Source: an uncultured Gemmatimonadales bacterium (GTDB lineage: Bacteria; Gemmatimonadota; Gemmatimonadetes; Palauibacterales; Palauibacteraceae). From it: a DNA stretch of 64,000 bases. This document shows positions 1 to 64,000 of this stretch, in pieces. The DNA is taken from assembly GCA_963783385.1 (NCBI GenBank), contig CAWANJ010000006.1:224001-288000 (forward strand), in the 5' to 3' direction. The notes below the pieces were generated by a model that was given only the letters and a program-made list of their open reading frames with translations, had not been told where the DNA came from and did not search any database. How positions within the stretch are numbered: the stretch's first letter is position 1; each line of letters begins with the position of its first letter. The position numbers and the translations under genes were made by a program.

Positions 1-307
1 GCCGGAAAACCTTCCGCCGCCTCGTGCTCAAGACCTCCGCCCGTATCGCCCGCTCCGCTCGCTACGTCACCCTCTGGATGGATCACGTTCGGGCCCCTCG
101 CTGGGAACAGACCGCCCACGAGCTGAGCCGGTCCCCGCGAGAGCCTGCGGGGCATGTGTTGGCACACGTCTCGCCTATCACCTTTGTGCCGCTCACCTGC
201 CTGGCGAAATCCCCGCGCTGCTCAGAGGGAAGCGCCGCTCCAGCTCGTCACGCACTGCCGCCGCGCTCGCTCGTGGGTCTGAAGCGAGCACCGTCGGACG
301 GTGGGTC

Positions 308-2318
308 TCAGCTCTTGGTCCAGCTGTCGTTGGAGCGGTCGACGTCGGGGAAGTCGTGGGCGGCGTCCAGCTCCACCTTCGTCACCGTCCCGCTCGCCGC
401 GTGGCTCGTCGTCACGCTCGCCTTCCCGGCGAACCACACGGACGCCGGCTCCCGCCAGTGCACCGTCCCGCCGCCCGCCAGCGTCGCCGTCACGTCCACC
501 GGCGCGTACAGCCGCCCCCGGTTCGCCACCGTCACCGTCACCCGGCCGCCCGACTGCTCCACCTTCGTCACCGCCTGGTCCAGCCGGCCCCGCCCGAAGA
601 ACCACGGGCCCCAGAACCACCCCAGGTCCCGCCCCGTCACCTCGTCGATCGTCGCGAAGAAGTCGTACGGCGTCGGGTGCCGGTACGACCAGCGCCGGAT
701 GTACGCCCGGTACGCCTTCCGGAACGCCCCGTCCCCCAGGATCGACCGCAGCGCCCACAGCGCCGCCGACGGCTTGTCGTACGCCTCCACCGTGTAGCCC
801 GACCGTGGCCACGCCGAAGGAATTGGCCGGCGACATCATCGGGAGATCCTCGTCCGCGTGCGTCACGAAGTTCACGTAGCCGCTCTGCGACTCCTCGAGC
901 CCGCGTCCGTCGAGCGAATCGGGCAGGAAGGCGTCGGTGGCGAAGAAGGTGTCGAAGGTGTTGAGCCCCTCGTCCTGCCACCCCTAGCGCGTCTCGTTCG
1001 ACCCCACCAGCATCGGGAACCACTCGTGCCCGATCTCGTGCGCGCTGACCTCGTCCTCCCGGTAGAGGCCCGTGATAGGCGCCCACGAACACCGTCATCG
1101 GGTACTCCATGCCGCCGCGACCGCCCTCGGTCTCGGTGAGCTGCGGGTAGGGGTAGGGCACCATGAGGCTCGAGTGCGTCTCCAGCGCCGAGCGCGCCAT
1201 GGCCGCCACCTGGTCGAAGCGCGGCGCCCCCGGCCGCCAGAACACGTTCACCGCCGCGTACCGGCCCCGCGCCGAGTCCACCTCCGCCCGCGTCGCGTCC
1301 CACCGGTAGTGGTCCCCGAACGAGAACGCCACGTCCCGCACGCTGTCCGCCTCGAACGTCCACGTCAGGGCCTCCCCCGGCGCCCCCCGCGTCGCCTCCC
1401 CGCCCCGAACTCGTCCTGCGTCAGCACGTGCACCACCTCGTCCGTCTTCGACGCCCGCTCCAGCGCCGCGCGCTCCCTGTCCGTGAGCACCGCGCCGGGG
1501 TCCTGCAGCGTCCCGGTCCCCCCCACGATGTAGCCCGCCGGCAGCGTCACGCTGTAGCGGAAATGCCCGTAGTCCAGGTAGAACTCGCCCGTCCCCGTGT
1601 ACTGCTGCTCGTCCCACCCGTGCACGTCGTCGTACACCGCGATCTGCGGGTACCACTGCGCGATCTGCGCCGTCCCCGGGTCCTGCATCCCCATGCGCGG
1701 CGCGCTCGAGCCGGGAATGTGGAAGCGCCACGAGACGTCGAACACGGCGCTGTCGCCGGGCACCAGCGGATGGGGGAGCGGCACCGACATGAGGGTGCTG
1801 TAGATGCTGGCGCCGTGCGGCCCCACCGGCTCGCCTCGCATGTTGTCCGGCACCGCCACCGGCGTGCCCTGCGCCACCAGCCGCTCGATCACGATCCCAT
1901 GCGTGGCGCGCTCCGGCGAGGAGGGCCCCTCCCGGGCCGCCCACGGACTCATGAGGTTCTGGTAGAGGTGGAAGACGACCACCTTCAGCGTGTCGGGCGA
2001 GCGGTTGTGGTAGACCACCCGCTCGTCGGCCGACAGCAGCGAGTCGCGCGGCGAGACCCGCGCCCGGATGTCGTAGTCGGCCCCGTTCTGCCAGTACTTC
2101 GGCCCCGGCGCCCCCGTCCGGCTCCGCGTGCCCGCCTCGATCGCCCGCTCGTAGGGCACCGGCAGCACCGGCCCCAGCGGCCCCGTAGCCGCCGCGCCCG
2201 TCCCGCCCGCCTGCGCCGCGGCCGGCGCCGGCGCCCCCGCCACCAGCGCCGCCGCGGCCAGGACGCCGCCGCCAGGGCCGGAGCGCCGAAGGGCGACCCG
2301 CCGAATGCGGCGAGGCAT
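308..2318 (-). CDS. Secreted M1-family zinc aminopeptidase, broken by about 3 frameshifts and one in-frame TAG (probably sequencing errors)
   Basis: Signal peptide, GTRSRTGAPGPKYWQN, GGMEYP and HEIGHEWF...WQDEG (HEXXH-x18-E) motifs lie across ORFs 1365..2318, 637..3006, 222..875 and 308..790. Confidence 0.85.
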
Positions 2319-2528
2319 CGCGGCGCCACATGCGCCGCCCCCCGCCCGCCGGTCGATGTCCCCGCGAGCTCCGTGATCCAGGCATCCCGTTCATGTCTCT
2401 CTCCTCTTCCTTCGTCCTGTCCGGCGTCCTCTCGCTCCACCCCGTCCACCGCGGCGAGCGCCAACGGCCGCGGCGCCACCGCTGTACCATCCTCCGAGGA
2501 GAGTTCCCCGGACGACGAGGAGGACGAC

Positions 2529-2950
2529 ATGCGCAAGACGACGTGGATCGGTGGATTCCTGGCCCTGTCGCTGGGCCTTCCCGGCCTCGCGGCCGCCCAG
2601 CAGGCCCCCACGCCGCGGCCCGACCGCGCCCGCGCGGCCGCCGTCGCCCGGTGGCGAGCCGCACGGCGCGCTCGGCCCGCGATCCGGCACATTCGCCGCG
2701 ACGCGCGCCGCATCCGGATGCGGCGCCGGGACCTTCGCCGCGACCGCGTGGATATCCGGCGCCATCGCCGCCTTCGCCGGCGCGTGGCCCGGCCGGGCGT
2801 CCGGCGCGACCCTGAGCCGGCACATTCTGCGCGATCGCCTTGACCTCCGGCGTGACCGCCGCGCTCTGCGCCTTCGGCACCGGGACATCCGCAGCCACGG
2901 CTCGGCGAATCCGACGTCGCGCACCCGGGGCACGCGGACCCTTCATCTGA
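2529..2950 (+). CDS. Small secreted Arg-rich low-complexity protein (frameshifted)
   Basis: GAGGAGG RBS, ATG at 2529, signal peptide MRKTTWIGGFLALSLGLPGLAAA, repeated RRD(L/I/R)RR units continuing in another frame; the end is approximate. Confidence 0.55.
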
Positions 2951-2968
2951 CATCCGAGATCGGGGCCC

Positions 2969-2996
2969 GGCCCCGGAGGCGATGACCTCCGGGGCC
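2969..2996. terminator. 11-bp hairpin between convergent genes
   Basis: GGCCCCGGAGG-cgatga-CCTCCGGGGCC. Confidence 0.6.
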
Positions 2997-3030
2997 CTCG
3001 GGCCACCGTACATTAGCTTCTACAGCAGCC

Positions 3031-6000
3031 TTACGGCAGCTTCGCCGCCTTGACGTGGATGGGCTCGCCGGCGACCAGGGTCGGGACGCCGGCGCTGCCG
3101 GCCGCCTGGTTGTAGGCGGAGACGTCGGTGCTCAGCAGGCCGTTGAACCGGTCCAGGTAGTCGTTGAGCTCGGCGCCCAGCTCCTTCATGCGGGCCGCCA
3201 CGACCGGGCTCGGGGGCGACGCGTACGCGAACGCCACCCGGAAGCGCAGGCCGTTCAGTCGGTCCCGGAACCGGCTCAGGTAGTGGATGTCGTCCTCGGC
3301 CGCGTGCTCCTGGACCTGCGAGTTGTACAGGCTGTCCTTGAGGACGCCCAGCTCGTGGTCCAGGGAATCGGCCTTCGCGAGCACCGGCTTGACGGCCGGA
3401 TCCTTCGAGCGATCCGCCGCCTTCAGCGCCTTCTTGGCCGACGCGATCTGGTCCTGGAGGGACTGGATCCGGTTCAGCATCTCGTTCAGCGCCGAGATCC
3501 GGTTGGTGAGCTCCAGCCCCGCCTGCGTCTGGGCGCGGAAATCGGCCATGTCGGCTGGATGATGCGGGTCGGGCTCCACCTTCACGGACTGCTTCTTCGT
3601 GGTTCCGTTCGCGGTCACCGCGATCGTGTAGGTGCCGGGCACGACCGGTGGGCCCGAGTTGAAGCGCCGACCGCCGAAGCCCCCGCCGCCGCCCAGCTCG
3701 AGCGACGTGGGGCCGTCGTAGTGCAGGTTCCACTCGAACCGGTTGAAGCCCTCGTGACCGGGCCCCTTGTCGGTCGCGATCGTGTCGCCGGCCGCGTCGA
3801 GCACGGCGACCTGGACCTGGCCCGCGCCGTTTCCGGCCGCCGGCCCGCCGCGGCGTCCGCCGCGACCGCCCATGCGCCTGCATGGGCGCCGCCGCCCGCC
3901 TTCTTCGGAGCGGACTTGGGCAGATAGTAGTCGATGACCGCGCCCCGCGGCGGCCCGCTCACGTCGTAGCGCGACGCGTCCGGATGGCGGAGCGACCGGC
4001 CGGCCTGGAAGGCGGCCGGAGCGACCGGGAAGAGCTGGAAGCCGACCGGACGCCGACGCGTCGAAGTCCTGGAGCGGCGTGAGGTCGTCGAGCACGAACA
4101 GACCGCGGCCGTGCGTGGCGACCAGGAGATCGTTGTCACGCTTCACGAACTGGACGTCCCACACGGGAGCGGTCGGGAAATTCGAGTGGAAGCTGTTCCA
4201 CGTCGCCCCGTCGTCCCGCGAGTAGTAGATCGCGTTGTCGGTGCCCAGGACCAGGAAGCCCTTCTTGTTGGGCGACTCGCGCACCACGTGGGCCGCGCCG
4301 AAGGCCGGGAGGCCCTTCGAGATCGCCGTCCACGACTTCCCGTAGTCGCTGGTCCTGTACACGTACGGGTGGTTGTCGTCGTACATGTGGTAGTCGACCG
4401 CCACGTACGCCGTGCCCGCGTCGTACGGCGACACGCCGATCTGGTAGATCCGTCCGCCCTTGATGTCGGGACGACCGGGCATGTTGTGGCCGACCTCCGT
4501 CCACGTCTTCCCGCCGTCACGGGTGACCTGCACGAGGCCATCGTCCGTGCCCACCCAGATGACGCTGTCGGGCGCGGTCGGGGCCAGCGTGACCGAGATG
4601 ATCGTGTTGTAGGTCTCGGCGCCGCTGATGTCGTACTGGACCGCTCCGCCGGGGACGATCTGCTTGTCCTTCTCGTTCCGGGTGAGATCCGGGCTGATGG
4701 TCTCCCAGTGATCCCCGCCGTCCGCGCTCCTGAACAGCACGTTGGCGCCGATGTAGACGGTGTTGGCGTCGTGCGGCGACACCGCGATCGGGCTCGTCCA
4801 GTTGAACCGGTACTTCAGCTTCGAGGGCGGCATGTCACTCACGCCCGGCACGTAGGGCCGGATCGACTTCCGCATGCCGGTGGCCTTGTCGAGCCGCGAG
4901 ATGGAGCCGTTCTGCGAGTCGGTGTAGATGATGTTGGAGTCGCTCGGCGCCGCGACCGAGTACTCGCCGTCACCGCCGGTGACCGTGTACCAGTCCGAGC
5001 CGCTGCCCCCGGTGGACGGCCCGCACCAGGCGCTGTTGTCCTGGAGCCCGCCGCACATCGTGTACGGGTCGTTGCCATCGGCCGACACCATGTAGAACTG
5101 CTCGATGGGCAGGTTGTTGAGGAACGTCCAGCTCTTGCCGCCGTTCCGGGTGAGGAAGGCGCCGCCGTCGTTGCCCTGGATCATCCGGTCCGGGTCCTTC
5201 GGGTCGATCCACAGGGCGTGGTGGTCCACGTGCACGCTCTGGTCGATGACGTGGGCGGTCTTGCCGCCATCCTTGGACATCATGAGCTGGAAGCCCGAGA
5301 AGTAGACCCGATTCTCATCGTCCGGGGCCACGTTGACCTGCGAGAAGTAGAAGGGCCGGACGTCGAGGGCGTGGTTGTCGCTGACCGTGTGCCAGTGGTC
5401 GCCCAGGTCCTCGGACGCCCACAGCATGCCCTTCTTCGCCTCGACGAGCGCGTAAACGTGGTCCGGGTTGGTGGGCGCGATCCCCAGCGCGATGCGCCCG
5501 ACGGGCGGCCTGGGGAGCCCGCCGTTCAGCCTGGTCCAGTGCTCGCCGCCGTCGGTCGAGCGGTAGATGCCGCTACCCGCGCCGCCGTCGTTCAGCGTCC
5601 ACGGGAGCCTCTGCATCTGCCACATGGCCGCGAGCAGCACCCTGGGGTTGCCGGGCTGCATGACCAGGTCGATGGCGCCCGTCGTGTCGTTCACGAACAG
5701 CACCTTGTGCCACGTGGCGCCGCCATCGGTCGTCTTGAACACGCCCCGCTCCGGATTGGGCGTCCACGCGTGGCCGACCGCGGCCACGTACACGACGTCC
5801 GGATCCTGCGGGCTCACGACGATGCGCTCGATCTGTCCGGCATCCTCGAGCCCCTTCGACTCCCACGTCTTCCCGCCGTCCGGGGAGAAGTAGACGCCGT
5901 GGCCGTTGGTGATGTCGTTGCGGATGTTGGCCTCGCCCGTCCCGACCCACACCAGGCTCGGGTTGGAGGGGGCCAGCGCCACGGCTCCGATGGACGAAGT

Positions 6001-6291
6001 GGGCTGGTCGGCGAACACGGCCGTCCAGCTGTCGCCTCCATCGGTCGTCTTCCACACCCCGCCCCCGGCGGAGCCGACGTAGTAGATCCCCGGCTTGCCG
6101 GGCACGCCGACCACCGAGCTCACCCGGCCTCCCGCGATCGACGGGCCGATGTTGCGGAAGGCGATGTTGTTCAGCGTGTCGGGGGAGGTCTCGGACTGTG
6201 CGCGGCCCGTGGAGGGGAAGGCCAGGAATGCTGCGACGAGAAGAATGACGACGGCGCGGATGCCGCCGGATGCGACCGGCTCTTCGTCCAT
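3031..6291 (-). CDS. BNR/Asp-box repeat beta-propeller protein (VPS10/sortilin-like, 'glycosyl hydrolase'), with local compensating frameshifts near 3.85-4.05 kb
   Basis: FRNIGPSIAGGRV start motif, many S/T-x-D-G-G-x-x-W Asp boxes, GGLQDN, RFNWTSPI, ATHGRG; AAAGGAG RBS before ATG at 6291. Confidence 0.85.
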   Translation of the reverse strand: MDEEPVASGGIRAVVILLVAAFLAFPSTGRAQSETSPDTLNNIAFRNIGPSIAGGRVSSVVGVPGKPGIYYVGSAGGGVWKTTDGGDSWTAVFADQPTSSIGAVALAPSNPSLVWVGTGEANIRNDITNGHGVYFSPDGGKTWESKGLEDAGQIERIVVSPQDPDVVYVAAVGHAWTPNPERGVFKTTDGGATWHKVLFVNDTTGAIDLVMQPGNPRVLLAAMWQMQRLPWTLNDGGAGSGIYRSTDGGEHWTRLNGGLPRPPVGRIALGIAPTNPDHVYALVEAKKGMLWASEDLGDHWHTVSDNHALDVRPFYFSQVNVAPDDENRVYFSGFQLMMSKDGGKTAHVIDQSVHVDHHALWIDPKDPDRMIQGNDGGAFLTRNGGKSWTFLNNLPIEQFYMVSADGNDPYTMCGGLQDNSAWCGPSTGGSGSDWYTVTGGDGEYSVAAPSDSNIIYTDSQNGSISRLDKATGMRKSIRPYVPGVSDMPPSKLKYRFNWTSPIAVSPHDANTVYIGANVLFRSADGGDHWETISPDLTRNEKDKQIVPGGAVQYDISGAETYNTIISVTLAPTAPDSVIWVGTDDGLVQVTRDGGKTWTEVGHNMPGRPDIKGGRIYQIGVSPYDAGTAYVAVDYHMYDDNHPYVYRTSDYGKSWTAISKGLPAFGAAHVVRESPNKKGFLVLGTDNAIYYSRDDGATWNSFHSNFPTAPVWDVQFVKRDNDLLVATHGRGLFVLDDLTPLQDFDASASGRLPALPGRSGRLPGRPVAPPSGRVALRRERAAAGRGHRLLSAQVRSEEGGRRRPCRRMGGRGGRRGGPAAGNGAGQVQVAVLDAAGDTIATDKGPGHEGFNRFEWNLHYDGPTSLELGGGGGFGGRRFNSGPPVVPGTYTIAVTANGTTKKQSVKVEPDPHHPADMADFRAQTQAGLELTNRISALNEMLNRIQSLQDQIASAKKALKAADRSKDPAVKPVLAKADSLDHELGVLKDSLYNSQVQEHAAEDDIHYLSRFRDRLNGLRFRVAFAYASPPSPVVAARMKELGAELNDYLDRFNGLLSTDVSAYNQAAGSAGVPTLVAGEPIHVKAAKLP

Positions 6292-6596
6292 GGATGGATC
6301 TCCTTTCAAGGTGTCCCTGCGCCCCGCGCCCCGGCCGGTGCTCTGCCGACCGGAACGGTGGCGCGGCCCAATATGACACGCCCCGCCCGTCCTGCTCAAC
6401 GGGACGACACTCCCCGGGCGCCGGGCCGGTCCGAGCTCCTTTCCAACCCGGCGCCGGCACGCGGTGTCCCAGCGATACATCCCCGAAACGCGAGACGCCC
6501 CGCGTCCGTACGGGAGATCGAGATCCCGCGTTCGGGAACACGTCGCCGGGATGGCGACCTCCGCCACGGGACAGAACAGCCGACGGGAGCCAAGCG

Positions 6597-7763
6597 ATGA
6601 AAGACACCCTCGCGCTCACCATGCTCGTGATGCTCGCGGGCGGGGCCGGCCTCGCCCTGAGCGAGCCGCCGCCGGCCACGCTGGCCGGGCCGCTCGCCGT
6701 CCGCCTGCCAGCGCCTTCACGGCACGCGTCGACCCAGAACGCCGAGCGCTACGAGCTCTCGGGCTCCGCCGTGCGGGTCGCGGACCTGGCCGGCCACGTG
6801 CGCGTCGAGTCGGGCTCCGGGGACCACGTCGTCGTGCTGGTCGAACGCGGCGGCCGCGATGCGGATCGGCTCCAGGTGCACGCGGACGCCGAGGCCGGCA
6901 CCCTCACCATCGACGTGCCGGGGGATCGACTCGTGTATCCCGAGCTGGGTCGACACTCGCACACGAGCGTGAGGCTGGGGGACGACGGCCTGTTCGACGG
7001 CGGACGGCGCGTCACCGTTTCCGGCTCCGGCTCGGGCCCCGAGGCGTGGGCCGACCTCACCGTCCAGGTGCCCGCCGGCCACCGCACCACGGTGGAGCTC
7101 GGGGCCGGACGGGTGGACGCCTCCGGCGTGCCGGCCGACCTCGAGCTCCGCTCCGGCTCGGGCGACGTCTCCGCGGACGGGACCGGCGGCGCCGTCACGG
7201 CCCGCACCGGGTCCGGCGACGTGGACGTCACCTCGACCCGTGGCGCCCTCGACGTGGAGACCGGCTCCGGCGACGTGACCGTGAAGGACGTGAGCGGCGC
7301 CGCCCGGGTCCACACCGGCTCCGGGGATGTCCGGATTTCGGGCCGGGTGGGCGGCTCGCTGGAGGCGCACACCGGATCGGGTGACGTGAGCGCCGAGGAC
7401 GTGGAGGGGGAGAGCCTGCACGTCCGCACCGGCTCCGGCGGGATCCGGGTGGGTGCCGCGCGGGCGACGGACATCTCCCTGCACACGGGCAGCGGCTCGG
7501 TGCGCGCCCGCCTCGAGCGGGCCCCGGGGAGCCTGCGGGTCGATACCGGGTCGGGGGACGTGACCCTGGCCCTGCCCTCCTCGGTGAACGCCGACCTGAG
7601 GATCGACACGGGCAGCGGCGGCATCGACTTCGACATGCCGGTCCGCATGCTGTCGAGCAGCCGCTCGCACTTCCGGGGTAAGCTGGGCCAGGGGGGACCC
7701 GAGTTCGTGATCCGCACCGGCTCGGGCGGGGTCCGGCTCACATCGTCGGGCGGAGCCGACTAG
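6597..7763 (+). CDS. DUF4097 family beta-strand repeat (putative adhesin) protein
   Basis: Signal peptide and about 10 TGSGDV-type repeats. Confidence 0.85.
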   Translation: MKDTLALTMLVMLAGGAGLALSEPPPATLAGPLAVRLPAPSRHASTQNAERYELSGSAVRVADLAGHVRVESGSGDHVVVLVERGGRDADRLQVHADAEAGTLTIDVPGDRLVYPELGRHSHTSVRLGDDGLFDGGRRVTVSGSGSGPEAWADLTVQVPAGHRTTVELGAGRVDASGVPADLELRSGSGDVSADGTGGAVTARTGSGDVDVTSTRGALDVETGSGDVTVKDVSGAARVHTGSGDVRISGRVGGSLEAHTGSGDVSAEDVEGESLHVRTGSGGIRVGAARATDISLHTGSGSVRARLERAPGSLRVDTGSGDVTLALPSSVNADLRIDTGSGGIDFDMPVRMLSSSRSHFRGKLGQGGPEFVIRTGSGGVRLTSSGGAD

Positions 7764-7787
7764 GCGCCGGCCGTCTTCTGAGCGCAT

Positions 7788-7815
7788 GGCCCGGCGGCCG
7801 GGCGGCCGCCGGGCC
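7788..7815. terminator. 12-bp hairpin between convergent genes
   Basis: GGCCCGGCGGCC-gggc-GGCCGCCGGGCC. Confidence 0.6.
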
Positions 7816-7820
7816 CGCGT

Positions 7821-8006
7821 CTACTCCCGGCTCGCTCCTCCCTCCAGGCGGACCAGGAGCTCCTTCAGGAACGACTCGCGCTCCTTGAGATCGTCCCGGA
7901 AGTCCTTCGAGTCGGTATCGGCGATCTCCATGCGGAGATCCGAGAGGTAGCCACCCAGGATCTCCCGGAGCATCCGGTGCTCCTTCTCGTTCAGCTGGAA
8001 GTCCAC
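7821..8006 (-). CDS. Small helical hypothetical protein (61 aa)
   Basis: GGAAGGGAG RBS, GTG start; MDFQLNEKEHRMLREILGGYLSDLRMEIADTDSKDFR... has protein-like composition and GC3-rich codons. Confidence 0.7.
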   Translation of the reverse strand: MDFQLNEKEHRMLREILGGYLSDLRMEIADTDSKDFRDDLKERESFLKELLVRLEGGASRE

Positions 8007-8148
8007 CGCTTGTCTCCCTTCCGTTCGGCCGATGAGGGCCGCGTCACGGCCCGTCGCGGGCGCGTGACGCGGACCCTCCGCAGGGTTCGGACCGCCTGCT
8101 CGTGCAAGGGGCGCTCCGGAATCCCCGCCGGGCCCTCCGGCCGCCTCG

Positions 8149-10323
8149 CTACATCCCTCCGCTCGGAGCCGAGCGGACCCCCAGCTCGTAGGCAAGGAAC
8201 GACCAGATGTCGGCCGTCTGCGCGATCCGCTTGTCCGTGGGCATGTACCCGTGGCTGGTCTCGGTCTCCACGCGGATGAGGATCGGGTTGTCGCAGCCCT
8301 GCGCGTCCTGCATGGCGGCGGCGAACTTGTAGGAATGGCTGGGCACGACCCGGTCATCGTGGTCGGCCGTGGTGACGATCGTGGCCGGGTAGCACGTGCC
8401 CGCCTTCGCGTTGTGCACCGGCGAGAACTTGAACAGCTACTGGAAGGCCGTCGAGTCGTCCGACGAGCCGTACTCCGGCACCCAGCCGATGCCGGCGGTG
8501 AACTTCTGGTAGCGCAGCATGTCCATGACGCCGGCGCCGGCGTAGGCCGCCGCGAACAGGTCCGGGCTGCTCCTACGCTGGCGCCCACCAGCAGGCCGCC
8601 GTTGGAGTAGCCGTGGATGGCCAGGTGCGGTCCTGCGTTCCGTACTCGTGGCGCTCCAGGTACTTGGCCGCCCAGGCGAAGTCGTCGAACACGTTCTGCT
8701 TGTTGCCGAGCATGCCCGGCCTTGTGCCACGCCTCGCCGTACTCGCCGCCGCCCCGCAGGTTGGCCACGGCGTACACGCCGCCGAGCTCCAGCCACATGG
8801 CCGTCGTGGGGCTGAACGAGGGCGTCACGCTGATGTCGAATCCGCCGTAGCCGTAGAGCACGGTGGGGTTCTGCCCGTCGAGCTTGATGCCCTTCCTGGC
8901 CGTGATGAACATCGGGATCCGCGTGCCGTCCTTCGACTGGTAGAAGACCTGCTTCGTCTCGTACTGCGAGGGGTCGAAGGCCACCTTGGGCTTGAAGAAG
9001 GTGGTCCGCTTCCCGGTGTCCAGGTCGTAGCGGTAGGTGGTGGTCGGATACAGGAAGGAGCTGAACGAGTAGAACAGCTCCGGGCTGTCCTCGTGCCCGA
9101 CCAGGCCACGCACCGTCCCGATTCCGGGCAGCTCCAGCTCTCCCTGCTTCGTCCCGTCACGGGCGTAGATGTCCACCCGGCTCTTCACGTCGACCAGGTA
9201 CTGCGCCAGGATCCGGCCTCCGATGATCGTGCTCCCGCTGATCACGTTCTCACCCTCGGGAACGACCACGCGCCAGTGTTCCGGAGAGGGGTCGGTGAGG
9301 GCCGCGGCGACGATCTCGTTCTTGGGCGCGTCCAGGTTGGTCTGCAGGTAGACCGTGTCGCCCTCGACGCCGATGGGCCGGTACTCCGCGTCGTTCTTCG
9401 TGTAGAGCGGCTGCACCCTGGCGTCGATGTTGGGATGCCGGGGATCGCCCAGGTCCATGTAGTAGAGCTCGTTGGCGCTCTCGGTGCCGTGGCTCATGGT
9501 GATGAACGCGTAGCGGCCGTCCTCGGTCACCCCGCCGCCGATGTACCAGTCGGGCCGGTCGGGCCGCTGGTAGATCAGCTTGTCCTGGCTCTGCGGCGTG
9601 CCCAGGCGATGGTAGTAGAACTTCTGGTTGGTGACCTGCTGGCTGATGGCCTTGCCGGCGGGCGGCTCGGCGAAGCGCGAATAGAAGAAGCCCTCACCGG
9701 TCCTTCGTCCAGGACACGCCCGAGAACTTGGCCCACCGCACGATGTCGGGGAGGTCCTTGCCCGTGGCCACGTCGCGCACGTGGAAGACGCGCCAGTCGG
9801 AGCCGCCCTCCGAGGTGGCGTACTCCAGGTAGCGGCCGTCGGGTGAGGGTCTCGATCCCGCCAGCGCCGTGTTGCCCCTGGGCCAGCGCACGTTCGGATC
9901 GAGCAGGACCTTCGCCGGCCCGCCCAGCGAGTCGGCCACGTAGATCACCGACTGGTTCTGGAGACCCGAGTTCTTGCTGAAGAACAACCTGCCGCCTTCG
10001 CGGTCCGGGGCCCCGACCTTTTCGTAGTTCCACAGCTCCTTGAGCCGGTCGCGCACCCAGGGGCGGACCTGGATCTTGTCCAGGAAGGAAAAGGTGAGTT
10101 TGTTCTCCGCATCCACCCACTGCTTGACCTCGGGGCTGTTGAGGTCCTCCATCCACCGGTAGGGGACCGGGACCTTCGTTCCGAAGTAGTCCGCGACCAG
10201 GCTGTCCCGCCTGGCCTGCGGATAGTCCAGCGACTGGGCGTGGACCGCCGTGGCCACGCCCGCGGCCAGCACCGCCGCCAGCGCCAACCCGCCGGTCAGG
10301 ATCCTGCATCGATGCCTGTCCAT
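8149..10323 (-). CDS. Prolyl oligopeptidase (S9A), with several frameshifts and one in-frame TAG
   Basis: Signal peptide, PYRWMED, SKDGTRIPMF, YGYGGF, RGGGEYGEAWH, catalytic GYSNGG, DHDDRVVPSHS, SHG. Confidence 0.9.
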
Positions 10324-10548
10324 CGTCTCGTTCGACTCCGCCACGAGGGTCGGGGAGCCGGGCCCGTGACCGGACCCGGAGCGAGAAACTGAAGATCCTC
10401 TCCATCTGCGGGGGCTGCAAGGCCGGAGGGGGTGCCGGGCCGCCGACGCGGGGGGTCTTGCGCGCCCCGCCGTCGCGGGCGGACCTTGGCGCTTCGCCGC
10501 CGGGGATCCGCCCCGGACGGAAGCCCGGTCTGGAAGGGAGCCCACGCC

Positions 10549-12414
10549 ATGCCCCGTACACCTCCCGCGCAGAACCCGACGTGCCGCCGACGCTCCGCCA
10601 GCGATCCCGCTCGGCCGAGCCCTCGGCCGGGCGCCCACGGCCGCAGGGCTCGCGGCCCTCCTCGCCATCTCGGGCATGGTCGGTTGCGCGGCCCCCGGGG
10701 ACGCCCCGCCCGGCGGGGGCCTGAAGTTCGCCGTGTCCATCCCGCAGGCCCGGACCGACTCCGCCCGGGACGGTCGTGTCCTGGTGCTCCTGGCGACCGA
10801 CTCCACATCGGAGCCGCGCTTCCAGGTGGAGCCCGAGCCCGACCGCAGCGCCGAGGTGGCGGGAGTCCAGGCGCACGGCTTCGGGCCCGGGCGGGGAGGT
10901 CGTGGTGGGAGACACGGCGTTCGGTTATCCGGTGGCGAGTCTGCGCGACGTGCCGGCCGGCGACTACACGGTACAGTCCGTGTTCGTCCCCTACCGCACC
11001 TACCATCGCGCCGACGGCCACACCGTGTCGCTCCCGCCCGACCGGGGCGAGGGCCAGCGCTGGGACCGCAAGCCGGGCGACCTGTACAGCGCGCCGCGCC
11101 GGCTGCACCTGGATCCGTCCGCCGACCGCACCGTGCGGCTGTCGCTGGACAGCGTGATCCCCGAGATATCGCCACCCGAGGACACGCCCTGGGTCAAGCA
11201 CGTTCGCATCCAGAGCGCGCTCCTCACGAATTTCTGGGGCGCGCCGACCTACATCCAGGCCACCGTATTGCTCCCGGCCGGCTTCGCCCAGCATCCGAAC
11301 GCTCACTATCCGGTGCTCGTGGAGCAGGGACACTTCGGCCGCGGCATCCCGGGCTGGCGACCCGAGCCGGAGGACGCGTCCCTGCCGGCGCCCGATTCCA
11401 CGTGGCTGTACGCGCACTGCTGGATGGGGAACGAGGCCGGATGCCGGGAGCACGGGATCGAGCGCATGCGCCAGCGCCTCATGCACGGCTTCTACCAGTG
11501 GTGGACGAGCCCGAACGCGCCGCGGGTGCTGCTGCTCACGATCCAGCACGCCAATCCGTACTACGACGACTCGTACGCCGTGAACTCGGCCAACCTGGGC
11601 CCATACGGTGACGCGATCACGAAGGAGCTGATCCCGGAGGTCGAGAAGCGCTACCGCGGGATCGGCGCCGGGTGGGCGCGCGTCCTCACCGGCGGCTCGA
11701 CCGGCGGCTGGGAGGCGCTCGGGGTGCAGCTGTTCTATCCCGACGACTACAACGGCGCGTGGGGCTTCTGCCCCGACCCGGTGGACTTCCACTTCCACCA
11801 GGCCGTCGACGTCTACGACGACGCCAACGCCTATCTCCGCTCCGGTCCCCTGGGCAGCGTGGCGGTGCCCGGCGCGCGGGGCTACCAGGGCCGCGTGCGC
11901 TACCAGATGGCCGACGAGAACCACATGGAGCTGGCCCTGGGGACCCGGGGGCGCTCGGGCGGGCAGTGGGACATCTGGCAGGCCGTGTTCGGACCCGTGG
12001 GCGCGGACGGCTACCCGAAGCCGATCTGGAACAAGCGCACCGGGGCCATCGACCGCGACGTGGCCGGCGTACTGGCGGGACCACTACGACCTCACCCACA
12101 TCCTCCAGCGCGACTGGAAGACCCTGGGCCCGAAGCTGCGCGGCAAGCTCCACGTGTACGTGGGCACCATGGACTCGTACTACCTGAACGACGCCGTCCA
12201 CCTCATGCAGCAGGCCACCGACAGCCTCAGGAACCCGCGCGCCGACTTCACCTTCGACTATGGCGCGCGCGCCCCCCACTGCTGGACCGGGGACCACGAC
12301 CACCCGAACTGGGCGGGGAGCATCACCGCATTTCAGCGCTTCCTGCCCGCCATGGCGCGGCACATGGAGAGCACCGCCCCGGCCGGGGCGGACACGCGCA
12401 GCTGGAGGTATTGA
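10549..12414 (+). CDS. Secreted putative esterase (alpha/beta hydrolase), frameshifted
   Basis: YYDDSYAVNSANLGPYGDAI, nucleophile elbow GGSTGGWE, CPDPVDF, and C-terminal VGTMDSYYL/PHCW, across ORFs starting 10676, 10776 and 12154. Confidence 0.75.
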
Positions 12415-12466
12415 GCGTGCGCGTCGAGATTCCAATCCCGCTCGCATCGTCCGAGGAGGACTGTTG

Positions 12467-13822
12467 ATGCATACCGTAGACAGGGTGGAAGACCTCAACC
12501 CGCACCGGATCGCGCGTCAGCAGTTCGACCGCTCGGCACCCTTTGTCGACGACCTGGCGGACTGGGAAGGGCTCTCCGATTTCCTGTTCGAGCCGGAGCA
12601 CATCCTCGAAGTCGCGCTTCCGGTGCTCATGGACAACCGCTCCGTGAAGATGTTCACCGGATACAGGGTGCTTCACTCCAGCATTCGCGGTCCGGGTAAG
12701 GGGGGGATCCGCTTCTATCCGACCGCCGGCAAGGAAGAGGTGATGGCGCTGGCCACCTGGATGACGTGGAAGTGCGCCCTCCTCGACATTCCGTTCGGAG
12801 GCGCCAAGGGTGGGATCGCCGTCGATGCGAGAGCCCTCTCCAGGCGCGAGAAGGAACATCTCACGCGGCGCTACACCGTCGCTCTCGGCGACACGATCGG
12901 GCCATTCACCGACGTGCCCGCGCCCGATGTCTATACCGATGCACAGACGATGGCCTGGATCTTCGACACCTACCAGATGATGCATCCGGGCCAGGGCAAC
13001 CTCCCCGTCGTGACCGGAAAGCCGCTCGAGCTGGGTGGCTCGGTCGGTCGCGACGCCGCCACGGCCCAGGGCCTGTTCCACGTGACCGAGCGATTCCTGG
13101 AGCTGGGTGGCGTCCCCGACCTTTCGGAGATCAGGGGCGCCAGGGTCTCCATTCAGGGCTTCGGCAACGCCGGAAGGCACGCGGCGAGGCTCTTCCACGA
13201 GGCCGGCGCCACCATCGTCGGCCTGTCCGACTCGCGGGGCGGAATCTACAATCCCGACGGCCTGACGCCCGACAGCGTCGGACGACACAAGGACGAGACC
13301 GGAACCCTGGCGGGCTTTTCCGGGGCCGAAACGCTCGGATTCCAGGATGTCCTCGAGGTGCCGTGCGACATCCTGGTTCCCGCCGCCGTCGAGAACATGA
13401 TCACCACCGAGAACGCCGAGCGGATCAATGCGAAGCTGGTGGCCGAGGCCGCCAACGGTCCCACCACGCCCGGGGCGGACGACATCCTCTGCGGGCAGGG
13501 AATCCACGTCCTGCCGGACATACTCGCCAACGCGGGCGGCGTGGTCGTCAGTTACTTCGAGTGGGCCCAGAACCTCTCCAATCAGCAATGGGACGAGGCA
13601 GAGGTCGCCGAGAAGCTTCGAAAGAAGATGTACAGGGCCACGGATCTCGTCGTCGCCAGGCGGGCCGAACTGCTCGAATCACTTCCCACCTACAGGGAGA
13701 GGTGGGCCGCCGACCACGCCGCCGACCCGACGCTACCCGAACCCGACTACCGGATGACCGCCCTCACCGTGGCGGTGAAGAGATGCCAGGCCGCGGCGTT
13801 GCAGCGAGGAATCTGGCCGTGA
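12467..13822 (+). CDS. gdhA: Glu/Leu/Phe/Val dehydrogenase, probably glutamate dehydrogenase
   Basis: GPGKGGIRF, GGAKGG, DVPAPD, VTGKP, QGFGNAG, EAANGP, NAGGVVVSYFEW. Confidence 0.9.
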   Translation: MHTVDRVEDLNPHRIARQQFDRSAPFVDDLADWEGLSDFLFEPEHILEVALPVLMDNRSVKMFTGYRVLHSSIRGPGKGGIRFYPTAGKEEVMALATWMTWKCALLDIPFGGAKGGIAVDARALSRREKEHLTRRYTVALGDTIGPFTDVPAPDVYTDAQTMAWIFDTYQMMHPGQGNLPVVTGKPLELGGSVGRDAATAQGLFHVTERFLELGGVPDLSEIRGARVSIQGFGNAGRHAARLFHEAGATIVGLSDSRGGIYNPDGLTPDSVGRHKDETGTLAGFSGAETLGFQDVLEVPCDILVPAAVENMITTENAERINAKLVAEAANGPTTPGADDILCGQGIHVLPDILANAGGVVVSYFEWAQNLSNQQWDEAEVAEKLRKKMYRATDLVVARRAELLESLPTYRERWAADHAADPTLPEPDYRMTALTVAVKRCQAAALQRGIWP

Positions 13823-13870
13823 CCTGAAGGGTGCGGGAACCAGCCATGCCCTGTAGGGCCTGATAGCGAC

Positions 13871-13894
13871 AGAGCCCCCGTCTCCGGGGGCTCT
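13871..13894. terminator. Perfect 10-bp hairpin between gdhA and tRNA-Gly(TCC)
   Basis: AGAGCCCCCG-tctc-CGGGGGCTCT. Confidence 0.75.
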
Positions 13895-13901
13895 CGTCGT
13901 A

Positions 13902-13974
13902 AGCGGGCGACCGGTTTCGAACCGGCGACCTCGAGCTTGGAAGGCTCGCGCTCTGCCAGCTGAGCTACGCCCGC
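13902..13974 (-). tRNA. tRNA-Gly(TCC)
   Basis: Cloverleaf: acceptor GCGGGCG/CGCCCGC, anticodon arm CGAGC-CTTCCAA-GCTCG, T-loop TTCGAAA; CCA not encoded. Confidence 0.95.
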
Positions 13975-14015
13975 GCGGGGTGCGGCGGCGGGGCGGGGCC
14001 CCTCCGCTCACCTTC

Positions 14016-14585
14016 TTACCTGCGCCCGGGAATCTGGGTCCGCGGCCGGGGCGCGGCAACGTGCGGTGGGGGAGACTCCATCCGCGCGCGCAGCGACTCG
14101 AGGAAGGACCGGGCCGTGGCGTCGTGGCCGATCACGAACCGGCTCACGAAACGGAACAGCGGATTGTGGACCACCCCGTCCTCGGTGATCGTCACCCGGG
14201 TCGCCTCCCCGACGGGCTCGAGAACGTAGGTCCACCGCCCCCCGTAGGGCAGGTCCTCGTCGGCGATCTCGACCACGAGGCGTCGCGGCGGCTGGCTGGA
14301 GAGCCGGCGGTAAGTCACGGCTTTCCGGCCCCCCGTCTCCCGCCACCGGACGGCCCCGTCCTCCTCGACGGCGAGCACGTCGACCCTGTCCACGTCGTGG
14401 CGCCAGGCCGGATACGCGGCCGGCTCCGCCAGGACGGACCACACCTCGGCCCGTGAGCCATGGACATCGCTCGAGACCGACACGGTGTGGGCTTCGGGAA
14501 GGAAGGAGCCCACGACCCACGGCACCGCAACCAGCCCGACGAGCCCCGCCAGGCCCCACAGCACGACTCGTCTCGCTCGGCTCAT
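14016..14585 (-). CDS. SRPBCC/polyketide cyclase family protein with N-terminal membrane anchor
   Basis: VW..L..PAAYPAWR, YGGRWTYVLEP..TRVTITEDG; start overlaps the MarR stop. Confidence 0.75.
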   Translation of the reverse strand: MSRARRVVLWGLAGLVGLVAVPWVVGSFLPEAHTVSVSSDVHGSRAEVWSVLAEPAAYPAWRHDVDRVDVLAVEEDGAVRWRETGGRKAVTYRRLSSQPPRRLVVEIADEDLPYGGRWTYVLEPVGEATRVTITEDGVVHNPLFRFVSRFVIGHDATARSFLESLRARMESPPPHVAAPRPRTQIPGRR

Positions 14586-15067
14586 CACGCACCTCCGGCT
14601 GGGGGTGTCGGCGGCGGCGTGGGGTCCAGGCGGCGGGCGGCCGCGGCCAGGAGCTCCAGCCCATCCAGCCCGCGCGCCCGTTCCTCGCGGGAGAGCTCCT
14701 CCAGGAGCGCCCCGACCCTGTCCGGGTCCAGGACCTGATCGGCCTCCCGCACCCGCTCCCCCGCCTCGGTCAGGCGCAGGTGAACGACCCGGCCATCGTC
14801 CGCGTCCCGGCTGCGGAACAGGTAGCCATCCCGCTCGAGCCGGCTCGCGTTGAGCGACATGGTGGAGATCGACACGCCCATGTGGTCCGCGAGCTCGCCC
14901 ACGCTGGTCGGGTCGACGGGATCCAGGTGCTGGAGGATGTCGACCTGGTTCCGGCTCAGCTCCCGGTCGGAGACGGGATCGCGCAGGTGACGTCGATGAC
15001 ACGCCAGGAAGATCGCGGGATAGGTCCGGAGAAGGGCCTCCACCTCCTCGCCCGTCACCGTCGACAT
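14585..15067 (-). CDS. MarR family transcriptional regulator
   Basis: wHTH ELADHMGVSISTMS...LERDGY, DGRVVHLRLTEAG. Confidence 0.85.
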   Translation of the reverse strand: MSTVTGEEVEALLRTYPAIFLACHRRHLRDPVSDRELSRNQVDILQHLDPVDPTSVGELADHMGVSISTMSLNASRLERDGYLFRSRDADDGRVVHLRLTEAGERVREADQVLDPDRVGALLEELSREERARGLDGLELLAAAARRLDPTPPPTPPAGGA

Positions 15068-15168
15068 CGCCCCCCACCCTCATCGTCCGATCGGTCGCGC
15101 CCACCGCGGGGCGAGTTGCTTTGACGGCTAAAACTAAAATGAGCGGTCGATCCCGGCAAGGCCGCGCC

Positions 15169-16788
15169 TCAGCCCTTAGCGTGCAGCGCCTCGAGGAACA
15201 CGTCGCCGTAGCGCTCCAGCTTGGCGGGGCCCACCCCGGACACGTCGAGCATCTCCTCGGGCGTGGAGGGAGAGCGCTCGATCATGCTCCACAAGACCTT
15301 GTCGCTGAACACAATGTAGGCGGGGACGCCGCGCTCGTCCGCCAGCCGCTTGCGGAGGTCCCGCAGACGCTCGAAGATCGCCGACTCTTCGGGCCCGGCC
15401 GTGGCCTGCGAGAGCTCCTCCTCGCCGCCGCCCGACCACGAGGCGCCCGGCGCGGCGCCGGGACCTCGGGCGCCGGCTCCCGCGGATCTCCGGCCGGCTC
15501 GCCCCGCCGCGCGCCGCTCCGCCCGCACCTCCTCGACCAGGTCGGTGACGCCGACCCCGGTGCACACGTCGCACGCGTCACCACACGGCTCGATCGCCTC
15601 GCCGAAGTGCGCCAGCACGGCCCGGTGGCGGCAGCCGCCGCGGTCGGCGAGCCGGAAGAGCTCCACGGTCGCCTCGCGCTTGCGGCGCCGGAGCTCCGGG
15701 TCCTCGATCTCGTCCAGGAAGCGCTCCCTCACCTTGACGTCGGCCCACGAGTAGAACAGGAAGCACTCGGACGGGAGCCCGTCGCGCCCCGCCCGACCCA
15801 TCTCCTGGTACCAGGACTCGACGTCCGAGGGCATCTCCTGGTGGATCACGAAGCGGACGTTCGACTTGTCGATCCCCATCCCGAACGCGATGGTGGCGAC
15901 GACCACGTCCACCTCGTCGCGGGCGAACGCCTCCTGCGCCGCGGCGCGCTCCGCGTCCGGGAGGCCGGCGTGGTAGGCGGCGGCCGCGATTCCCTTCTTC
16001 CGGAGGAAGGCGGTCATGCGCTCCACCGACTTCCGGGACAGGCAGTAGATGATCCCGCTCTCGCCCTCGTGGCGCCGCACCAGGGCCAGGATCTCGCGCC
16101 GCGTGTTCCCCTCGCCTCGCTTCCGGCAGGCGATCCTGAGGTTTCGCCGGAAGAAGGAGCCCTTGTAGCCCTCGGGGTCGCGCATGCCGAGCTGGTTGAG
16201 GATGTCGACCGCCACGCGCCGGGTCGCCGTGGCCGTGAGCGCCAGGACCGGCACCCCGCCCAGCTCTTCCTTGAGGCCCCGAAGCCGCCGGTACGAGGTC
16301 CTGAAGTCGTGCCCCCACTGCGAGATGCAGTGAGCCTCGTCCACGACGAGGAGGGAGAGCGGGCTGTCGGCGAGCAGGGCCCGCATGCGGGGGCCGAGGG
16401 CCTCGGGGGCCAGGTAGATGAGCTCGTAGTGGCCGCGCCGCAGCGCTCGCAGCCGCTCCCTGCGCTCCTCGGGTGGAAGGGTCGAGTTGATGGCCGCCGC
16501 CCGGAAGCCGAGCGCCTCGAGCGCGTCGACCTGGTCCTTCATGAGGCTGATGAGGGGCGAGAGGACGACGACCGTGCCGGGCAGCACCCGGGCGGGAAGC
16601 TGGAAGGTGAGGGACTTGCCGGCCCCGGTCGGCATCACGGCGATGCAGTCCCGGCCCGCCAGCACCGCGTCGATCACGTGGCGCTGGCCCGGCCGGAAGG
16701 ACTCGTAGCCGAAGACCTCGCGGAGAACGGCTATGGGGTCTGCCGTAGTCGGCGCGCCCGTGCGCATGTCGGCGTTCGGCTGGCTCAC
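15169..16788 (-). CDS. recQ: RecQ-family DNA helicase with HRDC domain
   Basis: [43 protein letters not shown], Zn-binding Cys cluster, C-terminal HRDC (VPAYIVFSD). Confidence 0.92.
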
Positions 16789-16911
16789 GTCTCCGGTCCG
16801 GTGGCGGTCTCGCTCGGATGATGGCCGGGCCCCGCGGCCCTGATCCTCAACATAGCGGCGAGCGACCCCTCGAGCCGAACGTCGAGGCCCCGCGGTGATC
16901 CGGGCGGCTTC

Positions 16912-16941
16912 AAAGAAAGAGCCTCCATCATCGGGGGCTCT
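16912..16941 (-). terminator. Intrinsic terminator following the decayed tRNA 3' copy
   Basis: Minus strand reads AGAGCCCCC-gatgat-GGAGGCTCT-TTCTTT. Confidence 0.6.
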
Positions 16942-16943
16942 CC

Positions 16944-16972
16944 GGAAGCGGGCGACCGGTCCCGAAGCGGCG
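16944..16972 (-). repeat. Decayed copy of the tRNA-Gly 3' end (att-like)
   Basis: 27/29 identity to 21553..21581. Confidence 0.8.
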
Positions 16973-17006
16973 GTCCAGTCACCTCACCCGCCGGCCAGTC
17001 GGGCCC

Positions 17007-17200
17007 TCATCCGGTCGAACTGACCCACGCTTCGAGCCGCGAGCGGGTCGCTCCGACCGCGCGGGCCACCAGAGAGTGCCGGCCATAGGGGGAGACATCA
17101 TACGTCCACGACACCAGCCGACCTCGAAAGAAGTCGCCCTGCAGAACGCGCGACGACTGTCGGGCGCCGAGCGCCCAGTTCACGAGCCCGAGCCGCGCCG
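17007..17200 (-). pseudogene. Possible remnant of a TolB/WD40-like propeller C-terminus
   Basis: WTYDVSPYGRHSLV resembles the YDVSPDGxRFL motif; no intact gene upstream; boundaries approximate. Confidence 0.3.
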
Positions 17201-17449
17201 GAGGACGGATCCACGGCGCGTTCCCTCCGGCGCCGGAACATGCATCGGGCGGGTGTCGTTGCGACTGCTGATGCACCGAAATCGCTTGCAGTCGGATCCG
17301 AGATCGTCCTCGATCCGTTCTGCGCCGTGGACATGCATGCCGCTACCCTGGCGGACGGCCGCCTGGCCCGATGACCCGTCGTGAGTTGGCAGCGTGCCAG
17401 ATGGTGTCGCACACACTCTGGCTATCCTTTCCGCTGCAAAGGAATGAAC

Positions 17450-19301
17450 ATGAGGGTCACGCATCGCCCGCGTCCGTCGGTGGCCACGTCGGCAGGCGCG
17501 ACCCGCCGTCGCTCGTCGCCGGAGCTTCGACGTGCTGCCGCGATCCGTCTACGTCCCGGCCCGGCCGTGCGCGCGACCGTGGCGTCGGCGGCTCTCCTCA
17601 TCGGGACGGCGGTACCTGCCGCTGCCCAGCACGCGGCGCCCGCAGTCACCCCCGACCAGAGCCTGTACTCACTCCAGCCGGTGTCCCCTTCCCAGGCGGC
17701 AGACTGGCGCGCGGACCTCCGCGCGCTCGTCGGGGACCTCACGCGGGTGCACCCCGATCCATTTCACGCGACCTCGAAGGCCCGCTTCAATGCGGCCGTC
17801 GCCGCGCTCGCCGACTCGATCCCCGGTCTTCCAGCTCACCGGATCGTCATGGGCTTCGCTCGGCTCCTGGCCCTGGTCGGCAATGGGCACACGAGCCTGC
17901 CTCTCTACTTCGCTCGGGGCGTCGATTTCCACGCCCTTCCGTACCGGCTTGGCGTCCATGATGATGGCATCTACGTGGAGGCGGCCGACCACGCCTACGC
18001 CTCCCTGGTCGGCGGCCGGCTCGTCGCCATCGGCGGCGTCCCGGCGCAGGAGGCCCTCCGCCGTGTGACGCCGCTCATCTCCAGGGACAACGACAACTGG
18101 ATCTCCGTGGTGGCTCCGAATCTCCTGAACCGGATCGAGGTCCTCCAGGGTCTAGGCATGGCAAAGGACCTGCGGGGAGCCGACCTCACCGTTCGGATCG
18201 ACAGCGCGCTCCACACCGTCCACGTTCGCGCACTGACGGCGCCGCAATCCCATGACTTCGGCCTGCCGTTCCGGCCCCGCCTCACGGACAACTGGGTGGA
18301 TGCCCGCGACTCCTCCGGAGCCCCCGTCCCACTCTACCAGCGCCGCTACAAGGACCTGTACTGGTGGACCTACCTCCCCGACCAGGACCTGCTCTATGTG
18401 CAGTTCGACGTCGTCCAGAACCGGCGCGATGGACCGACCGCCCTGCAGACCTTTCGACAGGCGATGGCCTTCGCGCGCGATCGGCGACCGGCGCGCACTG
18501 TGATCGACATTCGCAACAATACCGGGGGAGAAGGCGGGCTCCTCCCACCGATCATCCGGGAGATCGTACGGACGCGCGAAGTCGATCAACCCGGGAAGTT
18601 GTTCCTGGTCATCGGCCCCCGGACATTCTCGGCCGGACAGATGATGGTGGGCTGGATGCGAGATGTTCACCACTGCCGTACTGGTCGGCCGGCCGACCTC
18701 GAGCCGCTTCGAAGGCTACGCCGGCCACGCCTTCCTACGCCTTCCGCGCAGTGGAATCGCGTATTTCGTGTCACCTGCGTACTACGAAATGGGCCGGGCC
18801 CCGGGCGACCCCCGTCCGCAGGCCACTCCACGACTCGCGGCGGTCTCGACGTTCGCGGACTACGTGACCAACCGCGATCCCGCCATGGACGCCATTCGAG
18901 CCTACGATCCGGGGGCATTATCGCGCCAGGTGCTCGCCGCGCTCCACGCGAGTGACACGACGCGTGCGGCCGCCCGCGTCCGCGCCTACGACGCGGATCC
19001 GGTGAACCGGTACCACGACGGTACCGCAGCGCTCAACGAGCTTGGATATCGTCTCCTCGGGGAGGACGGCGAAGAGGAAGACGCGCTCGCCGTCTTCGAG
19101 CTCAATACCCGTGTCCACCCGGGCTATGCTAACGGTTGGGACAGCCTGGGGGAGGCGTACGTCCGCGAAGGCCGGCGCCGGGACGCCATCGAGGCCTTTC
19201 GCCGAGCCCTGGCCCTCAACCCGAACCTGGCCTCCTCGAAGGCCTGGCTCCATCGCCTCGGCGCCGCGTCGTCGGGCGGCGAGACACCGCCAAGAGGCTG
19301 A
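17450..19301 (+). CDS. Secreted S41-like peptidase with C-terminal TPR domain (frameshift near 18660)
   Basis: Signal peptide, GNGHT, IDIRNNTGG, RTFSAG, VGRPT; then TPR LNELGY...NGWDSLGEAY...FRRALALNP. Confidence 0.7.
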
Positions 19302-19479
19302 GCCGGGGCGCCGACACGCTGACGGTCACCTGGACCTGGACGCACGAGGGAAGGAGCGAGACCGACGGGGTTCGCTTGCGGGACGGGACCGACCACCTCG
19401 ATCGAAGTCTCCGCCGCACCGCCCAGCCGATTCCGGCGACCAAGGCCCACTTCGAGCCTCGCGCGGCAGAGGACCCCTG

Positions 19480-19524
19480 GGAAGCGGGCGACCGGTCTCG
19501 AACCGGCGACCTTCAGCTTGGGAA
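19480..19524 (-). repeat. Exact 45-bp copy of the tRNA-Gly(CCC) 3' half (att site)
   Basis: GGAAGCGGGCGACCGGTCTCGAACCGGCGACCTTCAGCTTGGGAA is identical to 21553..21597. Confidence 0.95.
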
Positions 19525-19629
19525 ACCGATTCACCCTCCACCCGAATGGGCGGATTCAGCACACGCTGCAAGGACTCTCAGACGAATCTAGCATACCCGC
19601 GCGTGGCTCGTATGCGGATCTCATAGGGT

Positions 19630-19653
19630 CAAATGCGCACACAAATGCGCACA
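19630..19653. repeat. Tandem 12-mer CAAATGCGCACA x2 (candidate integrase arm sites)
   Basis: Exact duplication about 105 bp inside the att repeat. Confidence 0.6.
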
Positions 19654-19848
19654 ACTCCCGGCGGCGCCGTCGAGCGGCACGACGCTCCGACCGCAAGCGC
19701 ACGAGCGGCCACGAGCCGTCGATCCGGCCAATCCCTGCGGGGTCCCGGACGATCGACTCGGACAGTTTCCCACAGGCCAGCGCGGACCCCTCCCGACAGA
19801 CGGGAGGACGCCGGGGCGCTATTCTTCGATACGAACTTGGGGGTTCCC

Positions 19849-20343
19849 ATGCAGCGATTCTGTGGCCTCCGTGGCCTGCTCCCCGTCCTCGCCGCGGCGA
19901 TCGCCTCGGCCTGCACCGGCGCTGGCGCCCCCCCCACGGCATGCGCCGGCCTCTCGGCGCGAACCATGGCGGTGACCCGGGAGGAGTACGCCCCCTGCGC
20001 CGGCGAAATGCTGGCGGCCCTGGATACTCTGGAGCGGGCGCTGCAGCGGGGGATCGTGGGGGGTCAGGAGGAGGCCTTCGGCGACGCGCGGCGGGTCCAC
20101 CGCCGGCTCCGGGCCCTGATCCGGGAGGTGGACTTCCGGGGAGACTACCTGAGAGAGATGCGGGAAGGGGCGAGCCGGACGGTCCAGCGGTGGCCCGAGG
20201 ACGCCATGCGGATGTTCAACGGGGAGCTGGGAAACGCCCTGGCCCAGTACAGCTCGGCGCTGGGGTACCCGAACGTCGAAAACCTGGAGGAGGGCCGCCG
20301 GCACCACCGGTTGGCGGCCCAGGCCTATGACCGCTTCCGGTAG
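19849..20343 (+). CDS. Hypothetical helical lipoprotein
   Basis: Hydrophobic signal ending IASA-C; protein-like ORF. Confidence 0.6.
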   Translation: MQRFCGLRGLLPVLAAAIASACTGAGAPPTACAGLSARTMAVTREEYAPCAGEMLAALDTLERALQRGIVGGQEEAFGDARRVHRRLRALIREVDFRGDYLREMREGASRTVQRWPEDAMRMFNGELGNALAQYSSALGYPNVENLEEGRRHHRLAAQAYDRFR

Positions 20344-20914
20344 CCCGGCGTCCGGCGGCGAGGGCGGTGCCCCGGGCACCGGGCGTCCCGCAGTCTCCGG
20401 GCCCGTCCGCCCCCTTCTCCTGGCCCTCCCGCTGCTGCTCCCGACCCTCGCGGCCGCTGCGGGATGCGGAGGAGAACCGCCGCCCCGGGCCTTCGCCCAG
20501 CGGGAGCCAGTCCCACTGGGCCCCCTCACTCTCCGCGTCACGGGCTCGCAGGAGGTGAGGGGCTCGCCAGCCGTTCCCCTGAACACGCTCTACGCCGAGT
20601 CCGGCCGGAAGATCTTGGTGGTCTTCGTCACCTGGAGTGGGATGGAGGGACTCGCGCCTCCGGATCGGGTCCGCTTCGTGGAGAGCTTCCTCACCGGCCG
20701 GTCCAGCGTGGTGGACAACGAGGGCTACGAGTACCCGGCGATCGACGCCATGCCCCTTCCCCTCTACACCGGAAGCGGTCCCATCGGAACCCTCGTCCAG
20801 GACTGGGTGCTGGTCTTCCACCCATGGGTCGACAGCCAGGGAATGGAGGTCCGCTTCGTCCGGCCCGACCCTGATCCCGGAGGGTTTCGTGTGGCGTCCG
20901 TTCAACTCCCGTAG
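20327..20914 (+). CDS. Hypothetical lipoprotein
   Basis: Signal ending AAAG-C; beta-rich body; overlaps both neighbours. Confidence 0.6.
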   Translation: MTASGSPASGGEGGAPGTGRPAVSGPVRPLLLALPLLLPTLAAAAGCGGEPPPRAFAQREPVPLGPLTLRVTGSQEVRGSPAVPLNTLYAESGRKILVVFVTWSGMEGLAPPDRVRFVESFLTGRSSVVDNEGYEYPAIDAMPLPLYTGSGPIGTLVQDWVLVFHPWVDSQGMEVRFVRPDPDPGGFRVASVQLP

Positions 20915-21440
20915 CATCGACGTGGTCGCGGCGCTTCTGATCGCCACCTCCCTGGTCTCCTGCAGCAAAGGGACCAGCTACCGGCTCGGTGATCCAATCG
21001 GCATGGGACCGTGGACCTTCGAGGTGGAAAGCGTGCGGGAACAGATCGAGAGCCATACGAGCTTCCGGGTGAAGATCGTGGAGCTCACATTCCAGCTGCA
21101 GAACTACCGAGAGCGGCACGAGAAGACGTTCGACGACTTTCTCAACGGCAGCGGGGAGCGGCGAGGGATGCTCGCGAGCATGTTCGTCGATCCCCACTTC
21201 TGGCTGGTCGACGAGGAGGGCAGCCGATTCCTGGCTCTCCTTTCCCCCGTCTCAGGGGGATCGCTGCGGTCAGAGCGGTGGAGAGTTCGGTTCGAACTCG
21301 TGAATGGTAAGCCATCGGAGGACGCCGCGCTCCAGGCGGCCAGATACCTGAACCGTGACCTCGCCGACTTTCGGCTGGTCATCGAGAACCCCAACCATCG
21401 GAAGGGGCAACCGCGGAAAATCGTCGTGGCCCTTCGGTGA
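20889..21440 (+). CDS. Hypothetical lipoprotein
   Basis: VVAALLIATSLVS-C lipobox-like signal; start uncertain. Confidence 0.6.
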   Translation: MWRPFNSRSIDVVAALLIATSLVSCSKGTSYRLGDPIGMGPWTFEVESVREQIESHTSFRVKIVELTFQLQNYRERHEKTFDDFLNGSGERRGMLASMFVDPHFWLVDEEGSRFLALLSPVSGGSLRSERWRVRFELVNGKPSEDAALQAARYLNRDLADFRLVIENPNHRKGQPRKIVVALR

Positions 21441-21522
21441 CCGAGCGTCGGGTCACCTCCAAGACTCCGCTTGTCACCACGTCCTATAGGCGGGCCATGA
21501 AACGGGGGATGCAGACATGCCA

Positions 21523-21548
21523 GGAGCCCCCGCGACGACGGGAGCTCC
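21523..21548 (-). terminator. Hairpin directly 3' of tRNA-Gly(CCC)
   Basis: Minus strand reads GGAGCTCCCG-tcgtcg-CGGGGGCTCC. Confidence 0.55.
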
Positions 21549-21555
21549 GAGAGGA

Positions 21556-21628
<73 letters not shown>

Positions 21629-21725
21629 ATGCTCGGCGGCACCTTGTCGGCGGGCCCGCCGTCGGCCGGCGGGCCGGGGGCCCGCGGCCACCACGGCCCG
21701 AAGCCGCGGCACGTCCTGCTACGAG

Positions 21726-21799
21726 TGGGGCGGGAGGGACTCGAACCCCCGACCTCTGCGATGTGAGCGCAGCGCTCCAGCCAGCTGAGCTACCGCCCC
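21726..21799 (-). tRNA. tRNA-Val(CAC)
   Basis: Cloverleaf; anticodon arm CTGCG-CTCACAT-CGCAG. Confidence 0.93.
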
Positions 21800-21823
21800 T
21801 GGTTCTCTTCCTGCTTGTCTTCA

Positions 21824-21896
21824 AGCGGGCGACCGGGTTCGAACCGGCGACCTCAACCTTGGCAAGGTTGCGCTCTACCAGCTGAGCTACGCCCGC
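21824..21896 (-). tRNA. tRNA-Gly(GCC)
   Basis: Cloverleaf; anticodon arm CAACC-TTGCCAA-GGTTG. Confidence 0.95.
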
Positions 21897-21923
21897 GCAT
21901 ACGTCCGGTCGGAGTGCGTGAAG

Positions 21924-21994
21924 AGGTTCCGGGTGGATTCGAACCACCGTAGGGGGCTTTGCAGGCCCCTGCCTAGCCACTCGGCCACGGAACC
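21924..21994 (-). tRNA. tRNA-Cys(GCA)
   Basis: Cloverleaf; anticodon arm GGGGC-CTGCAAA-GCCCC, U73 discriminator. Confidence 0.95.
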
Positions 21995-22075
21995 CTGCGC
22001 CGGGCAGCCGGCGGGTGAAAAAGGGAGCCGCGCCTGTCGGCACGAGCCCCCTCGTCACGTCTCCGAACGTCCTGG

Positions 22076-22104
22076 ATGTTACCCCGCGTGCCCGGGAGTG
22101 TCAA
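22076..22104 (-). promoter_or_regulatory. Sigma70 promoter of the tRNA operon
   Basis: TTGACA-17 bp-TAACAT on the minus strand. Confidence 0.75.
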
Positions 22105-22252
22105 CGCGCGCGCGCCTTTTCGGCGCCCGGGCCGCGGACGGCTTCCGCCGCCCGTTGCAGCAGGATACGCCCGCGGCCGCGGGGGGTTCCCGGCGCGCCG
22201 CGCGTGCCCCTCCGGACTTCCCGCTCTCCCGGACCCGCCCTACCTTCTTCGC

Positions 22253-23153
22253 GTGAATACGCCGACCGACGCCTCCCCGCTCGACGGCCTCGTCGTCGTC
22301 CTCCACCGCACCCAGGACCTGGTCAACATCGCGCTGGTCGTGCGGGCCATGAAGAACATGGGCCTGAGGCGGCTGCGGCTGGTGGCTCCCGAGGAGTTCG
22401 ACCCGCACCGGATCGAGGGGATCGCCCACGACACGGCGGACCTGGTCGAGCGCGATCGAGTTCGCGGACACGCTCGAGGAAGCCATCGCGGACGCGGTCC
22501 TGGTGGTCGGGACCTCCGCCCGCCGGCGCGCCAGCCGGCAGGTGTGGAGCACGCCCGAGGAGGCGGCGCCCCGCCTGGTGCGCGAGGCGCTGTCCGCCTC
22601 GGTGCTCGAGCCATCCGGTCCCGGCTCGGCCGGCACGGTCGCCCTCGTGTTCGGCCCCGAGGACCGCGGGCTCTCGAACCTGGAGCTGGACCGGTGCCAG
22701 GAGGTCCTGTACATCCCGACCAGCCCGGAGCATCCATCGCTCAATCTGGCCCACGCCGCGCTCCTGGTATTCTACGAGCTCCGCAAGGCGGCCGATCGGG
22801 CGGTGGGGCTGCCGGAGCGGGACCTGTCGACCGGCAAGGACGAGACGGCGCCTCCCGCCACGGCGGGCGAGCTGGAGCGCTTCTTCGAAGTGTGGGAGCG
22901 AGCGCTGGAGCGGGTGGGGTTCTTCCACCACCTGGACCCCGAGCCCAAGATGCGGACGTTCCGGTCGCTGTTTCAGCGCGCGTCGCTGGACAGTCGGGAG
23001 GCGCAGCTGCTCGAGGCGGTGGCGTGGGAGATCGTGCACTACGAGCGCCGGCTCCGGATCCGCCTCCGAAACGAGGTCGGAAAGGACGCGGCGGAGAGCG
23101 AGGCAGAGGAGCGGGCGACAGGGGAAGAACGAGCGTCGCCGCCTTCGGACTGA
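22253..23153 (+). CDS. trmJ: SPOUT RNA methyltransferase, TrmJ-like (frameshift near 22455)
   Basis: NIALVVRAMKNMGL, VGTSAR, LVFGPEDRGLSNLEL, SLNLAHA. Confidence 0.8.
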
Positions 23154-23240
23154 ACCGGCGGGACGTCCGCTGACCGCCGGGAGGTCGCCGGGGCAGGCTG
23201 ATCTGTGGCCCGGCGCTCCGGGCGCCGGGCCACCGCTACG

Positions 23241-24398
23241 TTACGCCGAGAGGCGAGCCTTCAGCTTCTTCACGAGCTCGACGTTCGTGTCCGTCTGCTT
23301 CATGAGCGCCAGCACGTCCGTCATGGCCTGCACGGGCGAGGAGTCGGCCAGCTCGCGGCGCATGGCGCGCGACAGCATGAGCGCGTCGTCGTCGAGCAGC
23401 AGCTCCTCGCGGCGCGTGGCGCTGGCCTGGAGGTCGATGGCGGGGAAGATGCGGCGCTCGGCCAACTCGCGGCTCAGCACCAGCTCGCTGTTCCCGGTGC
23501 CCTTGAACTCCTCGAAGATCACCTGGTCCATCCGCGAGCCCGTGTCGACCAGGGCGGTGGCGATGATGGTGAGCGAGCCGCCGCCCTCGTTCGCGTGGAT
23601 GTTGCGGGCGCTGCCGAAGAAGCGCTTGGGCTTCTCCATGGCCCCGGCATCGATCCCTCCGGACAGGGTGCGGCCGGTCCCCTCCTCCACCGTGTTGTAG
23701 GCCCGCGCCAGCCGGGTGATCGAGTCCAGGACCAGCACCACGTCCTGCCCCGTCTCCACCCGGCGTCGGGCCCGCTCCAGCGTGATCTCGGCCACCGATA
23801 CGTGCCGCTCGGCGGGATAGTCGAAGCTCGAGGAGATGACCTCGCCGAAGCCCGTGTTCTCCATCTCCGTCACCTCCTCGGGACGCTCGTCGACGAGGAG
23901 GATGAGGAGCTCGGTGTCGGGGTTGTTGGTGACGATGCCCTCGGCGATGGCCTGGAGGACCATCGTCTTCCCGGCCTTGGCGGGGGCCACGATGAGCATG
24001 CGCTGGCCGCGCCCGAGGGGGCAGAACAGGTCGATGACCCGGTTGGTGTAGTCGGCCGTGCCGCGCCGCTCGAGCCCGCACTCCAGAATGAACTGTCGAT
24101 CGGGGTGCTGAGCGCTGAGGCGGTTGAAGTCCGGCCGGCGGGTCACTTCCTCGGGCGGACACCCGTTGACGGCCGCCAGGTGCCGGAGCGGGGGGCTCTT
24201 GTCGCGTCCCGGCGGCTTGCCGACCTCGCCGGACAGCTCGTCGCCGGTCCTGAGTCCGTACTTCCGAATGAGCTTCTGACTGACGTAGATGTCGTCGTCG
24301 CTCGGCAGGTAGCCCGCGTCCCGGCGGCGGATGAATCCCGACCCGCTGCCCAGAAGCTCGAGCACGCCGAGCGACGTCTCCGTCGCGACTCGTGTCAC
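23241..24398 (-). CDS. rho: Transcription termination factor Rho, short form (385 aa) starting at the RNA-binding OB domain
   Basis: GFIRR..YLPSDDDIYVS, GRGQR..APAKAGKT, DERPEEVT, DSITRLARAYN, FEEFKGTGNSE; GGAG RBS before GTG at 24398. Confidence 0.9.
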   Translation of the reverse strand: MTRVATETSLGVLELLGSGSGFIRRRDAGYLPSDDDIYVSQKLIRKYGLRTGDELSGEVGKPPGRDKSPPLRHLAAVNGCPPEEVTRRPDFNRLSAQHPDRQFILECGLERRGTADYTNRVIDLFCPLGRGQRMLIVAPAKAGKTMVLQAIAEGIVTNNPDTELLILLVDERPEEVTEMENTGFGEVISSSFDYPAERHVSVAEITLERARRRVETGQDVVLVLDSITRLARAYNTVEEGTGRTLSGGIDAGAMEKPKRFFGSARNIHANEGGGSLTIIATALVDTGSRMDQVIFEEFKGTGNSELVLSRELAERRIFPAIDLQASATRREELLLDDDALMLSRAMRRELADSSPVQAMTDVLALMKQTDTNVELVKKLKARLSA

Positions 24399-25065
24399 CT
24401 GTCTGTCAACTCCGATCGAGGATACAACTGTGCCGGACGTTCGACCTCCGGAGGCACCAGCATCGCGCCTCGGCCTGCGAGGATCGGAACGAATCCGCCG
24501 GTAGGAAGATCCGGCGACGCGATCCAGCGAGCGTCGGGCTGGAAGCCCGGAGGACGAACAGCGGCCGTCGCGTGCTCCCCGCAATGGAGCCCGGGGCACA
24601 CACGGTCCGGCGTTCGTGCAAGATCCGGACGACAGCGACGCGTCGCCGCGATGCGTCCGGGGTGCGACACGTTGGGGAGGGCTGGAGCGTGAAGCAAGGT
24701 CCGGCCCCGCCCGACGTCGACGGCGAATCACCGTCCACTCGACCTGCAAAACCCCGTGGGCCTCGGAAGGATCCACCCACCGGCTGGCCGGCATCGACGG
24801 GAGCGCTCGGCAGCCGGAGGATGTTCGCGACCTGGACGACCTCCGGCCGCTCCGTCCCCTCTTCCGTAGAGGGAGGCGGTGACGTATCTCCATGAGCCCG
24901 AACCGGTCCGGCTCGCACCGACAGAGCCCGGTATACATCTTGAAGGCGGTACCGCTCGCGGCCGGACTTCCGAGTTCCGCGTGACGCGATTCCGGCCCCG
25001 GGCGACGTTGGTGATGGACCAATGGACGAGACACGGACCCCACACGCGCACCAAGGACGGAAACT

Positions 25066-25680
25066 ATGAGGAAGATCCTCGCAGCCGGCACCGCCGTACT
25101 GTTCTCTCTGACCGCCGCGGCCTGCGGAGGCGGCGGCCAGTCCAGCCAGCAGGCCTCGGGCCAGCAGATGGCCAGCTCCGACAGCAGCGGCATGAGCGGT
25201 GGCCAGGCGGCCATGGGCCAGCTCTCGGTCCCCGATTGGATGAAGGTGGACAAGAGCGACAAGACCGTCACCATGGACATCACGGCCGGCGAGAGCCAGG
25301 CGGACAACGGCTGGAACTACAGCGGCTACTACAACGGTGACGCCACGATCGTCGTGCCGGAAGGCTACAAGGTGACGATCAATTTCCACAACAAGGACCA
25401 GGCGAATCCGCACAGCCTGGCGATCAGCACCGACAAGCCTCCGTTCCCGGCCACCTTCCAGGAGGCGCACCTCGCCTTCCCGGGTGCCGAGACGCCGGGC
25501 TCGATGCAGATGAACACGGCCACGCAGCCGGGCCAGTCCGCCACGATCACGTTCACGGCGGACAAGGCGGGCGAGTACATCATGCTCTGCCACGTGCCGG
25601 CCCACGCCACGACGGGCATGTGGATCCACTTCAACGTGTCCTCGAACGGCGACGTCGGGCTGCAGACCAGCCAGAGCTGA
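25066..25680 (+). CDS. Sulfocyanin (SoxE)-like blue copper lipoprotein
   Basis: Lipobox AAA-C, WNYSG..NG...IVVPEG..V.I.F.N, NPHSL, type-1 Cu site C-x4-H-x4-M (CHVPAHATTGM). Confidence 0.8.
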   Translation: MRKILAAGTAVLFSLTAAACGGGGQSSQQASGQQMASSDSSGMSGGQAAMGQLSVPDWMKVDKSDKTVTMDITAGESQADNGWNYSGYYNGDATIVVPEGYKVTINFHNKDQANPHSLAISTDKPPFPATFQEAHLAFPGAETPGSMQMNTATQPGQSATITFTADKAGEYIMLCHVPAHATTGMWIHFNVSSNGDVGLQTSQS

Positions 25681-25735
25681 CGCGCTCGACGGCGAGCGCC
25701 GCTCCCGGCCGGCCGCACGGCGGCCGGGGCGGAGC

Positions 25736-25778
25736 GGGCCGGGGGCCCGCCTTTCGGGGCGCCCCCGGCCCTTTCTTT
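25736..25778 (+). terminator. Intrinsic terminator
   Basis: GGGCCGGGGG...CCCCCGGCCC followed by TTTCTTT. Confidence 0.7.
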
Positions 25779-25800
25779 GGCAACCCCTCACCCATGAAGC

Positions 25801-28119
25801 ATGGCTGACCAGCCGCGCACCGAGCTGAGCCGTGACCTCGGCCTGTTCACCATCACAATGGTGGGCGTGGGCGCCATGATCGGCGCGGGCATCTTCGTGC
25901 TGACCGGGATCGCGGCCGGCACGGCCGGCCCGGGTCTCATCCTCGCCTTCGCCGCCAACGGCGTGGTGACGCTGCTCACGGCGCTGGCCTACGCGGAGCT
26001 CGGCTCGGCCATCCCGGAGGCCGGAGGGGGCTACCTGTGGGTCAAGGAAGGGCTCCCCGGACCCAACGCCTTCCTGGCGGGCTGGATGAGCTGGTTCGCG
26101 CACGCGGTGGCCGGCAGCCTGTACGCCCTCGGCTTCGGCTCCTACCTGGGCCTGGTGTTCCGGGAGTTCGGCTGGACACTGCTCGGCCTGCAGGGCGGCC
26201 AGCTCGGCAAGCCGTTCGCGATCGTGATCGCCATCCTGTTCGTGGCCATCAACTTCAAGGGCGTGTCGGAGACCGGGCTGGCCGGCAACATCGTCACGGT
26301 CGCCAAGGTCCTCATCCTCCTCCTGTTCATCGGAAGCGGCCTGTGGGCCATGTTCCACGACCCGGTCTCCTGGGGGAACTTCAAGCCGTTCACCCCACGC
26401 GGCCTGGGCGGGGTGGTCGAGGCCATGGGCCTCACCTACGTGGCGTTCGAGGGCTACGAGATCATCGCGCAGGCGGGCGAGGAGGTGAAGAACCCCAAAC
26501 GCAACATCCCGCGCGCGGTCCTGTGGTCGCTGGCCATCGTGATCCCGATCTACCTCCTGGTCGGCGTCGCGGCCGTGGGCGCCACCCACACCGGCTCGGG
26601 GATGCCGACCTGGCAGTGGCTGGGAGAGCACAAGGAGCTGGGCCTCGCCGAGGCGGCCCGCCAGTTCATGCCGCTGGGCACGGTCCTGCTGCTGGTGGGG
26701 GGCATCCTCTCCACCATGTCCGCGCTCAACGCGACCACCTTCAGCTCCACGCGGGTGTCCTTCGCCATGGGGCGGGACCGCAACCTGCCCGACTTCTTCT
26801 CGAAGGTGCACGACCGGACCCGGACGCCCTACCTGGCCCTGCTGGCCAGCGGCGGGCTCATCCTGTTCATGGCGGTCGCCATCCCGATCGAGGACGTGGC
26901 GGCGGCCACGGACGTGATGTTCCTGCTCCTCTTCCTGCAGGTGAACATCGCCATCATCACGATCCGCCGGAAATACGGGGACAAGCTCGACTACGGTTTC
27001 CTCATTCCCTTCTTCCCCGTGCTCCCGATCCTGGCCATCGTGCTGATGCTGGGGATCGCGGTCTACATGGTCCGTTTCTCTCCCACGGCCTGGCTCTTCG
27101 TCGGGGGCTGGATCGCGACGGGATTCGCCATCTACTACGGTTACGCACGCAAGCGGGAGCGCGAGAAGCGTGTCACCCCCGTGGTCCTTCGCGAGGAGGC
27201 GCCCGCTCTCCTGGGCGAGGACCGCTACCGGGTCCTGGTGCCGGTCGCCAACCCCGAGCACGCTGGCGCGCTCATCGATCTGGCCTCCCTCATCGCCCGC
27301 TCCAACGACGGCGAGGTCGTTCTCCTGCACGTGATCATGGTGCCCGAGCAGACGCCGCTCCGGGTGGGCCGCCGCTACGTGACACAGGCCCGCGACGAGG
27401 TGCTCGATCGGGCCGTCGAGATGGTGGCCGAGCACGATGTCCCATCCAGCTCCATCATCCGCATCGCCCACAGCCCGGCCCAGGCCGTCATGCACGAGGT
27501 CGAGGACCGCGACATCGACTTCGTGGTGATGGGCTGGCGCGGCCGCAGCCGGAACCCGCGCACGGCCATCGGCTCGAACATCGACCTCGTGTTTCGGCAC
27601 GCCGACTGCCACGTGGGCGCCCTTCGGGCCAACGACCTGGACCCGGTGCGCCGGATCCTGGTGCCGATGGCCGACCCGCAGCAGTCCCACCTCATGCTCG
27701 AACTGGCCGAGATGTTCAGCCGGGACCGGGGGTCCGACGTCGACTTGCTGCACATCCTGCCGCCCGGCATGTCCGAACAGGAGAGGCGGGAGAGGCTCCA
27801 GGAGCTCTACGACGGGCTGGCCGACCTCGACGTGGGCCCGGAGGAAACGGGCGAGGCACGACGCATGATCGAGGTCGCCGAATCGCGCGACGTGGTGGGC
27901 GCCATCGTGGGGACGGCCGGGGACTACGACCTGACCATCCTCGGCAGCGCACGGGAGGGATTCGTGCGCAAGCTGGTGGCCGGGACCATCCCGGAGCACA
28001 TCGCCCGACGCATCCGCGGCCGGCTCCTCCTGGTCAAGCACCGGCGAAGCGTGATCCAGTCCAAGATCCTGGACACGATCGACTTCTTCCGGGATACCTC
28101 CGGCACGAGCATGACGTGA
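25801..28119 (+). CDS. APC-family amino acid permease fused to tandem USP-like domains
   Basis: GAMIGAGIF, YAELGSAIPEAGGGY, FEGYE, about 12 TM helices, then RVLVPVANP and RILVPMADP USP starts. Confidence 0.88.
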   Translation: MADQPRTELSRDLGLFTITMVGVGAMIGAGIFVLTGIAAGTAGPGLILAFAANGVVTLLTALAYAELGSAIPEAGGGYLWVKEGLPGPNAFLAGWMSWFAHAVAGSLYALGFGSYLGLVFREFGWTLLGLQGGQLGKPFAIVIAILFVAINFKGVSETGLAGNIVTVAKVLILLLFIGSGLWAMFHDPVSWGNFKPFTPRGLGGVVEAMGLTYVAFEGYEIIAQAGEEVKNPKRNIPRAVLWSLAIVIPIYLLVGVAAVGATHTGSGMPTWQWLGEHKELGLAEAARQFMPLGTVLLLVGGILSTMSALNATTFSSTRVSFAMGRDRNLPDFFSKVHDRTRTPYLALLASGGLILFMAVAIPIEDVAAATDVMFLLLFLQVNIAIITIRRKYGDKLDYGFLIPFFPVLPILAIVLMLGIAVYMVRFSPTAWLFVGGWIATGFAIYYGYARKREREKRVTPVVLREEAPALLGEDRYRVLVPVANPEHAGALIDLASLIARSNDGEVVLLHVIMVPEQTPLRVGRRYVTQARDEVLDRAVEMVAEHDVPSSSIIRIAHSPAQAVMHEVEDRDIDFVVMGWRGRSRNPRTAIGSNIDLVFRHADCHVGALRANDLDPVRRILVPMADPQQSHLMLELAEMFSRDRGSDVDLLHILPPGMSEQERRERLQELYDGLADLDVGPEETGEARRMIEVAESRDVVGAIVGTAGDYDLTILGSAREGFVRKLVAGTIPEHIARRIRGRLLLVKHRRSVIQSKILDTIDFFRDTSGTSMT

Positions 28120-28129
28120 GGAGGCCCGC

Positions 28130-28468
28130 ATGAGCATCGAGGACCTTCGCGAGCAGGGGGTCCTGCTGCCGGAGGAGGAGTGGGGCGAGCACCGGCTCGA
28201 GACCACCGTCCCCCTGGTTCCCGTCGCCGTCGGTTACGTCACCGCCGTTCTCAGCCTGGTGGCCATGTACGTGGGCGGCGGCGGAACGCTCACGTGGATC
28301 GGGGCCGGCACCTTCCTGGTGGCGCTCTACACCCTGACCTGGATGTGCGACCGGGCCGTCCTCCGGCAGCGGACCCGCGTCCGGAGGGAGAGCGGCGGGG
28401 CGAGCGACGCGGAAACGGGACCCGGCGACGACGGAAGATCGTCCGGCGAGGGAGCCGGGGAGCCCTAG
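28130..28468 (+). CDS. Small two-TM hypothetical membrane protein
   Basis: GAGGAGG RBS; two hydrophobic helices. Confidence 0.65.
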   Translation: MSIEDLREQGVLLPEEEWGEHRLETTVPLVPVAVGYVTAVLSLVAMYVGGGGTLTWIGAGTFLVALYTLTWMCDRAVLRQRTRVRRESGGASDAETGPGDDGRSSGEGAGEP

Positions 28469-28536
28469 CGAGCGGAGGGCCGCCGGCCTAGCCTGCCCAG
28501 AGCGACGCGTGGCCCCCCGCCCCCCGAGGAGGACCC

Positions 28537-30921
28537 GTGGCCCACCAGAACCCCTCCGTCTCTTCGCGCCCCCCTTCCGCCCGGGTCACCGAGGAGCTCG
28601 ACCGCGAGCTCGGCCTGGGTGGCGCCGTGGCGCTGGGCGTCGGGACCATGATCGCCGCAGGCATCTTCGTCCTGTCGGGGCTGGCCGTGGCCAACGTGGG
28701 CGCCGCCGCCGTTGTCGCCTTCCTCATCGCGGCCGCCGTGGCCGCCTTCACGGCGGCGACCTACGCGGAGTTCGCGTCCATCTACCCCGAGAGCGGCGGC
28801 GGCTACATGTACGTGGCCAACGTCTTCGACTCGGACCTCACCTACCTGGTCGGCTGGGCGATGATCCTGGGCTATCCGGCCAGCGCGGCCTTCTACCTGG
28901 CCAGCTTCTCGGACTGGTTCTACCGGTTCCTGTATCCGGCCCTCGACATCCCCGAGGCCATCCCGTACTGGGTGTCGGGGCTCGTGCTCCTCGCGCTCCT
29001 CGTGGCGGTGAACGTCAAGGGCACGCGCGAAACGGGCCTGTTCCAGGTGATCGTCACGACGCTCAAGGTGCTGCTGATCGGCGTGTTCCTGTACGGAGGT
29101 CTCCGGGCCTTCGACGGGGACATCGTGATGACCTCACTGCGCGCCAACCTCCACGACCTCCCGCGGCTCGGCCTCACGAGCGCGCTCGTGTTCATCACCT
29201 TCTTCGGCTTCGAGGCCATCGCCACCAACGCCGAGGAGATCCGCAGCCCCGGCGTCACGATCCCGCGTGCCATCTTCATCAGCATGGGGGCGGTCACCGT
29301 CATCTACGTGCTCGTGGTTCTGGTCATCGTGGTCGCCGTGCACGACGGGGCCTTTCTCGAGTTCCTCGCGACGAAGGCGGGCCTGGGGAGCGCAGAGTCC
29401 GCGCGTCGTTTCGTGGCGGAGAACGGCGAGGTATCCATGGGGCGGGCGGCCCAGTACTACCTGGGCGACATCGGGTTCTACGTGGTGATCGTCGGGGCCC
29501 TCCTCTCCATGGTGTCGGCCGCCAACGCCACCATCATGGCGGGCTCACGCGTGAAGCTCGCCATGGCCCGCAGGCGCCACCTCCCCGCCTCGATCGAATC
29601 GGTCCATCCTCGCTTCCGGACGCCCCATCGGGCCGTGCTCCTCACCGGCGGCCTCATCCTGTGCTTCATCGTCGTGTTCACCGTGTTTTTCGGCGAGATT
29701 CCGGGGGCCCGATCGACCGGAGAGGGCTCCACGATCGAGCTCGGCATCGAGGCCGTCGCGCACTTCGCGGACTTCATGCTCCTGAGCGGGCTGATCTTCG
29801 TGAACCTGGCCCTGGTCCGGTCGCGGCGGGACGCCCCGGACATCCGGCGCCCCTTCCGCGTCCCCCTGGTTCCCTGGGTCCCCGTGGCGGCGGTGCTCGC
29901 CAACCTGGTCCTCCTCGTCAACGTCGAGAAGGTGAGCCTCGTGCTGGGCTTCCTGGCCCTCGGGGTCGGCGTCGTGTTCTGGTTCGGCTGGAAGTCGGTC
30001 CCGAAGAGCGCCGAGGAGATGGAGACCGAGACGCCCACGGCCATGGCGGAATATCGCTCGGCCCGGCGCGGCCACCAGCTCATGGTGGCGCTCGGGAATC
30101 CTGAGCACGCCGACTGGCTGATGGGAACGGCCACCGCCCTGGTGGGCGAGGGCGGCGGAGACCTCCTGGTCATGAGCGCGGTGCTGGTCCCGGACCAGAC
30201 GCCTCCCTCCGAGGGACGCAGGCAGGGTGAGAAGAACCGGGAGGTCCTGCAGCGTGCCCTGGGCCTGGCCGAGGAGGCCGGCGTCACGGCCGACGGGATG
30301 ATCCGAATCGCGCACCGCGCCCCCGACGCCATCCTGAACACCATACTCCAGCACGAGCCGCGCGCCGTGCTCCTGGGGTGGGACGGACGCATGCCGAGGG
30401 GACAGGACCTGTTCTTCGGCTCGATCGTCGACCGGATCCTGACCGAGGCGCCCTGCGACGTGTTCGTGGAGACGGCCGGCTCGGGGAAGGTCGCCGAGGC
30501 CGAGAGCCTCCTGCTTCCGACCGCCGGAGGCCCCCACGCGGAGCTGGCCCTGTCGACCGCCGCGGCCCTGGCCCGCAGGTCGGGGGGCCGGGTCGTGCCG
30601 GTGACCGTGGTGGACCCGGGTGCCTCCGGCGAAGAGCGACGCCGGGCCCGTGCCCTGCTGGACGGGGCCGCCGAACGGCTCGGGGAGACCGCGGGGGAGC
30701 CCCTGCTCCTCGAGGCCGAGGACGTGGCGGCGGCCCTCGTCGGAGAGAGCGCGCGGCACGACCTCGTCGTGCTCGGGGCCACGCACGAGGGCCGGCTGCA
30801 TCAGCTGGCGGTGGGCGCGATCCCCTACTCCGTGGCCGCGAAGAGCGACACGCCCGTGCTCATGGTCCGGCGCCGGCCCGGCGTGGCGTCACGCCTCCTG
30901 CGCCGCCTCCCCTGGCGCTGA
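28537..30921 (+). CDS. Second APC permease-USP fusion
   Basis: GTMIAAGIF, YAEFASIYPESGGGY, FFGFE; C-terminal LMVALGNP and LLLPTAGGPHA. Confidence 0.88.
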   Translation: MAHQNPSVSSRPPSARVTEELDRELGLGGAVALGVGTMIAAGIFVLSGLAVANVGAAAVVAFLIAAAVAAFTAATYAEFASIYPESGGGYMYVANVFDSDLTYLVGWAMILGYPASAAFYLASFSDWFYRFLYPALDIPEAIPYWVSGLVLLALLVAVNVKGTRETGLFQVIVTTLKVLLIGVFLYGGLRAFDGDIVMTSLRANLHDLPRLGLTSALVFITFFGFEAIATNAEEIRSPGVTIPRAIFISMGAVTVIYVLVVLVIVVAVHDGAFLEFLATKAGLGSAESARRFVAENGEVSMGRAAQYYLGDIGFYVVIVGALLSMVSAANATIMAGSRVKLAMARRRHLPASIESVHPRFRTPHRAVLLTGGLILCFIVVFTVFFGEIPGARSTGEGSTIELGIEAVAHFADFMLLSGLIFVNLALVRSRRDAPDIRRPFRVPLVPWVPVAAVLANLVLLVNVEKVSLVLGFLALGVGVVFWFGWKSVPKSAEEMETETPTAMAEYRSARRGHQLMVALGNPEHADWLMGTATALVGEGGGDLLVMSAVLVPDQTPPSEGRRQGEKNREVLQRALGLAEEAGVTADGMIRIAHRAPDAILNTILQHEPRAVLLGWDGRMPRGQDLFFGSIVDRILTEAPCDVFVETAGSGKVAEAESLLLPTAGGPHAELALSTAAALARRSGGRVVPVTVVDPGASGEERRRARALLDGAAERLGETAGEPLLLEAEDVAAALVGESARHDLVVLGATHEGRLHQLAVGAIPYSVAAKSDTPVLMVRRRPGVASRLLRRLPWR

Positions 30922-32322
30922 GCCGGTCCGCACCTCCCCATCTTCCGCGGGGTCGCCCGCCGTGCCCGCCTCCCCGCTCTTCTCCAGCACCCACTGCAGA
31001 GCCACGGGCCCGACGAGCTCGTGGATGGCGACCATGGCCACGAACAGCGTCCGGAGCTCCTCGCCCCAGCTCGGGAAGGATCGGGCCAGGATGGTGACCA
31101 TGCCGAGCGCCACGCCGGCCTGGGAGACGAATCCGAGCCACGCCCACCGGCCCACGGCGTCCGGCGAGCGCCCGACTGTGGCCCCCACGCGCGTCCCCGC
31201 CCACAGACCCGCAGCCCGCACGGCCACGAAGAGGAGGGCCCAGGTCCACAGGTCGGCCAGCTCGCTCAGGTGGACGGCGGCGCCGGCCAGGCTGAAGAAG
31301 AGCGCGTACAGCGGCAGCGAGGCGTTCTCGAGCGACTCGACGAAGCGTCCGCCCGCCACGGGCAGCAGGTTCTCGAGCGTGAAGCCCGCCGCGAGCCCCA
31401 CCAGGAGGAGCTCGAGGTGGAAGGTCGCGGCCAGCTCGGCCGCCAGCCACGCGAGACCGATGGCGAACAGCACCATCTGGCGGTCGACCCAGCGCAGGTA
31501 CGCCGCCACGCCAACGCCCAGCAGCCCTCCGGCGAGAAGCGAACCGCCGATCTCCGCCGCCAGTCCCAGCCCGAGTCCCGCCCCGGCGGTTCCTCCCGCG
31601 GGCTCCAGCACCGTATAGGCCACCGAGAGGGCGGCGGCGAACGCCACGATCACCAGGACATCCTTGACGACCGTGACGCCCAGGATGGTGGATGCGAGGG
31701 GACCCCGCGAGCGCGTGTCCGTGATCACGGCGATGGCCACCGAAGGGCTGCTCGCGATGGACACCGACCCGAACACGACCGCCACGGTCAGGACCAGGGG
31801 AAGGGGGCGACCGGCCGTGAAGGGGAGCCAGGCCGACAGGAGCAGGACCGCACCGGCCACGCAGGCGAACAGGATCGCGGTTCCCAGGAGGGAGATCGAG
31901 GCCAGGGACCGGCCCATCCCCCGCAGCTGGGAGACGCGGAGCTCCCCACCGGCCGTGAGGGCGATGAGCGCGATCGCAATGTCGTCGAAGAGCCGAAGGC
32001 GCTCGACGTCGGCGGGACGGAGCAGCCCCAGGGCGCCCGGGCCGACCAGCAGCCCCACGAGCAGGTAGCCGGTGACGCGAGACAGCCCCGCCAGCGAGGC
32101 CACCTGCCCGCCGAGGAACGCCGCCAGGAGCAGGAAGCCGAGCGCCATGGCCGTGTCGCCGGGGCCGGGACCGGCCACGGCCTCGTAGCTCCGAACCACC
32201 CACATGAGCCCCAGCAGCGCCGCCAGGGCGAAGGCACGTTGCGTGAGCTCGCGTCCGGCCACGTGGGATGGCTCCTGATCAGATCGGGGTGCGGATAGGG
32301 TCTTGTTCGCGGGGAGATCCAT
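30889..32322 (-). CDS. Cation:proton antiporter (Na+/H+ exchanger family)
   Basis: GYLLVGLLVGP, GGEL, SSPSV, VVKD, FFSLAGA, QAGVALG; start uncertain (32263-32322). Confidence 0.8.
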   Translation of the reverse strand: MDLPANKTLSAPRSDQEPSHVAGRELTQRAFALAALLGLMWVVRSYEAVAGPGPGDTAMALGFLLLAAFLGGQVASLAGLSRVTGYLLVGLLVGPGALGLLRPADVERLRLFDDIAIALIALTAGGELRVSQLRGMGRSLASISLLGTAILFACVAGAVLLLSAWLPFTAGRPLPLVLTVAVVFGSVSIASSPSVAIAVITDTRSRGPLASTILGVTVVKDVLVIVAFAAALSVAYTVLEPAGGTAGAGLGLGLAAEIGGSLLAGGLLGVGVAAYLRWVDRQMVLFAIGLAWLAAELAATFHLELLLVGLAAGFTLENLLPVAGGRFVESLENASLPLYALFFSLAGAAVHLSELADLWTWALLFVAVRAAGLWAGTRVGATVGRSPDAVGRWAWLGFVSQAGVALGMVTILARSFPSWGEELRTLFVAMVAIHELVGPVALQWVLEKSGEAGTAGDPAEDGEVRTGSAPGEAAQEA

Positions 32323-32365
32323 CTCTAGCCTCCCCGGCGTACGCCGCCCGCCCCCGCACTGGAGG

Positions 32366-33292
32366 ATGCCCGTGCCCGATTCCGAAGATGTTGGCTCCGG
32401 TCGCCCGCTGTTCCGCGACGACCTCCTGGAGGGACGCGTGGCCCTCGTCACCGGCGGCGGCACCGGGATCGGATTCGGAATCGCGCACTGTCTGGCACGC
32501 TACGGGGCGGACGTCGTTCTGGCGAGCCGCAGCCGCGATCACCTGGACCCGGCCGCCGAGGAGATTCGCCGCCGGACGGGGCGTCGCGTGCTGGCCGTGC
32601 CCGCCAACGTGCGCGAGCCGGACTCGATCCGCTCGGCCGCCGATCGCGCCGCCGAGGAGATGGGAGGCCTGCACATCCTGGTCAACAACGCGGCCGGGAA
32701 CTTCTACTGCCCCTCGGAGGAGCTCAGCCCCGGCGGCTGGCGAGCCGTCGTCGAGACGGACCTGTACGGGACTTTCTTCGCCTCGCAGGCCGCGTTTCCG
32801 CACATGCGCGACGCGGGCTTCGGGCGCATCGTCTCGGTATCGATGACCCTCCACCATCGTGGCTGGCCGGGCATGGCCCACGCGACCGCGGCCAAGGCGG
32901 GCGTGGACGCCCTCACCCGTACGCTGGCCCTGGAGTGGGGAGGCCACGGCATCACTGTGAACGCCGTGGCTCCGGGGCCCATCCCCACCGAGGGCGTGCG
33001 CAGGGCGTTCAGCGGCGGCCGCAGTGGAGACGCAGCCGGCGGCGAGGGCCGACCGGACCCCTTCGCCGGCAGTCGCCACGCGGAGGCGTACGCTCGCCGC
33101 ACCGTCCCCGTGGGCCGGCTCGGAGACCCGGCGGACATCGGGCACATGGTCACCTACCTCGCCTCCCCCGCCGGCGACTGGATCACCGGTTCCATCTTCG
33201 TCGTGGACGGAGGAGAGCGGCTGCTGCGCGGACCGCCTCCCTCCGTGCCGGGCGAGGGCCGGTCGGATCGGCCGGGCCGGACCGATCAGTAG
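32366..33292 (+). CDS. SDR oxidoreductase, 2,4-dienoyl-CoA reductase-like
   Basis: TGGGTGIG, NNAAGNF, HATAAKAGV (His replaces the catalytic Tyr), APGPI. Confidence 0.85.
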   Translation: MPVPDSEDVGSGRPLFRDDLLEGRVALVTGGGTGIGFGIAHCLARYGADVVLASRSRDHLDPAAEEIRRRTGRRVLAVPANVREPDSIRSAADRAAEEMGGLHILVNNAAGNFYCPSEELSPGGWRAVVETDLYGTFFASQAAFPHMRDAGFGRIVSVSMTLHHRGWPGMAHATAAKAGVDALTRTLALEWGGHGITVNAVAPGPIPTEGVRRAFSGGRSGDAAGGEGRPDPFAGSRHAEAYARRTVPVGRLGDPADIGHMVTYLASPAGDWITGSIFVVDGGERLLRGPPPSVPGEGRSDRPGRTDQ

Positions 33293-34278
33293 CCGAAGCT
33301 GACGCCAGCGCTGACCACGTTGTAGGAAGACTGCGTATAGGCGGCCGTGAGCTTGACGATGAGGAAGTCGAGGCTGAAACCGGCCACCAGCCGACTGGAG
33401 TTGTCCCCCTGGTCGTGCACCGTCTCCCGGAGCCGGTCTCCGGGCAGGTTGGGGTTGTCGATCGTGTAGCGGATGGTGACGTCGGAGTGCTCGAGCTCGC
33501 CGGCCGCGAACAGGCTGAGGACCGAGAAGTCACGTCCCACGATCAGCGCCGCGTTGCGCGCCGATCCGGTGAGATAGTCTCCGACGTGAATGGACTGCAG
33601 ACCGCCCTCCACGGCGACGTCGATGGGGAAGTCGGGGAACCAGTGCGTCACCGAGTGCTTGAGCCCCACCCCGAACGATCTCACCGCGCCCAGGTCCTGG
33701 TCCACGGTGATGGAGGGCAGCCAGCGCACCGTGACCTCGTTGCCGAAGGGCAGCCCCGCCCGGGCCTGGATGACCGCCATGGGGATGGCCGGGATGTCGT
33801 AGCCGTCCGGGAAGGGCAGGGCGTAGGAGGAGGGATCCCCCCCCGCCGCGATCAGCGCCTGTCGAAAATCGCCCCGGGGATCGATCGTGACCCCCTTGCC
33901 CGGTCCCACGGCCGTCGGGGTGGCGGGTCCCGGCCCGGCGCCGTAGGGATCCCGGTACAGGCGGCCCTGGAAGGTGAGCGTGTCGGGGAGGGTCGGCCGG
34001 AACGTGTTGTCCACGTTCGGGACGAACGCGCCCATCGCGGCGATCCCCACGTCGAAGTGGAGGGGCGCGTGCACCCGTGCGCTGCGGTACCAGCTCGAGT
34101 TGAGCGAGGCCCCGAGGCCGGTGGCGACCGGGTGCAGATAGAGCCTGGCGTCCCGGGCGGCCAGCAGCTGGATGGCCTTCGACACCCCCTGGGCCCGGAG
34201 GCCGCTCGCCGCCCCAACCAGGAGGAAGAAGGCCGTCACCAGGACCTTCCGCGCCCGCCATCGTGTTCGCATGCCCAA
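33286..34278 (-). CDS. Putative outer-membrane beta-barrel protein (DUF6588-like)
   Basis: Signal peptide, YLHP..G.G..LNSSWY.SA, G.GLKHS, C-terminal aromatic SFGY. Confidence 0.6.
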   Translation of the reverse strand: MGMRTRWRARKVLVTAFFLLVGAASGLRAQGVSKAIQLLAARDARLYLHPVATGLGASLNSSWYRSARVHAPLHFDVGIAAMGAFVPNVDNTFRPTLPDTLTFQGRLYRDPYGAGPGPATPTAVGPGKGVTIDPRGDFRQALIAAGGDPSSYALPFPDGYDIPAIPMAVIQARAGLPFGNEVTVRWLPSITVDQDLGAVRSFGVGLKHSVTHWFPDFPIDVAVEGGLQSIHVGDYLTGSARNAALIVGRDFSVLSLFAAGELEHSDVTIRYTIDNPNLPGDRLRETVHDQGDNSSRLVAGFSLDFLIVKLTAAYTQSSYNVVSAGVSFGY

Positions 34279-34570
34279 CCTCGCACCTCGTCAGCCGGAC
34301 CTCCCGGTCCGGGTGCCGCGTCTCCGGACGCGCGACCCGCGTCCGCTATACCCGTGCGGCTCCCTGCCGGAACCTGGGGGGCTCCGCCGGGCGACGCCAA
34401 GGTAACGCGACGCTCGCGAGCCCGAACAGTGCTGTGGACGGGAGGAACGGGACATGCGAGTCGTCGCCGTGTATGGGGTGCTCGGAGAGGGCTTTCCGCC
34501 CCACACGCTCCGCGGCCGACCGGTCTGAGCTCGCCGCGGTGACAGATCCGCCAACGGGAGGCGACGCGCC

Positions 34571-34855
34571 ATGCCCTACACCGTCGTTCGGGAACACGTC
34601 GGCAACTACGCTCGGTGGAGGCGGGCCTTCGAGGACCACGAGGGGTCGCGCGAGGAGGCGGGCTCGCGCGGCGGGCACATCTTCCGGTCCTCGGAGGACC
34701 ACGATGAGATCGTGGTCTTCCTGGCCTGGGAGGACCTGGATCGGGCCCGGAAGTACCTGGACTCCGAGACCGTACGCGAGGAGCGGGAGGCGGGCGAGGT
34801 GGAGGGCGACCCGGACGTACTCTACCTGGAGGAACTGGGTCGACCGGCCGCCTGA
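34571..34855 (+). CDS. Small dimeric alpha/beta-barrel (cyclase/ABM-like) protein
   Basis: HV.NY.RW..AF....R..AG, EIVV...WEDLDRA; GGGAGG RBS. Confidence 0.7.
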
Positions 34856-34914
34856 GCGCCGGGACGTCAATGTGCGAAGATGCGCCGGGAGCGTGGCCGA
34901 TGCGTGAGGACACG

Positions 34915-35367
34915 ATGACGAACGAGCGTGGCGAGCGGGATCTCGCCGGCGTCTCCGAGGACGAGTGGAGGCGGCGGCTCACCGAGGAGCAGTTCCGCGT
35001 GACCCGAAAGGCGGGGACGGAGCGTCCCTTCACCGGCGTCTACGTGGATACCGAGACTCCTGGCGTGTACCGGTGCGTGTGCTGCGAGGCGGAGCTGTTC
35101 CGCTCGGAGACCAAGTTCCACTCCGGCTCCGGGTGGCCGAGCTTCGCCTCGCCCGCGAACCGGGCCGCCGTGACCACGAGGGAAGACGAGAGTCACGGTA
35201 TGCGCCGGACGGAGGTCCTGTGCGCCCGTTGCGGCGCGCACCTGGGACACGTCTTCCCGGACGGACCCGCGCCGACCGGGCTGCGCTATTGCGTGAACTC
35301 CGTGGCCCTCGACCTGGACGCCGACGACCCGGACTCGGGAGGCGGGTCGGCCCCGGAAGCGTCGTGA
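34915..35367 (+). CDS. msrB: Peptide-methionine (R)-S-oxide reductase
   Basis: [38 protein letters not shown]. Confidence 0.95.
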
Positions 35368-36509
35368 GCACTGGCGACGCCGGGCCGGAATCCGCGGACG
35401 CGGGAGCCGCCGAGAGCGAGCCGGCGGCGGCCAACGGACCTCCGCTCGAGCTCCTGGACGGGGCCGTGCCCGACCCCGAGGCGCTCGTCTCCGCGCCGGA
35501 GGAGCTGTGGGCCCGCGCGGGCGATCCGCGGATTCCCCTCAAGGCACGGCTCGAGGCGTTCGAGGACCTGACCGACGCGGAGGTGGGCGATACGTCCCTG
35601 GTGCGGGCCCGCAACCTGGAGCGGGAGTTCGGCCTCCGGCAGCTCTACCTCAAGTTCGAAGGCGGGAATCCCACCGGTACGCAGAAGGACCGGATCGCCT
35701 TCGCGCAGGTCCAGGACGCGCTGCGCCTGGGCTACGAGGGCGTCACCGTGGCCTCGTGCGGCAACTACGGGGCGGCCGTGGCACTGGCGGCCTCCCTGGG
35801 AGGTCTGCGCTGCGTCGTGTTCATCCCGGAGGGTTATCGGACCCGCCGCCTGCAGGAGATCGAGGGCCGTGGAGCGGAGATCGTGCGCGTGCCCGGTGAC
35901 TACGAGACGGCGGTCGACGTATCGCGCGAGCGCGCCGCCGAGGAGGAGCTGTACGACGCCAACCCGGGTGGCGCCAACACGCCCCTGCAGCTCCGGGCCT
36001 ACGGGGAGATCGCCCGGGAGATCTTCGACGAGCTCCGGGACGCACCGGCCATCGTCGCCCTGCCGGTGTCCAACGGCACGACCCTGGCCGGCGTGTACCG
36101 CGGCTTCGCCAGCCTGTACCGGCGCGGAAAGACGTCGCGCATGCCGAAGGTGGTGGCGGGCTCCTCACCGGCGAAGAACCCGATCGTGCGCTCATTCCAG
36201 AAGGAACTGCCCACCTGCGAGGACCTGGACCCGGCCAAGGTTCGGGAGACGGCGGTCAGCGAACCCCTCATCAACTGGCACTCCTCCGACGGGGACGAGG
36301 CGCTGAAGGCGGTGCGGGCCACCGGAGGCTGGGCGGACGACGCCAGCGACCGGGAGATGATCGCCTACGCGCGGCTCGTGCGGGAGAAGGAGGGCCTCCA
36401 GGTGCTGCCGGCCTCGACCGCCGGGCTCGCCGTGCTGATCGACCGGCACCGCGAGGAGCCGCTGCCGGGCGACCGCTACGTGGCCGTGCTGACGGGGAGG
36501 CGCGCGTGA
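35364..36509 (+). CDS. Fold-type II PLP enzyme, threonine-synthase-like
   Basis: [15 protein letters not shown] (PLP Lys), ASCGNYG, PVSNGTT, PAST; GTGA overlap with msrB. Confidence 0.85.
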
Positions 36510-37609
36510 GCGAGGGAAGCTGGCCCGAGGGTCGCGCGATCGTCTTCTGCGAGGGCGCGTTCGGCACGCCTTACGGGAAGACCGCCCATGGCCTCGTGCG
36601 CCGGACGGCGCGCTACGAGATCGTGGCCGTCGTCGACTCGGCCCTGGCCGGACGCGACGCGGGCCAGACGCTGGAGGGGCGCGCCCGCGGCATCCCGGTA
36701 GTCGCCGACATCGACGCGGCGGTGGCCGACGCCCGGGCGCACGGCCGGCTCGCCACGCACCTCGTCATCGGCCTCGCGCCCGATGGAGGACGCCTTCCCC
36801 CGGAGGGCCGCGAGGCCGTCCGGCGCGCCCTCTCCCTGGGGCTGGACGTGGACTCGGGCCTGCACGACTTCCTGGGCGAGGACCCTGAGCTGGCCGCGCT
36901 CGCCGCCGAGCACGGCGCCCGCATCCGCGACGTCCGCCGGCCACCACCCCGCTCCGAGCTCCACTTCTTCAGCGGCGCGATCGAGAAGGTGGGCAGCTTC
37001 CGCGTCGCGCTCCTCGGCACGGACTCGGCCGTCGGCAAGCGCACCACCGCCTGGCTCCTGGTGGACGCGCTCCGGGAGGCCGGCCTGTCCGCCGAGCTCA
37101 TCGGGACCGGCCAGACGGCCTGGATGCAGGGAGCCCGCTACGGACTGGTGCTCGACTCGATCGTGAGCGACTTCGTCTCCGGCGAGATCGAACACGCCGT
37201 GTGCAGGGCGTGGGAGGAGCGGCATCCCCGCGTTCTGGTCCTGGAGGGGCAGGGGAGCCTCATGAATCCGGCCTACCCGGGCGGCTTCGAGCTCCTGGCG
37301 GCGGGCCGGCCGCACGCGGTCGTGCTCCAGCACGCACCGCGCAGGCTGGAGTACGACGGCTTTCCCGGTTACGCGCTCCATCCCCTGCCGCGGCAGATCC
37401 AGGCGATCGAGATCATCTCCGGCGTCCCGGTCGTGGCCGTGACCGTGAACCACGAGGGCATGGAGCCCGACGAGGTTCCCGAGGCCTGCCGGGCTATCGA
37501 GGAGGACACCGGCCTGCCGACCGTGGACGTTCTCCTGGAGGGCGCGGACCGGCTCGTGGAGGTCCTGCGGCCGCTCACCGAAGCGCACGGAGACGCCGGG
37601 GCCACGTGA
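36506..37609 (+). CDS. DUF1611 / DgcN-like P-loop protein (putative D-Glu N-acetyltransferase)
   Basis: GKTAHGLVR, SGLHDFL, GTDSAVGKRTT, GTGQT, EGQGSL. Confidence 0.88.
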   Translation: MSEGSWPEGRAIVFCEGAFGTPYGKTAHGLVRRTARYEIVAVVDSALAGRDAGQTLEGRARGIPVVADIDAAVADARAHGRLATHLVIGLAPDGGRLPPEGREAVRRALSLGLDVDSGLHDFLGEDPELAALAAEHGARIRDVRRPPPRSELHFFSGAIEKVGSFRVALLGTDSAVGKRTTAWLLVDALREAGLSAELIGTGQTAWMQGARYGLVLDSIVSDFVSGEIEHAVCRAWEERHPRVLVLEGQGSLMNPAYPGGFELLAAGRPHAVVLQHAPRRLEYDGFPGYALHPLPRQIQAIEIISGVPVVAVTVNHEGMEPDEVPEACRAIEEDTGLPTVDVLLEGADRLVEVLRPLTEAHGDAGAT

Positions 37610-37640
37610 GCGCTCGGTCGGTCGGCCGGCGCGAGGCGTA

Positions 37641-39269
37641 GTGAGCGGCGACCCGCTGGCGCCGCTGCGCGCCTTCGACCGGCTCGAGGTCGGCCCCGTG
37701 CGCCTCGAGCGGCGGCGGCTGTCGGCGCCCTACACGGTCGTGCTGGGCCGACGCCGGGAGACGACAGAGCTCCTGTACCGCTACGAGGAAGACGCTTTCG
37801 AGCCGGAAGCCGCATCCGACCGCAACCTGGCCTCCCTCATCGCGGCGCAGGTGGCGCTCAACTACGGGCTGTTCGCGGACGAGATCGTCCTGCACGGACC
37901 GCTGGACGAGGCGGACCGCCGGTTCCTGGGCGCCATGGCGGAGAACACCGCCCGCGAGATCTACGTCAAGAAATTCCTCGAGCCCAACCCCTTCCTGGTG
38001 GGCGAGGCCCGGTCCCTCCCGGCGGTACGGAGAGAGCGCTTCCTGAGGGCTCGGCTGCTGTTTCCCGAGGGAGTCGAGACACCCGTTCGGGACGATGTCT
38101 GGGGAACGGGCGCAGGGGCCGCCGGGGGGAACGCCTCGGCGGCCGTCCGGAACGCCGTGCTGGCCAGCGGGGGAAAGGACAGCCTCCTGACCCAGGGCCT
38201 CCTCGAAGAGATCGGTCCCCCGCCCCTGGCCGCGTTCGTCAACGAGTCCGGACGCCACTGGTTCACGGCGATGAACGCCCATCGGCATCTGGCGGCGACC
38301 CGATCGGAGCGCACCGCTCGCGTGTGGACCAGCTCGGACCGGGTGTTCGCGTGGATGCTGGGACGACTTCCCATGGTTCGCCCCGACTTCGCGCGCGTCC
38401 GGTCGGACGAGTATCCGGTGCGGCTGTGGACGGTGGCCGTGTTCCTGTTCGGCGTGCTCCCGGTGCTCCGCCGACGTGGGGTGGAGCGCATCCTGATCGG
38501 TGACGAGTTCGACACTTCGCGCCGGCTCCATCACCGGGGGATTCCGCACTACGATGGGCTCTACGACCAGAGCGTGTGGTTCGACGCCGCCCTGACCCGC
38601 TACTACGGGCGCAAGGGCTGGCCGCTGCAGCAGCTGTCCATCCTCCGACCGCTGTCCGAGCTGCTCATCCAGGGGATCCTGGCCGCCCGTTACCCGGAGC
38701 TCCACGCCTGCCAGGTCTCCTGCCACGCCGCCCACATCGAGGATGGCCGGGTACGCCCCTGCGGCCGGTGCGAGAAGTGCCGGCGCATCGTGGGAATGCA
38801 CCTGGCCCTGGGGGCCGAACCGGCGGTATGCGGGTATACGGAGGAGCAGATCGAGGCCTGCCTGGAGGCGCTGGCGCGCCGACCCGTGCACCAGGAGGCG
38901 GCGGGCGCCGCCCACATGCTGTGGCTGCTGGAGCGCCGGGGACTGCTGCCCGGACCGGGCGGGAAGCCGGCCGCGAGGGCAGGAAGGGGCGGCGGAGCGG
39001 ACGTCCCGGCGCCCTCGGAGCATCCCGAGGTGGTCCGGCTCCGCTTCCACCCCGATCTCAGTCCTGCCGTGGGCTTGCCTCCGGACCTGCGCGAGCCCCT
39101 GTTGCGGGTCTGGCTCGAGCACGCCGAGGGAGTTTTGACGCGGCGGGGTGGGCGGTGGGAGCCCGTAGAGCCCGCCGACCTCCTGTCGGCCCTCCGTTCC
39201 CCGGACCGACAGGAGGTCGGCGGCGAGCGGGTCGACACGACGACGGACGACGAAGGGACGAAACCGTGA
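37641..39269 (+). CDS. Uncharacterised PP-loop (adenine nucleotide alpha-hydrolase) protein with Cys cluster, MurL/QueC-like
   Basis: LASGGKDS PP-loop; SCH...CGRCEKC. Confidence 0.7.
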   Translation: MSGDPLAPLRAFDRLEVGPVRLERRRLSAPYTVVLGRRRETTELLYRYEEDAFEPEAASDRNLASLIAAQVALNYGLFADEIVLHGPLDEADRRFLGAMAENTAREIYVKKFLEPNPFLVGEARSLPAVRRERFLRARLLFPEGVETPVRDDVWGTGAGAAGGNASAAVRNAVLASGGKDSLLTQGLLEEIGPPPLAAFVNESGRHWFTAMNAHRHLAATRSERTARVWTSSDRVFAWMLGRLPMVRPDFARVRSDEYPVRLWTVAVFLFGVLPVLRRRGVERILIGDEFDTSRRLHHRGIPHYDGLYDQSVWFDAALTRYYGRKGWPLQQLSILRPLSELLIQGILAARYPELHACQVSCHAAHIEDGRVRPCGRCEKCRRIVGMHLALGAEPAVCGYTEEQIEACLEALARRPVHQEAAGAAHMLWLLERRGLLPGPGGKPAARAGRGGGADVPAPSEHPEVVRLRFHPDLSPAVGLPPDLREPLLRVWLEHAEGVLTRRGGRWEPVEPADLLSALRSPDRQEVGGERVDTTTDDEGTKP

Positions 39270-40117
39270 CCGACGAGCGGAGCTGGCGCCTGGGCGCCAT
39301 GACGTGGCGAGAAGCGGGCGAGCGGCTGCGGGCCTGCGACGTGGCCCTCCTCCCCACGGGGGCCGTCGAGCAGCACGGCCCCCACCTCCCCCTGGACACC
39401 GACCTGTTCCACGCGGAGCGCATGTGCCGGGACGTGGCCCTCGCCTGCGGCGAGCCGTTCCCGCTGGTGCTGCCGGCCATCCCGTTCGGCGTCTCGTACC
39501 ACCACGACGACTTTCCGGGGACCCTCAGCGTGAGCGCCGAGACGCTGGGCCGCTACGTGTTCGAGGTCGGCCGGGCCCTCGCCCACCAGGGGATCCACAA
39601 GCTGGTGATCGTCAACGGCCACGGCGGCAACGCCCCCGCCTTGCAGACGGCGGCGCAGCGGGTGCACCGGAAGACCGGCATGTTCGTGTGCGTGGACACG
39701 GGGGAGACGAGCGACGTGGACGTGGAGGCCCTCGCCGAGACGCCGGGCGACATCCACGCCGGGGAGATCGAGACCAGCGAGGCGCTCTACCTCCGCCCCG
39801 ACGACGTGCGGGCCGAGCGGCCCGGGCTCTCCGTGCCGCGGTTCGCGGTGGAGGCACTGGACGAGGGCGGGCCCCGATCCATTCCCTGGTTCTCTCGGAC
39901 CTCGCGCTTCTCCGCGGAGGGAGTCCTGGGCGACCCCTCCAGGGCCACGGCCGAGAAGGGGCGGCGCATGTGGGAGGTGCAGGTGGAGCGGCTGGCCGAC
40001 CTGGTCACGGGACTCCGCGGCAGGAGCCTCGAGGAGCTCCGCCTGGACGCGTCGGGAGACGGCTCGACGGCTCCGCCCGGCGGGCCCGTGCCGACGCCCA
40101 CGTCCGAGGGCCGGTGA
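39266..40117 (+). CDS. Creatininase/MftE-family amidohydrolase
   Basis: GAVEQHGPHLPLDTD, NGHGGN, HAGEIETS; GTGA overlaps on both sides. Confidence 0.9.
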   Translation: MTDERSWRLGAMTWREAGERLRACDVALLPTGAVEQHGPHLPLDTDLFHAERMCRDVALACGEPFPLVLPAIPFGVSYHHDDFPGTLSVSAETLGRYVFEVGRALAHQGIHKLVIVNGHGGNAPALQTAAQRVHRKTGMFVCVDTGETSDVDVEALAETPGDIHAGEIETSEALYLRPDDVRAERPGLSVPRFAVEALDEGGPRSIPWFSRTSRFSAEGVLGDPSRATAEKGRRMWEVQVERLADLVTGLRGRSLEELRLDASGDGSTAPPGGPVPTPTSEGR

Positions 40118-41175
40118 GGATCACCCGCGTCGAGGCGTGGCGGGCCGACCTCCCGCTGCGCGAGCCCTACCGGATCGCGTACGAGACCATCGACCGCTGC
40201 GAGACCGCGTTCGTGCGGCTGGTCACCGACGGTTACGCCACCGGCGTGGGGTGCGGTACGGCCGATCCGGCCATGACGGGCGAGACGACCCGCGACACGG
40301 TCCAGGCGCTGGAGGACGTCGTCCGTCCGCTTCTCGAGGGCGAGGACCCCCTGCGGCCCGCCCACCACCTGCACCGGCTCCGCGAGCCCCTGGCCGGCCG
40401 GCCCGCCGCGCGCGCGGCCGTCGACCTGGCCCTGCACGATCTCCTCGGCCGGGCGGCCGGACTGCCGCTGTGGCGCATCCTGGGCGGCTTCCGCGAGACC
40501 ATTCCCACCAGCATCACGATCGGGATCCTGCCCGCCGACGAAACGGTGGAGCGTGCCGAGGAGCTGGTCGGCCGCGGCTTCCGCTGTCTGAAGATCAAGG
40601 GTGGCGACGATCCCGAGGTCGACGCGGAGCGGGCGCTCAGGGTCCGGGAGGCGGTGGGGCCGGACATCGAGCTCCGATTCGACGCCAACCAGGGTTACAC
40701 CGTGGAACAGGCGGTCCGCTTCGTCGAAAGGGTGCGCGGCGCGCGTCTCGAGCTCCTCGAGCAGCCGACCCCGGCCGGCGAGCCCGCGCTCCTTGGGCGA
40801 GTGACCGCGGAGGTGCCCCTCCCGGTGATGGCCGACGAGAGCCTGCGGAGCCTCCTCGACGCCTACCGCCTGGCGCACGGCGAGCTGGCCGACATGCTCA
40901 ACGTGAAGCTCCAGAAGGTGGGCGGCCTGGCCGAGGCGCTGCGCATCAACGCCGTGGCGCGCGCCGCAGGGCTGGAGGCCATGGTCGGCTGCCTGGACGA
41001 GCCCGCGCTCGGGATCGCCGCGGGCCTGGCCTTCGCCCTCGCCGTCCCCAACGTGATGTACGCGGACCTCGACGGACACCTGGACCTGGCCGAGGATCCG
41101 ACGGCCGGCGCCGTCGTTCTGGAGGACGGCCTGCTCCGACCCACCGATCTGCCGGGGCTCGGCTGGAGCGGTTGA
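40114..41175 (+). CDS. Enolase-superfamily dipeptide epimerase (L-Ala-D/L-Glu epimerase / DgcA-like)
   Basis: KIK, DANQG, EQP, ADE, NVKLQK, DLD. Confidence 0.9.
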   Translation: MRITRVEAWRADLPLREPYRIAYETIDRCETAFVRLVTDGYATGVGCGTADPAMTGETTRDTVQALEDVVRPLLEGEDPLRPAHHLHRLREPLAGRPAARAAVDLALHDLLGRAAGLPLWRILGGFRETIPTSITIGILPADETVERAEELVGRGFRCLKIKGGDDPEVDAERALRVREAVGPDIELRFDANQGYTVEQAVRFVERVRGARLELLEQPTPAGEPALLGRVTAEVPLPVMADESLRSLLDAYRLAHGELADMLNVKLQKVGGLAEALRINAVARAAGLEAMVGCLDEPALGIAAGLAFALAVPNVMYADLDGHLDLAEDPTAGAVVLEDGLLRPTDLPGLGWSG

Positions 41176-41205
41176 CCGGCTCCGCGTCCCGACCGCGGAA
41201 GGGCG

Positions 41206-41727
41206 CTACTCGCCACCCATCCACAGGTCCATGGTGTCGACGTCCTGCCCCTGCAGCTTGAGGTAGTAGAACAGCTGCCCCTTGTGCTGCCCCAGGTGCC
41301 AGACGCACTCGTAGCAGTGCTGCACCAGGGCGCGCTCCTCGCCTCCCCACGGCGTCGTGCTGCGCTCGTTCAGGAGGCGGTCGTCGTCCACGTCCGCCAG
41401 GAGCTCCAGGGTCAGCGCCCGGTCCGCGGCCAGGAGCCGGAGCGCCTCGTCCACGCTCGCCACCGACGGGAGCATCTCGGCGGTGGGCATCTCCAGCTCC
41501 CCACCCGCCTCCTCCAGCGCCTCCCCATACTCGCCCCAGTCGCCCGTGAGGAACCCCCGGAGATTGGCTCCGCATGCCTCCGTGCAGTGCCTGAGCAGCT
41601 GCCCGGTGCTCATCCAATTGTGGCCGGTGGCCGGCTTCCAGGCCAGGTCGTCCACCCGGCGAAAGAGACCCTCGGCGGCCCGGTACGTGGCCCGGGCATC
41701 CTGCTGCAGGCTCTCGGACAGGCTCAT
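41206..41727 (-). CDS. DinB/DUF664 family protein
   Basis: WKP...WMSTGQLLRH, H..QHKGQLFYYLKL. Confidence 0.8.
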   Translation of the reverse strand: MSLSESLQQDARATYRAAEGLFRRVDDLAWKPATGHNWMSTGQLLRHCTEACGANLRGFLTGDWGEYGEALEEAGGELEMPTAEMLPSVASVDEALRLLAADRALTLELLADVDDDRLLNERSTTPWGGEERALVQHCYECVWHLGQHKGQLFYYLKLQGQDVDTMDLWMGGE

Positions 41728-41952
41728 GGCTCGCGCTCCCGGTTCGGCGTCGACCATCCATCGACGCGTGCTCGCGTGATCCGGCCGCCCGAGGAGGCGG
41801 CCCATAGTTGACCCGAACATACACCGAAGATCCGCGGCGCGTCAACGTCTCCTTTCGAAGAGATCGGGGGTGTCACGCGGTTGCCACCCCCGACGCTTCG
41901 GTATACGATCCGCGCCGTATCCGAAACATCAGTATATCAAGGAGGCCACACG

Positions 41953-44900
41953 ATGCGCCGTCCGGGCTCCACGCCATCGAATTTCCTCTTTCATCGATAT
42001 TCTCTCGCGTCCCTGACCGGCGCCCTCCTCCTGGTCGCCTCGCTCTCCCTCCCCGCCGGACCGGCCCTGGCCCAGGCGAAGGGTGGGAATCGTGCCGCCG
42101 CCGCGGAGACGGGCGCGATCCACCAGCCCGGCCACATCGTGTACGATACGTCGCTCTACGCCGGGCTCCAGTACCGGATGATCGGTCCGTTCCGCGGCGG
42201 GCGCGCGACGGCCGTGGCCGGCGTCTCCCAGAAGCCGCACACGTTCTACTTGGGTGCGACGGGCGGCGGCGTGTGGAAGACGGAGGACGCGGGCCAGCAC
42301 TGGGACAACGTCTCGGACGACTACTTCCACGTGGGCTCGATCGGCGCCATCACCGTGGCGCCTTCCGACCCGGACGTCGTGTACGTGGGGACCGGCTCGG
42401 CCGACATCCGCGGCAACGTCTCCACCGGCAAGGGCGTGTACCGCTCCACCGACGGAGGGAAGAGCTGGAGCTTCGAGGGCCTGGAGGACGCCGGCCAGAT
42501 CGGCGACATCGTCGTCAGCCCCCGGGACCCGGACCTGGTCTACCTGGCCTCGATCGGCCATGCCTTCGGCCCCAACCCGACGCGCGGCGTGTTCCGCTCC
42601 AGGGACGGCGGCAAGACCTGGCAGAAAGTGCTGTTCGTGTCGGACTCGACCGGGTTCATCGACCTGGCCATGGATCCCAACAACCCCCGGGTGCTCTACG
42701 CCGCGGCGTGGCAGACCGAGCGCAAGCCGTGGACGATCGTCAGCGGCGGCCACGAGGGCGGGATCTGGAAGTCCACCGACGGCGGAGACCACTGGACCAA
42801 GCTGGGAGGCGGCCTGCCCACCGGCCTCGTCGGCAAGGCATCGGTGACCGTGTCGCCGGCCGACCCCGACCGGGTGTGGGTGCTCATCGAGGCCTCACCG
42901 ATCGACAAGGGGGGCGTGTACCGTTCGGACGACGCCGGCAAGACGTGGAGGCAGACCTCCCACTCCCACGACCTCACCCAGCGGGCGTTCTACTACATTC
43001 ACATCTTCGCCGACCCGAAGGACCCGAATACCGTCTACGCCCTGAACACGAGCCCGTACCGGTCGATCGACGGGGGCAAGACCTTCACCCGGATCCGGGT
43101 CCCGCACGGGGACACGCACGACTTCTGGATCAACCCGGAGCACCCCGACTACCTGGCCATCGCCGATGACGGCGGGGCGCAGGTCTCCCTGACGCACGGA
43201 AAGACCTGGAGCACCTACTACAACCAGCCCACGGCGCAGTTCTACCGGGTGATCACCGACAACGGCTTCCCGTACCGCGTGTATGGGCCCCAGCAGGACA
43301 ACAGCACCATCAGCGTCCCGGCCTGGTCGCCCGGCACCGGACGGCTGACCCCGCAGGGAGAGTGGGTCACCGTGGGCGGCGGGGAGAGCGGCTACATCGC
43401 CCTCGACCCCGACCACCCGAAGCTGAGCTACGCCGGTAGCTACGGCGGCGACATCGACCGGATGGACCGTGAGACCGGACAGGGCCAGAACGTGGTGGCC
43501 TATCCCCAGCTCGCCCTCGGCGAGGCCGCGAAGGACCTGAAGTACCGGTTCCAGTGGAACGCGCCCATCCTCATGTCGAAGTTCGACTCCAGCGTCGTCT
43601 ACCACGCCGCCCAGTACGTGCTGAAGACGACGAACGGGGGGCAGAGCTGGACCCGGATCAGCCCGGACCTCACCCGCGACGACACCGCCAAGCAGGTGCT
43701 GGCCGGGAAGCCGATCGAGTCGGAGGAGACGGGAGTCGAGGTGTACGGGACGATCTTCGCGCTGGCCGAGGGGACCGAGTCGCCGGACGTCCTGTGGGCG
43801 GGCTCGGACGACGGGCTCGTGCACCTGACCCGCGACGGCGGCAAGACCTGGAAGGACGTGACGCCCCCGGGCCTGCCCGCCTACTCCACCGTCAACGTGA
43901 TCGCCCCCTCGCCCCACCAGGCGGGCCAGGCGTACGTCACCGCCTACCGCTACCGGATGGACGACTGGCACCCCTACGTCTACGAGACGAAGGACTGGGG
44001 GGCCCACTGGACCCGGATCGCCGACGGCACGCGGGGCATCCCGGCGGGAGACCCGGTGCGGGTGGTGCGGGAGGACCCGGTCCGGGCGGGGCTGCTGTAC
44101 GCGGGCACCGAGTTCGGGATGTACGTCTCCTTCGACGACGGGGCCCACTGGCAGACGCTGCAGCAGAACCTGCCGCCGGTGCCGGTCACCGACCTCACGG
44201 TGCACGGGCTCGGACCTGGTGCTGGCCACCCAGGGGCGGAGCTTCTGGATCCTGGACGACGTGACCCCGCTCCGGCAGCTCACCGGCGCGGTGGCGAAGG
44301 CCGACCACTACCTGTTCGAGCCCCGAGCCGCATACCGCGCCAACATGGGCCGCGGCTTCGGCGGAGGGGACCGGCCCACCCCGCCCCCCAGCGGCGCCAT
44401 CCTCGACTACTACATGGCCAGGAAGCCCGACGGGCCGGTGAAGCTCGAGATCATCGACCCCTCCGGGAAGACCGTGCAGACCTTCTCGAGCAAGAAGAAG
44501 GAGGAAGAGGGCGAGCCGTCAGAGCTCGCCGCCTTCTTCGGCGGTGGCCGCAGCCGGCCGCTGCCCGCCTCGGAGGGCATGCACCGCTACACCTGGAACC
44601 TCCGCTATCCCGGCGTCCACACCTCGAAGGGCGCGGTCGTGTGGGGCTACACGGGCGGCCCGCAGGCCGTGCCGGGCACGTACACCGCGAGGCTGATCGT
44701 CGGCTCCGACACGACCAGCCGGAGCTTCGACGTGAAGCCCGACCCGCGCTGGCGGGGCGTGACGCACCAGGACCTGGTCGAGCAGTTCGAGCTCGCCGTG
44801 GCCATGCGTGACACCCTGAACCACGTGTACGGCAGGATCGACGCCCTGCGCTCAGCCCGCGGGCAGGTGAAGGCCGCCGAGAAGCGGGCGAAGGACGCCG

Positions 44901-45298
44901 GCGTGGACGTTACGGCGCGCGCGGACTCGCTCGTGGACGACATGACGGCTCTCGAGAAGGACCTCATACAGACGCAGAACCGCAGCGGCCAGGATCCGAT
45001 TCGGTTCCCGCCTCAGTTCGACAACCAGGTCGCGGCCGTATACGGCAACGTGGCCGGGCCGGACGCGAAGCCCACCGACGGAGCCAGGGAGCGCTGGAAC
45101 GACCTGCTGTCGCAGTGGTCGGGCCTTCGGGACCGACTGGGCAAGGTCCTCGACACGGACCTGGGAGCCTTCAACCAGCTCCTGCAGCAGAAGGGCGTGC
45201 CGGCGGTGGTGGCGCCGAACAAGGACGAGGACGCCGCCTCCGGTGAAGGCGAGGGCCGTTCGGTCGGGCAGGAGGAGATGGAGGGCGGCGGCGTCTAG
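41953..45298 (+). CDS. Second BNR/VPS10-like beta-propeller protein (frameshift near 44210)
   Basis: YRMIGPFRGGR, Asp boxes, QQDNS, RFQWNAPI, ATQGRSFW; AAGGAGG RBS. Confidence 0.88.
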
Positions 45299-45461
45299 CC
45301 GCTCCGTGGAGCGCGGCGGAGCCCGCCGGGCTCCGTCGTAGTCCCCCCGCGGTGGCCGGTCGGAAGACCGGCCACCCCTGCGGGGAGCGAGAGAATCGGC
45401 CGGTCGCCAACCCGCCGAGTAGGGTCGGGCGAGGATCCGGCCGGGAAGAGCCGTGCTCCGG

Positions 45462-45920
45462 CTAGCAGCCCGAGCCCGGCGAAGTCTGCACGATGTGCCC
45501 CGCCCCGTCGTCCGTGTTCACGCACCACCACGACGAGGAGACGTCGTGGCCGGCGGTGGCCACGTAGCCGTTCCCCTGCACCGAGACCCCTCCGTTGATG
45601 CCCGAGCTGGCCCGCACCAGGATGTTCCCGTTGGCGTCCACGATGGGCGCCCCGGACCCGCTCTGGGTTCCGGCGCTGTAGCTGGAATAGTCGTAGAAGT
45701 ACGACTCCTCGGCCGTCATGAGATTGCGGAGGTCGCTCTTGGCCGATGCGTCGAACGCCTTTTCCTTGGTCGATGCGAACTGCGGTATCGCGATCGCGGC
45801 CAGGATGCCGATGATCACGACCACGATGAGCAGCTCGATCAGGGTGAAGCCGGCCGCCCCGCGCCACCCGGCGCGGTCCGCCCGTCCCAGCCTGGTCTTG
45901 AGGCTCTTCACGGTGGACAT
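45462..45920 (-). CDS. Type IV pilin (class III signal peptide)
   Basis: AAG|FTLIELLIVVVIIGILAAIAIPQF, KSDLRNL..AEESY, C-terminal Cys pair; AGGAG RBS. Confidence 0.9.
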   Translation of the reverse strand: MSTVKSLKTRLGRADRAGWRGAAGFTLIELLIVVVIIGILAAIAIPQFASTKEKAFDASAKSDLRNLMTAEESYFYDYSSYSAGTQSGSGAPIVDANGNILVRASSGINGGVSVQGNGYVATAGHDVSSSWWCVNTDDGAGHIVQTSPGSGC

Positions 45921-46182
45921 CGTGTCTCCTGTCGCAGTCATTTCGAAGCGTGGTATCACCCGTCTGGAAGCGACCCCGGCAGGGAAGGGGGCAAGACACA
46001 AGCCCCCGCAACGAGTGGGGGTGTATAACCTTCTTCGGTGGCGTTAGTTAGAGGAACGCCACAGGCCCGAGGCGAGAGCGGAATAGAGGGCGCGCGCCGT
46101 TGCACTTGTCCACACCCGTTGCGTCCTGCGGGCGACCTCCGGGACGCCGCCGGGCGGGCCCCGAACGGGTCCGAGTCGAGCC

Positions 46183-49100
46183 TCAGCCGGCCTCGATCTC
46201 CCCGCCGGCCATGAGAGCGTGCGCCTGGCCGCTCGCACCCGCCGGGACGGGCACGGGCTCCGTGCCCCACAGGCCGAGCCGCTTCTGCAGGGTGTCGAGG
46301 TAGGTGTAGACCACGGGCGTCACGTACAGCGTGATGAGCTGCGAGAACAGCAGCCCGCCCACGACCGCGAGCCCGAGGGGCCGGCGCGACTCCGATCCGG
46401 CACCGAACCCGATCGCGATCGGAAGCGTGGCCATGAGCGCCGCCATGGTGGTCATCATGATGGGCCGGAAGCGCACGCTGCACGCCTCCAGGATGGCAGC
46501 GCGTGGCGAAGCTCCCTCGCTGCGCTCCGCCTCCAGGGCGAAGTCGATCATCATGATGGCGTTCTTCTTCACCAGGCCGATGAGCATGATGATGCCCACG
46601 TAGGCGTATACGCTGAGCTCGACGTGGAACACGAGCAGGGTCAGGAGGGCGCCGAATGCCGCGAACGGGAGCCCCGAGAGGATCGTGATCGGGTGGATGA
46701 AGCTCTCGTAGAGGATCCCGAGCACCAGGTAGATGACCAGGACGGCGAGCACCAGGAGCAGCAGGAGGCCCTGCTGGCTGGACTGGAACGCCGCGGCGGT
46801 GCCCGAGAAGGTCGTGTTGACGGTCGAGGGCACCCGGACCCTCGCCAGCTTCCTGATCTGGGAGACGGCCGTCCCCAGCGAGGTCCCCGACCCGAGGTCG
46901 AAGGAGACCGTCACCGAGGGGACCTGGCCCGCGTGGCTCACCGTGAGCGGCCCGAGCGTGGGCTTGAGCGTGGCCACCGAGCCCAGCGGCACCATGGTGC
47001 CGGAGTCGGAGCGGACGTACAGCATGCCGAGCGCGTCCGGGTCGCGCTGGAACCGGGGGAGGAGCTCCATCACCACCCAGTACTGGTTGCTGGGAGTGAG
47101 GATGGTCGACACCTGGCGGGACCCGTAGGCGTCGTACAGGGCCCGCTCCACCTGGTCGGTCGATACCCCGAGGGCGGCCGCCCGGTCGCGGTCGATGTCG
47201 ACGGCCACCTGCGGGTTGGAGATCTGGAGGTCGCTGGTCACGTTGACGAGGTTCGGGAGGCTGTCCATGGCCGCCTCCATGACCTGGGCGCTCCTGTAGA
47301 GCGTGGGCAGGTCCGGGCTCTCGAGCGTGAACTGGTACTGGCTCTTCGACCCTCGCCCGCCGATCCGGATGGAGGGCGGGTTCTGGAAGTACACCCTCAC
47401 GCCGGGGATCGCCGCCACCTTGCGGTTGAGCTCCTTGATGACCTCGTCCACTCCCAGCCGATCCGAGCGCGGCTTGAGGTGCATGAACACGGTGCCCTGG
47501 TTCATCGTCCCGCGTCCGCCCCCCACGAAGGACATGAAGTCGCGGACGTTCGGGTCGGCGGCGACGATGTCGGCGACCTGCTTCTGGTGCTGCAGCATGG
47601 CCTGGAACGACGTTCCCTCCAGGGTCTCCACCGTGCCGTGGATTCGGCCGGTGTCCTCCGCCGGCAAGAAGCCCTTGGGAATGTGCAGGAACAGGAGCAC
47701 GCTCCCCACGAGGATCGCCAGCGAGAAGACCATGGTCCCGGGCCGGTGGTCCATGACCCGGTCCAGCGAGCGCTGGTACAGCCCCAGGGCGCGCTGGTAG
47801 ATGCCCTCGGTCACCTCGTACAGGCGACCGTGGTGCTGCTCCCCGGGTGGACGCAGGAAGCGGCTGGACAGCATGGGGGTCAGGGTGAGGGACACCACGC
47901 CGGAGACCAGGATGGCCGACATGATGGTCACGGAGAACTCGTGGAACAGGCGACCGATCACCCCGCCCATGAGGAGGATCGGGATGAACACGGCCGTAAG
48001 GGAGAGGGTCATGGAGAGGATCGTGAAGCCGATCTCCCGGGACCCGTCCAGCGCGGCCCGGATCGGCTCCTTACCCATCTCCATGTGACGCACGATGTTC
48101 TCGAGCATCACGATGGCGTCGTCCACCACGAACCCAACGGCGAGCGTGAGCGCCATGAGGCTGAGGTTGTCGAGCGTGTAGCCGGCCAGGTACATGACCG
48201 CGAAGGTGCCGATGATCGAGATCGGCAGGGCCAGGCTCGGGATGATCGTGGCGGACAGGTTCCTCAGGAAGAGGAAGATCACCATCACGACCAGGCCGAG
48301 CGTGAGGAGCAGGGTGAAGCGCACGTCCGACACCGAGTCCTGGATGGACTCGGACCGGTCATACAGCAGGTGCACCTGGACCGAGGCCGGGATCTGCCTA
48401 TCGAGCTGGCCCAGCATCTTCCGGACGTTGGCGGCGACCTTGACCGTGTTGGTGCCGGGCTGCCGCTGGATGGCCAGGATGATCGAGCGCGTGTTGTCGT
48501 ACCATCCCGCGGTCTTATTGTCCTGCACATCGTCGAGGACGCGGCCCAGGTCCTGGAGCCGGACGGGGGAGCCGTTCCGGTACGAGACGATGAGCCGCCG
48601 GAAGGCCTGGGCGTCGCTCAGCTGGCCGTTGGCCTGCACCGTGTACGCCTTCTGGCTCCCCCACAGCACGCCGGTGGGCAGGTTCACGTTGCCGCTCGAG
48701 ACCGCCTGTGCCACCTGGTCGATCCCGATCCGACGGGAGGCCAGCTCGCCGGGATCGAGCTGGATCCGCACGGCGTACTTCTGGGCCCCGTAGATCGACA
48801 CCTGGGCCACGCCGGGGACGGTGGAGATGCGCTGTCCGAGCACGGTCTCGCCGTACTCGTCCAGGGCCGAGAGGGCCAGGCTGCTGGAGGTGAGCGCCAG
48901 GTAGATGATCGGCGAGGCCGCCGGATTCACCTTGTTGTACGAAGGCGGGATGATGCCGGTCGGAAGCTGGTGCAGGGTCTTGGAGATGGCCGCCTGCACG
49001 TCCTGGGCGGCGGCGTCGATGTCCCGGTTCAGGTCGAACTGCAGGGTGATGGAGGTCCCGCCCTGCGTACTGGTAGACGTCATGTCCGAGATGCCGGCGA

Positions 49101-49320
49101 TGGTCGAGAACTGCTTCTCGAGCGGAGTCGCCACCGCGGCGGCCATGGTCTCCGGGCTGGCGCCGGGCAGGCTGGCGCCCACCGAGATGGTCGGGAAATC
49201 CACGTTCGGGAGGTCGCTCACCGGGAGCATCCGGTAGGCCATGATCCCGAAGATGAGAATGCCCGCCATGACCAGCGTCGTCATGACGGGTCGCTTGATG
49301 AACAGCTCCGAGGGGTTCAT
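46183..49320 (-). CDS. RND efflux permease (MdtB/MdtC-like)
   Basis: FIKRPVMTTL, GFVVDDAIVMLENI, KKNAIMMIDFA, RFRPIMMTT. Confidence 0.93.
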   Translation of the reverse strand: MNPSELFIKRPVMTTLVMAGILIFGIMAYRMLPVSDLPNVDFPTISVGASLPGASPETMAAAVATPLEKQFSTIAGISDMTSTSTQGGTSITLQFDLNRDIDAAAQDVQAAISKTLHQLPTGIIPPSYNKVNPAASPIIYLALTSSSLALSALDEYGETVLGQRISTVPGVAQVSIYGAQKYAVRIQLDPGELASRRIGIDQVAQAVSSGNVNLPTGVLWGSQKAYTVQANGQLSDAQAFRRLIVSYRNGSPVRLQDLGRVLDDVQDNKTAGWYDNTRSIILAIQRQPGTNTVKVAANVRKMLGQLDRQIPASVQVHLLYDRSESIQDSVSDVRFTLLLTLGLVVMVIFLFLRNLSATIIPSLALPISIIGTFAVMYLAGYTLDNLSLMALTLAVGFVVDDAIVMLENIVRHMEMGKEPIRAALDGSREIGFTILSMTLSLTAVFIPILLMGGVIGRLFHEFSVTIMSAILVSGVVSLTLTPMLSSRFLRPPGEQHHGRLYEVTEGIYQRALGLYQRSLDRVMDHRPGTMVFSLAILVGSVLLFLHIPKGFLPAEDTGRIHGTVETLEGTSFQAMLQHQKQVADIVAADPNVRDFMSFVGGGRGTMNQGTVFMHLKPRSDRLGVDEVIKELNRKVAAIPGVRVYFQNPPSIRIGGRGSKSQYQFTLESPDLPTLYRSAQVMEAAMDSLPNLVNVTSDLQISNPQVAVDIDRDRAAALGVSTDQVERALYDAYGSRQVSTILTPSNQYWVVMELLPRFQRDPDALGMLYVRSDSGTMVPLGSVATLKPTLGPLTVSHAGQVPSVTVSFDLGSGTSLGTAVSQIRKLARVRVPSTVNTTFSGTAAAFQSSQQGLLLLLVLAVLVIYLVLGILYESFIHPITILSGLPFAAFGALLTLLVFHVELSVYAYVGIIMLIGLVKKNAIMMIDFALEAERSEGASPRAAILEACSVRFRPIMMTTMAALMATLPIAIGFGAGSESRRPLGLAVVGGLLFSQLITLYVTPVVYTYLDTLQKRLGLWGTEPVPVPAGASGQAHALMAGGEIEAG

Positions 49321-50486
49321 CCGACTCCCGCCTGGCCGCCGCTCCGACTCGCCCGACTCGAGGCGCTGTCGGCGGCCAGCTCGGCCGCGTTGGTGACGTC
49401 GGCGCGCGCTCCCGCGAACAGTCGGAGCTGACCGTCCGTCACCACGACCTCGCCCCCCTCGAGCCCCGACTCGATCACGTCGAGGCTGTCCGCCGAGCGC
49501 TGCACCTTGACGTCGCGGCTGGCGACCGTGGAGTCGGTCGGATTCACGACATACACGTACGTGCCGTTCTGGCCCGACGCCACCGCCGACTGGGGCACGA
49601 CCACGACGTTGCGCTGAACGTCCAGCACGAGCCGCATGTCCAGGTACTCACCGGGCCACAGCCGCTCCTGCTCGTTCGGGAACAGGGCCTTGAGGACCAC
49701 GGTGCCCGTCGACTGGTCGACCGAGTTGTCCACGAAGGTCAGAAGGCCCTCCGCGCGCTCGCCCCCCTCTCCGGAGGGAAGCGCGTACACCACCAGCGAG
49801 TCGTCCCTCTTGGCCAGGAGCTGGGGCAGGTAGCGCTCGGGCGCCGAGAAGCGCACCAGGACTGGCCGGATCTGGTTGATGACCACGAGCGCCTGGCCGC
49901 TGCCGGCCCGGACCAGGTTGCCCCGGTGCACGAGCAGGCTCCCCGTGCGGCCGTCGATCGGAGAGCGGATGGTGGCATACTCCAGGTTGAGACGGGCGCT
50001 GGCCACGGCCGCGGAATCGGACTTGACCGAGGCGCGCAGGGCGGCCGCGTTGGCCTGCGCCTGGTCGAACTGCTGCGAGCTCACGAAGTCCTTCTCGACC
50101 AGCTTCTGGTAACGGGCCGCCTGGAGCTCCGCGTTGCGGGCCTGGGCGATGTCCCGCTGCAGGTTGCCCTCCGCCTGCTCGAGCGCCGCGCGATACGGAC
50201 GCGGATCGAGCTGGAAGAGGATCTGGCCGGTCCGGACCTCGTCTCCCTCCTGGAAGGCCACGCGCTGCACGGTGCCCTCGACGCGCGACAAGACCGAGAC
50301 GGTCTGCAGCGGCTCGACGGTCCCGTTGGCGCGCACTTCGACCGGGACGTCCCGTCGCTCGGCCCGCGCCGCCTTGACCGGCACGGTGGACGGCGCGTTG
50401 GACGGCCCGTGCGAGCACGCGGTCAGCATCGCCGCCATCCCCGCCGCCATCGCCGAGCGGACGGCGGCCACGCGCCTCCGACTCAA
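49317..50486 (-). CDS. RND periplasmic adaptor (MdtA-like)
   Basis: Lipobox LTAC, IRSPIDGRTG, DNSVDQSTGTV, LWPG. Confidence 0.9.
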   Translation of the reverse strand: MSRRRVAAVRSAMAAGMAAMLTACSHGPSNAPSTVPVKAARAERRDVPVEVRANGTVEPLQTVSVLSRVEGTVQRVAFQEGDEVRTGQILFQLDPRPYRAALEQAEGNLQRDIAQARNAELQAARYQKLVEKDFVSSQQFDQAQANAAALRASVKSDSAAVASARLNLEYATIRSPIDGRTGSLLVHRGNLVRAGSGQALVVINQIRPVLVRFSAPERYLPQLLAKRDDSLVVYALPSGEGGERAEGLLTFVDNSVDQSTGTVVLKALFPNEQERLWPGEYLDMRLVLDVQRNVVVVPQSAVASGQNGTYVYVVNPTDSTVASRDVKVQRSADSLDVIESGLEGGEVVVTDGQLRLFAGARADVTNAAELAADSASSRASRSGGQAGVG

Positions 50487-52012
50487 GGGGCCCCCGCCGT
50501 GTCGGGCCGCATCGGAATCGTGCTCCCGCCCTTCAGGTCCAGCAGCCCGGCGTCGTGCGCGAGCTGCGCGAGAGCGCTGTACCAGCTCCATCGCGCGTCG
50601 ATCTCCTGGGCCCGGGCATCGGCCAGGGCACTCTGGGCGGAGAGGAGGTCCAGCAGGCTCCCGACGCCCTCGCGGTACTGCGCGAGCGCCGCCTCTTCCG
50701 ATTGTCGTGCGCTGGCCAGCAGGTCCCCACTGGTCCGCACGCGCTGGGTCGCCGTCTTCAGGTCGTTGTAGGACGCGAACACCTGATACACCACCTGCTG
50801 CGCGAGTCCCTCCGCCCGGGCGTGGCTGGCCCTGGCCGCGGCCTGTGCCGCCTGGAGGTCGTAGTGGCGCGAGAAGCCCGAGAACAGCGGAATCTGGATC
50901 GCGAGGCTCCCCGAGTAGCTGCCCCGTCCCCCGGCCGTGTTGGCGAAGTACGTCTCCGCCGCCTGGCCGCTCGCCACGATCCTGGGGAGGAGCGCGCCCC
51001 GCGCCTGGGCCACCCCCGCGTCGGCCGCCTCGGCCTGCGCCCGTGCCGCCGCCAGGTCGGGCCGGTCACGAAGCGCACGATCGATGAGGCTGTCCACGGA
51101 CGCGGCCACCTGGAGGGGCGGCGCGCTCCCCGGCGAGCGGCGCACGTCGTAGCTCACGTTGGCCGGCAGGCCCATGGCCACGGCGAGGGCGCCCCGCGTG
51201 GTGGCCACCTGGCCCTGCGTCGTCTCGAGCACGAGCTGGGCCTGCGAGACCGCCGTCCGGGCCTTGAGGGTATCCGCCATCGTGGCGACTCCCACCGCGT
51301 GCCGCTCCCGGGCCGCTTCCAGGTTGCGGTGGGCCTCCTGCAGGGAGGTCCGCTGGGCGTCCAGGAGCGCCCGCGTCGCCAGGTACTGGAAGTAGGCGGA
51401 CTCGACCTGAAGCACGACGTTCTGGATGGCGGCGTTGTGGGTCCAGTCCGCGGCCAGGAGAGCGTTCCGAGCCCGGCCGATCCTCCCCGACCGGCCTCCG
51501 AAGTCCAGCAGCGTCCACGACAGGGTCGCGCTGGGCCCGTAGATCGTCTGCCGGACCGCGCTGCGACCCTGGGAAGCGGCCGTCTTGAGGGTGTTCACGT
51601 CCACCTGCCCGTCCACCGTGGGCAGCCAGGCCCCACGCGCCGACCCATAGGCGTACGCCGCGGCGCGCGCCGACTCCCAGGAGGCACGCGTGGTCGTGTT
51701 GCTCCCGAGGGCGATGTCGATCACATCCGTGAGGGCGAGGCTGTCGGCGCCCGACCGGAGGTCCGCCGGCAGCGTGGCCGGGGGAGGACCGGTCCGGCGC
51801 GCGGTGTCGCGGACCGGTGGTACCCAGAAGGAGCTGGGCGACTCGGCCGTGCCCTGCACGCCTCCTACCCCGGGCGTGGCCATGCATCCCACCGCCAGGA
51901 GCGCGATGCCGGCCCACAGCGCCGAGCGACCGGCGAGCGGAGGGGCGACGAGCTTCGGATTCTCCGGGGCCGCCCGCCCGGCCCGACCACGACCTCGCAC
52001 CGCAGACCTCAT
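50483..52012 (-). CDS. TolC-family outer membrane factor
   Basis: Lipobox AVGC, two OEP repeats, RPDL, YREGVGSLLDLLSAQ. Confidence 0.88.
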   Translation of the reverse strand: MRSAVRGRGRAGRAAPENPKLVAPPLAGRSALWAGIALLAVGCMATPGVGGVQGTAESPSSFWVPPVRDTARRTGPPPATLPADLRSGADSLALTDVIDIALGSNTTTRASWESARAAAYAYGSARGAWLPTVDGQVDVNTLKTAASQGRSAVRQTIYGPSATLSWTLLDFGGRSGRIGRARNALLAADWTHNAAIQNVVLQVESAYFQYLATRALLDAQRTSLQEAHRNLEAARERHAVGVATMADTLKARTAVSQAQLVLETTQGQVATTRGALAVAMGLPANVSYDVRRSPGSAPPLQVAASVDSLIDRALRDRPDLAAARAQAEAADAGVAQARGALLPRIVASGQAAETYFANTAGGRGSYSGSLAIQIPLFSGFSRHYDLQAAQAAARASHARAEGLAQQVVYQVFASYNDLKTATQRVRTSGDLLASARQSEEAALAQYREGVGSLLDLLSAQSALADARAQEIDARWSWYSALAQLAHDAGLLDLKGGSTIPMRPDTAGAP

Positions 52013-52096
52013 CCTTCTCCAGGTGAAGCGACCCGCCCAGCGTACCGACGCCCCGGGGGACGTGTTCCTTGATAACACGGGGAGGGGGGGCGGTGC

Positions 52097-53821
52097 TTAG
52101 GAGGCCGCGCCCCGCCACGCGTCGCAGCGCGCTCGCTCGGCCAGCGCCGCCTCGATCTCCCGCGACCGGCGTCCATCGTCCCAGCCCAGCTCGTCGCCCA
52201 CCAGGCGTGCGGTGAGACGGAAGGCCTCCTCGAGCCCCTCCGCGGTCTCCAGCGCGAGGCGCGTGCGCCGGAACACGACATCCTCCAGGTGGACCACCAT
52301 CTCCTCGCGCGCGGCGTACACGGCTTCCGCCGCCAGGTACGGCAGGTCCTCGGCCAGTGGTTCCCGCAGGGCCGGGCGCCCGGCCAGCAGCGTCAGGACC
52401 TGGCGGGCCCGCGTGCCATAGGCGGCCGCCAGCCGATCCACGGAGGAGGGAGGAAGATGATAGGGAGCCGCGAGGGCGGCGATCGCCTCTCGCAAGAGGT
52501 CGAGGTCCTGGAAGTCACCGCCGGGAAGCGGCACGCGCGCCGTGTCGCAGTCGCGCGCCGGCGGGGCGTCGAATCGCTCCTCGAGCAGGGCGGCGGCGCG
52601 ATCGACCAGCTTCTCCGCCATGTTTCGGTGGGACGTCAGCTTCCCGCCGGCGATGGTGAGCAGGCCGGGCGGCGCCTCCCGTATCTCGAAGTCCCTCGAT
52701 ACGGCGTCTTCGTCGGCCGCGTTGCCTTCCGCGACCAGAGGTCGGAGGCCCGCCCAGGCGCCCACCACGTCCGCGGTCCGCAGCTCCGCCCCGGGGAACA
52801 GCCGGTTGGCCGACTCGAGGAGGTAGGCCACGTCGTCGGCGGTGGGTCGGACCGTCGCGGGGTCGCCGTCGAAATCCACGTCCGTGGTCCCGATGATGGT
52901 CAGGTCGCTTCCCCAGGGAAGGACGAACATGATGCGGCGGTCGACCGGGGACTCGAAGATGAGGGCGTGCCTGTGGTCCAGGCGCGCCCGGTGCACGTGG
53001 ATGTGCGTCCCCCGCGTGGGCCGGAGGAGCGGATGTCCGTCGACCCCGGCCAGCGAGCGCGTGCGGTCGGTCCACGGGCCCGTCGCGTTGATCACCAACC
53101 GGGCCGGGATGGTCCAGGCGTCCGCCGTCTCCGTGCCGCGCGCCCGCGTGCCGAGGTCGCCGGACGCTGGATCGGCCGCGGAGGTCCGGCCCGCCGCCCC
53201 GGCCACCCGCACGCCCTGGACGACGCCATCTCGCTGCTCGACCCCCACCGCCGGCAGCCGGTTGGCGACCACGGCCCCGGACTCCGCGGCCCCGAGCACC
53301 GTGGCGAGGACGAGTCGCGCGTCGTCGACCTGGGCGTCGAAGTAGCGAGCCCCTCCCAGGAGCCCCTGTCGCCGCAGCTGCGGCTCGCGCTCGGCCACCT
53401 CGTCGGCATCGAGCATCTGGTGGCGCTCGATGTTCCGGAACAACGCCAGCGCATCGTAGAGCCACATGCCGGCATCGAGCTTGAGCTTGCCGACGCGGCC
53501 GTCCTCGTACAGGGGAAAGAGGAACTCCAGGGGCCGAACCATGTGCGGGGCCAGGTGGAGCAGGGTGCGCCGCTCCTGGCTGGCCTCGAACACCAGGTCG
53601 AGCTCCAGCTGCTCCAGGTAGCGGAGGCCCCCGTGCACCAGGCGGGACGAGCGGCTGCTGGTGCCCTCCCCGAAGTCCCGGGCCTCCACGAGGGCCGTAC
53701 GGTACCCGCGACGGGCGGCGTCCCGCGCCGTGGCGGCGCCGGTGATGCCGCCGCCGATCACCACGATGTCGAAGCGCTCCTCGCGGAGTCTCGCCAGACG
53801 CCCTACCCTCCCGGCGGTCAC
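52097..53821 (-). CDS. glpD: FAD-dependent glycerol-3-phosphate dehydrogenase
   Basis: IGGGITG, GTSSRSSRLVHGGLRYLE, DDARL, GTTD, AGLRPL, GGKLT. Confidence 0.9.
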   Translation of the reverse strand: MTAGRVGRLARLREERFDIVVIGGGITGAATARDAARRGYRTALVEARDFGEGTSSRSSRLVHGGLRYLEQLELDLVFEASQERRTLLHLAPHMVRPLEFLFPLYEDGRVGKLKLDAGMWLYDALALFRNIERHQMLDADEVAEREPQLRRQGLLGGARYFDAQVDDARLVLATVLGAAESGAVVANRLPAVGVEQRDGVVQGVRVAGAAGRTSAADPASGDLGTRARGTETADAWTIPARLVINATGPWTDRTRSLAGVDGHPLLRPTRGTHIHVHRARLDHRHALIFESPVDRRIMFVLPWGSDLTIIGTTDVDFDGDPATVRPTADDVAYLLESANRLFPGAELRTADVVGAWAGLRPLVAEGNAADEDAVSRDFEIREAPPGLLTIAGGKLTSHRNMAEKLVDRAAALLEERFDAPPARDCDTARVPLPGGDFQDLDLLREAIAALAAPYHLPPSSVDRLAAAYGTRARQVLTLLAGRPALREPLAEDLPYLAAEAVYAAREEMVVHLEDVVFRRTRLALETAEGLEEAFRLTARLVGDELGWDDGRRSREIEAALAERARCDAWRGAAS

Positions 53822-54846
53822 GGGAGGAGCACGATCTTTCCGAAGCCCTCGCCTGCCTCGAGTCGCGCGTGGGCATCGGCGATCCGGTCCAGCGGCCACA
53901 CCACGTCCACCACGGGGCGCAGGCGGCCGGAGAACACCAGGTCCATGACCCTCTCGAACTCGGCGCGGCTCGCCATGGTGGAGCCGATGATGCGGATCTG
54001 CTTCCAGAACAACCGCCGGATGTCCTGGCAACCCTCCGGGCCCGTGGTGGCCCCGTACGTCACCAGGCGGCCGTCGCGGGCCAGCGCCCGGACGCAATCC
54101 GCCCACACGGCCGCGCCCACGCTGTCGAGCACCACGTCCACGCCGCGCCGGTCCGTGGCCTCGAACGCCGCGCGGGAGAAGTCCTCCTCCAGTCGGTCGA
54201 TGGCCAGATCGGCGCCCAGCTCGACGACCCGCTCCACCTTCTCGGGCCCGCTGGTCACGGCGAGGACCCGCGCGCCGCACAGCGCGGCGATCTGAATCGC
54301 GGCCGTGGACACTCCCCCGGAGCCGCCCGTGACCAGCACGGTCTCGCCGGGCGCGAGCCGGGCTCGCGACACGAGGGCGCGCCAGGCGGTCTGGAACACC
54401 AGGGGCACGGCCGCCGCCGCCTCGAACGGGAATCCCTCCGGGAGGGGATACAGGCTGACGGCCGGCACGCGGACCTTTTCGGCCAGGCCGCCCTGGACGT
54501 GCTCACCCAGGATCCTGAAGTGCTCGCACAGGCTGTTCTCCCCCCGCACGCACCACTCGCACCGCCCGCACCACTGCCCCGGGTTGACGACCACTCGGTC
54601 GCCCGCCGTCCAGCCCTCCACGCCCTCCCCGACCAATGCGACCGTTCCTGCCACGTCGGCGCCGCCCACGTGCGGCAGCTCCAGCTCGAGGCCCGGAAGA
54701 CCCCGGCGCACCCACAGGTCGAGGTGATTGAGGGCAACCGCGCGAACGTCGACCACGACCTCCCCGCGCCGTGGCTCCGGGTCGGGAAGCTCCCCGATCT
54801 CCAGGACCTCGGGTCCGCCGTGCTCGCGCATGAGGGCCGCTCTCAT
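53818..54846 (-). CDS. Zinc-binding alcohol dehydrogenase/quinone reductase (MDR family)
   Basis: LNHLD, CGRCEWC...C, GGSGGV, YGATTG. Confidence 0.88.
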   Translation of the reverse strand: MRAALMREHGGPEVLEIGELPDPEPRRGEVVVDVRAVALNHLDLWVRRGLPGLELELPHVGGADVAGTVALVGEGVEGWTAGDRVVVNPGQWCGRCEWCVRGENSLCEHFRILGEHVQGGLAEKVRVPAVSLYPLPEGFPFEAAAAVPLVFQTAWRALVSRARLAPGETVLVTGGSGGVSTAAIQIAALCGARVLAVTSGPEKVERVVELGADLAIDRLEEDFSRAAFEATDRRGVDVVLDSVGAAVWADCVRALARDGRLVTYGATTGPEGCQDIRRLFWKQIRIIGSTMASRAEFERVMDLVFSGRLRPVVDVVWPLDRIADAHARLEAGEGFGKIVLLP

Positions 54847-54947
54847 GGTGCCTCCGGTGTGGACGTGCGGGTGAGCGCCGCGGACGGCGTGGCGCCGGGG
54901 CTTTCGCTCCGGGCTCCCTGCGAATATGGTGCCGTCCAGGACGCCAC

Positions 54948-55006
54948 TTGAAATTCAGTCTCAACTCGGGTACGTTCCTAGGCCCGTAACGATAACGGTT
55001 ATCGTT
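54948..55006 (+). promoter_or_regulatory. suf promoter with two Fur/PerR-like inverted repeats
   Basis: TTGAAA-17 bp-TACGTT; imperfect TTGAAATT-C-AGTCTCAA over the -35; perfect AACGATAAC-G-GTTATCGTT at 54988..55006. Confidence 0.65.
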
Positions 55007-55084
55007 TCGAGTCGGCCCGCGCCCGGCGGGGCCGGTCGCGGAACGCGCGCCGGATCGAATTCAGGACGAGACACGGAGAGCGGT

Positions 55085-55861
<777 letters not shown>

Positions 55862-55940
55862 GCGACGCCCGGCGCGGGCCGAACGGGGCCCCGCCCGCGG
55901 CGTAGGATGAACGGAGCGCAAGAGCAGCAGCGGAGGACAC

Positions 55941-57350
<1,410 letters not shown>

Positions 57351-57404
57351 GCCGCACGACCGACCACGCCGGGCCCCGGCGCCCGGTTCACGGACACGGG
57401 GAGA

Positions 57405-58775
57405 GTGCCTGACGTGGCGGATGGAGTGACGACGGCCCGGGTGGCCGGAGACACCGAAGCCGGGGCCGCCGGGAGCCGCCTCGCGGACTTCCTGGAGACG
57501 CTGGACGAGCCCGCGACGCTGCTGGAGCGGCGGCGACGGGCATGGGAGCGCTACGCGGAGCTCCCCATGCCGACCCGCAAGTCGGAGGAGTGGCGCTACA
57601 CCGACCTGTCGGGTCTGGACCCGGAGTCCTACGAGCCCTTCGCGCCCGAATCGGGCGAGGAGGAGAGCCGGGACGCCGGGGACCTCCCCGAGCAGGCCGC
57701 GCGGCTGCTGGAGGGCATGGAAGCCCGCGGCGCCGTGGCCGTGCGCGTGGACGGACGTACCCTGCACCGCCGGCTGGACCCGGCCCTCGCCGAACGTGGC
57801 GTCCTGTTCGCCCCCATCCGCCGGGTGGCGCGCGAGCGACCCGAGCTCCTGGCCGAGCGGCTCTACACCAGCGACGTGGCTCCCATGGAGGAGAAGCTGT
57901 GGTCGCTGCACGTGGCCATGCTCACCGGCGGCGACGTCCTGTACGTGCCGGACGGAGTCCGGGTGCCGGAGCCGGTGCACGTACTGCGCTGGGCCGGCGA
58001 GGGGGACCGTCTCCTCTCCACCCACACGCTGGTGGTGACGGGCCGGGAGGCGGAGGTGACCTGGGTGGAGGAGTACCTGTCCCCGGACCTGGAGCGCCCG
58101 CTCCTCAGCCTGAGCGGGCTGGAGGTGTTCGCCGGGGACGGAGCCACCGTCCGCTACCTGGCGTTGCAGCGTTACGGGCGGGGCGTGAAGCACTTCAGCG
58201 TGCAGCATCTGCTGGCGGGCCGCGACACGCGGCTGAGTGGGCTCAACGTGAACCTGGGCGGCGACCTGGCCCGGGACGACGTGACCAGCCACCTGGAAGG
58301 CCCCGGGAGCGAGAGCGAGATGCTCGCCCTGTGGTTCGGGGACGGAGAGCAGCACTTCGACCACCACACGCTGCAGCACCACGCGGCCCCGCACGCCTCC
58401 AGCGACCTGCTCTACAAGGGCGCGCTCACCGACTCGGCCCGCAGCATCTTCCGAGGCCTCATCCGAGTCGATCGGGGCGCGCAGCTCACCGATGCCTACC
58501 AGACCAACCGTAACCTGCTCCTCAGCGAGCACTGTCACGCCACCACGCTCCCCAACCTGGAGATCGAGGCGGACGACGTGCGCTGCTCCCACGGCGCGAC
58601 GGTCGGCCAGGTGGACGAGGGCATGCTGTTCTACCTGATGAGCCGCGGTCTCACGCGGCGCACGGCGGAGCGCCTCCTGGTGTTCGGGTTCTTCGACGAG
58701 GTCCTCGAGCGCGTCCCGGTCGAGGGCATCCGGGAGCGCCTGCGCGACGCCATCGGCTCCAAGATCGGGATCTGA
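57405..58775 (+). CDS. sufD: Fe-S cluster assembly protein SufD
   Basis: EEWRYTD, PNLEIEADDVRCSHGATVG, FYLMSRG; start uncertain. Confidence 0.93.
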   Translation: MPDVADGVTTARVAGDTEAGAAGSRLADFLETLDEPATLLERRRRAWERYAELPMPTRKSEEWRYTDLSGLDPESYEPFAPESGEEESRDAGDLPEQAARLLEGMEARGAVAVRVDGRTLHRRLDPALAERGVLFAPIRRVARERPELLAERLYTSDVAPMEEKLWSLHVAMLTGGDVLYVPDGVRVPEPVHVLRWAGEGDRLLSTHTLVVTGREAEVTWVEEYLSPDLERPLLSLSGLEVFAGDGATVRYLALQRYGRGVKHFSVQHLLAGRDTRLSGLNVNLGGDLARDDVTSHLEGPGSESEMLALWFGDGEQHFDHHTLQHHAAPHASSDLLYKGALTDSARSIFRGLIRVDRGAQLTDAYQTNRNLLLSEHCHATTLPNLEIEADDVRCSHGATVGQVDEGMLFYLMSRGLTRRTAERLLVFGFFDEVLERVPVEGIRERLRDAIGSKIGI

Positions 58776-58784
58776 GGGAACGGG

Positions 58785-59102
58785 ATGGGCGAGGGGGAGT
58801 TCTACGACGTGGCGCGACTGGACGAGATCCCGGCCACGGGGCTCAAGGGCGTGGCGGTGGACGAGCAGAAGATCGTGCTGGTGCGCCAGGGCGACCAGGT
58901 GTACGCGCTGGAGGACCGGTGTTCGCACGAGGAGTTCGCGCTCTCCGACGGTGAGATGGTGGCCGGCCAGATCGAGTGCGCGCTGCACGGCGCGCGCTTC
59001 GACCCGGCCACCGGGGCTCCCAAGGCCTTGCCGGCGGTCAAGCCGGTCAAGACGTTCGAGTGTCGGGTGGAGGGCGACGTAGTGCAGGTCCGGATCGATT
59101 GA
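58785..59102 (+). CDS. Rieske-type ferredoxin
   Basis: CSH...CALHGARFD. Confidence 0.9.
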   Translation: MGEGEFYDVARLDEIPATGLKGVAVDEQKIVLVRQGDQVYALEDRCSHEEFALSDGEMVAGQIECALHGARFDPATGAPKALPAVKPVKTFECRVEGDVVQVRID

Positions 59103-59157
59103 GAGGAGCGTAGAGACGAGGCGGAGGTCGGCCCCCGCGGCCGAGGACTCCGAGCCC

Positions 59158-60432
59158 ATGATCACTACGGATGTCGCCGCGAGCCCAGCTCCCCTGGACG
59201 TGGGGAGGATCCGGGAGGATTTCCCGATCCTGAACCAGCGCGTCCACGGGCGCCCCCTCGTCTACCTGGACAGCGCCGCTTCCTCGCAGAAGCCCGAGCG
59301 CGTCATCGAGGCGGTGTCCCGCTACTACCGGCACGACCACGCCAACGTGCACCGGGGCGTGCACGCGCTCAGCGTGCGGGCCACCGACGCCTACGAGGGG
59401 GCCCGGGCCACGGTCGCCGCGCACATCGGGGCCGGGGACGCGTCCGAGGTCGTGTTCGTGCGCGGCACCACCGAGGCCATCAACCTGGTGGCCTCGGCAT
59501 GGGGCCCTTCCGCCCTCTCCGAGGGGGACGAGATCCTCCTCACCAAGATGGAGCACCACTCGAACCTGGTGCCGTGGCAGCTCCTGGCCGAGCGCACCGG
59601 CGCGGTCCTCCGCTTCGCCGACGTGACGCCGGAGGGGGAGCTGGACCTGGAGGGCCTGGAGCGCCTGCTCGGGCCGCGCACCCGGATGGTGGCGGTCACG
59701 CACGTCTCCAACACGCTCGGGGTCGTGAACCCGGTGGAGCGGATCGCCGGACTGGCACACGAGGTCGGGGCGCTCTGCCTGGTCGACGGAGCCCAGGCGG
59801 CGCCCCACCTGCCGATCGACGTGGAGGAGCTGGGCTGCGACTTCTACGCGTTCAGCGGCCACAAGATGTGCGGACCGACCGGCATCGGCGTCCTGTGGGG
59901 GCGAACCGAGCTGCTCGCGGCCATGCCACCCTACCAGGGCGGAGGCGAGATGATCGCCTCCGTGCGGCTGGAGGGGTCCACGTGGGCCGCGGTCCCCCAC
60001 AAGTTCGAGGCGGGCACGCCCCACATCGCCGGGGCGGTGGGCCTGGGGGAGGCGATCCGCTACCTGGACGACATCGGACTGGACCGGATCCATGCTCACG
60101 AGGCGTCGCTGACGGCCTACGCCATCGAGCGGCTCGACGCGATCGACGGGCTCCGACTGTACGGACCCCGCTCCGGCCGCATGGGCGTGCTGTCCTTCGA
60201 GTACGGCGATATCCACGCGCACGACCTGGCCACGATCCTGGACCACCAGGGGATCGCCATCCGCGCGGGGCATCACTGCAACCAGCCCCTGATGGAGCAC
60301 CTGGGGGTCAGCGCGACGGCCCGGGCCAGCCTCTACCTGTACAACACGCGCGACGAGATCGACGCGTTGATCGACGGTCTGCGCGTGGCGGCGGAGATGT
60401 TCGGCGGCGTGGGCGAAGCGCCGCGGACCTGA
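59158..60432 (+). CDS. sufS: Cysteine desulfurase
   Basis: YLDSAASSQKP, EHHSN, SGHKM, RAGHHCNQP. Confidence 0.95.
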   Translation: MITTDVAASPAPLDVGRIREDFPILNQRVHGRPLVYLDSAASSQKPERVIEAVSRYYRHDHANVHRGVHALSVRATDAYEGARATVAAHIGAGDASEVVFVRGTTEAINLVASAWGPSALSEGDEILLTKMEHHSNLVPWQLLAERTGAVLRFADVTPEGELDLEGLERLLGPRTRMVAVTHVSNTLGVVNPVERIAGLAHEVGALCLVDGAQAAPHLPIDVEELGCDFYAFSGHKMCGPTGIGVLWGRTELLAAMPPYQGGGEMIASVRLEGSTWAAVPHKFEAGTPHIAGAVGLGEAIRYLDDIGLDRIHAHEASLTAYAIERLDAIDGLRLYGPRSGRMGVLSFEYGDIHAHDLATILDHQGIAIRAGHHCNQPLMEHLGVSATARASLYLYNTRDEIDALIDGLRVAAEMFGGVGEAPRT

Positions 60433-60461
60433 CCCTCCTTCTTCCCGAGCGAAACCTCCCG

Positions 60462-60968
60462 ATGAGCGACTCCGAATCCAAGCGTGCCCCGGACCGGGCC
60501 ATCCCCGAATCCCTCAGCTCCCTGTACCAGGAAGTCATCCTGGACCACTACCGGCGACCCCGGAACAAGGGACCGCTGGAGGGGGCGACTCACTCGATCA
60601 CCATGAACAACCCGCTGTGCGGAGACGTCATCGAGCTCCAGCTCGAGGTGACGGGGGACCGAATCGACCGGGCGCGCTTCGAGGGGCGCGGCTGTTCGAT
60701 CAGCCAGGCCGCGGCCTCGATGATGACCCGCGAGCTCGAGGGGCGCAGCCTGGACGAGGCCCTGGAGCTGGCCGGCAAGTTCACCCGGCTCATGCACGGC
60801 GAGCCCGGCCTCTCCGAGGACGCCGACCTCGGAGACCTGCGGGCCCTCGCTGGCGTGGCGCGCTTCCCCGTCCGGATCAAGTGCGCCCTCCTGGGATTCA
60901 ACTGCCTGGAGGAGATGCTCGGCGCGGAAGGCGTCGGACCCCGGGGCCCGGCGGACAGCGGCGCCTAG
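60462..60968 (+). CDS. sufU: SUF system NifU-family protein
   Basis: LYQEVILDHY, NPLCGD, GCSISQA, RIKCALL. Confidence 0.93.
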   Translation: MSDSESKRAPDRAIPESLSSLYQEVILDHYRRPRNKGPLEGATHSITMNNPLCGDVIELQLEVTGDRIDRARFEGRGCSISQAAASMMTRELEGRSLDEALELAGKFTRLMHGEPGLSEDADLGDLRALAGVARFPVRIKCALLGFNCLEEMLGAEGVGPRGPADSGA

Positions 60969-61016
60969 GCCTCCGGTGCGCCCCCCCACCGGTCCGCACG
61001 GAGGGCGCGTGCCCCG

Positions 61017-61961
61017 GTGAGCGAAGAGCGGCCGACGGGAGACCGGGTGCTGGGCGTGATCGCCGGAACCTACCTGGTCGAGCACGGCGCGGAGCGGCTC
61101 GAGTGCGTACTGGCCGGACGTCTGCGCCAGGGGCCGCGGGATCGCGTGGTGGCCGGGGATCGGGTCCTGGTCGAGCGGCTCGAGGACGGCAGCGCGCGCA
61201 TCCTCGAGCGCCTCCCGCGACGCAGCCGGCTCGCCCGGCATCCCTCCCACGGCCGCGGGATCCAGGTGATCGCCGCCAACCTGGACCGGGTGGCCGTCGT
61301 GTTCGCGGCAGCGCGCCCGGACCCCGACACGAGTCTTCTGGACCGCCTCCTCGTGCTGGCCGAGCTCAGCGACCTGGAGGCGCTCGTGGTGGTCAACAAG
61401 ATGGACCTGGCCCCGGAGGCCGTGCCGGGCGATCCGCTGGCGCCCTTCGAACCGGCCCGCGGGGCCGGCTACGAGATCCGGCCCACCAGCGTGCGGACGG
61501 GGGCCGGGCTCGGCGAGCTGGCCGCCGCCATCGCGGGCCGGGTCACCGTCCTGGCCGGACCCTCCGGTACCGGCAAGTCCAGCCTGCTCAACGTCCTGGT
61601 TCCCGAGGTGGAGCTCCGCGTGGGGTCGGTGAGCGAACGCACGGGGCGCGGGCGCCACACGACGGTGGCCGCCCGCCTGTACCCCGCCCCGGGCGGCAGT
61701 TACCTGGGCGACACTCCGGGGCTACAGTACGCGGGGCTGCCGGATGTCCCCGCGCCGGCGCTCTCGCACGCCTTCCCCGAGCTGCGCCCCCTGCTGCAGG
61801 AATGCCGGTTCGGGGACTGCCTGCACCGGGGCGAGCCCGGGTGCGCAGTGCGCCGGGCCGTGGCCCGGGGCCAGGTGGCCGACAGCCGTTACCGGAGCTA
61901 CCTGACCCTGCTCGCCGAGCTCGAGGACCGGGCGGTCCCGGGCGGAGGGCGCGGACGGTGA
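61017..61961 (+). CDS. rsgA: Ribosome small subunit-dependent GTPase
   Basis: NKMD, GPSGTGKSS, GRHTT, DTPG, CRFGDCLH.EPGC. Confidence 0.93.
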   Translation: MSEERPTGDRVLGVIAGTYLVEHGAERLECVLAGRLRQGPRDRVVAGDRVLVERLEDGSARILERLPRRSRLARHPSHGRGIQVIAANLDRVAVVFAAARPDPDTSLLDRLLVLAELSDLEALVVVNKMDLAPEAVPGDPLAPFEPARGAGYEIRPTSVRTGAGLGELAAAIAGRVTVLAGPSGTGKSSLLNVLVPEVELRVGSVSERTGRGRHTTVAARLYPAPGGSYLGDTPGLQYAGLPDVPAPALSHAFPELRPLLQECRFGDCLHRGEPGCAVRRAVARGQVADSRYRSYLTLLAELEDRAVPGGGRGR

Positions 61962-62605
61962 GCGCGGGGGCGCCGGAGCCGGGCCCGGCGGCCGCGGTCC
62001 GCGCCGGTCTCGAACACCGGCTCGGCCTGCGTCCCCCCCGGCGGGTCGAGGACGCCGACGTCGGATCGCGCGCCGCGGTCGTGCTCCTCCTGCGTCCGCC
62101 CGGACTGGTCGCCTCCGTGGACGAGCTCGAGGGCCTGTTCGTCCAGCGGGCCGAGATCGACGGCGACCCCTGGTCGGGCCACATGGCCCTGCCGGGCGGC
62201 CGCCACGATCCCGCCGATCCCGACATGGCGGCCACGGCGCTGCGGGAGCTCGGCGAGGAAACGGGGCTCGTGGTCGCGAGGAGCGCGCTCCTCGGCCGGC
62301 TGGACGATGTCCATCCGCGGAGCCGCCGCCTGCCTTCCATCGCCGTCACCCCGTTCGTGGGTTGGGCCGGCGCGCCGGGCTCGGTGGTCGAGAACGCGGA
62401 GCTGGTCGGGCACGTGTGGGTGCCGGTCCGCGCGCTCCGCGCGCCCGGGCGGCGCTCCACCCTGAGGCTCGAGCGCGAGGGGGCGCTGCGCGTCTTCCCG
62501 GCCATCGAGTACGAGGGCCGGACGATCTGGGGCCTCACCTACCGGATCGTGCGCGAGTTCCTGGAGCGAGTCACCACGGGGGGGCGAGGGCCGGCCCATG
62601 GCTGA
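61958..62605 (+). CDS. Nudix hydrolase, CoA pyrophosphatase-like
   Basis: WSGHMALPGG, ALRELGEETG, IWGLT. Confidence 0.85.
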   Translation: MSAGAPEPGPAAAVRAGLEHRLGLRPPRRVEDADVGSRAAVVLLLRPPGLVASVDELEGLFVQRAEIDGDPWSGHMALPGGRHDPADPDMAATALRELGEETGLVVARSALLGRLDDVHPRSRRLPSIAVTPFVGWAGAPGSVVENAELVGHVWVPVRALRAPGRRSTLRLEREGALRVFPAIEYEGRTIWGLTYRIVREFLERVTTGGRGPAHG

Positions 62606-63512
62606 GGCGCTCATCGTCGGTTGCGGCTACACCGGCATGCGGCTCGGTCGACGTCTGGTGTCCGAGGGCCACTCGGTGGTCGGCACCACCCGGAGCCCCG
62701 ACCGCGTGCCGGAGCTCGCAGGGGTCGGCATCGAGGCGCGGGTGCTCGACCTGGGGGCGCGCGGCGCGGCCCGAGCCCTGGGCCGGGAGTCGCCCGATGT
62801 CGTCTTCTATCTGGCCCCGCCGATCGGTGAGGACCCCGGAGCAGAGATCGAAGCCCTGCTTCGCGTGCTGGGCCGGGCGCCCCTCGAGGCCTTCGTGTAC
62901 GCGAGCAGCACGTCGGTGTACGGAGATCGCGGCGGCGAGGTCGTGCACGCCTCCACCCTGCCCCGGCCCGACTCGCCGGCGGGACGCGCCCGCCTGGCCA
63001 CCGAGCGCCGCGTGCTGCAGGCCGGATGGACCTTCGACGCCCGGCCCCGGATCGCCCGCATCGGGGGTATCTACGGGCCGGGCCGTACCCTGCGCGAGGC
63101 GATCCGGGAGGGCCGCTACCGCGTCCTCGACGGCGTGGAGACGTGGTCGAACCGCATCCACGTCGACGACCTGGTCGAGGGCCTCCTGGCCGTGTGGCGC
63201 CGGGGAGAGAACGGCCGGATCTACGACCTGGTCGACGACGAGCCCCATGTCTCCGACGCCTTCGCGCGCCTCGTGGCCGAACGGTGCGGCCTCGAGCTGT
63301 GCGCCTTTACGCTCGAGGAGGCGCGGGCCGCCTACGGACCGGACCGGCTGGCCCGGAAGCTGGGCAGCAAGCGGGTCTCCAACCGGAGGATGCGCGACGA
63401 GCTCGGCGTGGTGCTGCGCTATCCGACCTACCGGGAGGGAGTGCCGGCCGCGCTGGAAGGGGAGGGCGGCGACACGGACGCACGGGGGGACCGGGCCGAC
63501 GACGGGGCGTGA
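62598..63512 (+). CDS. NAD-dependent epimerase / atypical SDR
   Basis: GCGYTG, SSTSVYGD, GIYGPGR, NRIHVDD, KRVSN. Confidence 0.85.
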   Translation: MAEALIVGCGYTGMRLGRRLVSEGHSVVGTTRSPDRVPELAGVGIEARVLDLGARGAARALGRESPDVVFYLAPPIGEDPGAEIEALLRVLGRAPLEAFVYASSTSVYGDRGGEVVHASTLPRPDSPAGRARLATERRVLQAGWTFDARPRIARIGGIYGPGRTLREAIREGRYRVLDGVETWSNRIHVDDLVEGLLAVWRRGENGRIYDLVDDEPHVSDAFARLVAERCGLELCAFTLEEARAAYGPDRLARKLGSKRVSNRRMRDELGVVLRYPTYREGVPAALEGEGGDTDARGDRADDGA

Positions 63513-63546
63513 GGCGAGGGCCGGGGGCCGCCGCCCCGAGAGTCGG

Positions 63547-63837
63547 TCAGGCTCCGGTCTCCTCCAGCACCTCGCGGATGGCGGCCTCGATGGGCTCGAC
63601 CAGGTCGTCCCAGCGGACTTCGTCCACCTTGGTGACGGTGATGAAGTTGTCCACCATGAACAGCGCGCGGACGCCCTCGACATCGAACAGGCGCGCGGCC
63701 AGCGCGTCGTCTCCAGTCTCGCCGACGCCGAAATACGAGCGTCCTCCCTGATCGGGGAGCGAGCGGTTCAGCGTGAACTTGGCCGCGTTGGGGTTGGGAG
63801 TCCCCTGGACCGTGACCGTGAGCTCCGCCTGCGCCAT
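63547..63837 (-). CDS. Stand-alone Nfu/NifU N-terminal domain protein
   Basis: TPNPNAAKF, LF.VEGV..F...FITVTK...W. Confidence 0.85.
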   Translation of the reverse strand: MAQAELTVTVQGTPNPNAAKFTLNRSLPDQGGRSYFGVGETGDDALAARLFDVEGVRALFMVDNFITVTKVDEVRWDDLVEPIEAAIREVLEETGA

Positions 63838-64000
63838 CGGGTGTGGCTCCTTTCGCCGCCTCGCCTCGCCGCCCGTGACGGGCGACCGGCCGGGCGGCGG
63901 TTCCCGGCGCCGCCGTGCCCGTGCCGGACCCGGTCCAATGTAGCCGGAGACTGCCCGGATCAGAAACCGGCGCGTGCCAGGACTCGGTCCAGCATCGCCG

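Follow-up and report, generated by a model that had tools for sequence, protein, structure and literature searches.

A conserved gene cassette centred on a MurL-related PP-loop enzyme probably alters a small amino acid or dipeptide using ATP

The window analysed here is a stretch of 64,000 nucleotides from an uncultured Gemmatimonadales bacterium (assembly GCA_963783385.1, contig CAWANJ010000006.1, positions 224,001 to 288,000), and between its positions 35364 and 41175 lie five co-oriented genes on the + strand. In order, they encode a ThrC-like fold-type-II PLP enzyme of the PRK06381 family (35364-36509; PF00291, 193.9 bits), a DUF1611 protein (36506-37609; DUF1611_N (PF17396) 90.6 bits, DUF1611 (PF07755) 208.9 bits), a 542-amino-acid PP-loop/Cys protein that appears related to MurL and QueC-like in fold (37641-39269; SGGKDS and C...CxxCxxC motifs), a creatininase-family metal-dependent amidohydrolase (39266-40117; PF02633, 245.9 bits) and an enolase-superfamily enzyme of the dipeptide-epimerase type (40114-41175; MR_MLE_N and MR_MLE_C). 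The junctions, read from the sequence, comprise four GTGA overlaps and one 31-bp gap. Three of these start/stop overlaps are internal to the cassette (positions 36506, 39266 and 40114), the gap (37610-37640) separates the DUF1611 and PP-loop genes, and the fourth overlap, at 35364, connects the PLP gene to an upstream gene for MsrB (methionine-R-sulfoxide reductase; 34870-35367, + strand; PF01641, E 4.3e-51). The original prediction of five genes in one orientation, joined by GTGA overlaps and a 31-bp gap, agrees with the sequence in every detail. It is uncertain where the PLP gene actually begins, as its initial ~25-50 residues are not conserved among relatives. An ABM-family (antibiotic biosynthesis monooxygenase-like) gene precedes MsrB (34571-34855, + strand; PF03992, E 4e-6); among 80 related loci, tblastn matched it in L001 and L002 only, and MsrB is present in just 3 (L001-L003). 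The ABM gene is therefore a lineage-specific upstream neighbour outside the conserved cassette, and MsrB overlaps the PLP gene in this genome yet also lies outside it.

Of the 80 best related loci, 57 match all five families, without any difference among them in gene order or strand. Complete sets occur at 50 of the 58 loci whose flanks around the PP-loop match reach at least 2.4 kb upstream and at least 2.3 kb downstream. The related loci carry more than 10 phylum labels, and salt-marsh and sediment metagenomes contain the cassette DNA. This arrangement is well outside chance expectation: the genes form a genuine enzyme cassette whose order is shared by many unrelated sediment bacteria. The five families do occur together across many phyla, so that the outcome named in the original prediction as refuting it, a lack of joint conservation, is not seen. 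Sampling 301 genomes from the bacterium's own phylum (Gemmatimonadota) turned up the PP-loop gene in only 3, and the Gemmatimonadota copies are scattered in the gene tree; both observations match horizontal spread of the cassette. One Desulfobacterales clade has the PLP gene and a fused PP-loop::hydrolase gene only, without DUF1611 and without the epimerase. DUF2179 membrane proteins recur directly downstream (11 + 6 of the 80 loci), and other recurring neighbours are the ion/stress genes CorA (6 loci), MgtE (6), CNNM (5) and MscS (4), as well as GroES/GroEL (9/8) and Hsp20 (5); any single neighbour family is present at no more than 17 of the 80 loci. The related-locus neighbourhoods showed no recurrent peptide transporter, peptidase or catabolic regulator beside the cassette, and no recurrent mur genes.

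The PP-loop protein consists of an N-terminal domain (residues 1-160), a PP-loop core with the SGGKDS motif, a four-cysteine cluster and a C-terminal domain, and SGGKDS and the cysteine cluster are conserved in alignments of 60-81 sequences. It matches no Pfam family at E<=0.01; PF06508 has no match in it at E<=1 and is matched weakly by 12 of 27 relatives (best 0.0044). The MurL model NF041275 matches the window protein at E 2.6e-4 (19.6 bits against a cut-off of 700) and is matched by 27 of 27 family members (best 1.6e-8), all far under the 700-bit cut-off. An AF2 model (pLDDT 87.2) gave Foldseek matches to QatC (1.9e-6), Cap9 (2.6e-4) and QueC (1.5e-3), and in the ESM Atlas 27 of the 30 named matches are MurL clusters. 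Sequence and modelled fold together identify a putative MurL-related, QueC-fold ATP pyrophosphatase that is distant from MurL itself. Its PP-loop part shares a single open frame with the creatininase part in 74 of 77 loci, and the two genes are separate only in the window and in L001-L003, its closest relatives; the usual cassette therefore has four genes, and the five-gene form is a lineage-specific split. The creatininase fusion extends to PP-loop relatives that are only 31-33% identical (P0155 and P0168), another relative (P0125) has the PP-loop enzyme fused with DUF1611, and the hydrolase's place is taken by a SAM-methyltransferase domain in a single cluster and by RidA, of the TIGR00004 type, in P0010 and P0044. 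The PP-loop protein had been regarded as an extra enzyme; it is instead the hub of the cassette, normally fused to the hydrolase.

The PLP enzyme matches the NCBIfam model PRK06381 (NF004996) at 425 bits, above its cut-off of 266, and scores 111 bits with TIGR00260, under the cut-off of 167. Aligned to Thermus thermophilus threonine synthase (1uim), it retains the PLP lysine, which is conserved in alignments of 60-81 sequences, and has Y, G, A and Q at positions T88, N154, S155 and R160, which we take to be the phosphate-binding residues of threonine synthase. Because these residues are replaced, and because a true threonine synthase is encoded elsewhere in the genome (474.8 bits against a cut-off of 303), the PLP gene is an extra paralogue, distinct from the housekeeping threonine synthase gene, and its product is probably not a threonine synthase. 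No PRK06381 member above cut-off was found in any of 14 control genomes.

The DUF1611 protein has a Rossmann-like N-terminal domain and a P-loop domain whose GTDSAVGKRT motif is conserved in 68 aligned sequences; its best solved relatives are 2g0t (1.8e-43), 2obn (7e-38) and 7xrj (1.3e-34), and it is a DgcN-like candidate for an acyl-transfer or nucleotide-dependent enzyme. It scores 163.9 bits with DgcN (NF041892), whose cut-off is 480, and the epimerase scores 159.5 bits with DgcA (NF042940), whose cut-off is 400. Judged by these scores the two genes are not orthologous to DgcN and DgcA and do not form a standard DgcN/DgcA pair, in support of the original prediction. The epimerase is closest among solved structures to dipeptide epimerases (3rit, 2.5e-67; 3jva, 6.9e-63; 1jpm, 2.9e-62), and an alignment of 60 sequences shows conservation of its KxK, D/E/D, second K and DLD motifs, so that the dipeptide-epimerase catalytic set appears intact. 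It has Glu at the position of Arg24 in 1jpm (L-Ala-D/L-Glu epimerase), an arginine that presumably binds the glutamate side chain, and because of this replacement the cassette substrate is probably not glutamate. However, 3rit, whose structure was reportedly determined together with a cationic dipeptide, also has Arg at position 24, so this position alone does not fix specificity. The genome encodes its own glutamate racemase (TIGR00067, 250 bits against a cut-off of 146.65), and this, together with the Glu at the Arg24 position, weakens the earlier suggestions of a muropeptide fragment or D-glutamate as substrate. In the creatininase-type enzyme the motifs EQHGPHLPLD, NGHGGN and HAGEIETS are conserved; its best named relative is MftE, a peptidase (152.9 bits, cut-off 172), and creatininase proper scores 100.9 bits (cut-off 235). 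The enzyme is a plausible candidate amide hydrolase or deacylase, as originally suggested.

What lies at this locus is a self-contained cassette, probably spreading horizontally, usually of four genes and here of five by the split of PP-loop and hydrolase, that probably alters a small amino acid or dipeptide using ATP. The reading we favour, at a probability of roughly 40%, is that a non-acidic amino acid or dipeptide undergoes acyl transfer, adenylation of a carboxylate at the expense of ATP, epimerisation and hydrolysis of an amide, and that the PLP enzyme makes or consumes the amino acid in question; every step beyond the family identities is inferred. In this model a small, non-acidic amino acid would be carried in the form of an N-acyl or dipeptide-like derivative, and the cassette would edit the stereochemistry at its alpha carbon. 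The DUF1611 enzyme would attach an acyl or aminoacyl group, in the way that DgcN uses acetyl-CoA; the residue with the free carboxylate would be switched between its L and D forms by the enolase-type enzyme; and the MurL-like PP-loop enzyme would adenylate that carboxylate with ATP, making the conversion directional. The tethered metallohydrolase might then cleave either the acyl-amide bond or an intermediate in activated or cyclic form, and the ThrC-like enzyme might make the amino acid by beta/gamma replacement or remove it by elimination. The pathway may either make or consume a D-amino acid, and it could be catabolic, like Dgc, or biosynthetic. Consistent with stereo-editing, the closest named relatives (MurL, the dipeptide epimerases and DgcN/DgcA) all work on N-acylated amino acids whose carboxylate is free, the active sites look intact over 60-81 sequences, the set is conserved in 57 of 80 loci, and the PP-loop enzyme is fused to the hydrolase or to DUF1611. 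Arguing against it, the enolase-type and MurL-like epimerising enzymes look redundant unless one of them acts otherwise, the RidA fusions point to an enamine/imine or ammonia step that the model does not need, another relative has a methyltransferase in the hydrolase's place, and the Desulfobacterales clade lacks DUF1611 and the epimerase. The best fold matches of the modelled PP-loop protein, QatC, Cap9 and QueC, are moreover enzymes that we take to be amide-forming and not epimerases.

Those same fold matches favour an amide-forming biosynthesis, which we hold to be a possible but rather unlikely alternative. Here the PP-loop enzyme, acting like QueC, Cap9 or QatC, would adenylate a carboxylate and couple ammonia or an amine to it, and the tethered hydrolase (or RidA and the PLP enzyme) would supply that amine or ammonia or trim a protecting group. 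The expected product is a small molecule, either an amide of an amino acid, a dipeptide or a lactam, in which the epimerase would have set a D-centre; as a solute it might serve in osmoprotection or against stress. A PP-loop synthetase fused to an amide-hydrolysing domain is the usual amidotransferase design, and P0010 and P0044 presumably resemble Dph6, the enzyme that amidates diphthamide, in joining a PP-loop domain to RidA. The salt-marsh and sediment origin of the cassette DNA suits this alternative, as does the recurrence of DUF2179 and ion/stress genes instead of catabolic neighbours, but that context signal is weak at no more than 17 of 80 loci per family, and no known solute fits this enzyme set. 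At the sequence level the kinship is to MurL, an epimerase. Finally, an enolase-type epimerase needs a free carboxylate beside the abstracted proton, so amidation would have to take place on some other group.

The cassette might instead be the known DgcN-DgcA-DgcH route for D-glutamate, with the PLP and PP-loop genes as unrelated passengers. DgcN and DgcA are indeed among the named NCBIfam matches, but with scores so far below cut-off, a PP-loop gene flanked by DUF1611 and the hydrolase, with one or other of which it is fused in relatives, five families that travel together, and a Glu where the glutamate side chain would presumably meet an Arg, we consider this very improbable. Even less credible is that the cassette serves peptidoglycan synthesis as an alternative, MurD2/MurL-type source of D-glutamate or another D-residue: the distant relationship of the PP-loop protein to MurL would suit this, but the MurL score is 19.6 bits against 700, a glutamate racemase is present, the gene is in only 3 of 301 genomes of the phylum, and mur genes do not recur next to the cassette. 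Chance adjacency of genes with no common function is refuted by the uniform order and strand of all 57 complete loci under more than 10 phylum labels, and by the fusion of neighbouring genes and the overlap of their start and stop codons.

We found no characterised pathway with this five-family combination in the literature searched, as had been anticipated, and the cassette is best described against several known systems. In NCBIfam and the relevant portion of PMC10845958, DgcN is an N-acetyltransferase and DgcA an N-acetyl-D-Glu racemase of a D-glutamate route. That route and the cassette each comprise a DUF1611 protein, an enolase-superfamily racemase or epimerase and an amide hydrolase, and may share the logic of acylating, inverting and deacylating. 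Unlike Dgc, the cassette has a hydrolase of creatininase fold, a MurL-like ATP-dependent enzyme and a PLP enzyme as obligatory extra members, and a substrate that is probably not glutamate. The cassette epimerase aligns over its full length with the dipeptide epimerases 3rit, 3jva and 1jpm/YkfB (E 1e-62 to 1e-67) and has their catalytic lysines, metal ligands and DxD motif, but it is under every NCBIfam equivalog cut-off (best A_G_epim_Thtga, 192 against 500), sits in a different operon and has Glu at the Arg24 position. The hydrolase clearly belongs to PF02633 and has the metal-binding motifs of the creatininase family; it lies below the cut-offs of MftE peptidase, creatininase, ArfB and IolN and, unlike these named subfamilies, is normally a domain of the PP-loop protein. 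Threonine synthases, with the same fold and PLP-lysine motif, are the best solved relatives of the PLP enzyme (E 1e-27 to 1e-32), and NCBI's PRK06381 model is itself named threonine synthase, whereas the cassette enzyme has replaced phosphate-site residues and is below the TIGR00260 cut-off.

For MurL, the relevant part of a review (PMC8788868) proposes that the alpha-carboxylate is first adenylated and that epimerisation and hydrolysis follow, and the PP-loop enzyme, a distant sequence relative, likely shares the carboxylate adenylation. Unlike MurL, for which that part of the review mentions no such partner, the PP-loop family is tethered to a creatininase-type hydrolase, and its cassette has neither MurD2 nor a mur context in a host with its own glutamate racemase. 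QueC, Cap9 (CBASS) and QatC (QatABCD) have the PP-loop fold, SGGxDS motif and four-cysteine cluster in common with the PP-loop enzyme, and although they are its best structural matches they are only 14-18% identical to it; in contrast to them, it has extra N- and C-terminal domains and belongs to a cassette outside any queuosine or defence context.

The five genes lie on the plus strand of the window at 35364-41175. The G+C content of this region is about 71-74%, so spurious open reading frames (ORFs) are many, and the gene block was told from them by its Pfam and NCBIfam matches. Read 5' to 3', the block encodes a ThrC-like fold-type-II PLP enzyme (35364-36509; PF00291, 193.9 bits), a DUF1611 protein (36506-37609), a 542-amino-acid protein with an SGGKDS PP-loop and a Cys cluster and no Pfam family (37641-39269), a creatininase-family protein (39266-40117) and an enolase-superfamily epimerase with MR_MLE_N and MR_MLE_C domains (40114-41175). 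The junctions, read from the sequence, are as claimed in the original prediction, in that three pairs of neighbours share a GTGA overlap (at 36506, 39266 and 40114) and the remaining pair is separated by 31 bp (37610-37640); a fourth GTGA overlap, at 35364, links an upstream MsrB gene to the PLP gene. By tblastn the MsrB gene occurs in 3 and the ABM gene, which lies 5' of it, in 2 of 80 related loci, and both are therefore local additions. A convergent DinB-family gene lies 3' of the cassette, and a DUF6588 gene (33286-34278, minus strand) and the gene for a 976-amino-acid BNR/Sortilin-Vps10 repeat protein (41881-44811, plus strand) border the block; further on, the minus strand carries a gene with a type-IV-pilin-like N-methylation motif (45462-46001) and an AcrB-type pump gene (46183-49320). 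A promoter and terminator scan of positions 34000-42000, which is weakly informative at 71% G+C, gave no site inside the gene block, and an Rfam search of 32000-43000 gave no match at E<=1; in six related loci a tRNA was the sole Rfam match at the gathering score. A -24/-12 sigma-54 consensus was not found upstream of the PLP gene in the window and lies within 500 nt upstream of that gene in only 4 of 69 loci, which argues against sigma-54 control as a general feature of the cassette.

Of 8000 candidates scored, at least 2961 are related to the PP-loop protein at E<=0.001. Clustered at 50% identity, the family comprises 389 groups if E<=1e-3 is required, 221 with E<=1e-10 and 112 with E<=1e-30. 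One genome per species was scanned, which gave 557 confirmed loci, and the counts that follow rest on the best 80 of these. Matches by tblastn were found in 80 loci for the PP-loop protein, 77 for the creatininase-family protein, 74 for DUF1611, 72 for the PLP enzyme and 66 for the epimerase. The full set of five families occurs in 57 of the 80 loci, in every case colinear and on one strand, which bears out the proposal that they are conserved together. In 58 loci the PP-loop match is preceded by 2.4 kb or more and followed by 2.3 kb or more of sequence; 50 of these have all five, and the absences are of the epimerase (7), DUF1611 (4) and the creatininase part (1). The PP-loop and creatininase parts form a single open frame in 74 of 77 loci; among these loci and the window they are separate only in the window and in loci L001, L002 and L003, which group together in the PP-loop tree with an SH-aLRT support of 100%. 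Since four assemblies, 70-87% identical in the PP-loop protein, share the split, it is a real gene fission and not a sequencing error. Thus the gene set and junctions of the predicted five-gene operon stand, while its usual form has four genes, from which the five-gene form arose by a split. Chance adjacency is disfavoured by the shared order in 57 of 57 complete loci and by the PP-loop::creatininase fusion.

The variant forms are built on the PP-loop part, and for this reason we regard the PP-loop enzyme as the hub of the system. One homologue (P0125, 855 amino acids) is a DUF1611::PP-loop fusion, and two others (P0155 and P0168) are PP-loop::creatininase fusions despite being only 31-33% identical to the window PP-loop protein. 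In P0123 (825 amino acids, 58% identical to the window protein) a SAM-methyltransferase domain lies C-terminal to the PP-loop part, in the position usually occupied by the creatininase part, and in P0010 and P0044 a RidA domain follows the PP-loop part (TIGR00004, 2.7e-27). Loci L013 and L049 are without the creatininase part and have an NIF3/DUF34-like gene about 88 nt 3' of the epimerase gene, which may be a replacement hydrolase. A reduced form with only the PLP gene and PP-loop::creatininase is present in five Desulfobacterales loci (L033, L038, L057, L062 and L063); these form a single clade with 100% support nested among full cassettes, and the reduced form is therefore a derived loss. 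By their record titles L057 and L062 belong to one metagenome bin, each with a reduced cassette, which suggests a duplicated reduced cassette within one organism. Divergent and upstream of the reduced cassette of L033 (5509-8301, minus strand) are genes for a RimK-type ATP-grasp ligase, its usual Zn-protease partner and an AstE/aspartoacylase-family deacylase; 4 of 80 loci have a member of the Zn-protease family close to the cassette. A search for longer fused forms found only P0122, a 1762-amino-acid protein from a source labelled 'eukprot' in which all five parts of the cassette follow one another as usual and the DUF1611 P-loop domain is truncated; bacterial DNA in a eukaryote data set, with its genes merged into one model, is a more probable source than a natural fusion. 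The sole placed Thermoplasmatota homologue of the PP-loop protein (P0138, 39% identity) is encoded on a 5-kb metagenome contig between a PAS sensor gene and a GNAT gene on the other strand, and none of the other four cassette families is present on that contig.

A Pfam search with the window PP-loop protein found no family at E<=0.01. It has no match to the QueC model PF06508 at E<=1 and so fails the gathering score for membership of that family; 12 of 27 relatives match this model weakly (best E 0.0044). All 27 relatives match the MurL model NF041275 (best 1.6e-8, all far under the 700-bit cut-off), and the window protein itself scores 19.6 bits (E 2.6e-4), which sets it outside MurL proper; in the ESM Atlas 27 of its 30 named matches are MurL clusters (score 0.96). 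The AF2 model (pLDDT 87.2, pTM 0.89) has its best Foldseek matches in QatC (1.9e-6), Cap9 (2.6e-4) and QueC (3bl5; 1.5e-3, TM(target) 0.71), which we take to be amide-forming enzymes. The SGGxDS PP-loop and the Cys cluster are kept across 81 sequences, and from these motifs and the structural similarity the protein is predicted to have a QueC-like PP-loop fold. Its N domain (residues 1-165) is modelled with a pLDDT of 86.9, and a fold search with this domain (wide VIA) found no clear match: the highest Z was 5.3, and the generic RNase-H-like or ASKHA-like structures listed lie within the noise range. Complex prediction for the split pair of PP-loop and creatininase-family proteins gave scores of 0.00 and 0.00, which speak neither for nor against binding.

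The best solved relatives of the epimerase are the dipeptide epimerases 3rit (2.5e-67), 3jva (6.9e-63) and 1jpm (2.9e-62). Its KxK motif, second Lys, three carboxylate metal ligands and DxD motif (DLD) align with those of all three and are kept at >=98% in 60 cassette sequences; in dipeptide epimerases, as we understand them, the lysines are catalytic, the carboxylates bind the metal and DxD holds the substrate ammonium group. By alignment, then, the protein has the full dipeptide-epimerase residue set of the MLE subgroup of the enolase superfamily. At the position of 1jpm Arg24, a 20s-loop residue that presumably binds the glutamate side chain, Glu is present in the window epimerase and in at least 80% of 60 relatives. 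Since 3rit likewise has Arg at this position, Glu is a hint against glutamate and not proof of a basic substrate. This replacement and scores below the cut-offs of NF011708 (111.7 against 343) and NF041118 (192 against 500) argue against an L-Ala-D/L-Glu epimerase of the YkfB/YcjG type. The DUF1611 protein is assigned to its family by two Pfam domains above their cut-offs (DUF1611, PF07755, 208.9 bits; DUF1611_N, PF17396, 90.6 bits) and is nearer to the uncharacterised structure 2g0t (1.8e-43) than to 7xrj (1.3e-34). The DUF1611 P-loop motif resembles that of dethiobiotin synthetase, and its activity may therefore be nucleotide-dependent. Neither member of the pair reaches the curated cut-off for its counterpart in the known D-glutamate route (DgcN NF041892, 163.9 bits against 480; DgcA NF042940, 159.5 against 400), which agrees with the expectation that the pair is not a standard DgcN/DgcA. 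A second, solitary DUF1611 gene elsewhere in the same genome (G000:C1:425060-425734; about 8004-9100, minus strand, of locus L101) adjoins AI-2E-family transporter and PspA/IM30 genes and has no epimerase gene beside it.

The nearest solved relatives of the PLP enzyme are threonine synthases (E 1e-27 to 1e-32). It scores 425 bits against the 266-bit cut-off of PRK06381 (NF004996), a family whose 'threonine synthase' name has no experimental basis that we have seen and which has no member above cut-off in any of 14 control genomes. When aligned to 1uim, it keeps the PLP lysine (K61) and has Y, G, A and Q in place of T88, N154, S155 and R160, which we take to be the phosphate site of threonine synthase. 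With these four replacements and 111.3 bits against the 167.1-bit cut-off of TIGR00260, it is unlikely to be a threonine synthase proper, and a housekeeping role in threonine synthesis is disfavoured by a separate true enzyme elsewhere in the genome (474.8 bits against a cut-off of 303). The hydrolase belongs to the creatininase family (PF02633, 245.9 bits against 31.3) and has conserved metal-ligand motifs; its nearest named relative is the peptidase MftE (TIGR03964, 152.9 against 172 bits), followed by creatininase proper (TIGR04448, 100.9 against 235 bits), and as both scores are below the cut-offs it is placed in neither.

By record titles, whose bin labels are fallible, carriers include Gemmatimonadota, Acidobacteriota, Thermodesulfobacteriota, Planctomycetota, Ignavibacteriota, Latescibacterota, Krumholzibacteriota, Zixibacteria, Calditrichota and others, and cassette DNA was found in salt-marsh, sediment and some soil metagenomes. 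The window genome (3.54 Mb in 9 contigs, 92% complete) is one of only 3 in 301 sampled Gemmatimonadota genomes with the PP-loop gene, and the other two copies are just 59-60% identical to its own. On a quick maximum-likelihood tree of the PP-loop proteins, 7 Gemmatimonadota sequences need 6 changes, at least 4 of them forced by well-supported branches; 91 of 500 label shuffles need equally few, so these sequences are not clustered beyond chance. The window clade lies within a 97%-supported set with 8 Acidobacteriota sequences. Such a pattern is in keeping with an accessory cassette that has been transferred horizontally more than once; the tree alone is no proof of this.

For the flanks of the 80 loci, ORFs were clustered and only cluster representatives were scanned with Pfam, and no flanking gene family is general. 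Sigma-54 activators flank 17 of the 80 loci, and YitT/DUF2179 membrane proteins are encoded directly downstream on the same strand in 11 (median distance 55 nt); other flanking families are smaller DUF5698/DUF2179 proteins, CorA and MgtE (6 loci each), CNNM and DHH (5 each), MscS (4), GroES (9), GroEL (8), Hsp20 (5) and DksA (5). No recurrent peptide transporter, peptidase or catabolic regulator was found beside the cassette in these loci. The window has at 25798-30921 (plus strand) two tandem genes for APC-family amino-acid permease::universal-stress-protein fusions of 773 and 794 amino acids, with a 117-amino-acid ORF between them, and in 6 of 80 related loci a comparable gene precedes the cassette.

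The closest named relatives of these enzymes (MurL, dipeptide epimerases, DgcN and DgcA) act on an N-acylated amino acid with a free carboxylate, and the hub usually shares a chain with a putative amide hydrolase. In the reading that we rank first, with a probability of roughly 0.4, a non-acidic amino acid or dipeptide would be protected, activated, inverted and then deprotected, and the PLP enzyme would make or consume the amino acid handled by this route. In such a route one of the two epimerising enzymes looks superfluous, the hub's fold matches are amide-forming enzymes, and the RidA and methyltransferase fusions find no explanation; for these reasons the main rival is a biosynthetic pathway that forms an amide, perhaps a stress solute, which we think improbable while giving it real weight. 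A plain DgcN/DgcA route is disfavoured by the scores below cut-off and by the co-travelling PP-loop fusion, and supply of D-glutamate for cell-wall peptidoglycan by the presence of MurI in the genome and by the rarity of the PP-loop gene in the phylum (3 of 301 genomes).

Beyond the protect-activate-invert-deprotect route itself, it is conceivable, and on balance unlikely, that PP-loop::creatininase represents a new class of adenylate-forming enzyme. Such an enzyme might be a chiral ratchet, in which the ATP-driven hub and a reversible enolase-type epimerase would convert an amino acid to its D form without return, or a PP-loop amidotransferase of a fourth architectural type with a creatininase-fold donor domain; if either is true, the product would be an undescribed small molecule that contains a D-amino acid, made by a cassette that sediment bacteria of more than 10 phyla share through horizontal transfer.

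The original prediction knew of no pathway with this gene combination, and literature searches, with about 1.7 million PubMed Central articles and most subscription papers outside their reach, likewise found none described. Five enzyme activities thus stand in one cassette without a described product, and this cassette, with its unnamed PP-loop family, recurs near-unchanged in hundreds of mostly uncultured sediment bacteria. The full set is present in three cultured, non-pathogenic Desulfosarcina species (L029, L041 and L077; Thermodesulfobacteriota), which makes the question approachable at the bench. Its solution would give DUF1611 a function beyond D-glutamate catabolism, the creatininase fold a new partner and MurL-type ATP-dependent chemistry a second function, and might uncover a D-amino-acid or amide metabolite that is new and bears on the turnover of carbon and nitrogen in sediments of the sea and of salt marshes. 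In its passages on MurL, a review (PMC8788868) describes an ATP-dependent one-way epimerase, characterised as without known domains, which its authors propose to adenylate the alpha-carboxylate. What the PP-loop family has in common with MurL is a distant sequence kinship, and the window protein stands apart from it, far below the MurL cut-off.
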